Source: Geosiphon pyriformis uo1
Lineage: Eukaryota > Fungi > Glomeromycota
Length of the DNA stretch: 64,000 bases
Assembly: GCA_016748015.1 (NCBI GenBank)
Contig: JAAOMT010000566.1
Location: forward strand, 186,001-250,000
Direction of reading: 5' to 3'
The stretch's first letter is position 1. Every line of letters starts with the position of its first letter. The position numbers and the translations under genes are program-made. The notes under the pieces were generated by a model. That model was given only the letters and a program-made list of their open reading frames with translations. It had not been told where the DNA came from and ran no database searches. Shown here in pieces: positions 1 to 64,000 of the stretch.

Positions 1-1736
1 ATAGCATAGTAATAAATCTTAAAAAATAATAATTTACAAAAAAATAATATTAACAATAAGTATTATTTTATAATAACAACAAATATTATAGTATAATAGT
101 AATAAATCTTGTATTAAAATATCAAAAATAAAATATTATAATATGTTTTTTTAAAGAATTATAAACATATATATATAATAGTTTTAATATTAAGAAAATT
201 ATTTATATTATAATTAATAAAAACTTTATTGTAAAATTAAGAAAAATGCTAAAAAATTATTAATATTTTATGTTTTTAAATTAGAAAAACACTTTAAACA
301 ATTGTAAAAATAAATTCAAAAAATTTTTAATAATAAATAAATTTTAAATTAATTTTTAAGAAAAAATACATAAATATACAATAAATATACAATAAATAAA
401 AAAACTTCTTTCTTTTTTTCATCTCAAATTTCCAAAAAAAAGTCATAAAGTTTTTTTTATAATTCAGTATGATAAATCAAAACCATTTTTGTTTGATTAG
501 AAGACCACTGTTGTTCCTAATATTGCTATTATAAAGAAGACTATTAAAGATACTAGTTTAATAGATGGTTTCAAATCTGTGCTGTCAAGAAAAAAAAGGA
601 GAGATAATGTTTTAAATAATAATATTAAGACTAAAAAAGCTTTTGCTAAGAAATTAGATAGTCATTTTTAGGAGTCAAAAGCTAGCAATATTATTAAATT
701 TGATAGTGTTAATATAGAAAAAGAGTGTCTGATTGAAAAAACTATTTTTGACTATGGTAATAGAACCATTTTTAATGATAAAAATACCAACCAGATGCTA
801 AAGAGTTCACATATTAAAACCAAAAAGACTCTGGGGAAGTGACTGGAAAAAATTAATTTTTTAAGTAATAGCAATAATAATGATATTTTATTAGACACTT
901 CTCTAATTTTTTTTCTCTTTTTGAAAATTTTGGTTAATATTCTAGTTAGAAAATCATTTGCTCTAGATATTGGCTTGAATAAAGTGGTTGAGAAGTTTTT
1001 TCAAGAAAAGTTAGTAGTGGTCAGAAAACTATTTTTGAAAATCAATGGTTTTGGAAAGGAGTCTCTATTTCCTTAAAATTTGTTAAGATTATTAAAATAA
1101 CATTCACTTTTAAATCAAACTTGGTTCAAACTTCTAATATAACAAAAATGGCAAAAATCTTAGTAAATACCAATCTCAAAAAATTTGCTGGACATTCAAA
1201 TTAGGCTGTAATAATGAAAAAAATTCCAATTGAGATGTCAGCTAAGACTGTATATACTATACTATTTAAATTTGGAGTTATTAAGTTAATTAAAATACAA
1301 TTGGTGGAGCTGTAGCAAAAAACTGTAGTAAAATTTGAGTATTTAGATTATACTAATTTGGTTATGATTAAATAGTCTGTCTTAATTGAGAAAAATACTG
1401 TGTAAGTTATCAAAACAAATATGGACAAGAAAACATAGAACACAAAAGATTATTATAGAACACTATTTTATACTCTGTTAATAGAAATTAACACTCATAA
1501 CATATGAAATTTTATTGGTTTTGTTGGTAAAAAAACATGTGTTATTAATCATCATCCAGTTTTATATGTCCAAGCTAAATGTGCTATTGTTTGCTTCAAC
1601 TTTGCTGAATTATTGGATGCTATTATGAAAACTACACTAGTGCTTAGAAATACTAATCTGTGCTGATCACATCTGAATTTTGCCAAGTGTACTAAGTATA
1701 AGAAATTTGGTTATATGTTATTGGACTGTTCTATGA

Positions 1737-2627
1737 TGTTAGTCATAAAGAAAACATATAAAAAAAATAGTAGAAAAACAGATAGACCAATAGAAGAGTA
1801 ATAGTTAATATATAAGCACATTGCTCAGCAATGTGAAACAATATTAGAAATTACAGCACATTGCTCAGCAATGTGAAACAATATTAGAAATTACAGCACA
1901 TTGCTTAGCAATGTGGAACAATATTAGAAAATTAGGGCACATTGCTCAAGAAATTATAGCACATCATTCAGAAATGTGAGCGATCTTGTAAAACCTAAAT
2001 TATTTATATATAGCAAGAGCATTAAAAGCAGAAAAGACAGAGTAATTACAAAGATTTTTTTATTACCACATCTCTATTAGAATTATCAATATCAATAAAT
2101 AATTATTCACCATCTAAATTACTTTTCTCATTATCAACACTTTATGTTGATAATATTAAATACTTGATCACACTGGAACAATAGTTTTTAATTATAGCTA
2201 TTAATGGGATACTAACTTTATTGCCTTGGTTTATATTTTATTTCTTTAATTTTTATTTGTATTTTATTTTTATTGTTGTTTACTAATTGATTAAGGATTA
2301 AGTATTGAGTTATTAATGTCAAAGATAGCCTGATAAAAGACCTTAAAGGAAGGGTATAGCCATTAAAAAATTTACAGATAGCTTACCAGAAGAGCACAAC
2401 TGCCAGAATAAACTAGCCACTAAGCTGAAGAAAAAAATTTAACAGAATTACAATTTCGGGAGACTACTAATAAAACAACCATTAAATCTTTGTTTATTAT
2501 ACAAAAAACTCCAACTCAAAACCTTCAAATCACGAAAATCTTCAGATATTACCAACATAATCAACTATTGAGCACCAAATTATGGATTTGTTATTTGATT
2601 TAAGACCCCAAATAATTATTTGTAACA
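1737..2627 (+). mobile_element. Solo LTR, family C-related, inserted in L1 ORF1
   Basis: TGTTA...TAACA termini; 4-bp TSD ATGA (1733-1736)/ATGG (2628-2631); LINE ORF1 reading resumes on both sides; 3' half matches the LTRs at 4429 and 51019-51886. Confidence 0.9.
1815..1979. repeat. 40-bp tandem repeat (3 full + 2 partial copies) with palindromic core CACATTGCT-C-AGCAATGTG in LTR U3
   Basis: Units start at 1815, 1855 and 1895; the 9-bp inverted arms are read directly. Confidence 0.9.
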
Positions 2628-4428
2628 ATGGGTAAGAAAGCTTTTTCTGATAATTTATTTTATAAAACATTATCAAAAAAAGATAAAAGCAGACTGGCAT
2701 CTATCTATGCTAAATATTTAGTGCCAATTATCTATCCTGTTTTTTTTGGTAGTGTCTCTTAGGCCAAGATTGTTGGTGAGTTTTTTTTTCATATGAGATG
2801 GTTTAGTTGGTTTTGGTTTCTCTTCAGAAATAAAGTCTATTCTACTGGTATTTATGAAATTAAATAATAGATTTGCCACTTTTGAGTGCAGTTTTAATAG
2901 TCTTATACAACAAGTTATTAAGCTGGCTAAGAGGTTAAATGCACTTAAACCAATAGTTTTTTAATCTAGCTCTGGATGTTAGTTATTGGTAACTTTTTTA
3001 TTACAGAATCAAAAGGCAGATATAGTAATAAGTAAGAATTTAGATGTGGTCACTGGTATTAGGACTGTTGCAGAAGTAATAAGTATTAATTTTTCAGTTA
3101 TCTCTAAATTGGAAGTTACTTTAAACAATCTGTCAATTATAGTTATGAGTCTATCGGCCAAAGTAGACAATGCTATTTTGGTTCCTATTGCTTATTCTTC
3201 TTAATAATAGATCAGATGTAAAAATTTGTTACATGTAATGTTTGAAGTATTAATGTCTTTACAAAACAGGAAGACATTATTTGTTGGCACATATATTTAT
3301 GTAATATAATTTTTATTATTACTAAAATAAAATTGAGATTTAGCACTAGACTGTAGATTATGGATAAGTTTGATGAGGTAAAAATTTTCTTATCTGGCTT
3401 GGACAAGAAGTTTTTTGGTGTTGAAGTGGCAATTATTATGAATAATTCTCTTGTACATCACATTTCTAAGATTGAAAAAGTTTTTAGTTATCTTGTTTCA
3501 GTTTGGCTTTTCTTTAAGAGTAAGTTTTTGGTTACAATCTTGGGTCTATATGTTGACATGTCTATTAGTACACACTTTGGCCAAACTTTTAATGTTAATT
3601 CCATGATTTCTAAAGCTGTTAATTCAAGTTTGTTTATGGTTCTAGGTGGTAATTTCAATGAAAATAGCTTTAAAAGAAGTACAAATTTTAAAAAATGCCC
3701 AGACATAAGGCTGATTAATTCACTTAAGAGATTTTTTTTATCTAAAATGCCTACTTAGAATAACTTCAGAGTGTTAAGAAAATTATTGATTATATTTTTG
3801 TCAGTGAGAATTTGCTATCAACTGTAGTAATATACAAGGTCAGCTTTGTATCTGACTTTTTTAACACAAACCATAGAGCTGTCATAATTTTAGTAAGATT
3901 AAAAGATCTTTTAGATGTATATTTAAATAGTATATGCAAGCAAACCAATAGAGATTGCTGAAAGTTTAATATTAAAGATGCAAATAGTGTCAAATAGAAT
4001 AGTTTTAAGAAGAGTGTTTCTAATAAACTATTAACAGAAATAGATAGTTTTGTGAATGCAAAACCTTTTGGTAATTTAGATGCTATATGAAAAAAAGTAA
4101 GAAGAATGATAGTAAATTCAGCTAATGTTACTTTTTTTAAATTTTGGTTCAGTGAATTTGAACAGCCAAGAAGTAGATATTTATCAAAATTTTTTGGGTT
4201 GGAATTGCTGGTTGCCAAAATTGTTAAGAAATTAGAAGTGGGCAACAAGTCTAGATATAAACACCTTCTTAGAAAGTGGTAGGCAATTAACAGTAAAGAG
4301 ACTTTTAAAATTGATTTTATAGTTCAAAATAATATGACTTTAATAGAAATTATTAAACAATTGTCAATGATTAAAAAAAAAGTATAATAAGTTCAAGTAC
4401 TATAAATTAGAAGTAGCCAAAGACACAG

Positions 4429-5237
4429 TATTACTTATGAAATATAAAAAGTATATTAATATATAAATTAGCCAATCAGAAGTAGCCATAGTAAATATGG
4501 AATTCCAAGATTCTTTTCAAGAAGAATCACAGGATTCCAGAAATTTCAGAATTCTCTCAAAAAGAATTGCAGGATTCCAAGAATTCCAAAATTTCTGGTG
4601 TAAAGAATCAAAGAATTGAGGAATTTCAATTATGTATATATAATAGTAGCATTAGAAGAAAAAAAAACAGACTTCTCAGTTTAGATTTGATCTAAGCAAT
4701 CTTCCACATCACAAATATTAATAAATAATTATTTATTATCTCAAATCCACTTTTCATGTTAATAATAATCGATACTTAAACATACTGGAACAATAGCTCT
4801 TAATCATGGCTATTGACAGGATTCTAACTTGTAATTGTCTTGGCTTATTTCTTTATTTTCTTTTATTTTCTTTTATTTTCTTTGTTATTTTTTTTTGTTT
4901 TACTAATTGATTAAGGATTAAAAAGTGCTGAGTTATAGACATCATAGGGACTGGTAAAAGATCTATAAAACAAGGGTAAATAACTTATAGATTTAAGAAT
5001 AGCTTACCAGGAAAATTACTGGCCACCACACTGAGAAAAAAATTTGATGAAATTGCAATTCTGGAAGGTGACTGAAAAACAACTATTGAATCTCTGTTTA
5101 TTATACAAAGAATTCAACCAAAACCTTCAGATCACAAAAACCTTCAGACACAGTTAACTTTTAGAAACCAACATTATTATATCAATTGAGCACCAAGTTA
5201 TAAGTTTGTTATTTGTTTTGAGATTCCAAATATTATT
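4429..5237 (+). mobile_element. LTR (family C), 3' terminus removed by a deletion that also removed most of L1 ORF2
   Basis: Collinear with the reverse complement of 51019-51886 (TGTTAC>TATTAC start); ends just before the expected TGTAACA; the LINE resumes at its 3' WHPD region. Confidence 0.85.
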
Positions 5238-6528
5238 CAATGCATTAATTGGAATTGTACTGCCTTAGTTTGGCATCCAGATTTATCCATATTGGCTGAG
5301 TTTATTAGTAAAAAGTCAGCCATTCTGCATATATATTTGATGAAAACCATCCACAAGAAGTTGCTGGTAGCTGTTCACAAGAAATTTTATGACAAAAATT
5401 ATTCAAACATTCTGTGCTTAATGTGTAGTAATGTTAAATTGCCTAATTATGTTTTCACTTGTTCAAAAAATGTCTCTGTGCACTCTGATATTATTTTGGG
5501 TCATGTTAAAATGTGAAAGTTTTTGATAGAAAAAAGCTTTTCATCATTATTTTTAATGCTGTGGACTTTTATTTTAAATGCCTTGGATGTTAGCATTTAT
5601 ACAGTCTTGTGCAAAGATTTTGTTTTTAAAGAATGAGTGAAAAAAATAGTATTGTATTTTAAAAATAGAAAAAAGACTCTTTTAATAGTAGTCAATTTCA
5701 TTTACTATTTGATTAATAAGCATCACAGTAAGTTGTAATTATTAAAGTTTAAATTTAAAATGTTCATGAAAAAGAGTGATTTAGTTTGTAATATAAAAGT
5801 GGTATCTGGTTTGTTATGTGATTTATCTAGTTTGCTATCTAAGGAGATGGTTTATCTGTTTGGTATTATTAAGTTTTTTGTGGTTAGTTTTGGTTTGTAT
5901 AAGCCATGTTTGTTTTTTTCTGATTTGGACAATAGTGCAAAGATTTTAATAGATATGTAATGCTGTTTTGATTGGTTTAAGTGACCAGTTATATATAGAA
6001 AACACATAAGTTATGTTTAATTTGATTTACTTATTTTGTTTCTGTATACTAAATAGTAATTGGATTGCATTTGTAAAATAATAATAATAATAAAAAAATA
6101 TATATACAATAATAATCAAAATTTAAAAAAAGCTTATATTATAATATTAACAAAAAATTTTTAATATAATATTAATATTATTATACAATTAAAATTAAGA
6201 AATTTATAAAAAACTAATTATAGTTAAAAATAAAAGTATTAACAATTAATATATTAAAAAACATTTTTATAATACTATTTAAATTTATTTTTATTTATTA
6301 TAATTTAGTAATTAAGTTAATTATTAAAAAAACAATATTGTTAAACTTATTAAATATATTAATATTGTATTTAGTTAATATTAATTAATACAAAATTTTT
6401 TTTTTTAATTATTTAATGAGCGAGATCCAAACACTACCTAGAACTATACATCAAAGAAATAATCTAAACTAGGCATGAATCATGCATTTTCTACATGTGA
6501 CCAGCCACTCAAACCAGTCAGGACAACA

Positions 6529-9500
6529 CTATGCAATTATATTAATTGTAACTGAGTCACCAATACCTGAAAAAAAAGAGCAAGATTTGTGAAAGCCAAA
6601 ACGAATGCCAAAAGCTTCAGTAATACTAAGCAGTTTAACCACACCATTCGAGAATCTTGAAGCCAAACCAGAAACTGAGACAAGAACCGAGCCATCCACT
6701 GGGATCAGGCTATTCTTTTCTATGCTTAGCACAGACCAACCAAATGTCATTCCTGAAAGCAATACAAATAGAGCATACGAAATCAGCAATTTTAATACCA
6801 GCAACTCTGGGATTATGGAAGATAGAAACAGTCTCCTGAAGCCATCCTTTGAAAACAAAACTCTTACAAAGGGCCAAGAACACCAAGAAATCCAAAGCAC
6901 AGGTCAACAGCATCTGTAAAATGCTTGAAAAAGGGAGAAAGAGACCAGAAAGCACCTTCTAAGAAGACATACAGGATTCCAAAATCTGATGATGAGCCAC
7001 ATCATCAATCATACAAGAAAACACATGATCAGACACTTCCACCTCACCACAATACAGACACAAAACACTAAGATAACATTTATCATAAATGCGCTTTCAA
7101 ACAGCAATAAGAAGCCAATAATGCAAAGCTTTCATAAGATAAGTATAAATATTAGCAGTGCATCTGCTGGTGAAACCAGTTGCCATATGCAAATCTGGGT
7201 GCCAAACCCTAAAAAAGATAAGCCAATCGACATCTGAGTGCAAATCACTAGCTAGAAATCTAGAACCAGAACTGACTTCTCAGCACGCCTGACAGACAGC
7301 ACAAAAAACATCTTGAACAAAGTGCCTAGAATTATCAGAAACAATACTACCATCCACCAACAAAAACCATTTAGCAATACGAGGAGGGAGAAACCAATCA
7401 GAGAGAGCTGCAGTGTCAGCAATGCTATCAGTGCAATCATTTTCCAACACACTAGAGTGGCCTTTGACCTTGTGCCAGCTAACCCTCAAATTTTTTTTGC
7501 GGATAATATTCCTAATATGTCAGTGCTCAACCCAACACCGATTGCAAAAGTCAGGATACACCAAGTTAACCTCCGACTTGCAAGCATTCAAAGCTGCCTG
7601 GCTATCCGAAAACAGGCAAACAGAACAATCCACAGATATGCACTCCAGAGCCAATACTATAGCCTGCAACTCCACCAAAGTAGATGATATCAAACCCTGA
7701 ACACAGACACCCAAACCCAAGTTAACGTTCTCAAAAAAGGCAGCAGTTCCGGCCCTACAACTAATTATGCCCAAATTTTTTACCGACCCATCCATATATA
7801 CAGACAAACTATCAGTGTCAACCCAAGAAAGACAATCACATACAGACACAAAATTATCAGAACCACAAATGTCCACAGGGCCAACACTACTTAAAGCCAA
7901 AGGAGAGGGAGGCACACCACTGAAAAATACAACAGAGCACCCAAACCACTCAGAAATTGGGCCACGAGGATCCAGTTTCTTCCACCACTTAAAGGTGTAC
8001 CAATCGAAGATATCCCTATGACAATCCCAAAGCTGATCCACAAAGGCAATGCCATAATGCCAGAGAGAAAGCAAGTATTTGAAAAACAAGAATTCGCCCA
8101 GAACAGCAGATATAGACACCCCATCACGAAACCGAAAAGAGCTGACCAAAGAGCCATCTAAAGACAAATTGCATTCAAGAAGAATGCATATCAAACCTGA
8201 CAAGAAATTATTGGAAACACAGATCTGAATACAAGCTGGTGAACTCAATAGATGAATGAGGTGCCAACACAGAACCTGCAAGTCATGAGACCTGTGACTA
8301 AATAATTGACCCAGAACTTCGCAAGAGTTTGCAAAACTAATAAGTGAAGCAACTTTGCTTTCAGACTGACATTGTGAAAAAGACTTCAAACCATAAAAGA
8401 AAGGATGATGAATCGTGTTACTAGGAAAATTGAGAGAAAAACCAGATTTAAGTTTCAAACTTTTGCGAATTAGAGCATCCCACTTGTCGCACACACTAAC
8501 AGGAACAAAGCTGAACTGCATCCTGTAGCTGACTATAGGCTGAAAAACTGCCGACACCAGATACAAGAACTGCTTATCTAAAACCACTTTCTTTAAAACC
8601 AAATTACTGAAAAAATGAACGTCCAAATGCACTTTAGCCAAACTAAACTTAGAAAGACCATCAGTTAAGAGAAAGATACCAAAATACTGATGAGATTTGT
8701 CTTTTTTGGCTATGGAAATGGGTGAACCACTAATAAAAAGAGACAGATTGCTGATCTTGTTATTAATAGGAATGGCCACAGTTTTGTCATTAATCCGAAA
8801 AAATTTACTAGCAACATTGAGAATATGTTAAGTAGCAGCCTGACTGCTGCCAACCCAAATTGTGTCATTAACAAAGGCCTCAGCAGCAAAAAAAGTAGAA
8901 AACTCAGTCTGAGATTCAGCACAACCACTCCAAGAGATAAAATGGGAATTGAGTCTATATCTGTACACACTCTCCTGATGCTTGACTTCACACAAAAGAG
9001 GATCATAAAATATGCACCAAAAAAGGGAGGAAAAAACTTCTCCTTGGTCCAACTTATCATGTACACTATAACCATCAGTTAAACTGAAATCTGTTATAAC
9101 CTGATTGGTCTGATTCCTATGAATATTACCGAAAAAGCAAATAAATTCACCACACATTTTGATCCTGACCAAACACTTCTCGAGATGCTCCCACCCAACA
9201 GAGTTATACACCTTTCGCATGTCCTACAATACCAGCCAGAGCTCTCTGTTCTTCTCCAAAGCATTCTCAACAACCAAACCAATAGCAAAAATAGGAGTTT
9301 GGGTAGTTGTACCCTTCAAAACTGAAAAATTATCCTCACAAAGAATGTCATGAGCACTGCACACCAGCATTATCTTGTCAGAGAGAATCTTGGAGAGGAT
9401 CTTCCAAGTTATCTCAATCAAGGTTATAGGTCGGGTATTTGTGAAGACACCTTTCCACTCGTATGGTTTAAGGATCATCGAAACCCAAGCTTCCCTTCAA

Positions 9501-11178
9501 GGACCAGGCACAAACTCATGAGACAGACAAGAACTCAGAAGCATCAAGAGCATATCCAGAACCAACCTATCATTATGCATTCACAGCTCATTTGAAATAC
9601 CCGAAAGACCAGCAATCTTGCTAATAGACAGATCAGAAACCACGCCAAACAATTCCAAAAACTCAATTGACTGCATTACACTAGAAAAAGCCTCATTAAA
9701 AACATAATCCAATGGCCAATACTGATGGTGCCATACATCAGAGACATCGGGAACCACTCTATGCTTTCTAGTCTATCCTTCCATGATTTCATCCACTTTG
9801 ATTTCACAGAACCAGGTTCTAAAATCAGCTCATTGTCCACAACTAAGTGATCTAAAATGACTTTATAAAAAGGACGCTTCAGAACATTCTGAATAGTGTA
9901 ACCCTTGTTTAGCTTGAAACTTTCCATCTTCTTATTGATTGCCGATTTAACATGAGATTCTTCTACTCGCTTCGATTCCGCCATTTTAAGTGAGCAATAG
10001 GTTTTTTTGACCTTGGAAAGAGCTGACTGAACAGTATTAAGAGAAGAGCCAGAGAGAAAAAGAGATCTGACCACAGAGGCATTGTCAACATTAAGAGAAC
10101 TCCAGACATCCAACAGTGAAATGAATTCATCACAACAAATTGACCGAAAAGCTTTAACCAGCTTCGATATCAAAAGTTCTAACTTATGAAATTTGGATGA
10201 TTCTCTAGTGAAGACACCATCAAAGTTCTTAAACCATTTCTTCTTAAACATCTCATCAGCTGAAAAAACTATTATCTTGTGAACAATGTTCCACATCATA
10301 TCCAAATCTGAGAATCGCTGAAAGGCAATAAAATCATCAGAGAACATGGTGGCATTAACAGCCATAGCACCCTTGAACTTGTTCCATTTTATATTATCAG
10401 CATTCTTAAAATTAAACTTCTAACAATCTTTATTCGCCTGTTTGCAAAGAGAGTTCAACTGCACGTCCAATAACCCACCCAAACTCAAAGACACAGAAAC
10501 AGCCTGATGGTCTATTTCGAAATGCTCACCAACATCTGAGACACTGCGGTATACTATCGCATTAACCAAAGTTGAAGAAACCATCACATAGTCAATCATT
10601 TTCCTAACACCCTTAAAGTTTGTCCAAGTGGGCAATTTCACAGCCGGGCTTCCAGCCAAAGAATTTGCCAAACCCAAATCAAGGCACTTCCTAAAACTTG
10701 TACACTTATGAGAACCATCTTTATTGAAATCGCCACTAAGAACAATGAAAGAAGATTCATTGACAGTCTTTGCAATGAGAGAGTTGACTTCACCAGCCTG
10801 AGAGAACCGAACTGCCAGAAAAGCACCAGCATAAAGCCCCAGAATCAACACAGAAAGTTTATCTTTGAAAAGTAATTTAACAGACAGGAACCGACTAGGC
10901 ACCTCAGAAATCTTGCACACATGACAAGTCAAAGAAACATCCATGATAACAGCAACATCCGCATCCAAGTGACCAAAGTCTAAACCAGAAGTGAACACTC
11001 GGACACTATCAAACTTATCTGCAATCCATGGACAAATCTTACCTTTTAATTTTGTTTCAGTAATAATAGAGACCAAATTGTTTATTTTTTTATGCCATCT
11101 AATAATATCCTTCTGCTTAAAAGGATTGTTCATGCCCTTGACATTGCACATAGCAAATTTCCAGACCAAACTGCTCAT
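6529..11178 (-). pseudogene. L2 ORF2: AP endonuclease - reverse transcriptase - RNase H - CCHC; several stops and frameshifts
   Basis: CNVKG, TETKL, SGDFN, IDY, DH (APE); RPITLIE, RKVYNSVGW, LDQGEVFS, AFVNDT (RT); VYMDGS, ELQAI, SDSQ, WHKVKGH (RNase H); CLYC..HVFSC. Confidence 0.92.
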
Positions 11179-12900
11179 TGAATGAGGGATAGGAACACCA
11201 AACGTGCACCTATACTATCCACTTTGGCCAAAAGACCCAGAACCGTTTTTATTAAACACTTCATGCTGTCTTCCAGCTTAGACACTGAAGACATATCAAA
11301 AAACACTGCTCCCACAACAGTTCCACTACTAGTGGACACATCCAAGCCCTCACTCATTACTACATCTGCCCTTTAATCTTGTGATGAAGAGGTCATCAAT
11401 GGCTAACATCCAGGGCTAGGCTGGGGAACCATTGGTCCGAGTGTATCCAACCTCTTAACCAACTTACTAACTTGCTCTGCGAGACTGGCAAGACTGTGCT
11501 CTAGAGCGGCGAACCTATTGTTAACCTCCATCGTAACCAGTAAGGATGGCTTCATCTCCAAAGAGGAGCTATCATTCACCAAAACATTCTGACTAGAGAG
11601 AGGGGGAAAAAAAGACCTGCGAGCAACTTTTGCCCAAGATAGACCACCAAAAGAGACCGGACAAGCAACTGGAGCCGAGTGTTTGGCATAGATGGCTGCC
11701 AGTCTGCTTTTATCTGTGTTCGAGAAAGCCCTACACGACAAATTACCAGAAGAAAATTTCCCACCAACTACACAACCCAATGACATATGACCCAACTTCT
11801 CACACTTGGTGTATTTAGTAGAAATGAGGCAAAACCAGCAGAGATTGGCATTTTTAAGTACTGGCGTGGTTCTCACAGCAGCATTCAATAATTCAGCAGA
11901 GTCGAAGCAAACAACAGCACACCTGGTCTGAGCATACATAACAGAATAACAATCAATGATACATGTTTTCCCACACACAGATCTAACAAAGTTCCAGATA
12001 TCATGAGCATTAGTCCCCATTGGCAATGTGTAGAGCAGTGCCCTATGTCAATCCCTTGCATTCCATGTCTCTTTGTCTGAATTAGCCCTAGTCATGCATA
12101 CAGCATCTTTCCTGATCAGAATAGACCATTCAGCTGCAACCAAATTAGCCTGATCTGATTGCTCGAAATCTACTACTGTCTTCTGCCACAGCCCAATTAA
12201 TTGCATCTTGATTGCCTTAACAACTCCAAACTCAGATAGCGCAGTGTGCACAGCCTCAGCTGATGTTCCAATCAGAATTTCTTTTATGACCACAGCCCAA
12301 TCTGACCACCCAGAAGATTTTTTGAGATCAGTGTTTACTAGAATTTTTACACCTGCAGCCTTATCAGTAGCTTTCATTAGACTCAATTCGGAAGTGAACA
12401 TTGCTCTGATGATCCCTGAGAATTTTAAGGGGGTAGATGCCTCCTCAAAACCATTGATTCCAGAAAATAATTTTCTCACCACCACAAGCTTTTCCTGAGA
12501 AAATTTGCCAGCCACCTTATCCAAGCCAATATCCAATGCGAATGACTTCCTGACTAGAACATTGACCAAGTTTTTCATAGAAGGGGGGAGCTCAAGAGAA
12601 GCATCCAAGAAAACACCATTATTATCACTATCTTTTGAGAAATCAATCTTTCCCAACGGCTTGTCTAATGCCTTCTTGGTTTTAACTTTTGAACTCGTGG
12701 GTGTTTGATTATGATCCCCACCAGCCAGAGCACCATCTTTACCATAATCAAAGCTGGTTTCCTCCACCAGACACTTCTTTTCCATATCAACACTCTCAGA
12801 CTCAGTAGTGTTCCCAGTCTCTGAACTCCATGAACAAACACCAGAAGCTTCAACAGCAACCCTTTTATTAACAACACCCTTTGTCAACACACTTCTCTTC
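11175..12900 (-). pseudogene. L2 ORF1 (Gag-like RNA-binding protein, RRM-like segments, CCHC knuckle, coiled coil)
   Basis: ORFs 12048-12890, 11403-12026 and 11175-11357; KCEKLGHMSLGC knuckle; stop overlaps the ORF2 ATG (ATGA). Confidence 0.85.
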
Positions 12901-13399
12901 CTCTTTTTTGGGAATTTTGGATGAAGAAGAGAAAAAAGTTTTTTTCTTTACACAAAATTATAAAGTTTTTTTTTGTTTATTTTAAATAAATTTATTATTT
13001 TATTAATTAAATTATATAAATTAGTTAAATAAATTTTATTTTAAATTAAATTGGTTTTTTTTGGTTATTTTTTTAATACAACTTTATAATTTTGGATTAA
13101 AAAGTTTGTAATATATATTTTTTGTTTTTAGTAAACTTTTTTTGCTTAATTAAAAAATTTAATTTTAATTATTTTTTTTGATTAACTATTATATTAATTT
13201 AATTTTTTGATTAAATATTAAATTAATTAATTTTTAATTTTTGTAATACTCAATTATTAATAAAAATTTTTAAATTTAATAATTATTATATATTTTTAAT
13301 TTAGCTTATTAATTACTTTAATTTATATTATTATTATTATTATTATTTTTAAATTAATTAAGATATTATTAATCAAAAAAATTTGCTACTTTTGTTTTA

Positions 13400-13680
13400 A
13401 ATATTTCAAACAATTAAATAATTTTGTTAGGATAATAGTTTTTTGAAAAATATTAAACTTTTAATATCAAATTAAATATGAATAAAACTGTTATATAATT
13501 AAATAGTTTGGTTTTTAATAATAATAATTTATTATTTTAAATAAGTTTGCTTTTGTAAATTTAGCTTAATTTAATTTAAACTGGTTTGAATAACTAGTTA
13601 TATATAAAAAATACATAAATATATAATATAATTAATAATTAGAATATATTTTATTAAAATAATAATAATAATAAATTTAA
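13400..13680 (+). mobile_element. Ghost 3' end of the same LINE family, almost fully converted to A/T
   Basis: ctggtttgaataactagttatatataaaaaatacata (13581) aligns with the family 3'UTR ctggtttgagtggctggtcacatgtagaaaatgcatg by transitions only. Confidence 0.6.
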
Positions 13681-14574
13681 ATATATTATTATATTTTAAC
13701 AATTGTTTATAAATAATAATTTTAATTAGTTTAAATAATTAATTATATATAAATAAAATATAATTTATTTATTTTAAACATATATATATTGTATAAATAA
13801 ATTAAAAAATATATATTTATTTAAACAAATAAACAAATAAATATATATATATGTATATAAATAAACAAAATAAAAATATTATATTTTCAAAACTACATTT
13901 GCTTATTTTATGTTATTTATAATAAAATAAAAAATAAATACAAATATATTATAATAATATTTATAATTAATACAAAATTACAAAAAAACTTGATTTATTT
14001 TACATGCTTTAATTTTTTACTTTGAATAAAAATTAATATATATTTTTTTTTAAAATATTTGAAAATTTTATTAATATGATAATTAATAATGATTTAAAAA
14101 CTTAAAAAATAAAGTAAAATATGATTATGTATTATGTAATTTAAGTTGAAAATCAAATATATATAAACAAATCACAATTTTAATAAAGATAAATTTATTT
14201 TGAATTCATTATATGACTAAAAAATCTTACCAGATATTTCAAAATCTGCATAAAATTATCTTTTTTGGACACCCAAGTCAAGAACTATCAAAAATAAATC
14301 CAAAATTGTCTTTATTTTAAAGACCATTCCTGTTACAAGCCTCATCTTTAGAATGAAGAAAAAATGAGATTACGTGTAAGATCAAAAATTTTATTGATGA
14401 GCACATATAGTAGAATGATGGTGATGACAAAAAATTATTCTTTGTTTATGTTATGCGTCAATAACGATAATTTATGGGCTGTTGGGTTAGGGTAAATTCT
14501 TTTGATTTGAACCATTAATGATTTGATGAAACTATTTTCTTATTGGAAATTTTGCTAGATATTTGATTGAAATT

Positions 14575-15768
14575 TCATGTGTCTGCCATCTCATTCTCTT
14601 CACATTGGTCAATATCTTCATCATTGTCCTCACTCCAACAATTATCGTCCTCATGACCTTTGGGGGAAGAATTCCATGGGCAATCAACAGGTTGAGGTGT
14701 TACACTCCGATGGCCATCATCATCACCGGTTGGGTTCGAGTTAACAGCATTTGTACCTACAGCCCCTAAATGCATCAATGTCATAACAGCCTCCATTGGG
14801 TAATCTGCTTCGATAAGACTTTGATCAAGTTCAGTTTCACTTGATCTTGTTGCCTTTTTGAGAAATTTATTTGTGTAAGGCTCTATTTTTATAGCGCGCT
14901 TTGAGAGATTTGTGTCTTGATAAGTCATGGGTACAAATGAAGAAAATTCTGTATTTTCAGCTTTTGCATTTGAAAAATCAACCCCAAATTCTTTCAGACT
15001 TGCAGCTGCTAATCCGTTGATTGCGTTCAGATCATTAAATAATCCGGTCAAGGCTGCAGCCGATGCCATTGCTTCACCTAATAGATCGTCACTGAGAGGC
15101 GAGGTACTACAGCTAATTTCAGAGTATTGAAGATTTTGATCGACAACATTTTGCCTTTTGATTTCTTGCTTTTTAATCTTTATATTATTTCTACGGACTC
15201 CAGGTTTATCGATCGCTTTCAAGATTTCAATGGGCTCGATTACTTGAATATCATCAGACACTCGACCAATCACATTATTTGTATTTGCTTCAGGACCCTC
15301 TGTCGCCCTATTTGAACTAGTATGTTCATTTCCTTCGTTTTTTAAATCATTCATTCTGCGTTCTTTTTCATAACGTTTTTCTTGACGCTTCTTGAACTCT
15401 TCTTGTAACCATAATCTCCTGGCCTCACTATCTTCTTTAGCAAAAAGCTTGCAAGCACGTTTATTCAGGCGAGCTCTAAGATCGTTATCTTTATCTATGT
15501 GCCAAGTTGAAAATTAAACTGTGATTAAATGATAGCACAATTACAAATGCGGTAATAAGAATCTTCTATCTGAATAAATAATACTTCTATCCGCGTTCAA
15601 TTTTCTCCAACGTTTTTTTCTTTCTCTATTTTCGGTTCGAATTTTGATAGCAATTAATTCTCTCTTATATTGTTCATTAGAGATATTAATTTCATGATTG
15701 ATTGCCTTTGGGGGTATATCAATCAAGCTCAAGTCGGAGCTAGATCCCTTTTCTTTTTTAATCCTCAT
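14575..15768 (-). CDS. DUF3020-domain fungal protein, 2 exons (15768-15585, 15494-14575), ~367 aa
   Basis: Removing a 90-nt GTATTA..CATAG intron (15584-15495) gives IRTENRERKKRWRKLNADRNKDNDLRARLNKRACKLF, the DUF3020 signature; frame stays open to TGA; an upstream exon cannot be excluded. Confidence 0.85.
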
Positions 15769-16292
15769 TGTGGTTTGTTTAGCAACGTTCAATGTGATTA
15801 CATGGACCCCTATGACTGATAGGTTTCGAAATTTTTAAAAAGGTAGAGAATAAATTCGGACAAGCGGAAAGTAAGTTATGGCTATATCTAGCCGAATATG
15901 ACCGTGTTCTCGTAAATTTTCAAGGTTATGAATACTTCCTGTCATGTTCGCAATTCTAATTAAAATTCTGAATGCCTCTTGGCCTATCGATTTTTACAAT
16001 TTTTTCAGTGTTTTAGTCAATTGCTCTCGGGCTTGATAGATTTTCTTGATGCGGATTAATTCGAGTAAGACTTGATAAAATAATCACACTTCAGAAGAAA
16101 CGAAGTTTGAGCATCGAGAAACGCGTTATAAAATTTCGGATTATTTAGATAACTGATGAGTTATCGAACCATCATATCGGATAAGATCAGCTACTTTACA
16201 TTGAGATTTTGCAACGAGACTAAATACTACCATAAAAAAATTGCACGAATATCTAATTTTCTCCTGCACTTAACGCGTGTCTCGTAAAATAT

Positions 16293-19280
16293 TTAATCAG
16301 TCGTGGGTGGGATATCTGAATGCGTCAAAGAGAATTTGGCACGTTGTATATGAATTAAAATCACAATTTGATCACCCTTCGATTCGAATTCGTCCCATCA
16401 ATTAAATGATAGAGGACTTTGATTGAGTTAAAAATAGAAAATTTGTTTATTTTATTAACTGTATACCTTCGACTCCATAACATCCATCGCTTCATTAATT
16501 CTTTCTTTGACCGCATTTCTGCTCAACTTTTCACTCATCAAATCTATTTCTTGATATTCAATTACGGAATCGATGTCCTAAGCAAATGAAGGACAATTTC
16601 CAATTATACATCCAATTAAAAAAATTCCAGTTGTTATTACTTATATTTTAAGATAACCTAATTCATCAGCAAGATTTTCGATCACTTTAGCTAATGCTAG
16701 GTCAGGTATTTCATTATCAGGGTGAAACTGAACTGCCGACATATCTTGGTGAAAATTCATGCAAGGATTATTGTTGAAAGAGAAGGACAATGAGATTACC
16801 TTGAAGCGTTTTAAATATCCAGGGTTCAGAATGGTTTTTCTTATTGCAAACTGAGTAAGAGCCAGAATTGTTATTTTTTAATATGGCGAAAGCCCGTTGT
16901 AAATCGACCGTTACTGAATGAGGTTTACCAATATCCTAATTTTTATTAATTACATCAATAAAATGTGCTATTTAAACTATTCAATTTGAAACGTATTTAA
17001 TTTAACATACCTCTCAACAAAAAACAGAATATGTCGCGATAATTTGGCAGATTTTCTGGCGATGGATTCTTGATTTGTTGAAATCATATCCTGTAGCATG
17101 AAGATAGTGTTTGGGTCTTTAGTATCTCTCCATACTGGATGATTCTATAAAAAACTCAAAAAGCTTGAGAAAAAGATCAAATATTGCAAATAAGTTTTCT
17201 TAGCTGATTCAATTTGTCGTTATCATGATCAGCGCTATATCTGAAAGGGTCATGAACAGGATTACTACTTTCAAACGGAATCTTTGTTTTGGTTTTAATG
17301 ATACTGCCGCTGTTGTTCTTGGACAAAAGAATACTCGGGTTATATTTTAAAGAGATTTAGTCAATATGTTTGTTTGAACTTTCTCAAGGCTTTTCACAAC
17401 AATGGATATTATCTTGATGGTGGAAATCTTCCTTTCCTTACATCTTGACTATAGAGTCCCATTCTTAGATTGAAATCACCCGTTTTTGGGTTTGATATTG
17501 CTTTTTGCTTCCTTTTCTATCTTAGAAGACGGTTCCTTTCGAAATAAATGAGTAAGAGTATGAATTTCCATAATAACTTAAATTCGAACTAACCACAATA
17601 TTTCCCCTAACAAATGCCTCTTTTATTTTGAGGTCTCACATCGATTATTTGGTGATTTGTTTAAGTTGTTCAGGGTAGATCGACCTGATTCAATTGGAAG
17701 CCGGAAAATGAAATTGCAATTATAAATGGTATGCTATTATTGGGGATATTGATCTGTGTCCCATACCAATCGGCCAAAATCAATGTAAATATTCTAAAGA
17801 ATGTTTGAGGAATAGCAATAAGTTGAACTAATATTTACTTCGTATCCCAAATTTTGATTAAATTGGGAAATGTCAATTTCAGTCTATAGCTATATCTATG
17901 GATAAACTCAGACTTACATGAATTTCCTTCTCATAGCTAGCCTCGATTGTAAAATCATTTCTCTCTAGGTGCTTGTTTATTTCTTTGACGGAATTTTTTT
18001 CTTTTGATGCACTTTCTCTGGTATAACGTTTTTGATTTCTGTGGGAATTCTTAATTTTTGAAAATTTTGGTTGTGAATTGTTTGAAGACGATCCAACCAT
18101 AGACTTTTAAAATTTTACAGGGATATAGCTATTTTCGTACGGATTTTCAATTGGTGAGGAACAAAAATCTTTTGCTGATTCATCATTCTTGAAAGTTGAT
18201 AGGGCTATCTCGCTTTTTATTTAAAGGAATTCTTTCATTGCTTCATCTCGCTCTTGTGCCTTGAGTGTGCGATTTTTTGATATTCTAATGCTCTTATCAA
18301 GGCATGATTTTTTGCCTTAAGCGACTCCGCGATCGTTTGGAACTCTATAGGAATATATTTGATTAATATATTAGCAAAGGGATCTTTAGAAACTTCAAAA
18401 TAATCTTACTTTCTTTTTATTGTTTCTTAGCTTTCATTTCTTGCTCAAATGAAGAACTTTACATCCCTGTAAAGGCCTCTTTCGTTTGTTCACGAAGCAA
18501 AATTTTGCGATGACTTATAAAACTAACCGTTCAATTGCTTTTTGGTTTCCTGATTCTAATTCAGAAATCCTTGAATTGATATTTTCTCTTTTCAAGTACA
18601 TTCCTAGAATTCGCAGATTAAGGATTTTTTTCTGTTTACAACTCAAATATCTTTTATTTTTTCAGCAAAGCTGCTATTGGCCTTATTCAGTGATTTTCTT
18701 GAAATTATGCTTTCGAGAAAACTTCGAAGACTGATAACATTGAACTCCCATACTACTTATCCTTTGTATTCGGGGGATTTAACGATGATAAATTTTCTAT
18801 TTCAAAAGAGCTTATGGAAAATATATGGTGATTTAGGAGATCGCATAGAATCATCAGGAAATAATGTAAGAGTTAATAATCGAGTTATTGCTGCTGTGTA
18901 GGTTTCTCCTTGGCGTTTTTTTCTTGAACTAGATTTTCAAGTTCTTTTTTTTCGATTAATTGCAGTTTGAATTTTTTTCTTGGTGCAAGCGTGGTTCAAA
19001 ATCTTTCATAAGAGTCAAGACTATCACATTGTCATCTGTTGGGAGAATTCATATTGTAGCAAGTTCACTGCCCACGGAGTCCAGACTCAAAGCGTGCTCT
19101 GTCATCTAATGATTTTGAATCTGAAAAATAGTAAAGGGCCAACTGATCATCGTGTTCTTCAATTTCGTGAGCGGCAGCTTCGAGAGGCCAAAAAATTATG
19201 TTGGTTATCTCTCGTTTAAAACGCTGTAGCCCCTGTCTTCAAGAACTTTTTAAGCTTGTGGACGATGGTTGGCCGGAAAC
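16293..19280 (-). pseudogene. Cep57/translokin - Ppc89-like spindle pole body/centrosomal coiled-coil gene, multi-exon, disrupted
   Basis: Spliced 3' exons (16744-16641, 16577-16467, 16376-16293) give PDLALAKVIENLADELGYLKI*...RNAVKERINEAMDVMESK|GDQIVIL, resembling Cep57_MT_bd; upstream FQTIAESLKAKNHALIRAL..QERDEAM resembles the Cep57 CLD; in-frame TAA at 16641, 18107, 18221 and 18417 plus frameshifts; 5' end uncertain. Confidence 0.7.
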
Positions 19281-19294
19281 ATCTAATTGTCTTT

Positions 19295-19309
19295 ACGCGT
19301 CTAACGCGT
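19295..19309. promoter_or_regulatory. Tandem MCB (ACGCGT x2) upstream of the Cep57/Ppc89-like gene
   Basis: ACGCGT at 19295-19300 and 19304-19309; MCB/MBF controls G1/S genes, including SPB genes, in yeasts. Confidence 0.5.
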
Positions 19310-20013
19310 GAGATTACCTCATTTGTAACACGAGGTTCCATTTCGAGATTAAATACTTTCGATAAACTTGAAATTATTGTTTGCTATTGTAATGAAACAA
19401 TATTTTTCCCTCGCAGTATCCGAGCATCTGCGATACAAAAGTTGTAAATGTGTCAACGGTTATGTAATATTTACTGCGTAATGCCCTATCAATATTGATA
19501 ATTTAAATTATTAATTAGATTTTATACATAAATTATATTGTATTGTATTAGATAGATCATATTAAATAAATAAAAATCATTTTTATAATAAACTAATTTC
19601 TATATAATTAGTTATCTATAATAATAATATATATTGTTCAAAATATTTAATATTTAAATAACTGTTATATTTTTAAATTTAGTTATTGTATAGTTTTTTA
19701 CTAATTTGTGTATTTTATTAATATAAATAATTATTATATGTATATATATATATTATTTTTTATTTAATAAGTAAAATTCAATTACATATTTTTATGTTTT
19801 AAATTTTAAAAAATATTAAAAAATATTTTTTTCATTGATCCCCTGGCCATTATGAAAACAGAAGATTTTTTAAGAGAAATCACTTTATTTTATCACTTTT
19901 TTCCTTGTTCTATTTAAGTCATTTCTTCTAATATATTTCCTTTTATTGCGATGAAACCAGTAGGCTTGTCTGTTGGAGTTTCTGGCTCGGTTTTGGCTGG
20001 TTTGGGAACCTGC

Positions 20014-20986
20014 TGTTACTGGAGGTTTTTGGTCTCTTTTCTTAAATGTTGGTAATGTTGATTTGCTGTGAATTCCCATTCTCAGGAAGTTGTTGAACCT
20101 CCAGTGACTGAATTTATCTTCAAATTATCTCCTATAATTTGAACTGCTGGGCTTATAAGTGGAATAGCCAATTCCTTGCCAGTTATTTTATGTAGTTATA
20201 TTGTAGTAAATGTCAACTTTTTTCCAGAAATTGCTTGTCTGGAAGCTCACTAAAAATGTGTAGTTACTTTGCTGTAAAAGTCAACTCTTCTACAAGAATC
20301 TCGTCTGTAGGCTACCCTAATAATTGTAATAAGAAAAGAAAAGAAAAATAAAAGAAATGTAAAAGAAATAGGATTTTATCAAGGAAAACATTTTTTATCT
20401 AGGCCTGGAGTCACTAACAGTTTACTGAAATTGGTAGCTAATTAATTTCAAAACATTAGTTGGGTTTTGAGAATTTTCCAAGTGCAATAATTAAAGAATT
20501 TTGGTTTTTTTTTGAATTATTTGATATTTATTTTTTTTTGTGTGTAAGAATGGTTCTAAGTGATAAATCTAAAGTAAGATACATTTTCTTAAAGAGAAAA
20601 GCTCTTCTTTTATACAACTTGTTGTAGTACTAGTCTATGAACTTGCACTTTTTCTCTTTGCTCAAATTTCGGCAAATTAAAGACACATTTTGATGAACTA
20701 CAAGTTATTTCGCTGAACTATTGATTAATTTGGGTGAACTATTCATAATTTTGGCGAATTTCTGTAAATTTCAGTGAATTTTTGAATATTACAAAGTTCA
20801 GAGTATTGTGTAATTTAATCATCCTACTTTCTGTTATACTAATTAGATCATTTTAATTGAATCATGATATGTAATAATTGATTAAATAATAAATGATAAT
20901 TTGAAATGATATTAATATACTAATTAATTATAGAAATTATAAGAGTAATTTCATGCTAATTAATAGCTAAAATTCTACTAGTAACA
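20014..20986 (-). repeat. 3' LTR of Gypsy A
   Basis: Direct repeat of 28918-29932; preceded on the minus strand by PPT GAGGAGGAG (20987-21002). Confidence 0.95.
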
Positions 20987-21674
20987 TAATCTCCTCCTCA
21001 AGACTGAGCTCTGTCGAAGTCCAAGCACTATCTGTAATATTGAGATAGTGATCCAAAATAATTGAAGTAATCTGGTCTGAAAATTGTTAAAATTCTAGTT
21101 CTGTAAGTTTGCCAATGTATTAGACTTTCATTGGTTGCAGTATTGGATTTTGTAGAACATTTTCACAAGTATTAAACAAATTATAGAGTCTAAAAGCTGC
21201 TCTAAGTTTGTAATGAGTGTTTGTTGGTCCAGCTGCTGTTTTGAATTCATTGTGAATTTGTTTTTGTATAGCTTTAGGAGTAAGATTTGTTGCTTCAAGT
21301 TCTAGTTTTCGTTTATAAAGTGTCTTTCCAATGTGAAAGTATTTATAGATAGGGGTGTGTTTATTGTTCTGTTCATTGAGAAGTAGTAGAAGTTTTTGTT
21401 GTATTGTAGCATTTGATGGAATGTTGATAAGGGCAATTAAAAAATTTTCTTTTAGTGCTTGCTTCAAAAGTCTTGGTAACCTATTTTCAGAGTGACTTCT
21501 TGTTTTTTTTCTATAAGAGTGATAGTTCTGTGAATGATTTGCTACTAGCACTGTGATTTCTTTCTGAATGTAATTAATTTGACTTCCATTAATCGTTATA
21601 GATAAGTCAGAAAGTGTTTTTAAGACTAACATTAACTTTTGGGATATTTGTTGAATATTTCGGGAAATAATCAT
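20967..21674 (-). pseudogene. Gypsy A ORF3, unknown helical protein (~235 aa ancestrally; two CAA>TAA stops)
   Basis: ORF 21120-21674 continues in frame through the PPT into the LTR; homologous to the stop-free frame 33133-33576 in Gypsy B. Confidence 0.85.
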
Positions 21675-21819
21675 GACAAAATTGACTAATTATGAAAAGA
21701 GAGAATAAGGAAAATTATTTTTGAGATATGGGATTTTTATTTGTTTTTGGGTTTGGGTGTTTTTGTAATTTATTTACTATTTTTGTCTTTGTGTTTTTAT
21801 TGAAGAATTATTGTAAAAT

Positions 21820-23205
21820 TTAAGTGTTCAAGTTTGGTTGTTGTTCTATTATAATTATTGGTTCTAAATTTTGGAGAATATCTTTAGGATTAATTAAAAG
21901 GGAATGTGTACCAATTTGTGGAATTAATGGTTCAGGATTGTTTCTGGAATGATAGTGTTTCAATCTGTCTCCATGTGCAACTTTTGCTAGTATTTTGTCA
22001 TTAAGTCTTAATTTGTATGATCCATTGCCTAGAATTTCGTAAATATAAAATGGTCCATCCCATTTGTTTTCAAATTTTCCACTCCATTGTTTTTTAGCCT
22101 TAGTTTTGTGTAAGAGAACTTTATTTCCAACTTTAAATTCGTTGGTAATAGGTGGTAATTTGTTGTCATGTCTTTCTTTTTGTTGAGCTTGGGAATGTTT
22201 AATATGAGTTGCTGCTATTCTTCTTTTTCCTTCCAGTGTACTAAAAAGAGTGTAGGCCCTTCTTTGGAGTGTTTCTTGAAAGTTTTCTTCATTGATTGGT
22301 TGCACTGGATATGTTTCCACTGTGAAATTAATTAGTAATATTGCTGTTTTTCCATAAGTAAGATTAAATGATATGTGTTTTGTAATATTTTGTTTTAGTG
22401 TTCTGTATGCTAGTAACACTGATGAAATAAAGATATCTCATTTCTGCTCAAAGTCTGTTGAGACTTTGGCTAGAGATTTACACAATGTTCTGTTGAAACG
22501 TTCTACAAGTCTATTTGTTTGAGGGTGATAAAGTGATGATAAAAGTCTTTTGATATTGAATTGTTCACAAATTTTTTGTATCAAGTTGTTCACAAAATGT
22601 GTTCCTTGATTAGATAAGAGTTCAATTGGGCATTCATGTCTACAGATAATGTCTTTATAGATGAAATTTGCTACTAATTTTGCATCTGCTCTTTGGATGG
22701 CTCTAGCTTCAGGCCATTTGGTAAAATAATCCACTGCAACTGCAATATAACAATTTCCTTGGGTTGTAATAGGTAATGATCTGACTAAATCAATTCCAAC
22801 TCTGTCAAAAGGTTGTCCAACTTTAATTGGATTTAAAGGTTCTGTGGGGCGAGTTCCTTCTCTTTTTTGACAACTATCACAAGATTCTACATATTGTTGA
22901 ATGTTTTTTTGCATGTGAGGCCAAAAATAATGTTTAAGGGTTCTTTGAATTGTTCCATCTCTTCCCAAGTGTGCTGAAAACGGATCTGTGTGCATGTTAT
23001 ATAAAATTGTTTCTTTTTCATTCTCTTGTACTAATCTGAGTGGTTGTTTTGGGTTTCTGTAATTTTTATAATAGATTTTGTTCTGGTGTATAAAATATTG
23101 TTTTGATTGGTGTTGTAAACGATGTTTTTTACTTGGAAACCAGTTTTCTGGCATGATAAGAGTCTCTAAATAATTTTTAAGATTGCTGTAATTTCTGAGA
23201 TCCAT
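21820..23205 (-). pseudogene. Gypsy A integrase (HHCC, DDE core, GPY/F), separate ORF with its own ATG
   Basis: MHTDPFSAH..CDSC; GIDLV, LSNQGTHF, LVERFN; WDGPFYI; no chromodomain. Confidence 0.93.
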
Positions 23206-23262
23206 TCTTATTTGGTTATTCTGTTGGTAAGTTGGTAAGTTGTGGTGGAATTGTTGTTGGTA

Positions 23263-26200
23263 TTAATTTTGTCTCATTCTTAAGAGGCTATCAACATTGG
23301 TATGTAGTTTTCCTGGTTTGTGATGTACAATATATCTGTAGTCTGCTAGGAAGTCATTCTATTGAGACTGTTTGGCACTTTGTTCAGTTTTCTTTTTATT
23401 GAGCCATTTGAGGCCAATGTTGTCCATTATTATGTTAAATTTTTTTCCATTCTTCAGATATTGTTGAAAATGTTTAAAAGCCCAAATAACTGCAGCAGCT
23501 TCTAATTCAGTTGAGCCATATTTTAGTTCTATTGGTTTGAGTGTTCTATTAGCATAAGCAATGACTTGTTCTTGCCCATTTTCATCTACTTGTAATAAGA
23601 TGGCACCAAATGCTATGTGTGAAGCATCAGTGGCTAGTTGAAATTGTTTGTTAAAGTCTGAGTAAGCAAGAACTGGAGCTGTTGTCAGCTTTGTTTTGAG
23701 GGTTTCAAATGCTTTTTGTTATTCTTCAGTCCATTTATATGGCACATTTTTATTGGTGAGATAATTGAGTAGTTTGGCAATTTCTGAAAATCCTTTGATG
23801 AATTTTCGATAATAGGAGGCTAATTCTACAAATCCTTGTAGCTCTGTGGTATTTTTTGGAGTTTGGAAGTTTTTGACAGCACTAATTGTTCCAGGGTTTG
23901 GTTTGACTCCATCTTTGCTAACAATGTGTCCAAAAAAGATTAAGCTTGTTTTTTCAAAGTGACATTTCTCAATATTCAACTTCAATTTTGCTTTCCGTAA
24001 TCATTGAAAAACTTCTCACAGATGAATAAGATGGGCTTCAAAGCTTGGTGAGTACACATCAGTGTTATCAAGATAAACAACTACTGATTGCCATAAGAGT
24101 CCTTTATATACAACATTCATGAGTTGTTGGAATGTTGCTGGTGCATTGCAGAGTTCAAAAAACATAACATTGAACTTATAGTTTCCTCTTTGGGTGGTGA
24201 ATGCTGTTTTGGATCAGTCTTTTGGGTCCATTTCGACTTGCCAGTATCCACTTTTCAAGTCTAAAGTTGAGAAGAACTTGGCTTTTCCTAGAGCATCTAG
24301 CATGTCATCAATTTTTGAAAGAGGGTAGGCATCTCCAATTGTAATATTATTCAGTTGTCTATAATCAACACAGAATCTGATTTTTCCGTTTTTCTTTTTA
24401 ACTAAAACTACTGGTGAGGCCCAAGGACTTCTTGATGATTGAATCAATCTATTATTGAGCATTCTTTGGACCTCTTCTCTGATAAATTGGTGGCTGGCAG
24501 GTGGTATTCGATAGACTTGTTGATATTTTGGTGGAGCATCTCTTGTATGGATCTGATGTTGAACAATGTCTGTTTTTCCCAAGTCATTGTTGTCTTTTGC
24601 AAATATATCTGCAAATTCAGCTATCAATTGTTTCAATTGTCTTTGTTGTTGAGATTCTAAGGGATCCATGTTAATTTAAGAGAGTTTTTCTTCCAAAAAG
24701 TAGTAGTTTTCAGTAGTGAAAATAATATTTGGATTTGGGAGTAGAGTGTGTCTTACAATTTCGATGAAATTAGAGACAATTTGAGGGTTTTCATCTTGAA
24801 AAATATTGCTGTGTATGATTCTAATCTCTAGTTTGTTTAATAAAACAATAGGGTAATTATTAGGGTTGTAGAATATAACTTGAAATATTCTCATTCCTTT
24901 GGAAATATAAACGTTTGGAATTGAGATTTCATGCTTTAAACAGATTTGTTCATTGGATTCAAAAATTTGTTGTGTGGTGGTGGGTTTTGAGCAAGTATAA
25001 ATTTCGTAATGTTCTCCAAAAGGTGAAATGGTAATTGGCTGGGAAAGTTGAAGAATCTGGTGAGATTCATTTTGTGTATTAAGAGCTATGTTTACTGGAA
25101 TTGTAAATCGTCCAGTTGAACCAAAATCTTGAGTTTCTCTTTAACTTTTTCCCAATTGTTCTCTGTTGTTTACTGATTGTAATCTCGAAATGTTGATTAA
25201 GGGTAAGTAAATTGCTTGAGCAATTTTTTTAGCATGTTCAATTTTGAATGGTTTGTCTGTCTCGTTTTGTAACATAATGGTAATGTCTTCAGTGTATCCT
25301 GCATCTATAACTCCTCCTCTAATATTGATTCCTTTGCTTGCCAATGATGATCTGAAGGCAATTTGAACTATTGCTCCTGGTGAAATTTCAAGAGCAATTT
25401 TAAGATTGATTTTTGTCAAGGACTTTGGTTGGAGAACCAAAGTATTTTTTTCTGGGTATCTTAGGTCATATCCAGCATCAATTTTGTGTGCTTTTTCTGG
25501 TCTGATTTCTTGGCCATGGTTGTCAAAATATTTAAGTTGTAGAGGTAGTTGCTTTTCAAGAAAATAGATGGAAGCAGTTGGTAGTTCTTTTACTAGTTCA
25601 GATACTCCAAATTCAATTTCATTTTCATCATTCTCATCTGGCAGAGGAATGCTAAGAGCATAACATTCTAAACACCATTGGTCATCACAAGGCATAACAC
25701 ATTCTTCACACAATTGAATGTTCATTTGCTCTAATCGTTGAATTTGAGCTTCTTTGGTCAGATATGTATGGCTTGCAATTTGGTAGTAGGTTTCTACTTT
25801 ATCTTCATAATCAAATCCAGCTAATTCTATGGTATACTTAATATATTCAGCTTCTTTCATGTGGTGGACATCTTTTTGGATAGCTCTATTGATTAATGCC
25901 ATTGCTAAGTCAAAAATCATTTCAGCATCATGAGAGTAGTAGTAAAGTTTATTGAAAGCACTGTTGTATGCTGCATCAAATAGTATTCCTCTTCTGACTT
26001 TTTCCGAAATTGATAAAGCATATTGACAGGTTTGATCACATACTTCTCTTCTCATTGCTACATCAATCCAATTGCATTCTTCTGGTAGCATTTCTCTACA
26101 TGTAAGGCAAAGAGTTTTGTCCTATTTTCCACTTTTCTTTGGGGATCCAATTCGTTCTCTATGGCATGCCTTGCAGAAGTAACAAGTACAAGTTTCATAT

Positions 26201-27150
26201 TCCTCTTCTGGGGAGATACAGACTCTCATAGATGAAAGCTTTTTTTTGCAATCTTTGCATTTTAGTGGAATGTATGATAGTTTTTTTTGTGGTTTTGGTG
26301 TGGAATATCTAACTTTTTTCCATCCCCTTGATTCTTCAAAAATCTCTTGTTCTGTTTGCTCAGCCCAATTGGATGGTGATCCAAGAGTCATGTAGGTTTC
26401 AGTGAGTGGCATTTCCTTTTCTTCTTCAAATTCAAATACTGGAGCTTTTTCTGATCATTTGTTAAAGGTACTACAAATTGCAGGTACTATGGTATATTGT
26501 TCTTGGTATGAGATTTTAAGTTCTTGAGTTTCCCAGTTCAGGTTTGCATTAGTCTTGAGAAGCCAATCATTTCTGATTAGAGCTTGATATTGGTGCATCC
26601 ATAATAAGAACTTTAACTGGAATGGTAATTCCATCAATTGTAAAGGGGAAATCATCAATTTCTCCTACTGGAGTCTTCTTCATACCATCAACTGTGACAA
26701 TAACTGTTTGAGCTGGTCAGTCTACGTTTCATTTGAGTTGTTGCATCAGCTGGTAAGTGATGATACTTCCAGCTAATCTACTATCTAAGATTAAGTGAAT
26801 GGGTTTTCCTTTTACTGTAGCTTCTGTGTACATAGCAGTAATTGCTTTCTGTTCATTGACTGCTGCATTACTAAGCAAAAATGGTGATTCATTTGCTTCA
26901 AATTCAAATGGAAATATATCTGACAGATTGGCATTTTGGACAATTTGAGTTGGTGGAATGGTGTGGTTGGAAGGGTTTGATCTTAGTGCTGCAACTTCAC
27001 CTTCAAAAAGTGCAGTTTGTTGAAAATCTGATTCCTCTGGTATTGTAAGATAACTGGATTGAGTGTGATAGTGATTGGGTCTTTGCTGACCAGAATTTTG
27101 GGGAACCAACTGGTTATTTGAATTGATTCTGTTGTGGTTACTCTGCAATT
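23263..27150 (-). pseudogene. pol: Gypsy A pol: aspartic protease, Cys-rich domain, dUTPase, RT, RNase H
   Basis: LILDS (PR), AGYDL/RSS/GVIDAGY/IAQAI/FGSTG (dUTPase), SPWASPVVLV, RFCVDYR, LDLKSGYWQ, ATDAS (RH). Confidence 0.93.
25110..25540 (-). CDS. dut: dUTPase domain inside Gypsy A pol
   Basis: All five trimeric dUTPase motifs in order: DAGYDL, RSSLA, GVIDAGY, IAQAI, QDFGSTG (one stop before motif V). Confidence 0.92.
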
Positions 27151-28916
27151 AATTTTGGGGTGTGAATTGGTTATATTGAACCAATCTTCTTGCTGGTACT
27201 TGATATTGTTGAGTGGGTAGTGTCTGATATAGCTGAATTGGTAAAGGTTGCTGATATTGTTGCTGTATTGGTTGTAGAGCTAGTGGATAGTAACTGTTTT
27301 AATTTTGTGGTCTTGGTGAATAATAGGTTGGTAGTGGAGATTGGTAATAGGATTGTTGTGGTAAAGAATAACATTGATTACTCCTGTTTTGTTGGTCTCT
27401 TTGTAATTTCCTACAATCTCGTTTCCAGTGTCCTGGAATTCCACAATAATGACAATTTTGAGATTGGTTGTTGGATGGTGATCCAAAATTGTTTTGGTTG
27501 CATCATTGTAGGGGTTGATATCTTTGTGGTTGTTGTTGCTGTTGTTGTTGATTTGTGAAGTAGCTTTCAACTTTTTTTGTGAGTTGGTCTATTTTCTTTT
27601 CAGCTGCTGAGCTGGTTTCTCCAATTGCAAAGTTTACAAGCTTGGTGTGATTTGCTTCTTCCATTGCCATTTTATAGTTCTTTACATGTCTAATAGCAGT
27701 TGCTAAGTCTGCTGGAGCATGTGGACGGGCTTTCTTAATTAGTTTGTCTTTTAATCCTGCTATAAACTAATTCAGAATTTGAGCATCAGAATAGTAGTCA
27801 TTGGTTTCCAATTGTCGGATTCGTCTAAGAAGTTTGTTAAATCTTCCAAGATAGGTTATAACAGTTTCAGATGTTTCTTGTTTGATATTGCAAAAGTGGT
27901 TTCGGAGAGTGATAGAGATATTGTTGTAGAAAAACATCTTTGAATGCTTGCCAGTTTTCAAATGGTTCTTCTAAATTTTCAAATCATTCTTCTGCTGTTC
28001 TTTGGAGAAAGTAGGGAATTGCTTTGAGCATTCTTGCTGCAATCCAACTATTTGCATCTTCTGCTTTTTGAACTTTGTTAAGCCATTCTTAAGGACTGGT
28101 ATCATTGTTTTTACCAGTGAATTCTGGGATTTTTGCAATGTAAGCAGTTGCTATTTCTTCTTCATTTTCTGTAATTTCTTCTGGTTCTGATTCAGTTTCT
28201 TCACTTTTCAAGCTTTCTGAATGATTACTTTCATTTTCTTGTAAGTAATCAATGATATTGGCACTTGTTGATATTGGTTCCTGCTGTTGAGTAGGGTTTC
28301 TAGGTGACTGAAAATCTTCTGGTTTGGAGAAACAGTTGAGTGGTGAATTTAGTGTTTGTGGTTGAACAAGTAAAATTAGAAATGGTGTAATAGAAAGTGG
28401 TAATTTGACACTAGTTCCTTGTTTAGGTGTTTACAAGTGTTTGGCAGGTGTCTTTTGTAGTGTTGGAGTGTTTGGAGTGGTTCTTGAGTATTGCTTCAAT
28501 CTTTGTTTGCCTTTGTTGCTTGTTTCTGTTTCTAATTCAAAGTCAAAAGAGTATTTAGACCGTACTGGGTATTTTTCTTCACAATACTCAATAATGTTAA
28601 AATTAAGTTCTTGGAAGTAAGTAGCAAGTGTTTTACTGTTCAGGTCTTCTGTTCCCAATTGTAAATAATGCACTAAATTATTGTAGAGGTTGCTTCTAAC
28701 TTCTGAAATGTTGTAGTTGCCAAAAAGATAATTGTTGATGCGGTTTTCAATGTATTGGTATACTGATTTCTTGACAACTTCAATTCCGTCTGGAATGTTG
28801 AATCTTTGCTTGTAGTAGATGTAAATTGACTGGTAATACTCTAAAGTTGCTGTGTTTAGTGTGGTTACCACTTTGAATTTTGTTGTTGCTGTGTTATTTC
28901 TGTGGGAAAGCACCAA
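27150..28916 (-). pseudogene. gag: Gypsy A gag with N-terminal extension, capsid domain and CCHC knuckle
   Basis: IAKIPEFTG..EWL capsid start ~28150; CHYCGIPGHWKRDC ~27420-27455; Q/N-rich tail. Confidence 0.88.
28900..28915 (-). promoter_or_regulatory. Primer binding site TGGTGCTTTCC (tRNA ending ...AGCACCA; Thr/Ile/elongator-Met candidates)
   Basis: TGG begins 2 nt after the 5' LTR; the same TGGTGCT occurs in B (40665-40680) and C (51003-51016). Confidence 0.8.
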
Positions 28917-28917
28917 A

Positions 28918-29932
28918 TGTTACTAGAGGTTTTTGGTCTCTTTTTTTAAATGTTGGTAATGTTGATTTGCTGTGAATTCCTATTCTCAGGAAGTTGTTGA
29001 ACCTCCAGTAACTGAATTTATCTTCAAATTATCTCCTATAATTTGAACTGCTAGACTTATAAGTGGAATGGCCAATTCCTTGCCAGTTATTTTATGTAGT
29101 TATATTGTAGTAAATATCAACTTTTTTCCAAAAATTGCTTGTCTGGAAGCTCACTAAAAATGTGTAGTTACTTTGCTGTAAAAGTCAACTCTTCTACAAG
29201 AATCTCATCTGTAGGCTACCCTAATGATTGTAATAAGAAAAAAAAATAAAAATAAAAAAAATGTAAAAAAATTAGGATTTTATCAAGGGAAACGTTTTCT
29301 ATCCAGGCCTGAAGTCACTAACAGTTTACTGAAATTGGTAGCTAATCAATTTCAAAACGTTAGTTGGGTTTTGAGGATTTTCCAAGTGCAATAATTAAAG
29401 AATTTTGGTTTTTTTTTTGAATTATTTGATATTTATTTCTTTTTGTATATAGAAATGGTTCTAAGTAATAAATCTAAAGTAAGATACATTTTCTTAAAGA
29501 GAAAAGCTCTTTTTTTATACAACTTGTTATAGTACTAGTCTATGAATTTGCACTTTTTCTCTTTGCTCAAATTTCGGCAAATTAAAGATACATTTTGATA
29601 AACTACAAGTTATTTCACTGAACTATTGATTAATTTGGGTGAACTATTCATAATTTCGGCGAATTTCTGTAAATTTCGGCAAATTCCTTATAAATTTCGG
29701 CGAATTTCTGTAAATTTTGGTGAATTTTTGAATATTACAAAGTTCAGAGTATTGTGTAATTTGATTATCCTACTTTCTGTTATACTAATTAGATTATTTT
29801 GATTGAATTGTGATATGTGATAATTGATTAAATAATAAATGATAATTTGAAATAATATTAATATACTAATTAATTATAAGAATTATAAGAGTAATTTCAT
29901 GCTAATTAATAGCTAAAATTCTACTGGTAACA
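28918..29932 (-). repeat. 5' LTR of Gypsy A
   Basis: Direct repeat of 20014-20986; ~40 bp longer because of two extra ~20-bp TTTCGGCGAA units; TATAAAA box ~29510-29519 on the minus strand. Confidence 0.95.
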
Positions 29933-32184
29933 CTGCCTAAATGCTAAAAAAAATTGTTTAGATACTGTTTACTCTCGCGATGTGTCCTACAAAAAACCAA
30001 AGAAGCATATAGTTAGTGTTGTGGTCAATTCATCTATAGGCCCTCTGAGCCTGGAAGATATTGGTAGTAATGGCATCAAGCCTGCAGTGTTTTGGGGCAG
30101 TGAAGTTGACAGCATTGCCAGCAATATAAGCAATTTATCAGATGTTGAAAATATGATGAACATGGTGGCCAAAGAGATCAGCTATGCAGAATTAGGTAAG
30201 AACGATGATATGAATGAAGTTACACTAAGGAAAACTTGCATTTGAATGTACATGCTAGGAAATCTATTAAAGCAACCTTCTTTCAGCTGTATAAGCAATG
30301 ACAATAATAAGCTAGTAATTCCTTCTTGGATAATTTTGGGATCTAATGAGCCACTGCTGATTGTGTCACATACTGCAGATAAATAGAGCTTCAATTCGTC
30401 AAAATTCTTTGCACTTGATATTAATCTTTCAGCTGTACCTGGTAGGACTATTAGTGATAAGTTGATCTGTATGAAAAAAAAATTTTATCAAGTGGATGGC
30501 TTTGGAAGAGCTTCTACTCCTTCAAGATTCCCAGGGATTATCAGATCCTCATTTACTTCTGAATCTAGCATGAATAAGATGAAAGAATTGGTTATCCATA
30601 AAAAAATTGTGGTAAATAATGATCTTAAAAGAGTTAGCAGCCATTCAGATAAGAAAATTGTTGTCAAAGAGATTCTGGTCAATCTTCCTAAATTGGCTGT
30701 AGAATCTGTTTTTTCTAAGTTTGGAAAAATTGTATCAATCAAGATGCAATTGATTGGTCTGTGGCAAAAAGCTTTAGTGGAGTTTGAATTATCTGAAATA
30801 GCTGATTTGGTCGCAGTTAAATGGTCTGTCTTCATAGAAAAAAATTTTGTTTGTGTGGCAAAAGCTGTTGATGATAAACAATCATAGATTTCCAGAGATG
30901 TGTATTGGGCATTGCTTTATACTTTTCCAATTGGTATTACAGCTCATGATTTTTCTGATTTGTTGAAATTATATGGTAAAAAGACTTGTTTCATTGGCCG
31001 TAATCTCAATTTATATGTGCATGATAGATGTGTGATTGTGTGTTTTGTTAATGAGGCATTTAAATTGGCTGCTATTGGTTCTACTTCAGTATTTAAGAGT
31101 GTAAATTTGCACTGGACTAGTCTTTCTTTGGCCTGTTGTGCTCATTGTAAACAGTTTGGTCATATTTCTACAGGGTGTTCATTAGGTGAGAATTCTGGTG
31201 TTTGTGGTAAGTAGATGATAACTTCTCAAGATCAGATCCATTTGGCCAACATATATAAGAGGAAGCAGGTGCCAATCATTTGCCCAGTTTTTTTTGGTAG
31301 AAAAACTTGGGCCCAGATTGCTGGTGGTTTTTCCCCTCATGTGAGTTTGTTGAATCTTTTTGGTACTGATTCATCTTTAGGTGCAAAACCTGTTTCATTG
31401 GTTTCTGACTCTCTTGGTGATTTTTGTTTGGTTGATCAATTAGCCTCTCTGAAATGCTCTTTAGGGCTCTTAACAAATCAGGTTTCAATTATTATGAAAA
31501 AATTGAGCTTTGTGGAATTGGTGCCTCTGGTATCTAAACCTTATGTCCCTCTTTTGGTTGTCTTTGCACCTGTTATGTCTAATTTGGATTTAGAAATGGC
31601 CATGAATGATACTCTGCTGTCTCCTCTTTCCTCTCTTTCAGTTGTTGTTGCAGACTCAGTTACTAACTTTAATTCAAGTAGTTCTAAAGTTCTGACCACC
31701 AAAATAGGTGGTTTAGAATCCAAAATAGTGGCTTTAGAGGTGTCAGTTGAATCTGTTTTGAAAAGATTGGATTGTTTATGCTCTGGTTTGAGTTCATCAA
31801 CTTCTCTTACTTTCTAATGAGTGACTTTGTGTGGAAATTTGCAACATGTAATGTTTGAGGTATTAATGTTCCTGCCAAGCAGAAGGACATTATCCATTGG
31901 CATAGAGATTCTGGAAATTTGGTTTCGATAATTACAGAGACAAAGCTGAGATCTAGCAACAGGTTTTGGATTAGGGATAAGTTTGATGAAGTCAGGGTCT
32001 TTTCATCTGGGTTGGACAAGAGTTTTCTTGGTGCTGGTGTCACAATCATTATGAACACTTCTCTAACTCATCATGTTTGTAAGGTTTCTGAGATGCCTGA
32101 TCAGCTCCTTTTAGTCAAGCTATTATTCAAAAATAAACTTTCTGTGTCAATTTTGGGACTTTATACTGAGGTGTTCCTGGCTGT

Positions 32185-33164
32185 TGTTACCGGAGGTTTT
32201 TGGTCTCTTTTCTGTAATGTTGTTGATACTTATTTGCTGTGAATTCACGTTTTCTGGATGTGGTTGAACCTCCAATAACTGAATTTATCTTCAAATTATC
32301 TCCTATAATTTGAACTGCTGGGCTTATAAGTGGAATGGCCAATTCCTTGCCAGTTACTTTATGTAGTTGCATTGTAGTAAACGTCAACTCTTTCTCAGGA
32401 ATTGCTCATCTGGAAGCTTATTAAAAATGTATAGTTACTTTGCTGTGAAAGTCAACTCTTCTATAGGAATCTCGTCTGTAGGCTACTTTAATGATTGTAA
32501 TAAGAAAAGAAAAGGAAAATAAAAGAAATATAAAAGAAATAGAATTTTGTTAAGAGAAACGTTTTCTATCCAGGCCTAGAGTCACTAACAGTTTACTGAA
32601 ATTGGTAGCTAATCAATTTCAAAATGTTAGTTGGTTTTTGGGGATTTTCTAAGGGCAATAATTAAAGAATTTGGTTTTTTAAATTATTTGGTATTTATTT
32701 CTTTTCATGTGTGTAGAAATGGTCCTAAGTGATAAATCTAAAGTAAAATACATTTTCTCGAAAAGAGAAGCTCTTCTTTTATACAACTTGTTGTAACACT
32801 ATTCTATGAACTTGAACTTTACTATTTTCTACAATTTCGCTGAACTAAAGATACATTTTGGCAAACTACAAGTTATTTCTGCAAACTATTAGATATTTCG
32901 GTGAACTATCAATTATTTTAGCAAATTTCTATAAATTTTGGCGAACTTTTGAATGTTACATAGTTTGGGGTATTGCATGATTAATCATTGCAATTAGGTT
33001 ATATTTGTGTTGTATACAATTTGGGTTATTAATTAAATGATAATTTCGGACATTTTTTGCTAATGTAATAAGTGATAATTTGAAACAATAATATATGCTA
33101 ATTAATGATAGGAATTATGAGATAGTTTCATGCTAAATCATATCTCTAATTTTGTTTGGTAACA
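32185..33164 (-). repeat. 3' LTR of Gypsy B
   Basis: TGTTACC...GGTAACA; direct repeat of 40683-41642. Confidence 0.95.
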
Positions 33165-33576
33165 TAATCTCCTTCTCAAGACTGAGCTCCATCGAAGTCC
33201 AAGTACTGTCTGTTATTTCCAGATAATAATCCAAAATTATTGAAGAAATTTGGTCTGAAAATTGTTGAAATTTAAGTTTTGTGAGCTTTCCAATGTATTG
33301 AATCTTCAAAGGTTGAAAAATTGGGTTTTGTAGTATGTTTTCACAGATGTGGAATAGGTCATAAAGTCTAAGAGCAGCTCTAAGCCTGTAGTAACTGTTT
33401 GTTGATCCAGCTGTTGTCTTGAATTTGTTGTGGAGTTGTTTCTGAATAGCTTCTTTTGTGAGGTTTGCTGTTGTAAGTTCCAGTTTCCATTTGTAGAGTG
33501 TTTTTCCAATGTGAAAATATCTATAGATTGGAGGATATTCAGTGTTTTCCTCATTGAGACACAGTTGAAGTTTTTG
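33133..33576 (-). CDS. Gypsy B ORF3 C-terminal 147 codons (5' part lost in N gap)
   Basis: Manual translation QKLQLCLNEENTEYPPIYRYFHIGKTLYKWKLEL...RAALRLYDLF...YIGKL...WTSMELSLEKEIMLPNKIRDMI*; no stops; absent from the ORF track because it lacks a start codon. Confidence 0.85.
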   Translation of the reverse strand, partial: QKLQLCLNEENTEYPPIYRYFHIGKTLYKWKLELTTANLTKEAIQKQLHNKFKTTAGSTNSYYRLRAALRLYDLFHICENILQNPIFQPLKIQYIGKLTKLKFQQFSDQISSIILDYYLEITDSTWTSMELSLEKEIMLPNKIRDMI

Positions 33577-33577
33577 T

Positions 33578-33597
33578 NNNNNNNNNNNNNNNNNNNN
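33578..33597. other. Assembly gap (20 N); by comparison with A about 0.4 kb is missing
   Basis: N run; flanks correspond to A ~21400 and ~21815. Confidence 0.9.
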
Positions 33598-33599
33598 TA

Positions 33600-34987
33600 A
33601 ATTAAGTATTCAGATTGAAAGGTTGTTCAATGACAACTATTGGCTCTAAGTTTCAGGAAATATCTTTGGGACTGACCAAAGGGGAATGTGTACCAATTTG
33701 TGGAATTAATGGTTCAGGATTGTTTCTGGAATGATAGTGTTTCAAACAATCTCCATGTGCAACTTTTGCTAAGATTTTGTCATCAAGTCTTAGCTTGTAT
33801 AATCCATTGCCTAGGACTTCATAGATAAAGAATGATCCATCCCATTTATTTTCAAATTTTCCACTCCATTGTTTTTCAGCTTTAGTTCTGTGTAAGAGAA
33901 CTTTGTTTCCAATTTTGAATTTATTGGTGACTGAAGGCAATTTGTTATCATGCCGTTCTTTTTGTTGAGCTTGGAAGTGTTCAATATGGGTGGCTGCTAT
34001 TTGTCGTTTTCCTTCCAATATGCTAAGTAAAGTGTAGGCTCTTCGCTAAAGCAATTCTTAGAAATTGTTTTCATCGATCAGTTGTGCTGGATATGTTTCC
34101 ACTGTGAAACTAATTGGTAACATTGCTGTCCTTCCATAAGTTAAATCAAATGGTGTGTATTTCGTGGTATCTTGTTTTAATGTCCTATATGCTAGTAACA
34201 CTGATGGAATAAAGAGATCCCATTCTTGCTCAAAATCGGTTGAGACTTTGGCTAATGACTCACACAATGTTCTGTTAAAACGTTCCACAAGTCTGTTTGT
34301 TTGTGGATGGTAGGACAAAGACAGAGGTCTTTTGACATTGAATTGTTCACAAATTTCTTGTATCAGGTTGTTCACAAAGTGTGTTCCCTGATCGGATAAA
34401 AATTTAATTAGATATCCATGTCTACAAATAATGTCTTCATAGATAAAATTTACTACTGATTTTGCATCTGCTCATTGAATGGCTCTGGCTTCAGGCCATT
34501 TAGTAAGATAGTCTACAGCTACTGCAATATAACAGTTTCCTTAAGTGGTGATAGATAGTGGTCTGACTAAATCGATACCAACTCTGTCAAAAGGCTGTCC
34601 AACTTTAATTGGATTTAAAGGTTCTATAGGGCGAGTTCCTCCTCTTCTTTGACAACTATCACAAGATTTGACATATTTGTGAATGTCTTTTCTCATTCGA
34701 GGCCAAAAGTAGTATTCTAGTGTTCTTTGGGTGGTGCTATCTTTTCCGAAGTGTGCTGATGAAGGATCTGAGTGCATATTGTATAAAATGGTCTTTTTTT
34801 CCTGTTTTTGTATTAATCTGAGTGGTTTGGTTGGGTTTTTGAAATTTCGATGATAGATAATGTTGTTGTGTAGAAAATATTGTTTGGCTTGTTGTTGTAA
34901 CCAATGTTTTTCATCTGGGGACCAATCTGTTGGGATTGTTAATGTCTCCAAATATTGTTTGAGATTGTTGTAGTTTTCGGGGTTCAT
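33600..34987 (-). pseudogene. Gypsy B integrase, separate ORF in a different frame from pol
   Basis: ORFs 34541-34987, 34058-34375 and 33653-34018; HHCC, DDE core, degenerate GPY/F. Confidence 0.92.
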
Positions 34988-35036
34988 TGTTTGTTGTTTT
35001 GATGCTGTTAATTCAAATGGATGTTGGTTTTGTTTT

Positions 35037-38000
35037 CTAATCTTGCCTCATTCTTGAGAGACAATTAATGTTGGTGTGGAGTTTTCCTGGTTTGTGGTGT
35101 ATGATGTATTGGTAATTAGCTAAAAATCCTGTTCATCGGGTTTGTTTTGTGTTCAGCTGGGTGTTTTTGTTTTGAAGCCATTTAAGTCCAATATTATCAG
35201 TGATAATATCAAATTCTTTGGGTCTGAGGTAAAAGTTGAAGTGATGTAGGGCCCAGATTACTACTGTGGTTTCTAATTCTGTTGCAGGGTAGTTCTTTTC
35301 GGCTGGCTTTAATGTTCTACTAGCATAAGCAATTACTCACTCATTTTCATTGTCATCTAACTGTGATAGGATGGCACCAAAGGCAGTATAAGAGGCATCA
35401 GTTGCTAACTGGAATTGGTTGCTGAAATCTGGGTAGGTAAGAATTGGAGCTGTTGTGAGTTTTTCCTTAAGTATCTCGAAAGCATTTTGGTGTTCTTCTG
35501 TCCATTTGTATTCGACATTTTTAGTAGTGAGCTGGTTGAGGGGTTTTGCAATTTCTGAGAATTCTTTGATGAATTTTTGGTAATAGGATGCTAATCCAAT
35601 AAATCCTCTTAATTCTGTGGTATTTCGTGAAGTCTTAAAGTTCTTGACAGTACTGATTTTTCCAGGGTCTGGTTTAATTTCATCTTTGCTAACAATGTGA
35701 CCAAGAAAAGCTAAACTTGTTTTTCCAAAGTAGCATTTTTCAATGTTTAGTTTCAATTCTGCTTTCCGTAATCATTGAAAAACTTCTCACAGGTGAATTA
35801 AATGTAGCTCAAAAGATGGTGAATAAACATTAGTGTCATCAAGATAAACTACTACTGATTTCCAAAGGAGGCCTTTGTAAACAACATCCATGAGTCTTTG
35901 GAATGTTGCTGGTATATTGCATAATCCAAAAGGCATTACATTGAACTTGTAATTTCCTCCTTGAGTGGTGAATGCTGTTTTGGGGCAGTCTTTGGGATCC
36001 ATAGCAACTTGCCAGTATTCATTCTCTAAATCTAATGTTGAAAAGTATTTGGACTTTCCAAGGGCATCCAACATGTCATCAATTCGGGGAAGAGGGTAGG
36101 CATCCCTAATGGTGACACTGTTGAGTTGTCGGTAATCAACACAAAATCGTATCTTTCCATTTTTCTTTTTAACTAGGACTACAGGTGAGGCCCATGGGCT
36201 CATTAATGGTTGAATAAGCCCATTGTTAAGCATCCATTGTACTTCTTCTCGGATAAATTGGTGACTTTCTGGGGCAACTCGGTAGGCTTGTTGTCGCCTT
36301 GGTTTGGCATCTCCTGTATAGATTTGGTGTTGAACCAAATCAGTTCTTCCTAAGTCATTGTTGTTTTTGGTAAAGATGTCAGCAAATTCTGCAATTAGCT
36401 CTTTGAGCTGGGTCTGTTGTTGTGGTTCAAGTTGTTCCATGTTGATTTGAGATAGTTTTTCCATGACAACATGGTAGTTTTCGGAGCTGGAGTTTGGGTT
36501 GGTTTTTGGTATTGAATGTCCAATAATTTCAGAGAAATCGGGGACTGTTTGGGGTAATTCTTGTTGAAATATATTACTATAAATAACTCCAATTTCTAAA
36601 TTATTTAATAAAATTATGGGGTAATTATTGGGGTTGTAAAAAGTAACTCGGACTTTTTTTGTTTCTTCTGGAATATAAATGTTTGGAATCGAAATATTAT
36701 GTTCCAAGCAGACTTGTTCATTGGACTCAAAAATTTGTTGTGTGGTTGTTGGCTTTGTGCAAGTGTAGATTTCCGGATGTTCTCCAAAGGGTGAGATGGT
36801 AATCGGTTGTGGAAGTCTGAAAATCTGGTGAGATTTGTTCTGTGTGTTAAGAGCTATATTAACTGGAACTGTGAATCGTCCAGTTGAACCAAAATCTTGG
36901 GTTCTTCTATCGCTTTTTCCTAATTGTTCTCTTTGATTGACTAGTTGTAAACCCGAAATGTTGATTAAGGGTAGGTAAATAGCTTGGGCAATTTTTTCAG
37001 CATGTTCGATCTTGAATAGTTTGTCAGTTTTATTTTGAAGCATCACTGTTATGTCTCCAGTATATCCAGCATTGATTATTCCTTCTCTGACATTGATTCC
37101 TTTGCTTGCCAGAGAGGACCGGAAGGCGATTTGAACCATTGCTCCTGGCGGGATTTTGAGTGCAATTTTGAGGTTGATTTTTGTGAGAGATTTGGGTTTG
37201 AGAACAAGAGTATCCTTGCCTGGATATCTTAAGTCATATCCAGCATCAATTTCGTGTGCTTTTTCAGGTTTTATTCCTTGTCTGTTGTTGTTGAAGTATT
37301 TAAGTTGTAAGGCAGGCTGATTTTTGATAAGATAGATGGGTGTTGTTTCAATTTCTTCTGTTTCTTCAGGTTCTCCGAATTCAATTTCATTCTCATCATT
37401 TTTGCTGGACAAGGAGATACTAAGAGCATAGCATTCAAGACACCATTGTTCATTGCAAGGCATAATGCATTCTTCACATAGCCTAATGTTCATTTGCTCT
37501 AATCATTGAATTTGAGCTTCTTGGGTCGGGTAGGTGTGACTTGCAATTTGGTGGTAGACTTCTACTTCATTTTCATAATTGAATCCAGCTAATTCCATAG
37601 TGTATTCAATGTATTCTGCTTCCTTCATTTGACGAACATCTTCTTTGGTAGCTCTATTAATTAATGCTATTGCTAAGTCAAAAATCATCTTGGCATCATG
37701 AGGGTAGTGATAAAGTTTGTTGAGAGCACTATTGTATGCTGCATTAAAGGGTGTTCCTCTTTTTACTTTTTCTGAAATTGATAAAGCATATTGGCAAGTC
37801 TAATTGCAGATGCCTTCTCTCATTGCTACATCAATCTAATTGCATTCTTCTGGTAGCATATCTCCACAAGTCAAACAAGGGGTGTTGTCTCATTTTCCAC
37901 TCCTTTTTATTAGATGGTCCCATCACTCTCTGTGGCAAGCCTTGCAGTAATAACAAGTATGATTCTCATATTCTTCTTCAGGTGAAATGCAGGCTCTCAT

Positions 38001-40660
38001 TGATGATAGTTTCTTGTGGCAGTCCTTACATTTAAGGAGAATATAGGGGTGTTGTTTCCTTGATTTGGGTTTTGAGTAAGGTATATTCCATCCAGAGGTT
38101 TCGGGTTTAATGTGTGGGGTAAAATGTTTTTGTTCTGTTTCATCAGCCCAGTTGGACGTTGATCCAAGAGCTATGAATGTTTTGATTATTGGTTTTTCTT
38201 CTTCTGGTTCAAATTCAAAAGCTGGGGCTTTTTCAGAGCGTTTGTTGAATGTACCACAAATGGCAGGTACCTGGGCGTGTTGTCCTTGGTAGGAGATTGT
38301 TAACTCTTGTGTTTCCCAATTCAGATTAGCATTGGCTTTTTGAAGCCAATCATTTCCGACGAGAGCTTGGTACTGGGGTGTGTCCATTACAAGAACTTTG
38401 ACTGGAATGGTGATTCCATCAAGAGTGAATGGAAAATTGTCAATTTCTCCTACTGGGGTCTTTTTCATGCCATCGGCAGTGACAATTACTGTTTAAGCTG
38501 GTCGGTCAACATTTTTTTTCAACTGTTGTATTAACTGGTAGGTAATAATGCTTCTGGCAGATCTACTGTCTAGGATCAAGTGAATTGGCTTTCCTTTTAC
38601 TTCAGCTTCTGTGTACATTGCAGTGATGGCTTTTTGCTCATTAGCCGCTGTATTGCTAAGCAAGAATGGTGATTCATTTGCTTCAAATTCAAAAGGAAAG
38701 ATATTAGAGAGATTGGCGTTTTCAGCAATTCGGGCTGGTGGAATAGTGGTGTGATTATGAGAAGGGTTTTGTTGTTGTTGTGCTGCAGCTCTACCTTCCG
38801 AGAATGCAGTATGGTGAAAATCCTGTTCTTTTGGCATTGTTAAATAACTGGGTTGAGTGTGATAATGGTTGGGTCTTGGTTGAGTGGTATTTTGGAGAAC
38901 TAATTGGTTGTTCGAACTAATTCTACTGTTGTTTACTTGGTATTAGTTTTGTGGTGTGAATTGATTTTATGTAATCAGTCTTCGAGCAGGTACTTGATAA
39001 TGTTGTGTGGGTGGTTGTTGGTATTGCTGTTGGATTGGTTGTGGGGCGGACTGATAATAGTTATTTTGGTATTGGGGTCTTGGTGGATAGTAAGCTGGTG
39101 GTGATGGTTGATAATAAAATTGCTATAGTGGAGAGTAACATTGATTACCCCTATTTTATTGGTCTCGTTGTAGCTTTCTGCAATCTCTTTTCCAGTGACC
39201 AGAGATTCCACAGTAATGGCAATTCTGGGGCTGGTTATTGGAAAGTGGTGCAAAGTTATTTTGATTTTGTCTTTGGGGTGGTTGATATCTTTGTTGTTGT
39301 TGGTTGGTAAAATAGTTTTTGATCTTCTTTGTAAGTTGGTCAATTTTTTCCTCAGCTACTGAGCTGGTTTTTCCAATTGCCAAATTTACAAGTTTTGTAT
39401 AATTGGCCTCTTCCATGGCCATTTCGTATTTTTTCGCATGCTGTATGGTAGAGTTTAAATCTTCTGGCGTGTGTGGGCAAATCTTTTTAATTAGTTTATC
39501 TTTTAGACCAGCGATAAATTGATCCAAGATTTGAGCATCAGAATAATAATCATTTGTCTCGAGTTGGCGAATCCGTCTGAGATATTTGTTGAATTTCCCA
39601 ATATAAGTCATAACGAATTCGGAGAGTTCTTGTTTGATATTTTGAAAACAATTGCGAAGAGTGATGGAAGTATTATTGTCGGTGAACTGTTCAAGGAAGG
39701 CTGCTTTGAAAGCGTTCCAATCATTGAATGGGGTGGCCAGGTTTTCAAACCATTCTCCTGCTGTTCCTTTGAGAAAGTATGGAATTGTTTTTAACATTCT
39801 GGTGGCATTCTATCCATTTGCATCTCCGGCTTTAGTAACTTGGTCGAGCCATTCTTGAGGACTGGTCTCAATGTCTTCTCCATTAAAGTCAGGGATTTTT
39901 GTGATGTATGTTGTCATTTCGTCTTCTTCGTTTTCACTATCTATTGATTCTTCTTCAGTTATTTTAGAGTTGTTTTCTTCGTTTGCTGCTGTCTCAGAGT
40001 GTTCACTTTGATTTTCAGCTAAAAAATCAAGGAGATTGGAACTAGTTTGAAGGGGTTCTTGTTGTCTGGTGGGACTTCTGAGTGATGTAAAATCTTCTGG
40101 TCTTGTAAATTGATTCAAGAGTAAATTAGATGTTTGTGCTTATGCAAGTAAAGCTGGAAAAAGTGTGACAGTAAGTGGAAGTTTTGAGCTGGTTCCTTGT
40201 TTAGGTGTTTATAGATGTTTGAATGATATTTTGGGAGTATTGGGTGTTGTGTGAACAGATCGGTTATCTTTTTGTCTTTTGTTGCTACTGGTTTCAGGTT
40301 CAGATTCGAGTTCAAAGGTAAATTGTGCGTTTGCAGGATATTTTTCTTCACAGAATTGAATGATATTATAATTGAGTTCCTCAAAATAAGTAGCACAAGC
40401 TTCAGCACTAATGTTTTCTGATTCAGTGTTGGAATAGTGTAGTATGTTCTCAAGAAGATCTCTTTTAACTGTTGTAATGTTATAGTTCCCAAAGAGGTAG
40501 TCATTAATTCGATTTTCGATGTATTGAAAAAGTGTTTTCTTGAAAGCTATGATTCCGTCATGTATTTCAAATCATTGTTTGCAGTGTGTGTAAATTGATT
40601 GATAGTATTCTAAGGTTGTGATGTCTGAGGCGGTCACCACTTTGAATTTGTTATTGTGTT
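35037..40660 (-). pseudogene. Gypsy B gag-pol in a single frame: N-extension, CA, NC, PR, Cys-rich domain, dUTPase, RT (YLDD), RNase H
   Basis: ORFs 39156-39797, 38493-38837, 37923-38468, 37503-37688, 35787-37493 and 35337-35756 share one frame, broken only by point stops. Confidence 0.92.
36879..37310 (-). CDS. dut: dUTPase domain inside Gypsy B pol
   Basis: DAGYDL, RSSLA, GIINAGYTG, IAQAI, RRTQDFGSTG in ORF 35787-37493, in frame with RT. Confidence 0.93.
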
Positions 40661-40682
40661 ATTTCCGTGGAAGAGCACCAAA

Positions 40683-41642
40683 TGTTACCGGAGGTTTTTG
40701 GTCTCTTTTCTGTAATGTTGTTGATACTTATTTACTGTGAATTCACGTTTTCTGGATGTGGTTGAACCTCCAATAACTGAATTTATCTTCAAATTATAGG
40801 AGATAATTTGAACTGCTGGGCTTATAAGTAGAATGGCCAATTTCTTGCCAGTTACTTTATGTAGTTGCATTGTAGTAAACGTCAACTCTTTCTCAGGAAT
40901 TGCTCATCTGGAAGCTCACTAAAAATGTGTAGTTACTTTGCTGTGAAAGTCAACTCTTCTACAGAAATCTCGTCTGTAGGCTACCTTAATGATTGTAATA
41001 AGAAAAGAAAAAGAAAATAAAAGAAATGTAAAAGAAATAGAATTTTGTCAAGAGAAACGTTTTCTATCCAGGCCTGGAGTCACTAACAGTTTACTGAAAT
41101 TGGTAGCTAATCAATTTCGAAATGTTAGTTGGTTTTTGGGGATTTTTCAAGGGCAATAATTAAAGAATTTGGTTTTTCAAATTATTTGGTATTTATTTTT
41201 TTTTGTGTGTGTAGAAATGGTCCTAAGTGATAAATCTAAGGTAAGATACATTTTCTTGAAGAGAGAAGCTCTTCTTTTATACAACTTGTCATAACACTAT
41301 TCTATGAACTTGAACTTTGCTATTTTCTACAATTTCACTAAACTAAAGATACATTTTGGCAAACTACAAGTTATTTCGGTGAACTATCAATTATTTTGGC
41401 AAATTTTTATAAATTTCAGCGAACTTTTGAATGTTACATAGTTTGGGGTATTGCATGATTGATTATCGCAATTAGGTTACATTTGTGTTGTGTACAATTT
41501 AGATTATTAATTAAATGATAATTTCGGACATTCTTTGCTAATGTAATAAGTGATAATTTGAAACGATAATATATGCTAATTAATAATAGGAATTATGAGA
41601 TAGTTTCATGCTAAATGATATCTCTAATTTTGTTTGGTAACA
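40683..41642 (-). repeat. 5' LTR of Gypsy B
   Basis: Direct repeat of 32185-33164; followed on the minus strand by PBS TGGTGCTCTTCC. Confidence 0.95.
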
Positions 41643-44600
41643 CTGTTCATTTTTCTCAGGCTAATAATATCAATTTTGTAATAGCAAGAGCAGTTAATGA
41701 ATCTTCATTTGTGGTTTTGGGCAGTAACTTCAATAAAGATGGCTTCCAAAGATGTGCTAGCTTCAAAAAGTGTCTGGATCTTGGTTTAGTTAATTTCTTG
41801 GGTAGAAGTTCCTATATTAAAATGTCCACATGGGCTAATTCTCAGAGCATGATTAAGACTATTGATTTTTTGTTTATTTCTTTGAACTTGGTAAATGCTG
41901 TAGTGGATTACGAAGTGTCTGATGTTGGTGAATTTTTTGATACTGACTATCATGCTGTTTTTGTGTCTGTGAGTTTGAGTAGACTTTTGGATAAGTGGTT
42001 AAATTTTCTTCACAAGCAAGTAAATAGAGATCAGTAGAAGTTTGATTTCAAAGGTGCTGATGAAAATAAATAGAACAATTTCAAAGGTGCTATATTAGCT
42101 AATGCTGTAATGTTCTCAAATGAGTTTGCCACCTCTGCAAGATTTTTGGATTTGGATGCAATATAAGATATTATTCGCAAAATAATGGTTTTTTCAGCTA
42201 ATGAGGTGTTTAAAAAGAAATGATTTAAGGGCTTTGATAATGTATTTACTAAAAAATCTTCAAGATTTCATAAATTGGAGCTCTTGATCTCTAGGATTGT
42301 CAGAGTCTCACATAAGAAGAGTATTGTAAATTTTGATTCTCTTATGAGATGCTGGATTTTTCTGAACAATGTTAAGACTTTAGTCATTCAAGAAGTTGTA
42401 GACTCTGGTACTAACTCTGGTCATGTCCGTTTTGTTTTTTTTGGTGTTAGGAAGTATTATCATGCTGCCAAGTTTGCTGAATTTCTGAGGGCTAAGGAGG
42501 CAAATGTCAGATCTGTTATAGATAGACAGATAGAAAGCTTTGAGACGAATAAGAGTCATACTATCAAGAGTGTTCTGGAGCATCCTTTCCACAAAGTGGT
42601 TCTGGACTATCTGGTTGTTGATGACAAACTTATCTTGGAGCCTAATTCAATTAGGTCTAAGGTGGACATTATTATGGAAGGATAGACCAGGAAGGATGGA
42701 CCAGAAAGCATGGTGTGGTTGCTGATGTCTTTAATGTTTGGTCTCATCAATATTGGCCATTGGATTATGTTTTTAATGAGGCCTTTTCTGGTGTAATGCA
42801 TTCAGTTAAGTTTAGTAAGCTGTTTAATGTGATTTTCAATTTGCCTAATGACAAAGCTGCTGGTCTTTTGGGTATTACAAATGAGTTTTGAAAACATTGT
42901 AATAAGTCAATTCTGGATATGCTTTTAGTATTTTTAAACTTTTGTCTTTCTTGTGAATCTGTGCTCGAATCTTAGAAAAAGGCTTGGGTCTCAATGATTT
43001 CTAAACCATATGAGTGAGAGAGTGTTTTCATGAATACTTGCCCTATTGTTTTGATCAAAACAGCTCATAAAATCCTTTCCAAAATACTCTCTGATAGAAT
43101 TTCTTTGGCATACAGCACTTTTGACATTCTTTGTGAAGACAATTTTTCAGTTTTAAAAGATACAACAACTTAATTTCCTATTTTTGCAATTAGATTAGTG
43201 GTTGAAAATGCATTGGAAAAGAATCGGGAGTTCTGGCTGGTTTTGCAGAATATGCAGAAAGCATATGATTCAGTCAGCTGGAAACATCTCGAGAAAAGTT
43301 TGATCAAGATTAAGATGTGCAGTAAGTTTATTTGGTTTTTTGGTGGTATTCATAGAGATCGTACCAACAGAATGATGACAGATTTTGGGTTGACATATAG
43401 TTATTGTGTACATAATGGTTTGGACCAAGTGGAGGTCTTTTTTTCACTTCTGTGGCACATATTTTATGATTCTCTGCTATGCAAAGTCAAGAGACAGGAA
43501 AGCATGTGTGATTATAGATTAAGTTCTTATTTTATTTCAAAAAATGGTTGTGCTAAGTCCTGAACTGGGCTTTCTTCTTTTTTTGCTGCTGGTGCTTTCG
43601 TCGATGATACAATTTGGGTTGGTAGTAGTCAGGGAGCTACTCAACATATTTTCAACATTGCAAGTGAATTTTTTTGGATAAATGATATTTCTATCAATAA
43701 CAACAAAACAGTGGCCATTTCTATTAATAGTAGAGTCAGCACTCCTTCTCTTTCTATCAGTGGCTTGCCAATTTCCATTGCTAAAAAGGGTGAATCTCAT
43801 CAATATCTGAGTATTTTTTTCTCAACTGAAGGTCTCTCAAGGCCTAGTTTGGTAAAAGCAAATTCAGACATTCGTTTTTTTACCAATTTGGTCCTGAGAA
43901 AAGCTGTCTCAAATAAGCAGTTCTTATATTTGGTTTTAGCAGTTCTTTATCCTATAGTTAGTTACAAAACACAGTTCAGTTTCATTCTCATTAGTACATG
44001 CAACAAATGGAATGCTTTGATTCATAAGAGCTTGAAATTTAAATCTGGCCTATCTCTTAATTTTTCTAGTAATACAATTCACCACCCTTTCTTTTATGGT
44101 TTGAAATCTTTCTTTTAAGTTCAGTTTGAGAGCAAAATGGCCTCTCTTGTTAGTTTTGCAAACTCGGATGGTGTCTTGAGTTGTTTGTTTTTTCACAGAT
44201 CCCATGACTTGTAGGTCCTATACTGGCATCCTGCTTATCTATTGAGTTCTCCTGTGCATATTTATGTCAATGTTTCCAATAACTTTTTTGTAAGCATGGT
44301 TCAGATTTTTCTTGATTGCAATTTGTCTCTGGGTGGCTTTTTGGCCAATTCCTTTTGGTTTTGTAATGGGGTCCCTATGTCTGCTGTTCTGGGCAAATCA
44401 CAGTTTCTCAAGTTTTTCTCTTCTCTCTAATGATATGGTATTGTCTTTGTAAACCAACTTCATGATTATTATGGTTCTGTCTTTGATTGGCACACCTTCA
44501 AACATTAGAAGAAATTAAACTCTTATGGTCTTGTTCCTGAGTGGTTCAAGCTTTCTGTTGCATTTCTCAATGATAAAAGTTTCTCTTTCATTTATTTCTC

Positions 44601-46261
44601 AGTTTCGGATGGTATTGGTTTTTTGAACATTCTTGAATCTAGTGATTTTGCTTCTGTCTGTAATCGTCTCTCACAAGTTAGTGCTAACAGTTTGTTGGTG
44701 TATACAGATGGGTCTCTTAGTAACCTGGGCACAGTTGGTTATAGAGCTGGTGCTGCTGTTTTTTTTGAGAACATTGATTTGGGTTTGGGTATTGGTGTGT
44801 CAGGTTTAATATCATTCACTTTGGCAGAGTTGCAGACTATTACACTGGCTCTAGAAAGTGTCCCTCTACTGAGCTCTGTTAATTTGTTTTTGGATAGTCA
44901 ATTTGTGCTGGATGCCTATAAGTCTGAATTAGGTCTGGCAGTTCCTGACTTTTATAATCAGTGTTGGGTCAAACATTGTCATATTGTCAATGTTATTCAC
45001 AGTAAAAATTTGAAGGTTAGCTGGCATAAGGTTAAAGGCCACTCTGGTGTTTCAGGAAATGAGTGCACTGATATAATTGCTGGTGATGCTTCTCTTTTTA
45101 GTTGATATCTTCCTCCCCACGTGAATGAACACTTCATAATAGCTGGTGGTAGTGTGGTTTCTGGCAATTCTTGACATTTTGTACATGATATTTATTGTTT
45201 GGTTTGTCATACACACTAAGAGGTTGGTTTTGGTTCCAAGTTTTTGGTGGACAGTTTGCTTTCTGAAGTTGACTGGTTTTGTTCTTCTTTGGTTTGGCAC
45301 TCTGACTTGTACATGGCTGCTGGTTTCACCAGCAGACCCTTGGCTAATGTATGCACTTATTTTATGAAGGCTTTGTACCACCAGCTACCAGTTGTCATTC
45401 AGAAGTGTCTGTATAATAGACTATATCCAAGTGTGTTGTGCTTATATTGTGGCAATGTGGAAGTATCAAATCATGTGTTTTCTTACAAGATTGATGATTT
45501 TGTCTAACATCAGTTGCTAGAATTCTAAATGGACTTCTAAAAGGCAGTTTCTGGTCTCTTTTATTCTTTTTTGGGCATACTACAACTGTTGTCTTTATGT
45601 GTTTCTGACTTTTCTTTGTTTATGGCTTTTTATAAGGGTTTCATTTTTAATGATTGGTTTTGTGAGGCAGTCACCATTTTTCAAGATCCCAAAATTGCTG
45701 GTTTGGAGATCATCAAATTTGTGTGCTCTTTTAGTCTTGATTTTAGGAATAATGTCTGGTCTGTTTATGCTAAACATTGTGCTTTTATGAAGAAGAATAG
45801 GTTGATTTCTCTCAGTGGTTTGGTTCTCATCTCAGTTTCTGGTTTGGCCTCAGGATTGTTAGTTGGGATAGTCAAATTGCTTGGCATTGCCAATGCTTTT
45901 GGAGTTCATTTTGGTTTTTGCAAATCTTGTTTGTTTTTTTTAGATATAAGTGACTTAGTTTTAGTTCACATAGCTGTGTAGTGTTGTTTTAATCAGCCCA
46001 AATGGCTGGTCATGTGTAGAAAATACATGATTCATGCCTAGTTTAGATCATTTCTTTGATGTATAGCACTAGGTAGTATTTGGACTTCACTTGTAAAGCA
46101 AAAAAAAAAATATTTTTATTTAATTAAAATAAATAATACTAAAATTTTAATAAAAATATTTGTTAATAAACAGAATTTTTGTTAAAATTAAAATAAATAA
46201 ATTGTTAATTTTTTGTTTTAAAGTTAATATTATTGTTAAAAAATAATTAAAAAGTTTAATA

Positions 46262-49200
46262 TGTTGTGATGGGAAGGTTTTGGCTTGTTTTTTGAAATTG
46301 TTGAATTTATGTTTAAGTATGGATGCAGTTCTTAATCTGTAGAAAGAAGTGTGAATTTCAATGATTCTAAAATCTTATGAGTGAAATAGTGTTCTAATAA
46401 ATACTAGACCTATCACATTAGTTAAAACAGTGCATAAAATACTATCTAAGATCCTATCTGATCGGATATTTTTGGCTTGTAACAAGTTTAATGTTCTTCA
46501 TGGTGACAATTTTTTAGTGTTGAAGGGTACTTTAATCCAGTTTCCTATTTTTGCTATTGGTTTAGTCATTAAGAATGCTCTGGAAAAAAACAGAGAGCTT
46601 TAGTTAGTAATGCAGAATATGCACAAAGCTTATGATTTAGTAGACTGGCATTATTTGTGAGCAAGCTTGTATCACATCAAAATATGTGAATATTTCATTC
46701 AATTTTTCAGCAACATTCATGAGAACTGGATCAACAGGGTGATAATCAACTTTGGGCTTTTAGATGATTATAGAGTACATAATGAGTTGGATTAAGGAGA
46801 GGTCTTTTTCCTGCTGCTTTGGAAGATATTTTATGATCCACTTTTGTGTAAAGTGAAAAGGCATAAGCACTTATGTGGATATAAGATTGATTTTAAGTTC
46901 ATAGCAAAGTCTGGCAAAATTAAGACAAGTGGAGAAAAAACTTCTTTTTTGGCTGCAGGCGCTTTTATTGATAATACAATTTGGGTCAGAAGTAGTCAGG
47001 CATCTACACAATATATTTTGAACATTGTAAGTGAATTTTTTGTGATCAATGATATCTCAATCAATAATGATAAGATGGTAGTAATTTCTATTAATCAGAA
47101 AGTTAAGAATGCTTTATTATTAATCAATAGATTACCAATTTTGATTGCTAAAAAGGGTGAGTTACACCAATATTTAGGTATCTTTCTGTCAACTGAAGGT
47201 CTCTTTAAGCTCAGTTTGGCTCAAGCCCATAAAAATATTAGGTTTTTTTCTAATATAGTGTTAAGAAAAGCTATTATGGACAAACAATTTTGTTATTTGG
47301 TTTCAGTAGTTTTGCAATCCATTGTTAGCTATCATACACAGTTCAGTTTTGTTGCTTTAAATATGTGTCACAAGTGAGATATTATGATTAAAAAAGATTT
47401 TAGAGCCAAAACTGGTTTACCATGTGACTTTCCCAGTGAGGTCTTATACCACTCTTCCTTATATGGTTTGAAGTTTTTTGAACAAATACAGTCTGAAAGA
47501 AAGCTGGTGTTATTGATTTTATTTTCTAATGACCACAGCATTCTTGAACATTTATTTGATCATAGATTTTTGGATTTGCAAGTTTTGGGATGGTTTTCTC
47601 TGAATTCTTTGCAATTTCCTGTTAGGTTGCATATTAGTCCTGTGAACAATTTTTTGGCAGGGGTGGTGAAGATTTTTTTGGGGAATAATTTATCTTTAGT
47701 GAACAATTTACCTTGTGTTTTATGTGGGTCCAGTAATTTTTTGATGTCTGACATTTTGGGTCAGTCTTTGTATTACAAATCTATTTTTTTATTAAAATGT
47801 TTTGGTGTTGCTTTTGGTCACAAAATTCTTGACAAGAAAGGAAAGGTAATGGACTAAAAAACATTTTGGCATTAGAAGTGATTGAACCCAAAGGGCCTTG
47901 TGCCTTACTGGTTTTCCTTGATGTTTGATTTTATGAACAATTCTGTTTCTTTGGAGGTTAGAGCTGCTATTGCTACTAAGGAAGATGTGCTGAGTGTTTT
48001 GGATTCTGATAGGTTCTTTGAAATTCATAATAGTCTACTGAAGGTATGGTCTGATTGTATTGAAGTTTATACAGATGGGTCTTTGAGATGTGCTGGTTCT
48101 GTTAAGGCAGCAAATAAAGCAGCTGCATACTTTCCAGCTGTGAATGTAGGCATTAGAATTAAGGTCACTGGACTTTTGTTCTCTATTTTAATTGAACTAC
48201 AAGCTGTGGTGTTGGTTTTGGAGTGTGTTTTATCTTTATGCTTAGTGGTTTTGTATTCGGATAGTCAATCTGCAATTGATGCCTGTATTTCCGAGGCTTT
48301 TTTGACTACTTCTGATTTCCATAACCAATGTTGGATCGAAAGATTACAAATAGTCAATCTCCTTAAGGACAAAAATATTTCAATTAAGTGGGTGAAAATT
48401 AAAAGACATTCAGATGTATTGGGCAATATTAGAGCTAATGTGTTGGCTAATGAAACTACTTCCTTATCTCTTTTTTTGTCAGTTAAAACCTGGGAGAGGT
48501 TTTTGGTTGCTGAAAAGACTGCCATATCTGGCAATGTTCATCATTTTGCTTGAGACTTATACCAGTCAATATGCTGTGTTTGTTAGGAGGCTGGTTCGGA
48601 TTTTGATATAGTTCTGAATGTTATGATTAGAGAAATAGATTGAGATGCTACTGTGACAGTTTGGCATCCTGATTCACACATGTCTTCTGGGTTCACCAGT
48701 AGAAAGTCAGCCAATTTACACACATATTTAATAAAAGCTGTATATAAGTGGCTGCTGATTGCAGTTAAAAAGAGATTGTATAATAGAAGTTATCTTGGTG
48801 TTTTGTGTTTGCTGTGTGACAAGGTGGAATTTTTTGATTATGTTTTCACTTGTTCTGATGACTCTGGTCTTCATGGAAACATTTTGGTTAAGACTGCTGA
48901 AAAGTGAATGTCAATGTCTGGTCTTTCAGGTTCATCTTCATTTGCTATTCTGCTCTTACTCTCGGCATGTTCTTTAAATGTGAGTTTTTATACAGCAGTG
49001 TGCAAAAGTTTTGTAATGAGAGATTGGTATGCTGAAACTGTTTCAGTTTTTGAGAGAAAAAAGAAGGCTACTCAGACCCTTGTGGAATACATCAGATTTG
49101 TGGTGGAGTTGCAGCACACTTGAATTTGGACTATTAGAACCAAGCATAGAGTGGAGATAGAAAAGGCTGGCTTGGTTGGGGATAATGGTGTGGTTTCTGA

Positions 49201-49490
49201 CTTGTCTAGCAGTGTAGTTTCTATGTTGTCAACTGGTGTTGTCCATATGCTTAGTGTTATAGAATCTTTTGCTGTTAGGTTTGGTAGATACAAGTTGTGT
49301 CATTTTTTCTTTGGTTTGGGTGGTAATGCTTTTATTACTATAGATGTATAGTGTTGCTTTGTCTGGCCCAAATGGCTGGTCACATGTAGTCTGTACATAA
49401 GCTGTATTTAGTTAATTCCATTTAGTTTGGTTCTATGTACTAGATAGCAGTTGGGCTTCATTCATAAAACTTAAATAAAAAAAAATAAAA
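46262..49490 (+). mobile_element. LINE copy L4, 5'-truncated within RT
   Basis: AFIDNT, RNase H VYTDGS..SDSQ, C-terminus ending at 49351, 3'UTR, A-tail; 13-bp TSD AAAAAGTTTAATA (46249-46261/49489-49501). Confidence 0.92.
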
Positions 49491-49824
49491 AAAGTTTAAT
49501 AAATTTTTTATAATAAAAAATTAATTTTAAACTTTTTTAATATATATAATTTAATTATAAATTCAATCATATTTTAAAATAATTTTTTTTTATTAATATA
49601 TAAAATTTAATTACTATTTAATATAATGTAATTTATTTATTTTTTATATGTAATTAAATATGAATTTAATTTAAATTATATTATATTAAAACAAAAATAA
49701 ACTTATTCTGTATAATAATATATATTTTAAAATAAACAAAAACAATAACAATTATAATATTAATAATCTTAATAATAAAATTAATTAATATAGCCAATTT
49801 AATTAATTTAAGTTTTAAAAAAAT

Positions 49825-51886
49825 TAATCTAATCAAGCTTTAATACTGCAAGTCGGCAGTATCTTAGAAAAAATATGAAATGGCTTGTATGGTTCTGGTG
49901 TCATTCCATCTATTGGCTGCAATGGCTTTTCCAACATTGTTTAGCCACACTTGGGCATCATTTTCTTCACTTGTGAACTTTTTGAGTTTTGCTATTGGAG
50001 CATAAGCCATTAGATCCAAGTTTGGTTGTTGTTGTTGTTGTTGTTAGGAGGAGAGATAACTGAATTTGAGGTTGTGGTGGTGGCTGTTGTGGTGCAGCAA
50101 CTGGTGATGAGTTAATAACAATTACTGGGAGTAAGTGTTGTTGATTATTAATGTTGGGATTTGGATTGTTCTGATTTTGCTGATTATCAGGATTAAGATT
50201 GTTCTGATTTTCCTGAGTTTGAATATTTGGGGTTTCAATTTCTGGGTTTTCTACAATTGGATTTTGGTAATTTAATTTCTAATTGTTATCTTCTTTTTCT
50301 TTTAATTTAGTTATCTCCTAGAGATTTGCAGTTTTGAAATCAGATTAAGGTAGTGGTGATCAAAATTCTGATGATATTAGGGATTATGATTTGAATTCTT
50401 TAAAGTAATTGCTGTAAGTTTCCAATAATTCTGCTTTCTTTTATTTACTTTGAAATAGAAGTCATCCAAATGTTGATGTCATGTTTGATGCAGATGCACT
50501 TGCTAATGCAATATTGATGATACTTCTAAGTATGTGATGATATGATGGATATAATGAAGATTCAATTCTTTGTTTTTTTTATGTTGGTAATTGTATTTCT
50601 TTTGAAGTTGTTGTTGGTGTTTGTAACTTTCCTTTACCCTTATTTGCATAGGTAATAAAAAATTATTGTTGAGTATATTTTTCAATTTTTTGATTGATTT
50701 CCCTGATGATTGGTGTAAAACTGTAATTTCGTGGTAAACTGGTGTGTTGAATTAATTCTGCATAAAAATTTTCTCTTGCTGATTCAATGTCAACTGGTCT
50801 TTTTAGAAAATCTGTGATTCTTTTGTTGATGTAAAAATTAAAGACTGATTCTGTTGGATAATGGTTGTTGGTTAAGTCTAATTGTTGGCTGTACTGTTGA
50901 AATAAAAATTTAGCAAATCCTAAATGGTTTGTTTCTATTATTTCTGATTCTGCTATTTTTGGATAATTGTTGTTAGTGCTGGTTCTCTGTAAGATTATAT
51001 TTTACAGGGAGCACCAAATGTTACAAGTGATTATTTGGGGTCTTAAAGCAAATAACAAATCTGTAACTTGGTGCTTAATTGCTATAATAATGTTGATTTC
51101 TGAAGATTGTTGGTATCTGAAGGTTTTTGTGATCTGAAAGTTTGGGTTGAGTTCTTTGTATAATAGACAGAGATTTACTATGGTTGATGTTGGTTAATTT
51201 TTCAAGTCATTTTTTCCAATTTTTGTCTTCAGCATGGTGGCTGGTTTAATCTGGCAGTTATGTCTTTCTGGTAAGCTATCTATTAATATATATATAATTC
51301 TACTCTTATTTCTAGGTCTTTTACCAGGTTATCTGTAACATTAATAACTCAGCACTTTAATTTTTTTAATCAATTAGTACACAATAACAAAAGAAAATAA
51401 AATAAAAAAAATAAAAAAAAGATAAGAGAAAATAAGCCAAGGTAATTGCAAGTTAGTATCTCATCAATAGCTGTAATCAAAAGCTATTGTTTCAGTGTAG
51501 TTAAATATCAATTACTATCAACATGAAATGTTAATAGTAAAGAGTAGATTGAAATAGTGAATAATTATTTATTGATATTTGTAGTGTAGAAGGTTGCTTA
51601 GATTAAATTTAAACTGAAAGGTCTGTCTTTTCTTTTTTTAATACTACCACTATATATACATAATTAAAATTTCTCAATTTCTCAATTTTTTACACCAGGA
51701 ATTCTGCAATTCCTCTTGAGAAAAATTCTGGAATTCTGGGATTCTGTGATTTCTCATATAAAAATTCTGAAATTCTTGGAATCCTGCAATTTCTCTAAGA
51801 GAAATCCTAGAATTCTATATTTACTATGACTACTTCTGATTGACTAATTTATATGCTAATATACTTCTTATATTCTATAAGTAACA
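49825..51886 (-). mobile_element. Truncated Gypsy element C (5' LTR 51019-51886, PBS, gag 5' half)
   Basis: TGTTAC..TAACA LTR, PBS TGGTGCTCCC, gag N-extension, then MAYAPIAKLKKF..VWL..AIAANRWND capsid start; rest absent. Confidence 0.88.
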
Positions 51887-52299
51887 ATGATTAAAAGAGC
51901 CACTACTTTTCTTTTTATTGTTGTCTTTCTGTTAAAGAAAAACAACAGTAAAAACATTTGATACACCAACAAAAGCACAAATAAAGCCCAAGTTTAATAA
52001 GATTAAAAACACATTAAAAGAATATTAAATACATAAAATTATCTAGAAAATACTTGTAATATTTTGGCCAAAATTAATAGTCAACTTAAAAATCAAGAAT
52101 AGGCTTTCTATATCTTTAGAAAAATAATCTTTAATCAATATTATTTTATAAATACTAATTTTGTTGAAATTTATCTTTTATTTTAATTTTCTTTGAATTT
52201 ATTAGAAATAAGATACTGCTTTATTATAAGCGAAAAAATACAGATATTTAATATTAGTATAAGATAAAAAAAGTATTTCTGTAAGAGTTTTAAAGAAAA

Positions 52300-54560
52300 A
52301 CACAATTAAAAGTATAAAAATATGACAAAAATTCTTTTTAAAGAACTAGTATACCAATGGCTATTAACAGTAATTTTGACAAAAACATTATATTATATAC
52401 TAAAATCTAATAATAAAAATACTTACTAGAAAAAATTATTTAATATCTGCTAGAAAGTTAAAAAAACTTACTAAGCAAATCTTTAGATTTTTTAATAAAA
52501 AAATAGTAATAATATATTAAACAGAAATCTAATATAAATTAAAACAATGTTAACCAAAACTAATATACTTATTTTTACATTAAAATTAAATAATTCACTA
52601 TATTATTACTTGATCTAAAAAGCCATAGAAATTAATTATAATATAACCACTAGAAAAAGGAAAAAACACTTATAATATCAAACTTGAAAATTTATATTTC
52701 ATAAAATTTATTAGCAATTTATAACTTAATACTAAATCTTAACTTTGTTTTCATAATTATAGAAATTATATAATCAAAACTAATATACCAATAAATAAAG
52801 TCTTTTTATTTTGTAAAAATGTTTATATTTCTTATATTATATATTACTATTTTTTAAACAAAATTAGTTATTAAATAAAAAAATTGTTCAAACTCAAACC
52901 AATATTATCTACTTTAATCAACAGATCTATTACTATTTTTAGTCTAATAATATTTATTAATAATAAGAAAACCTTTATATTTATAGTTTTATCATTAGTA
53001 ATTGTACTCAAACTTTTACTTATTGCTATATTTGTTTCTTAATTTTACAATAAAAAAGTTATTAATGACTAACTTTTAAGGCATAACTAGAAAATTATTG
53101 GCATAAATATATTTAATTTCTTAGCCAACTTACTAATTTGTTTTGTAAAATCAATAAAACTGTATTTTAAAACTATAAACCTATTATTAATATCTAAGAT
53201 ATTTAGTAAAAAATACTTTATTTTCCAAAAAAATATCAATTTTTAATAAAAAATTTTATACAAAAAAGAAAAAAACAAAAAATTATTAATGATTTTTGCC
53301 TAAAAAACACCATTAAAAGACATTAAACAAACAATAAAAAGTAAATATTTGGCATAAATAACAGTCAACTTGTTTTTATTTGTCTTTAAAAAAACTTTAT
53401 AAAGAAAACTGTTTATAGAAAATTTTTTATTATTGGCACAATTAATTAACATATATCTTATTTTCTCATATTTAGCATACTTGACTAAACTCAACTAAGA
53501 TCAATACAGATTGGTGTTTCTTAATACTAGTGTAGTTTTTATAACAGTATTCAATAAATTAACAGAATTAAAGTATATTATAATATATTTGGCTTAGACA
53601 TATATAGCTAAATAATAATTAATTACATAAGTTTTTTTATTTATTGATTTAATAAAGTTTTAAATATCATAAATATTTACTAGCAGTATATAAAACAGTA
53701 TTTTATTATAGTTTCTTGTATTTTATGTTTCCTTATTCATATTAATCTTAGTAATATATATAGCATTTTTTTTATTAAAATAAATTAATTTGCTGTAACC
53801 AAATTAACATGATCTAATTAAATAAATTTTATTATAGTTTTTTATTATAGTTCTACTAATTGTATCTTGATCAATCTAATTTTATTAAATTTAAATAGCA
53901 TAGTATACACAGTTTTAATTGATGTTTTAATTAAGATTTTTTAATTATTATAGTCTAATTTAAGCATTTAGCCAATTTTTTAAAATTGATATTAACCAAA
54001 ATTTTTGCACTTTTTGTCTTATTTAATATTAATATCAAACTTAATTCAGAAATAAATATTATATTGATAATCTCAGCAAATTTTAAGAAAATAAACATTT
54101 TTTTAAAACCATTAATATCTGAAAATAATTTTTTAATAATATTAAACTTTTCTTAAACTGATTTTTTTTCAATTACTTCCAAATTCAAATCCAAAGCAAA
54201 TAATTTCTTGATTAAAATCTGAACCAAATTTTTGAAAAAAAAGACAACAAAATCTTTTTATTTGTATTATTATCTGTGAATTTTTTCCATAGAACAATAG
54301 AACTAAAATTATTAATATTATTACTTAAAATATTATTTTTATGCTTTTTTTTTAAAAACAAACTATTTTTACTCAAGTTAATACTAATACTTTTAACAAA
54401 TTTTTTTTATAACTATAATACTACTGCTATTAATAATCTTGTTATTAAACATAAACAGTTTAGAAATATTAAATTAAATAATAAAAATAAATAATAAACA
54501 AAAAAATATAACAAAAACAAAAAACTTTTTTAAAATAAAATTTTTTAAGGAATTCAAAAA
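52300..54560 (-). mobile_element. LINE copy L5, extremely decayed ORF1/endonuclease remnant
   Basis: Reverse complement of 53460-53550 (aaaactacactagtattaagaaacaccaatctg...) matches L1 1628-1700; order of blocks is collinear; boundaries approximate. Confidence 0.7.
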
Positions 54561-55049
54561 GAATAAAAGAAAAACATTTTGTTTTTACATTATTAAAACT
54601 ATATACAAATTAAAAAATAGTCTTAATAAAAGTCAATTTGATCCTAAAAAAAAGTATTAAATATTAAAATAAAAACTATTTATTTAAAATTTTTTTAATA
54701 ATTAATAATTATTTTTCAAATACTATTAAAAACAATACTATTAAAAAACAGTAAATTTAGTTTTTATTTAATTATTTTTATTTTTAAGATTAAATAATTT
54801 AATAAATTAATTAAAAAATATGTAGTTTTATATATAATTTCTAATTTTTAATATTATTATTGTATTTTATTAAATTATATAAATAATAAAATATTTACTA
54901 AATTTATAAAAAAAATTTAATATAATAAATTATTAAGAATAATTAAAAATCTGTCAAATAATAAGACTGTTAATTTGTTTAATATTATAAATAAGCTATA
55001 AAAATATTGTTATAAGTTTGGTTTAAGTTTATTAATAAATTATTTAAAT

Positions 55050-55920
55050 ATTATTACTTATAAAATAATATAAAAAAATAATTAATATACCATAAATTAG
55101 ATAATTATATCTTAAAAATTATTAAATAATATAATACAAAAATTCTAAAAATATTAAATAAAATTTCAAAAATTTCAAAAATATTATAAATTATAAAAAT
55201 ACTTGTAAAAATACCAAAAATTCTAAACAATATGTAAAAATAGCCAAAAATTTTAAGAGTATAATATTGTAAAAATTTATATATATATAATAATAATATT
55301 AAAAAAATTATTAATTCAATTTAAAAATTAGTAATTTATTATCTATTTATTTATTAAAATTATTAAAATACATAAATTATTGTTTATCTTATTAATATTA
55401 TTTATTTTTAATATTTGGCTTAATAAAACAACAAAAATTAATAGCATCTATGTAAAAAATTCAATAATATTAAAACAATAACTTTTAATTATAGCTATTA
55501 ATAAAATATTAATTTTTTATTTTTATTTATTTTTATTGTTATTTTTTTTGTTTATTGTTTATTTGTTTTGAATTAATTAATTAAAAAATATTAAAATTAA
55601 AATATTATAAATTATTTAATAAAAAGCACAAATATAAACATAAAATTAATTTATTAATAATTATATTATTTACTAAAAAGATAAAAAACATTAAAATAAA
55701 TTAATTATTATATTAAAAAAATAAAACACTAAGTATTGTTAACTATTAAAACTTAAATATTTGTTTATTATATAAAAAACTTATTTATTAAAACTTTTAA
55801 ATTAATCAAAACTTTTAAATTCTATTATTTAATTTTTAATATTAATTTATAAATTATTAAATTATATATTTTTCTATAATAATACTTATTTAATAAATAA
55901 TTTTGTTCTTAAAATATGAA
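55050..55920 (+). mobile_element. Ghost LTR of family C
   Basis: aaaacaataacttttaattatagctattaataaaatattaa (55472) and atttgtttattatataaaaaact (55759) align to LTR 1737-2627 mostly by C>T/G>A changes. Confidence 0.6.
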
Positions 55921-56201
55921 AAAATACATGAATATATATAATAAAAATTTGGTAAATTGTATTAAAAAATTTATTTAACTTATAAAAACTATATTATATA
56001 TTAAATTTAAATAATTTTTATTTAAAATTTAAATTACAAAAAAATATATTCTATTTGTTTATATAAATCTTGTTTTTAATAAAACTTTAATATATACTTT
56101 TAAAATTATAACAAAAATTTATTTTTAAATTGTAATTTAATTAACAAATATTAATCAACTATTTTAAAAATTTTGCAAATATATTTAGCTATAATTTTAA
56201 A

Positions 56202-59200
56202 TTTTTTTTTTTTTATTATGTATTTTATGAGTGAAGTCCAACTACTGTCTAGTATACAGAGCCAAACTAAGAGACCCAGACTAAATACAGCTCATGCACT
56301 TACTACATATGACTAGCCACTCAGGCCAGACAAGGCAACACTACATATCTACAATAACATGAGGATTGAAATCCAAACCAGAAAAGAAAAGTTTAGGCCT
56401 ATGACAGCCAAAGCTAACAGAAAAAGAATCCAAAATACCAAGCATCCGAACCACATCATTAAACAATACAGATATCTTGCAACATGACAAACCTGATATT
56501 ACCCCATTATCTCCAACTAAACTAGCCTTTTTCATGTTCATTCTATAACTAGACCTTACCAGCCAAACTCTACTATGATATAGCTTAACAATACTCCTTA
56601 CAAAATTGACAACAACACCAACAGCCATCTTCTTGACTTCAAAAACCCCAACAGCCTCTAAGCACTAATCACTCATGACAAATCTCTCACACAAAACCAA
56701 ATACAAGCCAACATCTAAGGAACAACAACCAAGAAACTGCAGAACAGCAGAAGAGAATAAAACACAAAAACTCACCAAAGAAACCCAAGACACAGCGGCC
56801 TCAGCAAAAATCTCTTCTTGGACACCAGCATCCATGGCACAAAAAAACACATGATTGGGCAACTCCACCTCCCTACACAACAAGCACAGCACACCAGGGT
56901 AATTCTTATCATATAACTTCTTTCGAACAGCCACAGGGAATTAATAGTGCACAGCCTTTATCAAATACAACTGCAGCACAGAAAACTTTTGGCTAGTAGA
57001 CCCAGTAAGCATGTGTAAGTCAGGGTGCCACACTCTTGAGGTAGCATTTCAGTCCATATATTCAATCAAACTACCCTGAATTATATTACAACTAGGCCCA
57101 GCCTCCTAACATGTCCAGCATACAGACCTAAACAGATCCCTAACAAAATGGTGGGCATTGTCAGACACAACCATACTCTTAGCAATCAAAAGCCATTTTT
57201 GCATTCCAATAGGCAAGAAAAATTGAGAACATGTAGCAGCACCAGCAACAGTGTCAGCTTTAATGTTGCCATAAACACCAGAATAATTTTTAACTTTGAC
57301 CCAACTTATGCTCAAATCTTTCTCTCTAATCAAATTAAAAATGTAATGTCTTTCTACTCAACATGGAACCCGGAAATCAGGCACCAGATGAAACAACTCA
57401 GAGACACATGTGTTAATGACAGCTTGGCTATCAAGATGTATTGTTATTGCACTAGAAGATGGAACACATTCCAATGCCAAAGCAACAGTCTGCAACTTGG
57501 CCAAAGTGGAAGACATCAAACCACGGACTCTAACACCAATACTACAATCAATAGCAGAAAAATATTTAGCAGCACTACCAGCAACATTAAAAGAGCCAAA
57601 ATCTTTCAGCAAGCCATCTGTAAAAATCTCAAAAAGACCAGACTGTAACTTGTGTAAACTACTATGCAAATCAGAAAACTCCTTAGAAGCCAGAATGTCC
57701 AAACCAAAAAGTTGATTGGTTCTAGCCAGACCAGATAACAAAGCACTACCATCATGCAAAAACCCAGATGTGAAATTGAACCAATAAAAAACAAACCCTC
57801 TTGAATCGAGCCTTTTCTACTGGTGAAAAGTCTTCCAATCCATCACACGACCCTTCTTGTCAAGTAATCTGTCTCCAAAGACAACACTGAACTGTTTTAA
57901 AGAACAAACAGAACCAAAATAAAAAGCACTCTCTAGCACCAATAACATAGGAAAATTACCAGGATTACAAAAAGCGCAAGACAGATTATTTGCCAGGGAC
58001 AGCTCATTACCCAAAAAAATCTTAACCATACCAGCCAAAAAATTGTTCACAGAACTAACATGCAACTTGACAGGGAATTGCAGAGGATCCAAAGGAGCCC
58101 AACCCAAAATCTGCAAATCCAAGAATCTATGATTAAACAAATACCCCAAAATGCCCAAAGCATTAGAAAACATGACCACAGCAGCCAATTTGCTCTTAGC
58201 CTGTATCTGTTCGAAAGATTTCAAGCCATACAATAAAAGATGATGCAAAGCTGCATCAGAGAAGTCATAAAGAAGACCAGCTTTAAGCTTAAGGCCCTTC
58301 CTGACCAAGGCATCTCACTTGCAACACACATTCAAAGAAACAAAACTGAATTGAGTATGGTAGTTAACAATAGGCTGTAAGACAGCCAACACTAAATACG
58401 AGAACTGCTTATCCGTGATAGCCTTTCTGAGCACTATATTGGCAAAAAAATGAACATCCAAATGGGCCTTGGCCAAACTAGGCCTAGACAAGTCCTCTGT
58501 TAACAAAAAAATCCCCAAATATCTGTGTGCTTTGCCTCTTTTGGCAATAGAAATTGGCTGCCTATTAATATCCAGAGAAGCAACCTTAACACCCTGATTA
58601 ATAGGAATGGCCACAGTTTTTTTACTATTGATAGAAATATCATTAATTGAAAAGAAATTGCTAGCAATGTCTAAGGCATACTGCATTGATGTCTAACAAT
58701 CTCCAACCCAAATAGTGTCATCAATAAATGCTTCAGCCGCAAAAAAAAGACATCCTACTACCACTCTCAATCCTGCCCAATTTAGCCACAAACTTAGTAT
58801 TAATCCGATACCCATATAGATGCCTTTTAACTTCACACAATAGCAGATCATAAAAAATCCTCCAAAGAAAGAGTGAAAAAACTTCACTCTGATCCAAACC
58901 ATCATGTATTCTATAATCATTTGAGAGGCCAAAATTGGTCATTATCCTGTTAATTCTATCTTCATAGATACTGCCAAAAAACTTGATAAATCTGCCACAC
59001 ATCTTGATATGCCACAGGCTAGTCTTTAAGTGGTACCAATCAACAGAATCATACACCTTATGCATATCTTACAAAACCAACCAAAGTTCCTTATTTTTTT
59101 TAAGAGTATTTTCAACTACTGACCCAACAGCAAACACCAGAACCTGAGTAGAGGTACCCTTTAATACCAAAAAATTGTCATCATGAAGGACACCAAACTT

Positions 59201-62200
59201 GCTACAAGTGAAAGAAATTCGATCAAAAAGAATCTTTCTGGCTGTTTCAATTAAAGCAATAGAATGAGTATTTGTAAGAATTCTATTCCAATCATAAGGT
59301 TTAGGGATCATCAAAACCCATGCTTTCTTCCATAAGGCAGGCACCATACCAACAAAAAAACATTTATTCAACAGCACCAAAAGACACTTCATCACACTTT
59401 TGTCACCATGCTTTCAAAGTTTGTTCAGAATGCCAGACAAGCCAGTGGCTTTGCCATCAGACAGACCACCAACAACTACAAACAACTCACTCATGCCAAT
59501 TGCATCTATCACACCAGAAAAAGCATTATTTTTAACATAGTTTAATAGTGCATACTGGTAAGTTCAAAGATCAAACAGTGCAAAAGGCACTACATATTTC
59601 CTTGTCCAACCTTCCATGATCCTGTCAACATTCAATCTTACCCCATCTGAATCCAACACCAGCTTATCATCAACCACTAAGTGATCCAACACCACCTTCT
59701 GAAAAGGTCTATTCAAAACACTTCTGATCATACTGCCCTTGTCCAAACAAAACTTTTCTATATATTTCTTAATAGCTGCTCTAATAGAAGCCTTCTGTGC
59801 CAATTTCGATTCATACATTTTGGACTTCCTGTATTTTTTTCTTACAGTTGACAAATATTTAAGAATGTTTATTATTTTACAATCAGCATAAACTATGTCT
59901 CTTAACACAAGAGCTTTATCAGCATCCAAAGTTGACCATTTTTCAACAAGACGATCAAATCTGAAAGTGTCACCAGATTCCAACCTCTTGACAATCTTGG
60001 CAACCAAAAATTCCAATTCCAGAAATTTAGAAGACTGCTTATTTTTTGAACACTGAAAATCACTAAACCAAAGTCTAGAAAAGATTTTATCTGCAGAATT
60101 CACCAACACTCCTTCCAGTAGTGACCATATAACATCTAAATTATGATCCACAGCTGTGGTAAAAAACCTATTTTTTATCATCAGAATCCTAGCAGAGAAG
60201 CAATCTCTAAAGTGAAACCACTCAGCACTGTTCACATTCTTGATTTTGAACTTCCAATGATTCTTGTTAGCTTGTTTGTGCAAACCATTTAACTGAACAT
60301 CCAGGAGCCCACCCAGACCAACTGATACCACCACAGCATTGTGGTCTGTATCAAAAAAATCAGAAACAGAACTGACCCAATGTTTCACAACAGCAGAAAA
60401 TAGACTCTCACTAATAAAAATGTAATCAATGATTCTCTCAGCACCTCTTGAATTGCACCACGTAGGAGTTTTAATCAAATAATGACCATTAAACAAATTA
60501 ACTAGATCCAAACTTAAGCAGAACTTGAAACTCACACTTTTTCCAGACCCGCTCTCATTAAAATCTCCACCCAAGACCACAAAAGTACTGGTATTAACAG
60601 TCTTTGCAATGATAGAGTTAACCTCAAAGTCTTGCCCAAAATGGATGTCAGCAGAAACACCAGCGTACAAACTGAGAACAGACACCGAGAGCTTGCTTTT
60701 AAACAGAAAATGTACTGAAATAACCCAACCAGGAACTATCTCAATCTTAGAAACATGATGAGCCAAAGAATTGTTCATGACAACAGCAACATCAGCACCA
60801 AAATGCCCAACATCCAAACCAGAAGTAAAAATCTGAACTCCATCATATTTATCCTTGATCCAAAGTTCAGAGGAAGACTTCAACTTTGTCTCAGTAATAA
60901 AAAAAACTGTATTCCCAAAACTTATATGCTAGTAAACAACATCTACTTGCTTTGCAGAAACATTGATACCCCTAATGTTGCATGCAGCTATTTTCCAAAC
61001 CAAACCACTCATAAGGATGAAAAAAGTAATAGGGAGCCAGAGCCAGAACACAAATAATCCAATCTGTTTAACACTGAACTAATTGAAGCTTCCAGAGACA
61101 TCATCTTTAATTCTAATCCACCCACCTTGGTGGTTAGAATCTTGGAGCTACTCGAACTGAAACCAGAAGTATCATCAACAACAGCAGAAAGAGAGGGAGC
61201 AAAAGGCTCTGGTGCACCATCCAAAACCATATCCAAAATAACTTCTGAAGCCAAAGTTGTAGAAACAGCCAAAGGAAGCTCATAAGAAACAGATGGCAAT
61301 GGCACTAGTTTCACAAAGCTCAACTTTCTCACAATATCAGAAACCTGATCGGTTAAAAGCTCCAAAAACCATTTTAAAAATGCCAAGTGATCAAACAAAC
61401 TAGAAACACCATGCGGATCAGCACTGTTAAAAAAAGACCAAGCACCAATAGAAGATTTAGCACCAGAAGACAGACCAGCACTTAAAGGAGATGAGAAACC
61501 CAAAAAAGAAAAGAAACTGTCCACAACTTGAACCCAAGTTTTGCCACCGAAAAAAACTGGGCGAATGATAGACGCCTACTTTCTTTTATAAATGTTGGCC
61601 AGGTGAACCTGATCCTAATCAGTTACCACCTGCTTCCCACGAATTCCAGAATTCTTACCAACTGAACACATGTCAGATATATGACCAAATTGTTTATATT
61701 TGGTGCAACAAGTCAGAGAAAGACCAGCTCAGTGCAAATTCACATCCTTATAAACTGGAATAGAACCAATAGCAACCAATTTGGATGCCTCATTCTCAAA
61801 ACAAATTACTACACATCTATTACATACATAAGAACTAGAATTGCAATCAATAAAACAGATCTTCTCACTATATAATTCAAGTGAACCAAACAAATCATGA
61901 GTAGTGGTACCAACTGGTAAAGTATAGAACAAAGCCCTATGCTGATCCCTAAATATCCAAGATTGTTTATCTTCTATTGTCAAGGCAACTCACACAGAAT
62001 TTTTTCCCATGAAAACCAACCACTTGAAAGCAACTGAATTAGCTACTTCAGATAATTCATATTTGACCAAAGCTTTTTGTCATAGGCCAATCAATTGCAT
62101 CTTAATTGATACAATCTTTCTAAACTTAAAGAAAACAGATTCCACAGCTGATTTGGGAAGATCAACTAGAATTTTCTTAACAATAATTACTCAATTTGTA

Positions 62201-63120
62201 TGTTTATTTACTTGTCTAACATCATTATTTACCACAATTTTCTCATGAATTGCCAATTTCTTAGTCTTTTTCAGACTCAATTTGGACGTGAAAAAAGATT
62301 TGATGATCCCAGAAAATTTTAAGAGAGTCGATGCTCCCCCAAAACCATCAATTTGATAAAAAATTTTTTTTACTGCCATTAATTTATCACCATTAGTCTT
62401 TTCAGACACAGCAGCCAAATCCACATCCAAAGCAAACAATCTAACTGGCTTAAAGCTACAACTTTCCAAAACATGTGAGTTGGCTGACAGCAGCTGATTG
62501 AACCCAGCAAACTTAGGCTTAGGAAGTACCAACTTAGCATCGTCATCACTTAAGTTTCTGAAGGAAGGTGTTTTCAGCAGCAGTCTCAAAATATAGGTCT
62601 TTGTTTGTGTTTTTCTAGGCGTCGCATCATCCACTATGTCATCAGTCTTATAAGTATTGGAATCCACATAACTTGTCTCTTCAGTCACCATGTTGCCCAT
62701 GTTCTCAACATCAGACACCTCACTAATACTGGCATCTTCACTTTCAACTTTGTTGTCCCAAAACACTTTGTGTTCATCACAGTCCATTTGCAAAACGTTT
62801 TCAGGGATAGGTTCAGCTGATAAGTCCACCACAATTCCAGTAGCAATGGGTTTTTTTGATTTTTTGTATAAAGAATCCCGAGCATAGACACTTTCAACTC
62901 GCGCTTTTTTTTTAGACTCAGACTGGAATCCCAACTCAGCCAAACCAGTACCAGAACCACCAGCAAAAGAGCCTACTGGTTTTATTACAACAAAATGGGG
63001 TATGTTAGAAAAAATAACTAAAGATAATAAGAGGGAATGGAAAAGAAAAAAGCTAAATCTTCGGCAATACAAATGCTCTCATCATGGTTAGGAGATTAAC
63101 AAGAGAAAAAAACTTTTTTT
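56202..63120 (-). mobile_element. LINE copy L6, full length, decayed (ORF1 ~63000-61009, ORF2 61012-56341)
   Basis: APE 59564-60883, AFIDDT, RNase H FTDG..DSQ, CLLC..HVFFC, 3'UTR, T-run 56202-56214, ATGA ORF1/ORF2 overlap. Confidence 0.93.
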
Positions 63121-64000
63121 TAATTTAATATTTAATATAAAAATCTTTATATTTTAAATTTGTTAATAATATATAATTTAATTTGGTTTTTATACTATTT
63201 AATTTTAATATAAATAAGTTAAAAACACTAAAATTTAAAAACAATAAATTATTAGTTCTATTAAAAAAAATTATTTAAAATTAAACCTGAATTTAATATT
63301 AATATTAAAGAAAAAACTGAAATATATATTTAAAAAGCAAACAAAAACAAAATATTTAACTTAAAAAATAGTTTTAAAATTTTATTCAAAAATAATTTCA
63401 ATTTTTTTTAAAGCAAATAATAAAAAACTTGAAAAATTACCAATTAAACTTATATTAAAACCATTAATAATATTAAATCTATTATTTAATAATGCTATTT
63501 AAGTTTAAAATTTGTTATTAAAAACAATAAATTAAAAAATAAAAAAATTTATTTTATATATATATTAATAAATTAAATATAATTAACAAATAATAGTATA
63601 TATTTGATAAATTTTTTGGGTCAATTTTTAAAAAAATTACATTTTAATAATAAGTCTAATTTAATTTAATTTATAATAAATTTATTCTATTAAATACAAA
63701 ATAGTATAATAAGTTTTTTAAATTAGTTTTATTTTTAAAACAAACAATAATATAGCTTATTTTGTTATTTATAATAAAAGTATAATTGATAACACAAGTT
63801 TTTTTACCCATTTTTTTTACAAATCTTTAAAATTATGAACAATAATACATATTGGCAAAGTAAATAACACAGTTTTGAATCTATTAAGTTGTTTTTAAGT
63901 TTTATTATTTTTAATTGTCTTAACAATACAAACAAAGTTCTTATTAATCAAAATTAATCAACTAAAACCCAAAAAATTAGCTATTTTAATATGACAAAAT

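Follow-up and report, generated by a model that had tools for sequence, protein, structure and literature searches.

A conserved third gene between integrase and the 3' LTR of dUTPase-bearing Ty3/gypsy retrotransposons in Geosiphon pyriformis

Fungal LTR retrotransposons are usually drawn with gag and pol alone. At the 3' end of retroviral genomes, lentiviral nef and foamy-virus tas/bel2 overlap the polypurine tract (PPT) and U3. A published scheme places the PPT within nef (PMC3907037). Additional sense-strand open reading frames (ORFs) located between pol and the 3' long terminal repeat (LTR) form a described class, aORF-3S, whose members, as characterized in that account, are env-like, include some with transmembrane (TM) segments, and come from plants and insects (Vicient and Casacuberta 2020, PMC7264820). 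The bdelloid elements Juno, Vesta, and TelKA carry a dUTPase between protease and reverse transcriptase (RT) together with family-specific ORF3s, which can be 210-230 aa long, are typically expressed from spliced messages, and are presented there as Env, TM proteins, GDSL esterases, or DEDDy exonucleases (PMC5408684). In Cer1 of C. elegans, the protein CERV is made from a spliced mRNA and is needed for export of genomic RNA (gRNA) (PMC10309623). Among fungi, dUTPase-bearing gypsy elements have been described from Postia, Phanerochaete, and Tuber (Tmt1), and for some fungal elements an "add. ORF" of unknown function is drawn (Novikova et al. 2010, PMC2864245). Here we describe a third gene, ORF3, in fungal elements of this general type.

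The window analyzed (a stretch of 64,000 nt from Geosiphon pyriformis uo1) consists of AT-rich fungal DNA in which decayed retroelements abound. It contains two dUTPase-bearing elements, A (29932-20014) and B (41642-32185), both on the minus strand, as are all of their features given below. Their LTR ends, target-site duplications (TSDs), a site resembling a primer-binding site (PBS), PPT, gene order, and Ty3-like RT identify them as Ty3/gypsy LTR retrotransposons. All four LTRs measure 960-1015 nt and have TGTTAC...GTAACA ends. In A, the 5' LTR (28918-29932, 1015 nt) has GCAG before it and TT plus a PBS-like TGG... after it, and the 3' LTR (20014-20986, 973 nt) is followed by the 4-bp TSD GCAG. 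In B, the 5' LTR (40683-41642, 960 nt) is followed by TT and the same PBS-like TGG, and the 3' LTR (32185-33164, 980 nt) is followed by the 4-bp TSD ACAG. Pfam matches gave the order gag with zinc knuckle, protease-like region, dUTPase, RT, RNase H, and integrase with a Tf2-type SH3 domain, and the best solved relative of the RT was that of Ty3 (E 9e-46). A region of A comprising the dUTPase, a linker, and the N-terminal part of RT (24214-26121) is broken by stops and is homologous to B 35787-37502, where Pfam matched dUTPase and RVT_1. The integrase of A (21820-23262; H2C2, rve, and Tf2-type SH3) has an internal stop, and the gag (zinc knuckle), protease-like, dUTPase, RT, RNase H, and integrase pieces of B (33653-39809) contain stops and frameshifts.

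Elements A and B are ~76% identical over 7.9 kb, on which basis we regard them as sister subfamilies. The 5' and 3' LTRs of each pair differ by 5%, with 47 transitions and 2 transversions in A and 43 and 6 in B; divergence of this extent, made up almost entirely of transitions, marks both as old, dead copies. In the C-terminal integrase frames of A and B, Pfam detected SH3_Tf2-1 only and no chromodomain, the feature by which a chromovirus is recognized. Both elements resemble those of Novikova et al. in being fungal Ty3/gypsy elements with the dUTPase between protease and RT, whereas the latter come from Dikarya and other chromovirus surveys (PMC2864245).

In both elements, ORF3 lies between integrase and the 3' LTR. 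In A, the integrase stop (21822-21820) is followed by a non-coding spacer of 145 nt (21675-21819), an ATG at 21674, and a frame of 235 codons ending at 20967 (20967-21674), the final 20 nt of which lie inside the 3' LTR. In B, the C-terminal 148 codons are stop-free (33133-33577), with the final 32 nt inside the 3' LTR. Upstream of these, an assembly gap of 20 N (33578-33597, without strand) replaces the spacer, the acceptor region, and roughly the first 90 codons, so that B is uninformative on the start of ORF3 or its splice site. The frames at 21674-20967 and 33576-33133 are homologous and contain the motifs quoted in the earlier note. Its statement that B has no stops holds for the 148 visible codons and extends to none of the ~90 in the gap. 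The frame of A, by contrast, is not open: it is interrupted twice by TAA, at codon 185 (21122-21120) and codon 196 (21089-21087), which the earlier note did not mention. A is 84% identical to an intact relative of 235 aa (P0001). ORF3 is a real third gene, of which both window copies are broken or incomplete.

An extra sense ORF at this location is a known kind of gene. ORF3 shares with aORF-3S its position and orientation, its presence in many copies of the family, and a conservation like that of the other genes; unlike the members described in PMC7264820, it is fungal and has no TM segment, and Pfam scans showed no relationship. It likewise resembles the family-specific ORF3s of the bdelloid elements in its length and in accompanying a dUTPase between protease and RT, but none of the Env, TM, esterase, or exonuclease types listed for those elements (PMC5408684) was detected in it.

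We compared ORF3 of A and B over 137 aligned codons. Differences at codon positions 1, 2, and 3 numbered 31, 10, and 50. They are mostly silent, in keeping with the many silent or conservative changes noted earlier. The dN/dS between these two copies was 0.16 (95% interval, 0.08-0.27) without weighting and 0.25 (0.15-0.41) with transition weighting (kappa 4), far below 1 in either case. By the same test (unweighted/kappa 4), the integrase C-terminus gave 0.14/0.22, the dUTPase 0.14/0.24, and RT 0.05/0.14, and three other integrase pieces ranged from 0.13 to 0.66. Thus, ORF3 is under purifying selection comparable to that on the dUTPase and the integrase C-terminus. Because the values include neutral decay after insertion, they likely understate the constraint on ORF3.

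We then consider whether the protein could be an envelope protein. In all six lineage representatives of the family described below, the maximum 19-residue KD hydropathy was 0.44-1.29, and no TM segment was found by this measure, as had been noted for A and B; the signal peptide and membrane anchor of an Env, also judged by hydropathy, were found in none of the six. A furin site (R-x-K/R-R) was absent from the same six proteins, each of which has 1-3 Cys. Given no TM segment, no furin site, and few Cys, the predicted ORF3 product is not Env. If ORF3 were a decayed env, or an open frame free of selection, this would account for the env position and for the broken or incomplete state of both window copies, but we consider this very improbable: besides lacking the features just listed, ORF3 has a dN/dS far below 1 and keeps its length and layout down to 19-37% identity, and pol in these two copies is just as badly damaged.

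A homologue search with ORF3 of A yielded 188 matching proteins among 267 candidates. The best 120 of these 188 are all named Geosiphon pyriformis and all "hypothetical"; within the 120, lengths of 239 aa and 235 aa occur 22 and 3 times, respectively, and 33 proteins are of 221 or 225 aa and begin at the second Met. Intact proteins of the A type have 235 aa and those of the B type 239 aa, with a mutual identity of 66%. At least 188 database entries are likely to represent this gene of a transposon rather than genes of the host. When 1.84 billion representatives were searched with a profile, 34 matched, including five distant ones, namely the metagenome proteins P0147 (234 aa, E 4e-15) and P0149 (230 aa, E 8.5e-12) and members of two more Geosiphon lineages, C and D; the next iteration raised the number to 59 proteins. 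The six lineage representatives, which stand for A, B, and these four additional lineages, have pairwise identities of 19-37%, the A-B pair excepted, and a common layout of ~230 aa. Judged by a layout kept at such identities, the family is old and multi-lineage. Furthermore, 17 of 203 proteins are gene models in which the integrase C-terminus is joined to ORF3 sequence, and 14 of the 17 belong to lineage D; these fusions, which are predicted models and not DNA, suggest that the position after integrase is conserved at 23% identity (lineage D).

Scans of viral and prokaryotic contigs with P0147 and P0149 returned no relative, and a search with the core of P0149 recovered only the protein itself among 98 candidates, so that no named homologue outside Geosiphon was obtained. 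One metagenome locus (L001), from 181 pattern matches, was rejected as a chance match to 22 C-terminal residues on an unrelated contig without an LTR element. No description of the ORF3 family was found in the open-access literature searched.

The C-terminal end of ORF3 runs across the PPT. In A, the PPT and a conserved DNA motif upstream of it (20987-21018) are overprinted by the last ORF3 codons; the PPT is read in frame as EEEI or EKEI, and in both A and B the 3' LTR starts with the TG of an ATG codon in this frame. The tail encoded by PPT and LTR forms the C-terminus in 73 of the best 120 matches. P0147 and P0149 end in the same PPT/LTR-like tail, retaining ELSLEEEIMLP or nearly so despite an overall identity of 27-30% to A and B. 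The PPT is thus literally coding, as claimed in the earlier note, but the conservation there is that of DNA and not of protein. In the last 14 codons, dS was 0.07, versus 1.09 for the remainder of ORF3, which indicates that these codons are held as DNA. In lineage D, the C-terminus is FAGAQF or a variant of it in 19 of 203 proteins, and the same DNA in A and B reads FDRAQS-stop and FDGAQS-stop in another frame. From this resemblance, we infer that lineage D appears to use the other frame and to stop at the start of the PPT. On these two grounds, we rejected the read-through as a selected protein feature; it is real but incidental and results from the position of the stop codon. As a 3'-end accessory gene running over the PPT into the LTR, ORF3 is similar to nef and tas/bel2. 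Unlike them, it places only 6-10 codons in the LTR and has one lineage that apparently stops at the PPT, and no sequence similarity to them was found.

No credible match to ORF3 was obtained in Pfam, PHROGs, NCBIfam, or PDB sequence searches; the PHROG matches were weak and to unknown families, and Pfam gave no known retroelement domain. An FtsQ identity (PDB E 0.04; NCBIfam E 5e-4 with 19.5 bits against a cut-off of 366), seen with lineages A and B only, was rejected. A structural model built from 34 sequences was of fair quality and mostly helical (pLDDT 72.9, pTM 0.61; mostly >80 at residues 81-210). A previous model from close copies alone had reached a pLDDT of 42.9, and its Foldseek result was discarded. 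In the predicted layout, residues 1-37 form a short helix and two strands, residues 40-62 a basic linker without order, and residues ~61-210 a core of helices, two of which are predicted to be connected by the conserved turn G-x-T-N. Foldseek searches of PDB and BFVD returned nothing for the model at E<=0.001. The best match in a structural search of 48,161 chains was the PNPase helical domain (Z 5.7, rmsd 2.1, 59 aligned), and none reached 8. A Z of 5.7 for a predicted model is below that of generic helical bundles, so that the fold is neither identified nor shown to be new, and coverage of the N-terminal region was slight. Residues common to five or six of the six lineages are of structural or turn type (G149, T151, N152, K138, and P53-Y54); the conserved positions overall are hydrophobic ones together with P53-Y54, G116, K138, and the G149-x-T151-N152 turn, from which helix 153-167 starts. 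Across the six lineages, neither a catalytic set of acidic or His residues nor a set of Cys was found to be conserved. Together with the dN/dS, the intact relatives of 235 and 239 aa, and the missing membrane features, the lack of a Pfam or fold match supports the view put forward earlier that ORF3 encodes an accessory protein other than Env, under selection and outside the known families.

In Atlas queries, the first match was in both cases an unnamed Mucoromycota cluster (98 members, 190 aa; 0.93 and 0.94) with weak recognition. The second was a closterovirus coat-protein cluster (0.92 and 0.93), which, with the location of ORF3 in the env slot, would suit a role in particles or in movement, with the protein either coating the RNA of the element or moving particles along the coenocytic hypha. 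We hold such a role to be quite unlikely, since the queries shared 150 and 156 of 256 features versus the 170 typical of true members, and recognition was under the mark set by the tool. Coats of the potyvirus, potexvirus, and closterovirus types were absent from the 50 best structural matches, where the sole chain from a filamentous virus was archaeal (Z 4.4), and neither Foldseek and structure searches nor Pfam supported the closterovirus lead.

The helical core could also descend from the N-terminal domain of bacterial YhcG (DUF1016_N), captured from an endobacterium or symbiont and binding DNA. This concerns origin and is compatible with a regulatory role. The DUF1016_N domain of YhcG is thought to bind DNA. 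A profile-profile alignment was colinear over 98 columns (ORF3 109-223 and DUF1016_N 34-136 of 137), and its score of 26.8 exceeded those of all 29 block-shuffled controls (maximum, 22.4) and of the reversed control (12.8); Pfam also matched DUF1016_N (PF17761) in 2 of 34 members, with a best E of 0.037, far from the cut-off. However, the hhalign probability was 16.7% (P = 0.0015), which is not significant for one family picked from 24,736, and the probability fell to 0.1% against E. coli YhcG alone. The ORF3 profile matched none of 201 genomes of one bacterial phylum, in a scan run without a positive control. We regard this ancestry, the one specific lead to emerge, as unlikely.

Two further proposals concern the function of ORF3. 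Both A and B are nested in a single LINE-like copy, and several gene models fuse ORF3 to LINE-like sequence. These findings, and an integrase ending in SH3 with no chromodomain match, would fit an integration-targeting factor that replaces the missing chromodomain and steers insertions to repeat-rich chromatin. Only two insertions were looked at, however, and their nesting is expected by chance in a genome so rich in repeats. Targeting domains are, moreover, usually part of the integrase, which counts against a separate factor, and we think this function improbable.

The second proposal, that ORF3 counters host methylation or small-RNA control as an anti-silencing factor, draws on the heavy C-to-T change in both LTR pairs (47:2 in A, 43:6 in B) and on CpG depletion: observed/expected ratios were 0.18 and 0.37 in the elements versus 0.95 in the neighboring host-gene region. 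LTR elements make up 41.2% of the G. pyriformis genome (PMC11952901), from which these families were very successful. By contrast, silencing marks on old copies are uninformative about what the ORF3 protein does, and searches of Pfam, PHROGs, and NCBIfam revealed no resemblance to any known suppressor or enzyme. Anti-silencing is, in our judgment, a rather unlikely function.

The reading that we tentatively favor, while giving it somewhat less than an even chance, is that ORF3 encodes a nuclear, nucleic-acid-binding regulator of the expression of its own element, probably made from a spliced subgenomic mRNA in the manner of Rev, CERV, or Tas. It is the best fit to a protein that has a basic linker, lacks membrane features, does not look like an enzyme, and is encoded downstream of a strong acceptor-like site. 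In the spacer of A, an A-rich stretch gives way to a pyrimidine tract with a TTAG whose last base is 21686, leaving 11 nt to the ATG, as reported in the earlier note; with 19 of 20 pyrimidines, it is the strongest such site in A (n = 316 YAG). Just 3 of the 316 YAG sites on the ORF3 strand of A have at least 17 of 20 pyrimidines, the other two being one site repeated in both LTRs. None of 280 YAG sites in B does so, and the region of B that matches the acceptor of A lies in the gap. Splicing into 21686 is plausible from this context; no clear candidate for the partner donor was identified in the element. A pyrimidine tract ahead of an ATG also fits a fungal internal promoter, so that the spacer holds a candidate 3' splice site or internal promoter. 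Weak hints suggest that ORF3 may bind nucleic acid: a basic cluster follows PY in four of the six lineages, and in D one lies farther along the linker, whereas two of the six representatives are acidic (pI 5.4 and 5.9).

As a regulator, ORF3 would act as follows. A transcript from the 5' LTR would be spliced to the acceptor at 21686 to give the ORF3 mRNA, and the protein would enter nuclei, possibly other nuclei too in a coenocytic fungus, and bind element RNA or LTR DNA. It would then either promote export of the unspliced genomic RNA, as do Rev and CERV, or raise LTR transcription, as does foamy-virus Tas. A Rev/CERV-like role is slightly favored over transactivation, since any element whose RNA is spliced still has to get unspliced RNA out of the nucleus. 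The likeness to CERV of Cer1 and to HIV Rev lies in the functional model alone, that is, an extra nuclear protein, a spliced mRNA, and gRNA export (PMC10309623). CERV is described as a large protein with three domains and a Cys loop (PMC10309623), whereas ORF3 has 235 aa and no conserved Cys set; Pfam scans revealed no sequence relation of ORF3 to Rev, CERV, or Tas.

In a very abundant fungal lineage, then, a third gene is maintained by selection no weaker than that on the dUTPase, across lineages with only 19-37% identity, and its product matched no family or fold searched. Should ORF3 act on export or transcription, a fungal retrotransposon would likewise have gained regulatory complexity of the retroviral sort. 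A broader version of the regulator hypothesis, which we put forward as speculation and consider unlikely to hold in full, is that an old, undescribed accessory family marks a "complex" lineage of fungal Ty3/gypsy elements, in which a Rev- or Tas-like protein, possibly with a captured YhcG N-terminal domain, would be spliced from the env slot and act across the shared cytoplasm. Such a regulator would help to explain how LTR elements came to occupy some 41% of the genome of Geosiphon, and our searches found no earlier one in a fungal retrotransposon.

Sequencing contigs over the 3' region of A were also inspected. Run X2 contributed one contig of 353 nt over 20994-21313, which we do not count as evidence, and among the contigs listed, none of runs X2 and X3 spans the acceptor. 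In the genomic contigs of run X1, for which differences above 10% are tabulated, indels in ORF3 consisted of one compensating pair in single contigs, and indels in the spacer were frequent (13, 3, and 19 contigs).

The long terminal repeats (LTRs) of elements A (29932-20014) and B (41642-32185), two decayed dUTPase-bearing Ty3/gypsy retrotransposons on the minus strand, were compared within each pair (20014-20986 with 28918-29932 in A, 32185-33164 with 40683-41642 in B). In both pairs, the differences were nearly all C-to-T or G-to-A, and about half of them lay in a CpA context (24 of 49 in A and 25 of 49 in B). Both elements are depleted in CpG, and the host-gene region of the window is not. 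This substitution pattern, together with the CpG depletion, suggests methylation-driven or RIP-like decay of A and B.

A frame was found directly after the PBS (primer-binding site), upstream of the capsid-like gag region (28431-28919 in A and 40209-40571 in B, minus strand). The frame is under purifying selection, with dN/dS of 0.15-0.38, and is ended by TAA at the identical place in both elements; a Pfam scan of it returned no match. It probably corresponds to the N-terminal portion of Gag, its stop being either shared or recurrent.

In the dUTPase/RT frame of element B (35787-37502, minus strand), the stretch between dUTPase and RT (residues 351-413) matched the end of the Pfam spumavirus protease model (E 1e-6). 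When solved structures were ranked against this frame, foamy-virus Pol chains came after Ty3 and a caulimovirus-type polyprotein.

Downstream of a TATA-like box, both LTRs of A carry a long pyrimidine tract with TTAG behind it (at 20317 and 29221, minus strand). The matching position in the B LTRs reads TAAG or TAAA. The tract and TTAG of A could serve as a leader splice acceptor or as part of a poly(A) signal.

Several decayed LINE-like elements were recognized from translated frames resembling endonuclease, RT, and RNase H (918-12947, 41615-49605, and 56098-63078). Both A and B are inserted in a single plus-strand LINE-like copy, whose pieces (19646-20007, 29933-32184, and 41643-45981) align with further copies at 63285-60743 and 11169-9474. 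A probable host gene exon lies at 14575-15513 on the minus strand (Pfam DUF3020/SPP41, E 6e-9).

L001:10001-10066, the sole metagenome-scan locus matched by a pattern from ORF3, the third gene of A and B, was rejected as a chance match in an unrelated eukaryotic region. By our reading of the sequence, its contig carries a WD40 gene resembling HIRA and an aminotransferase-like gene.
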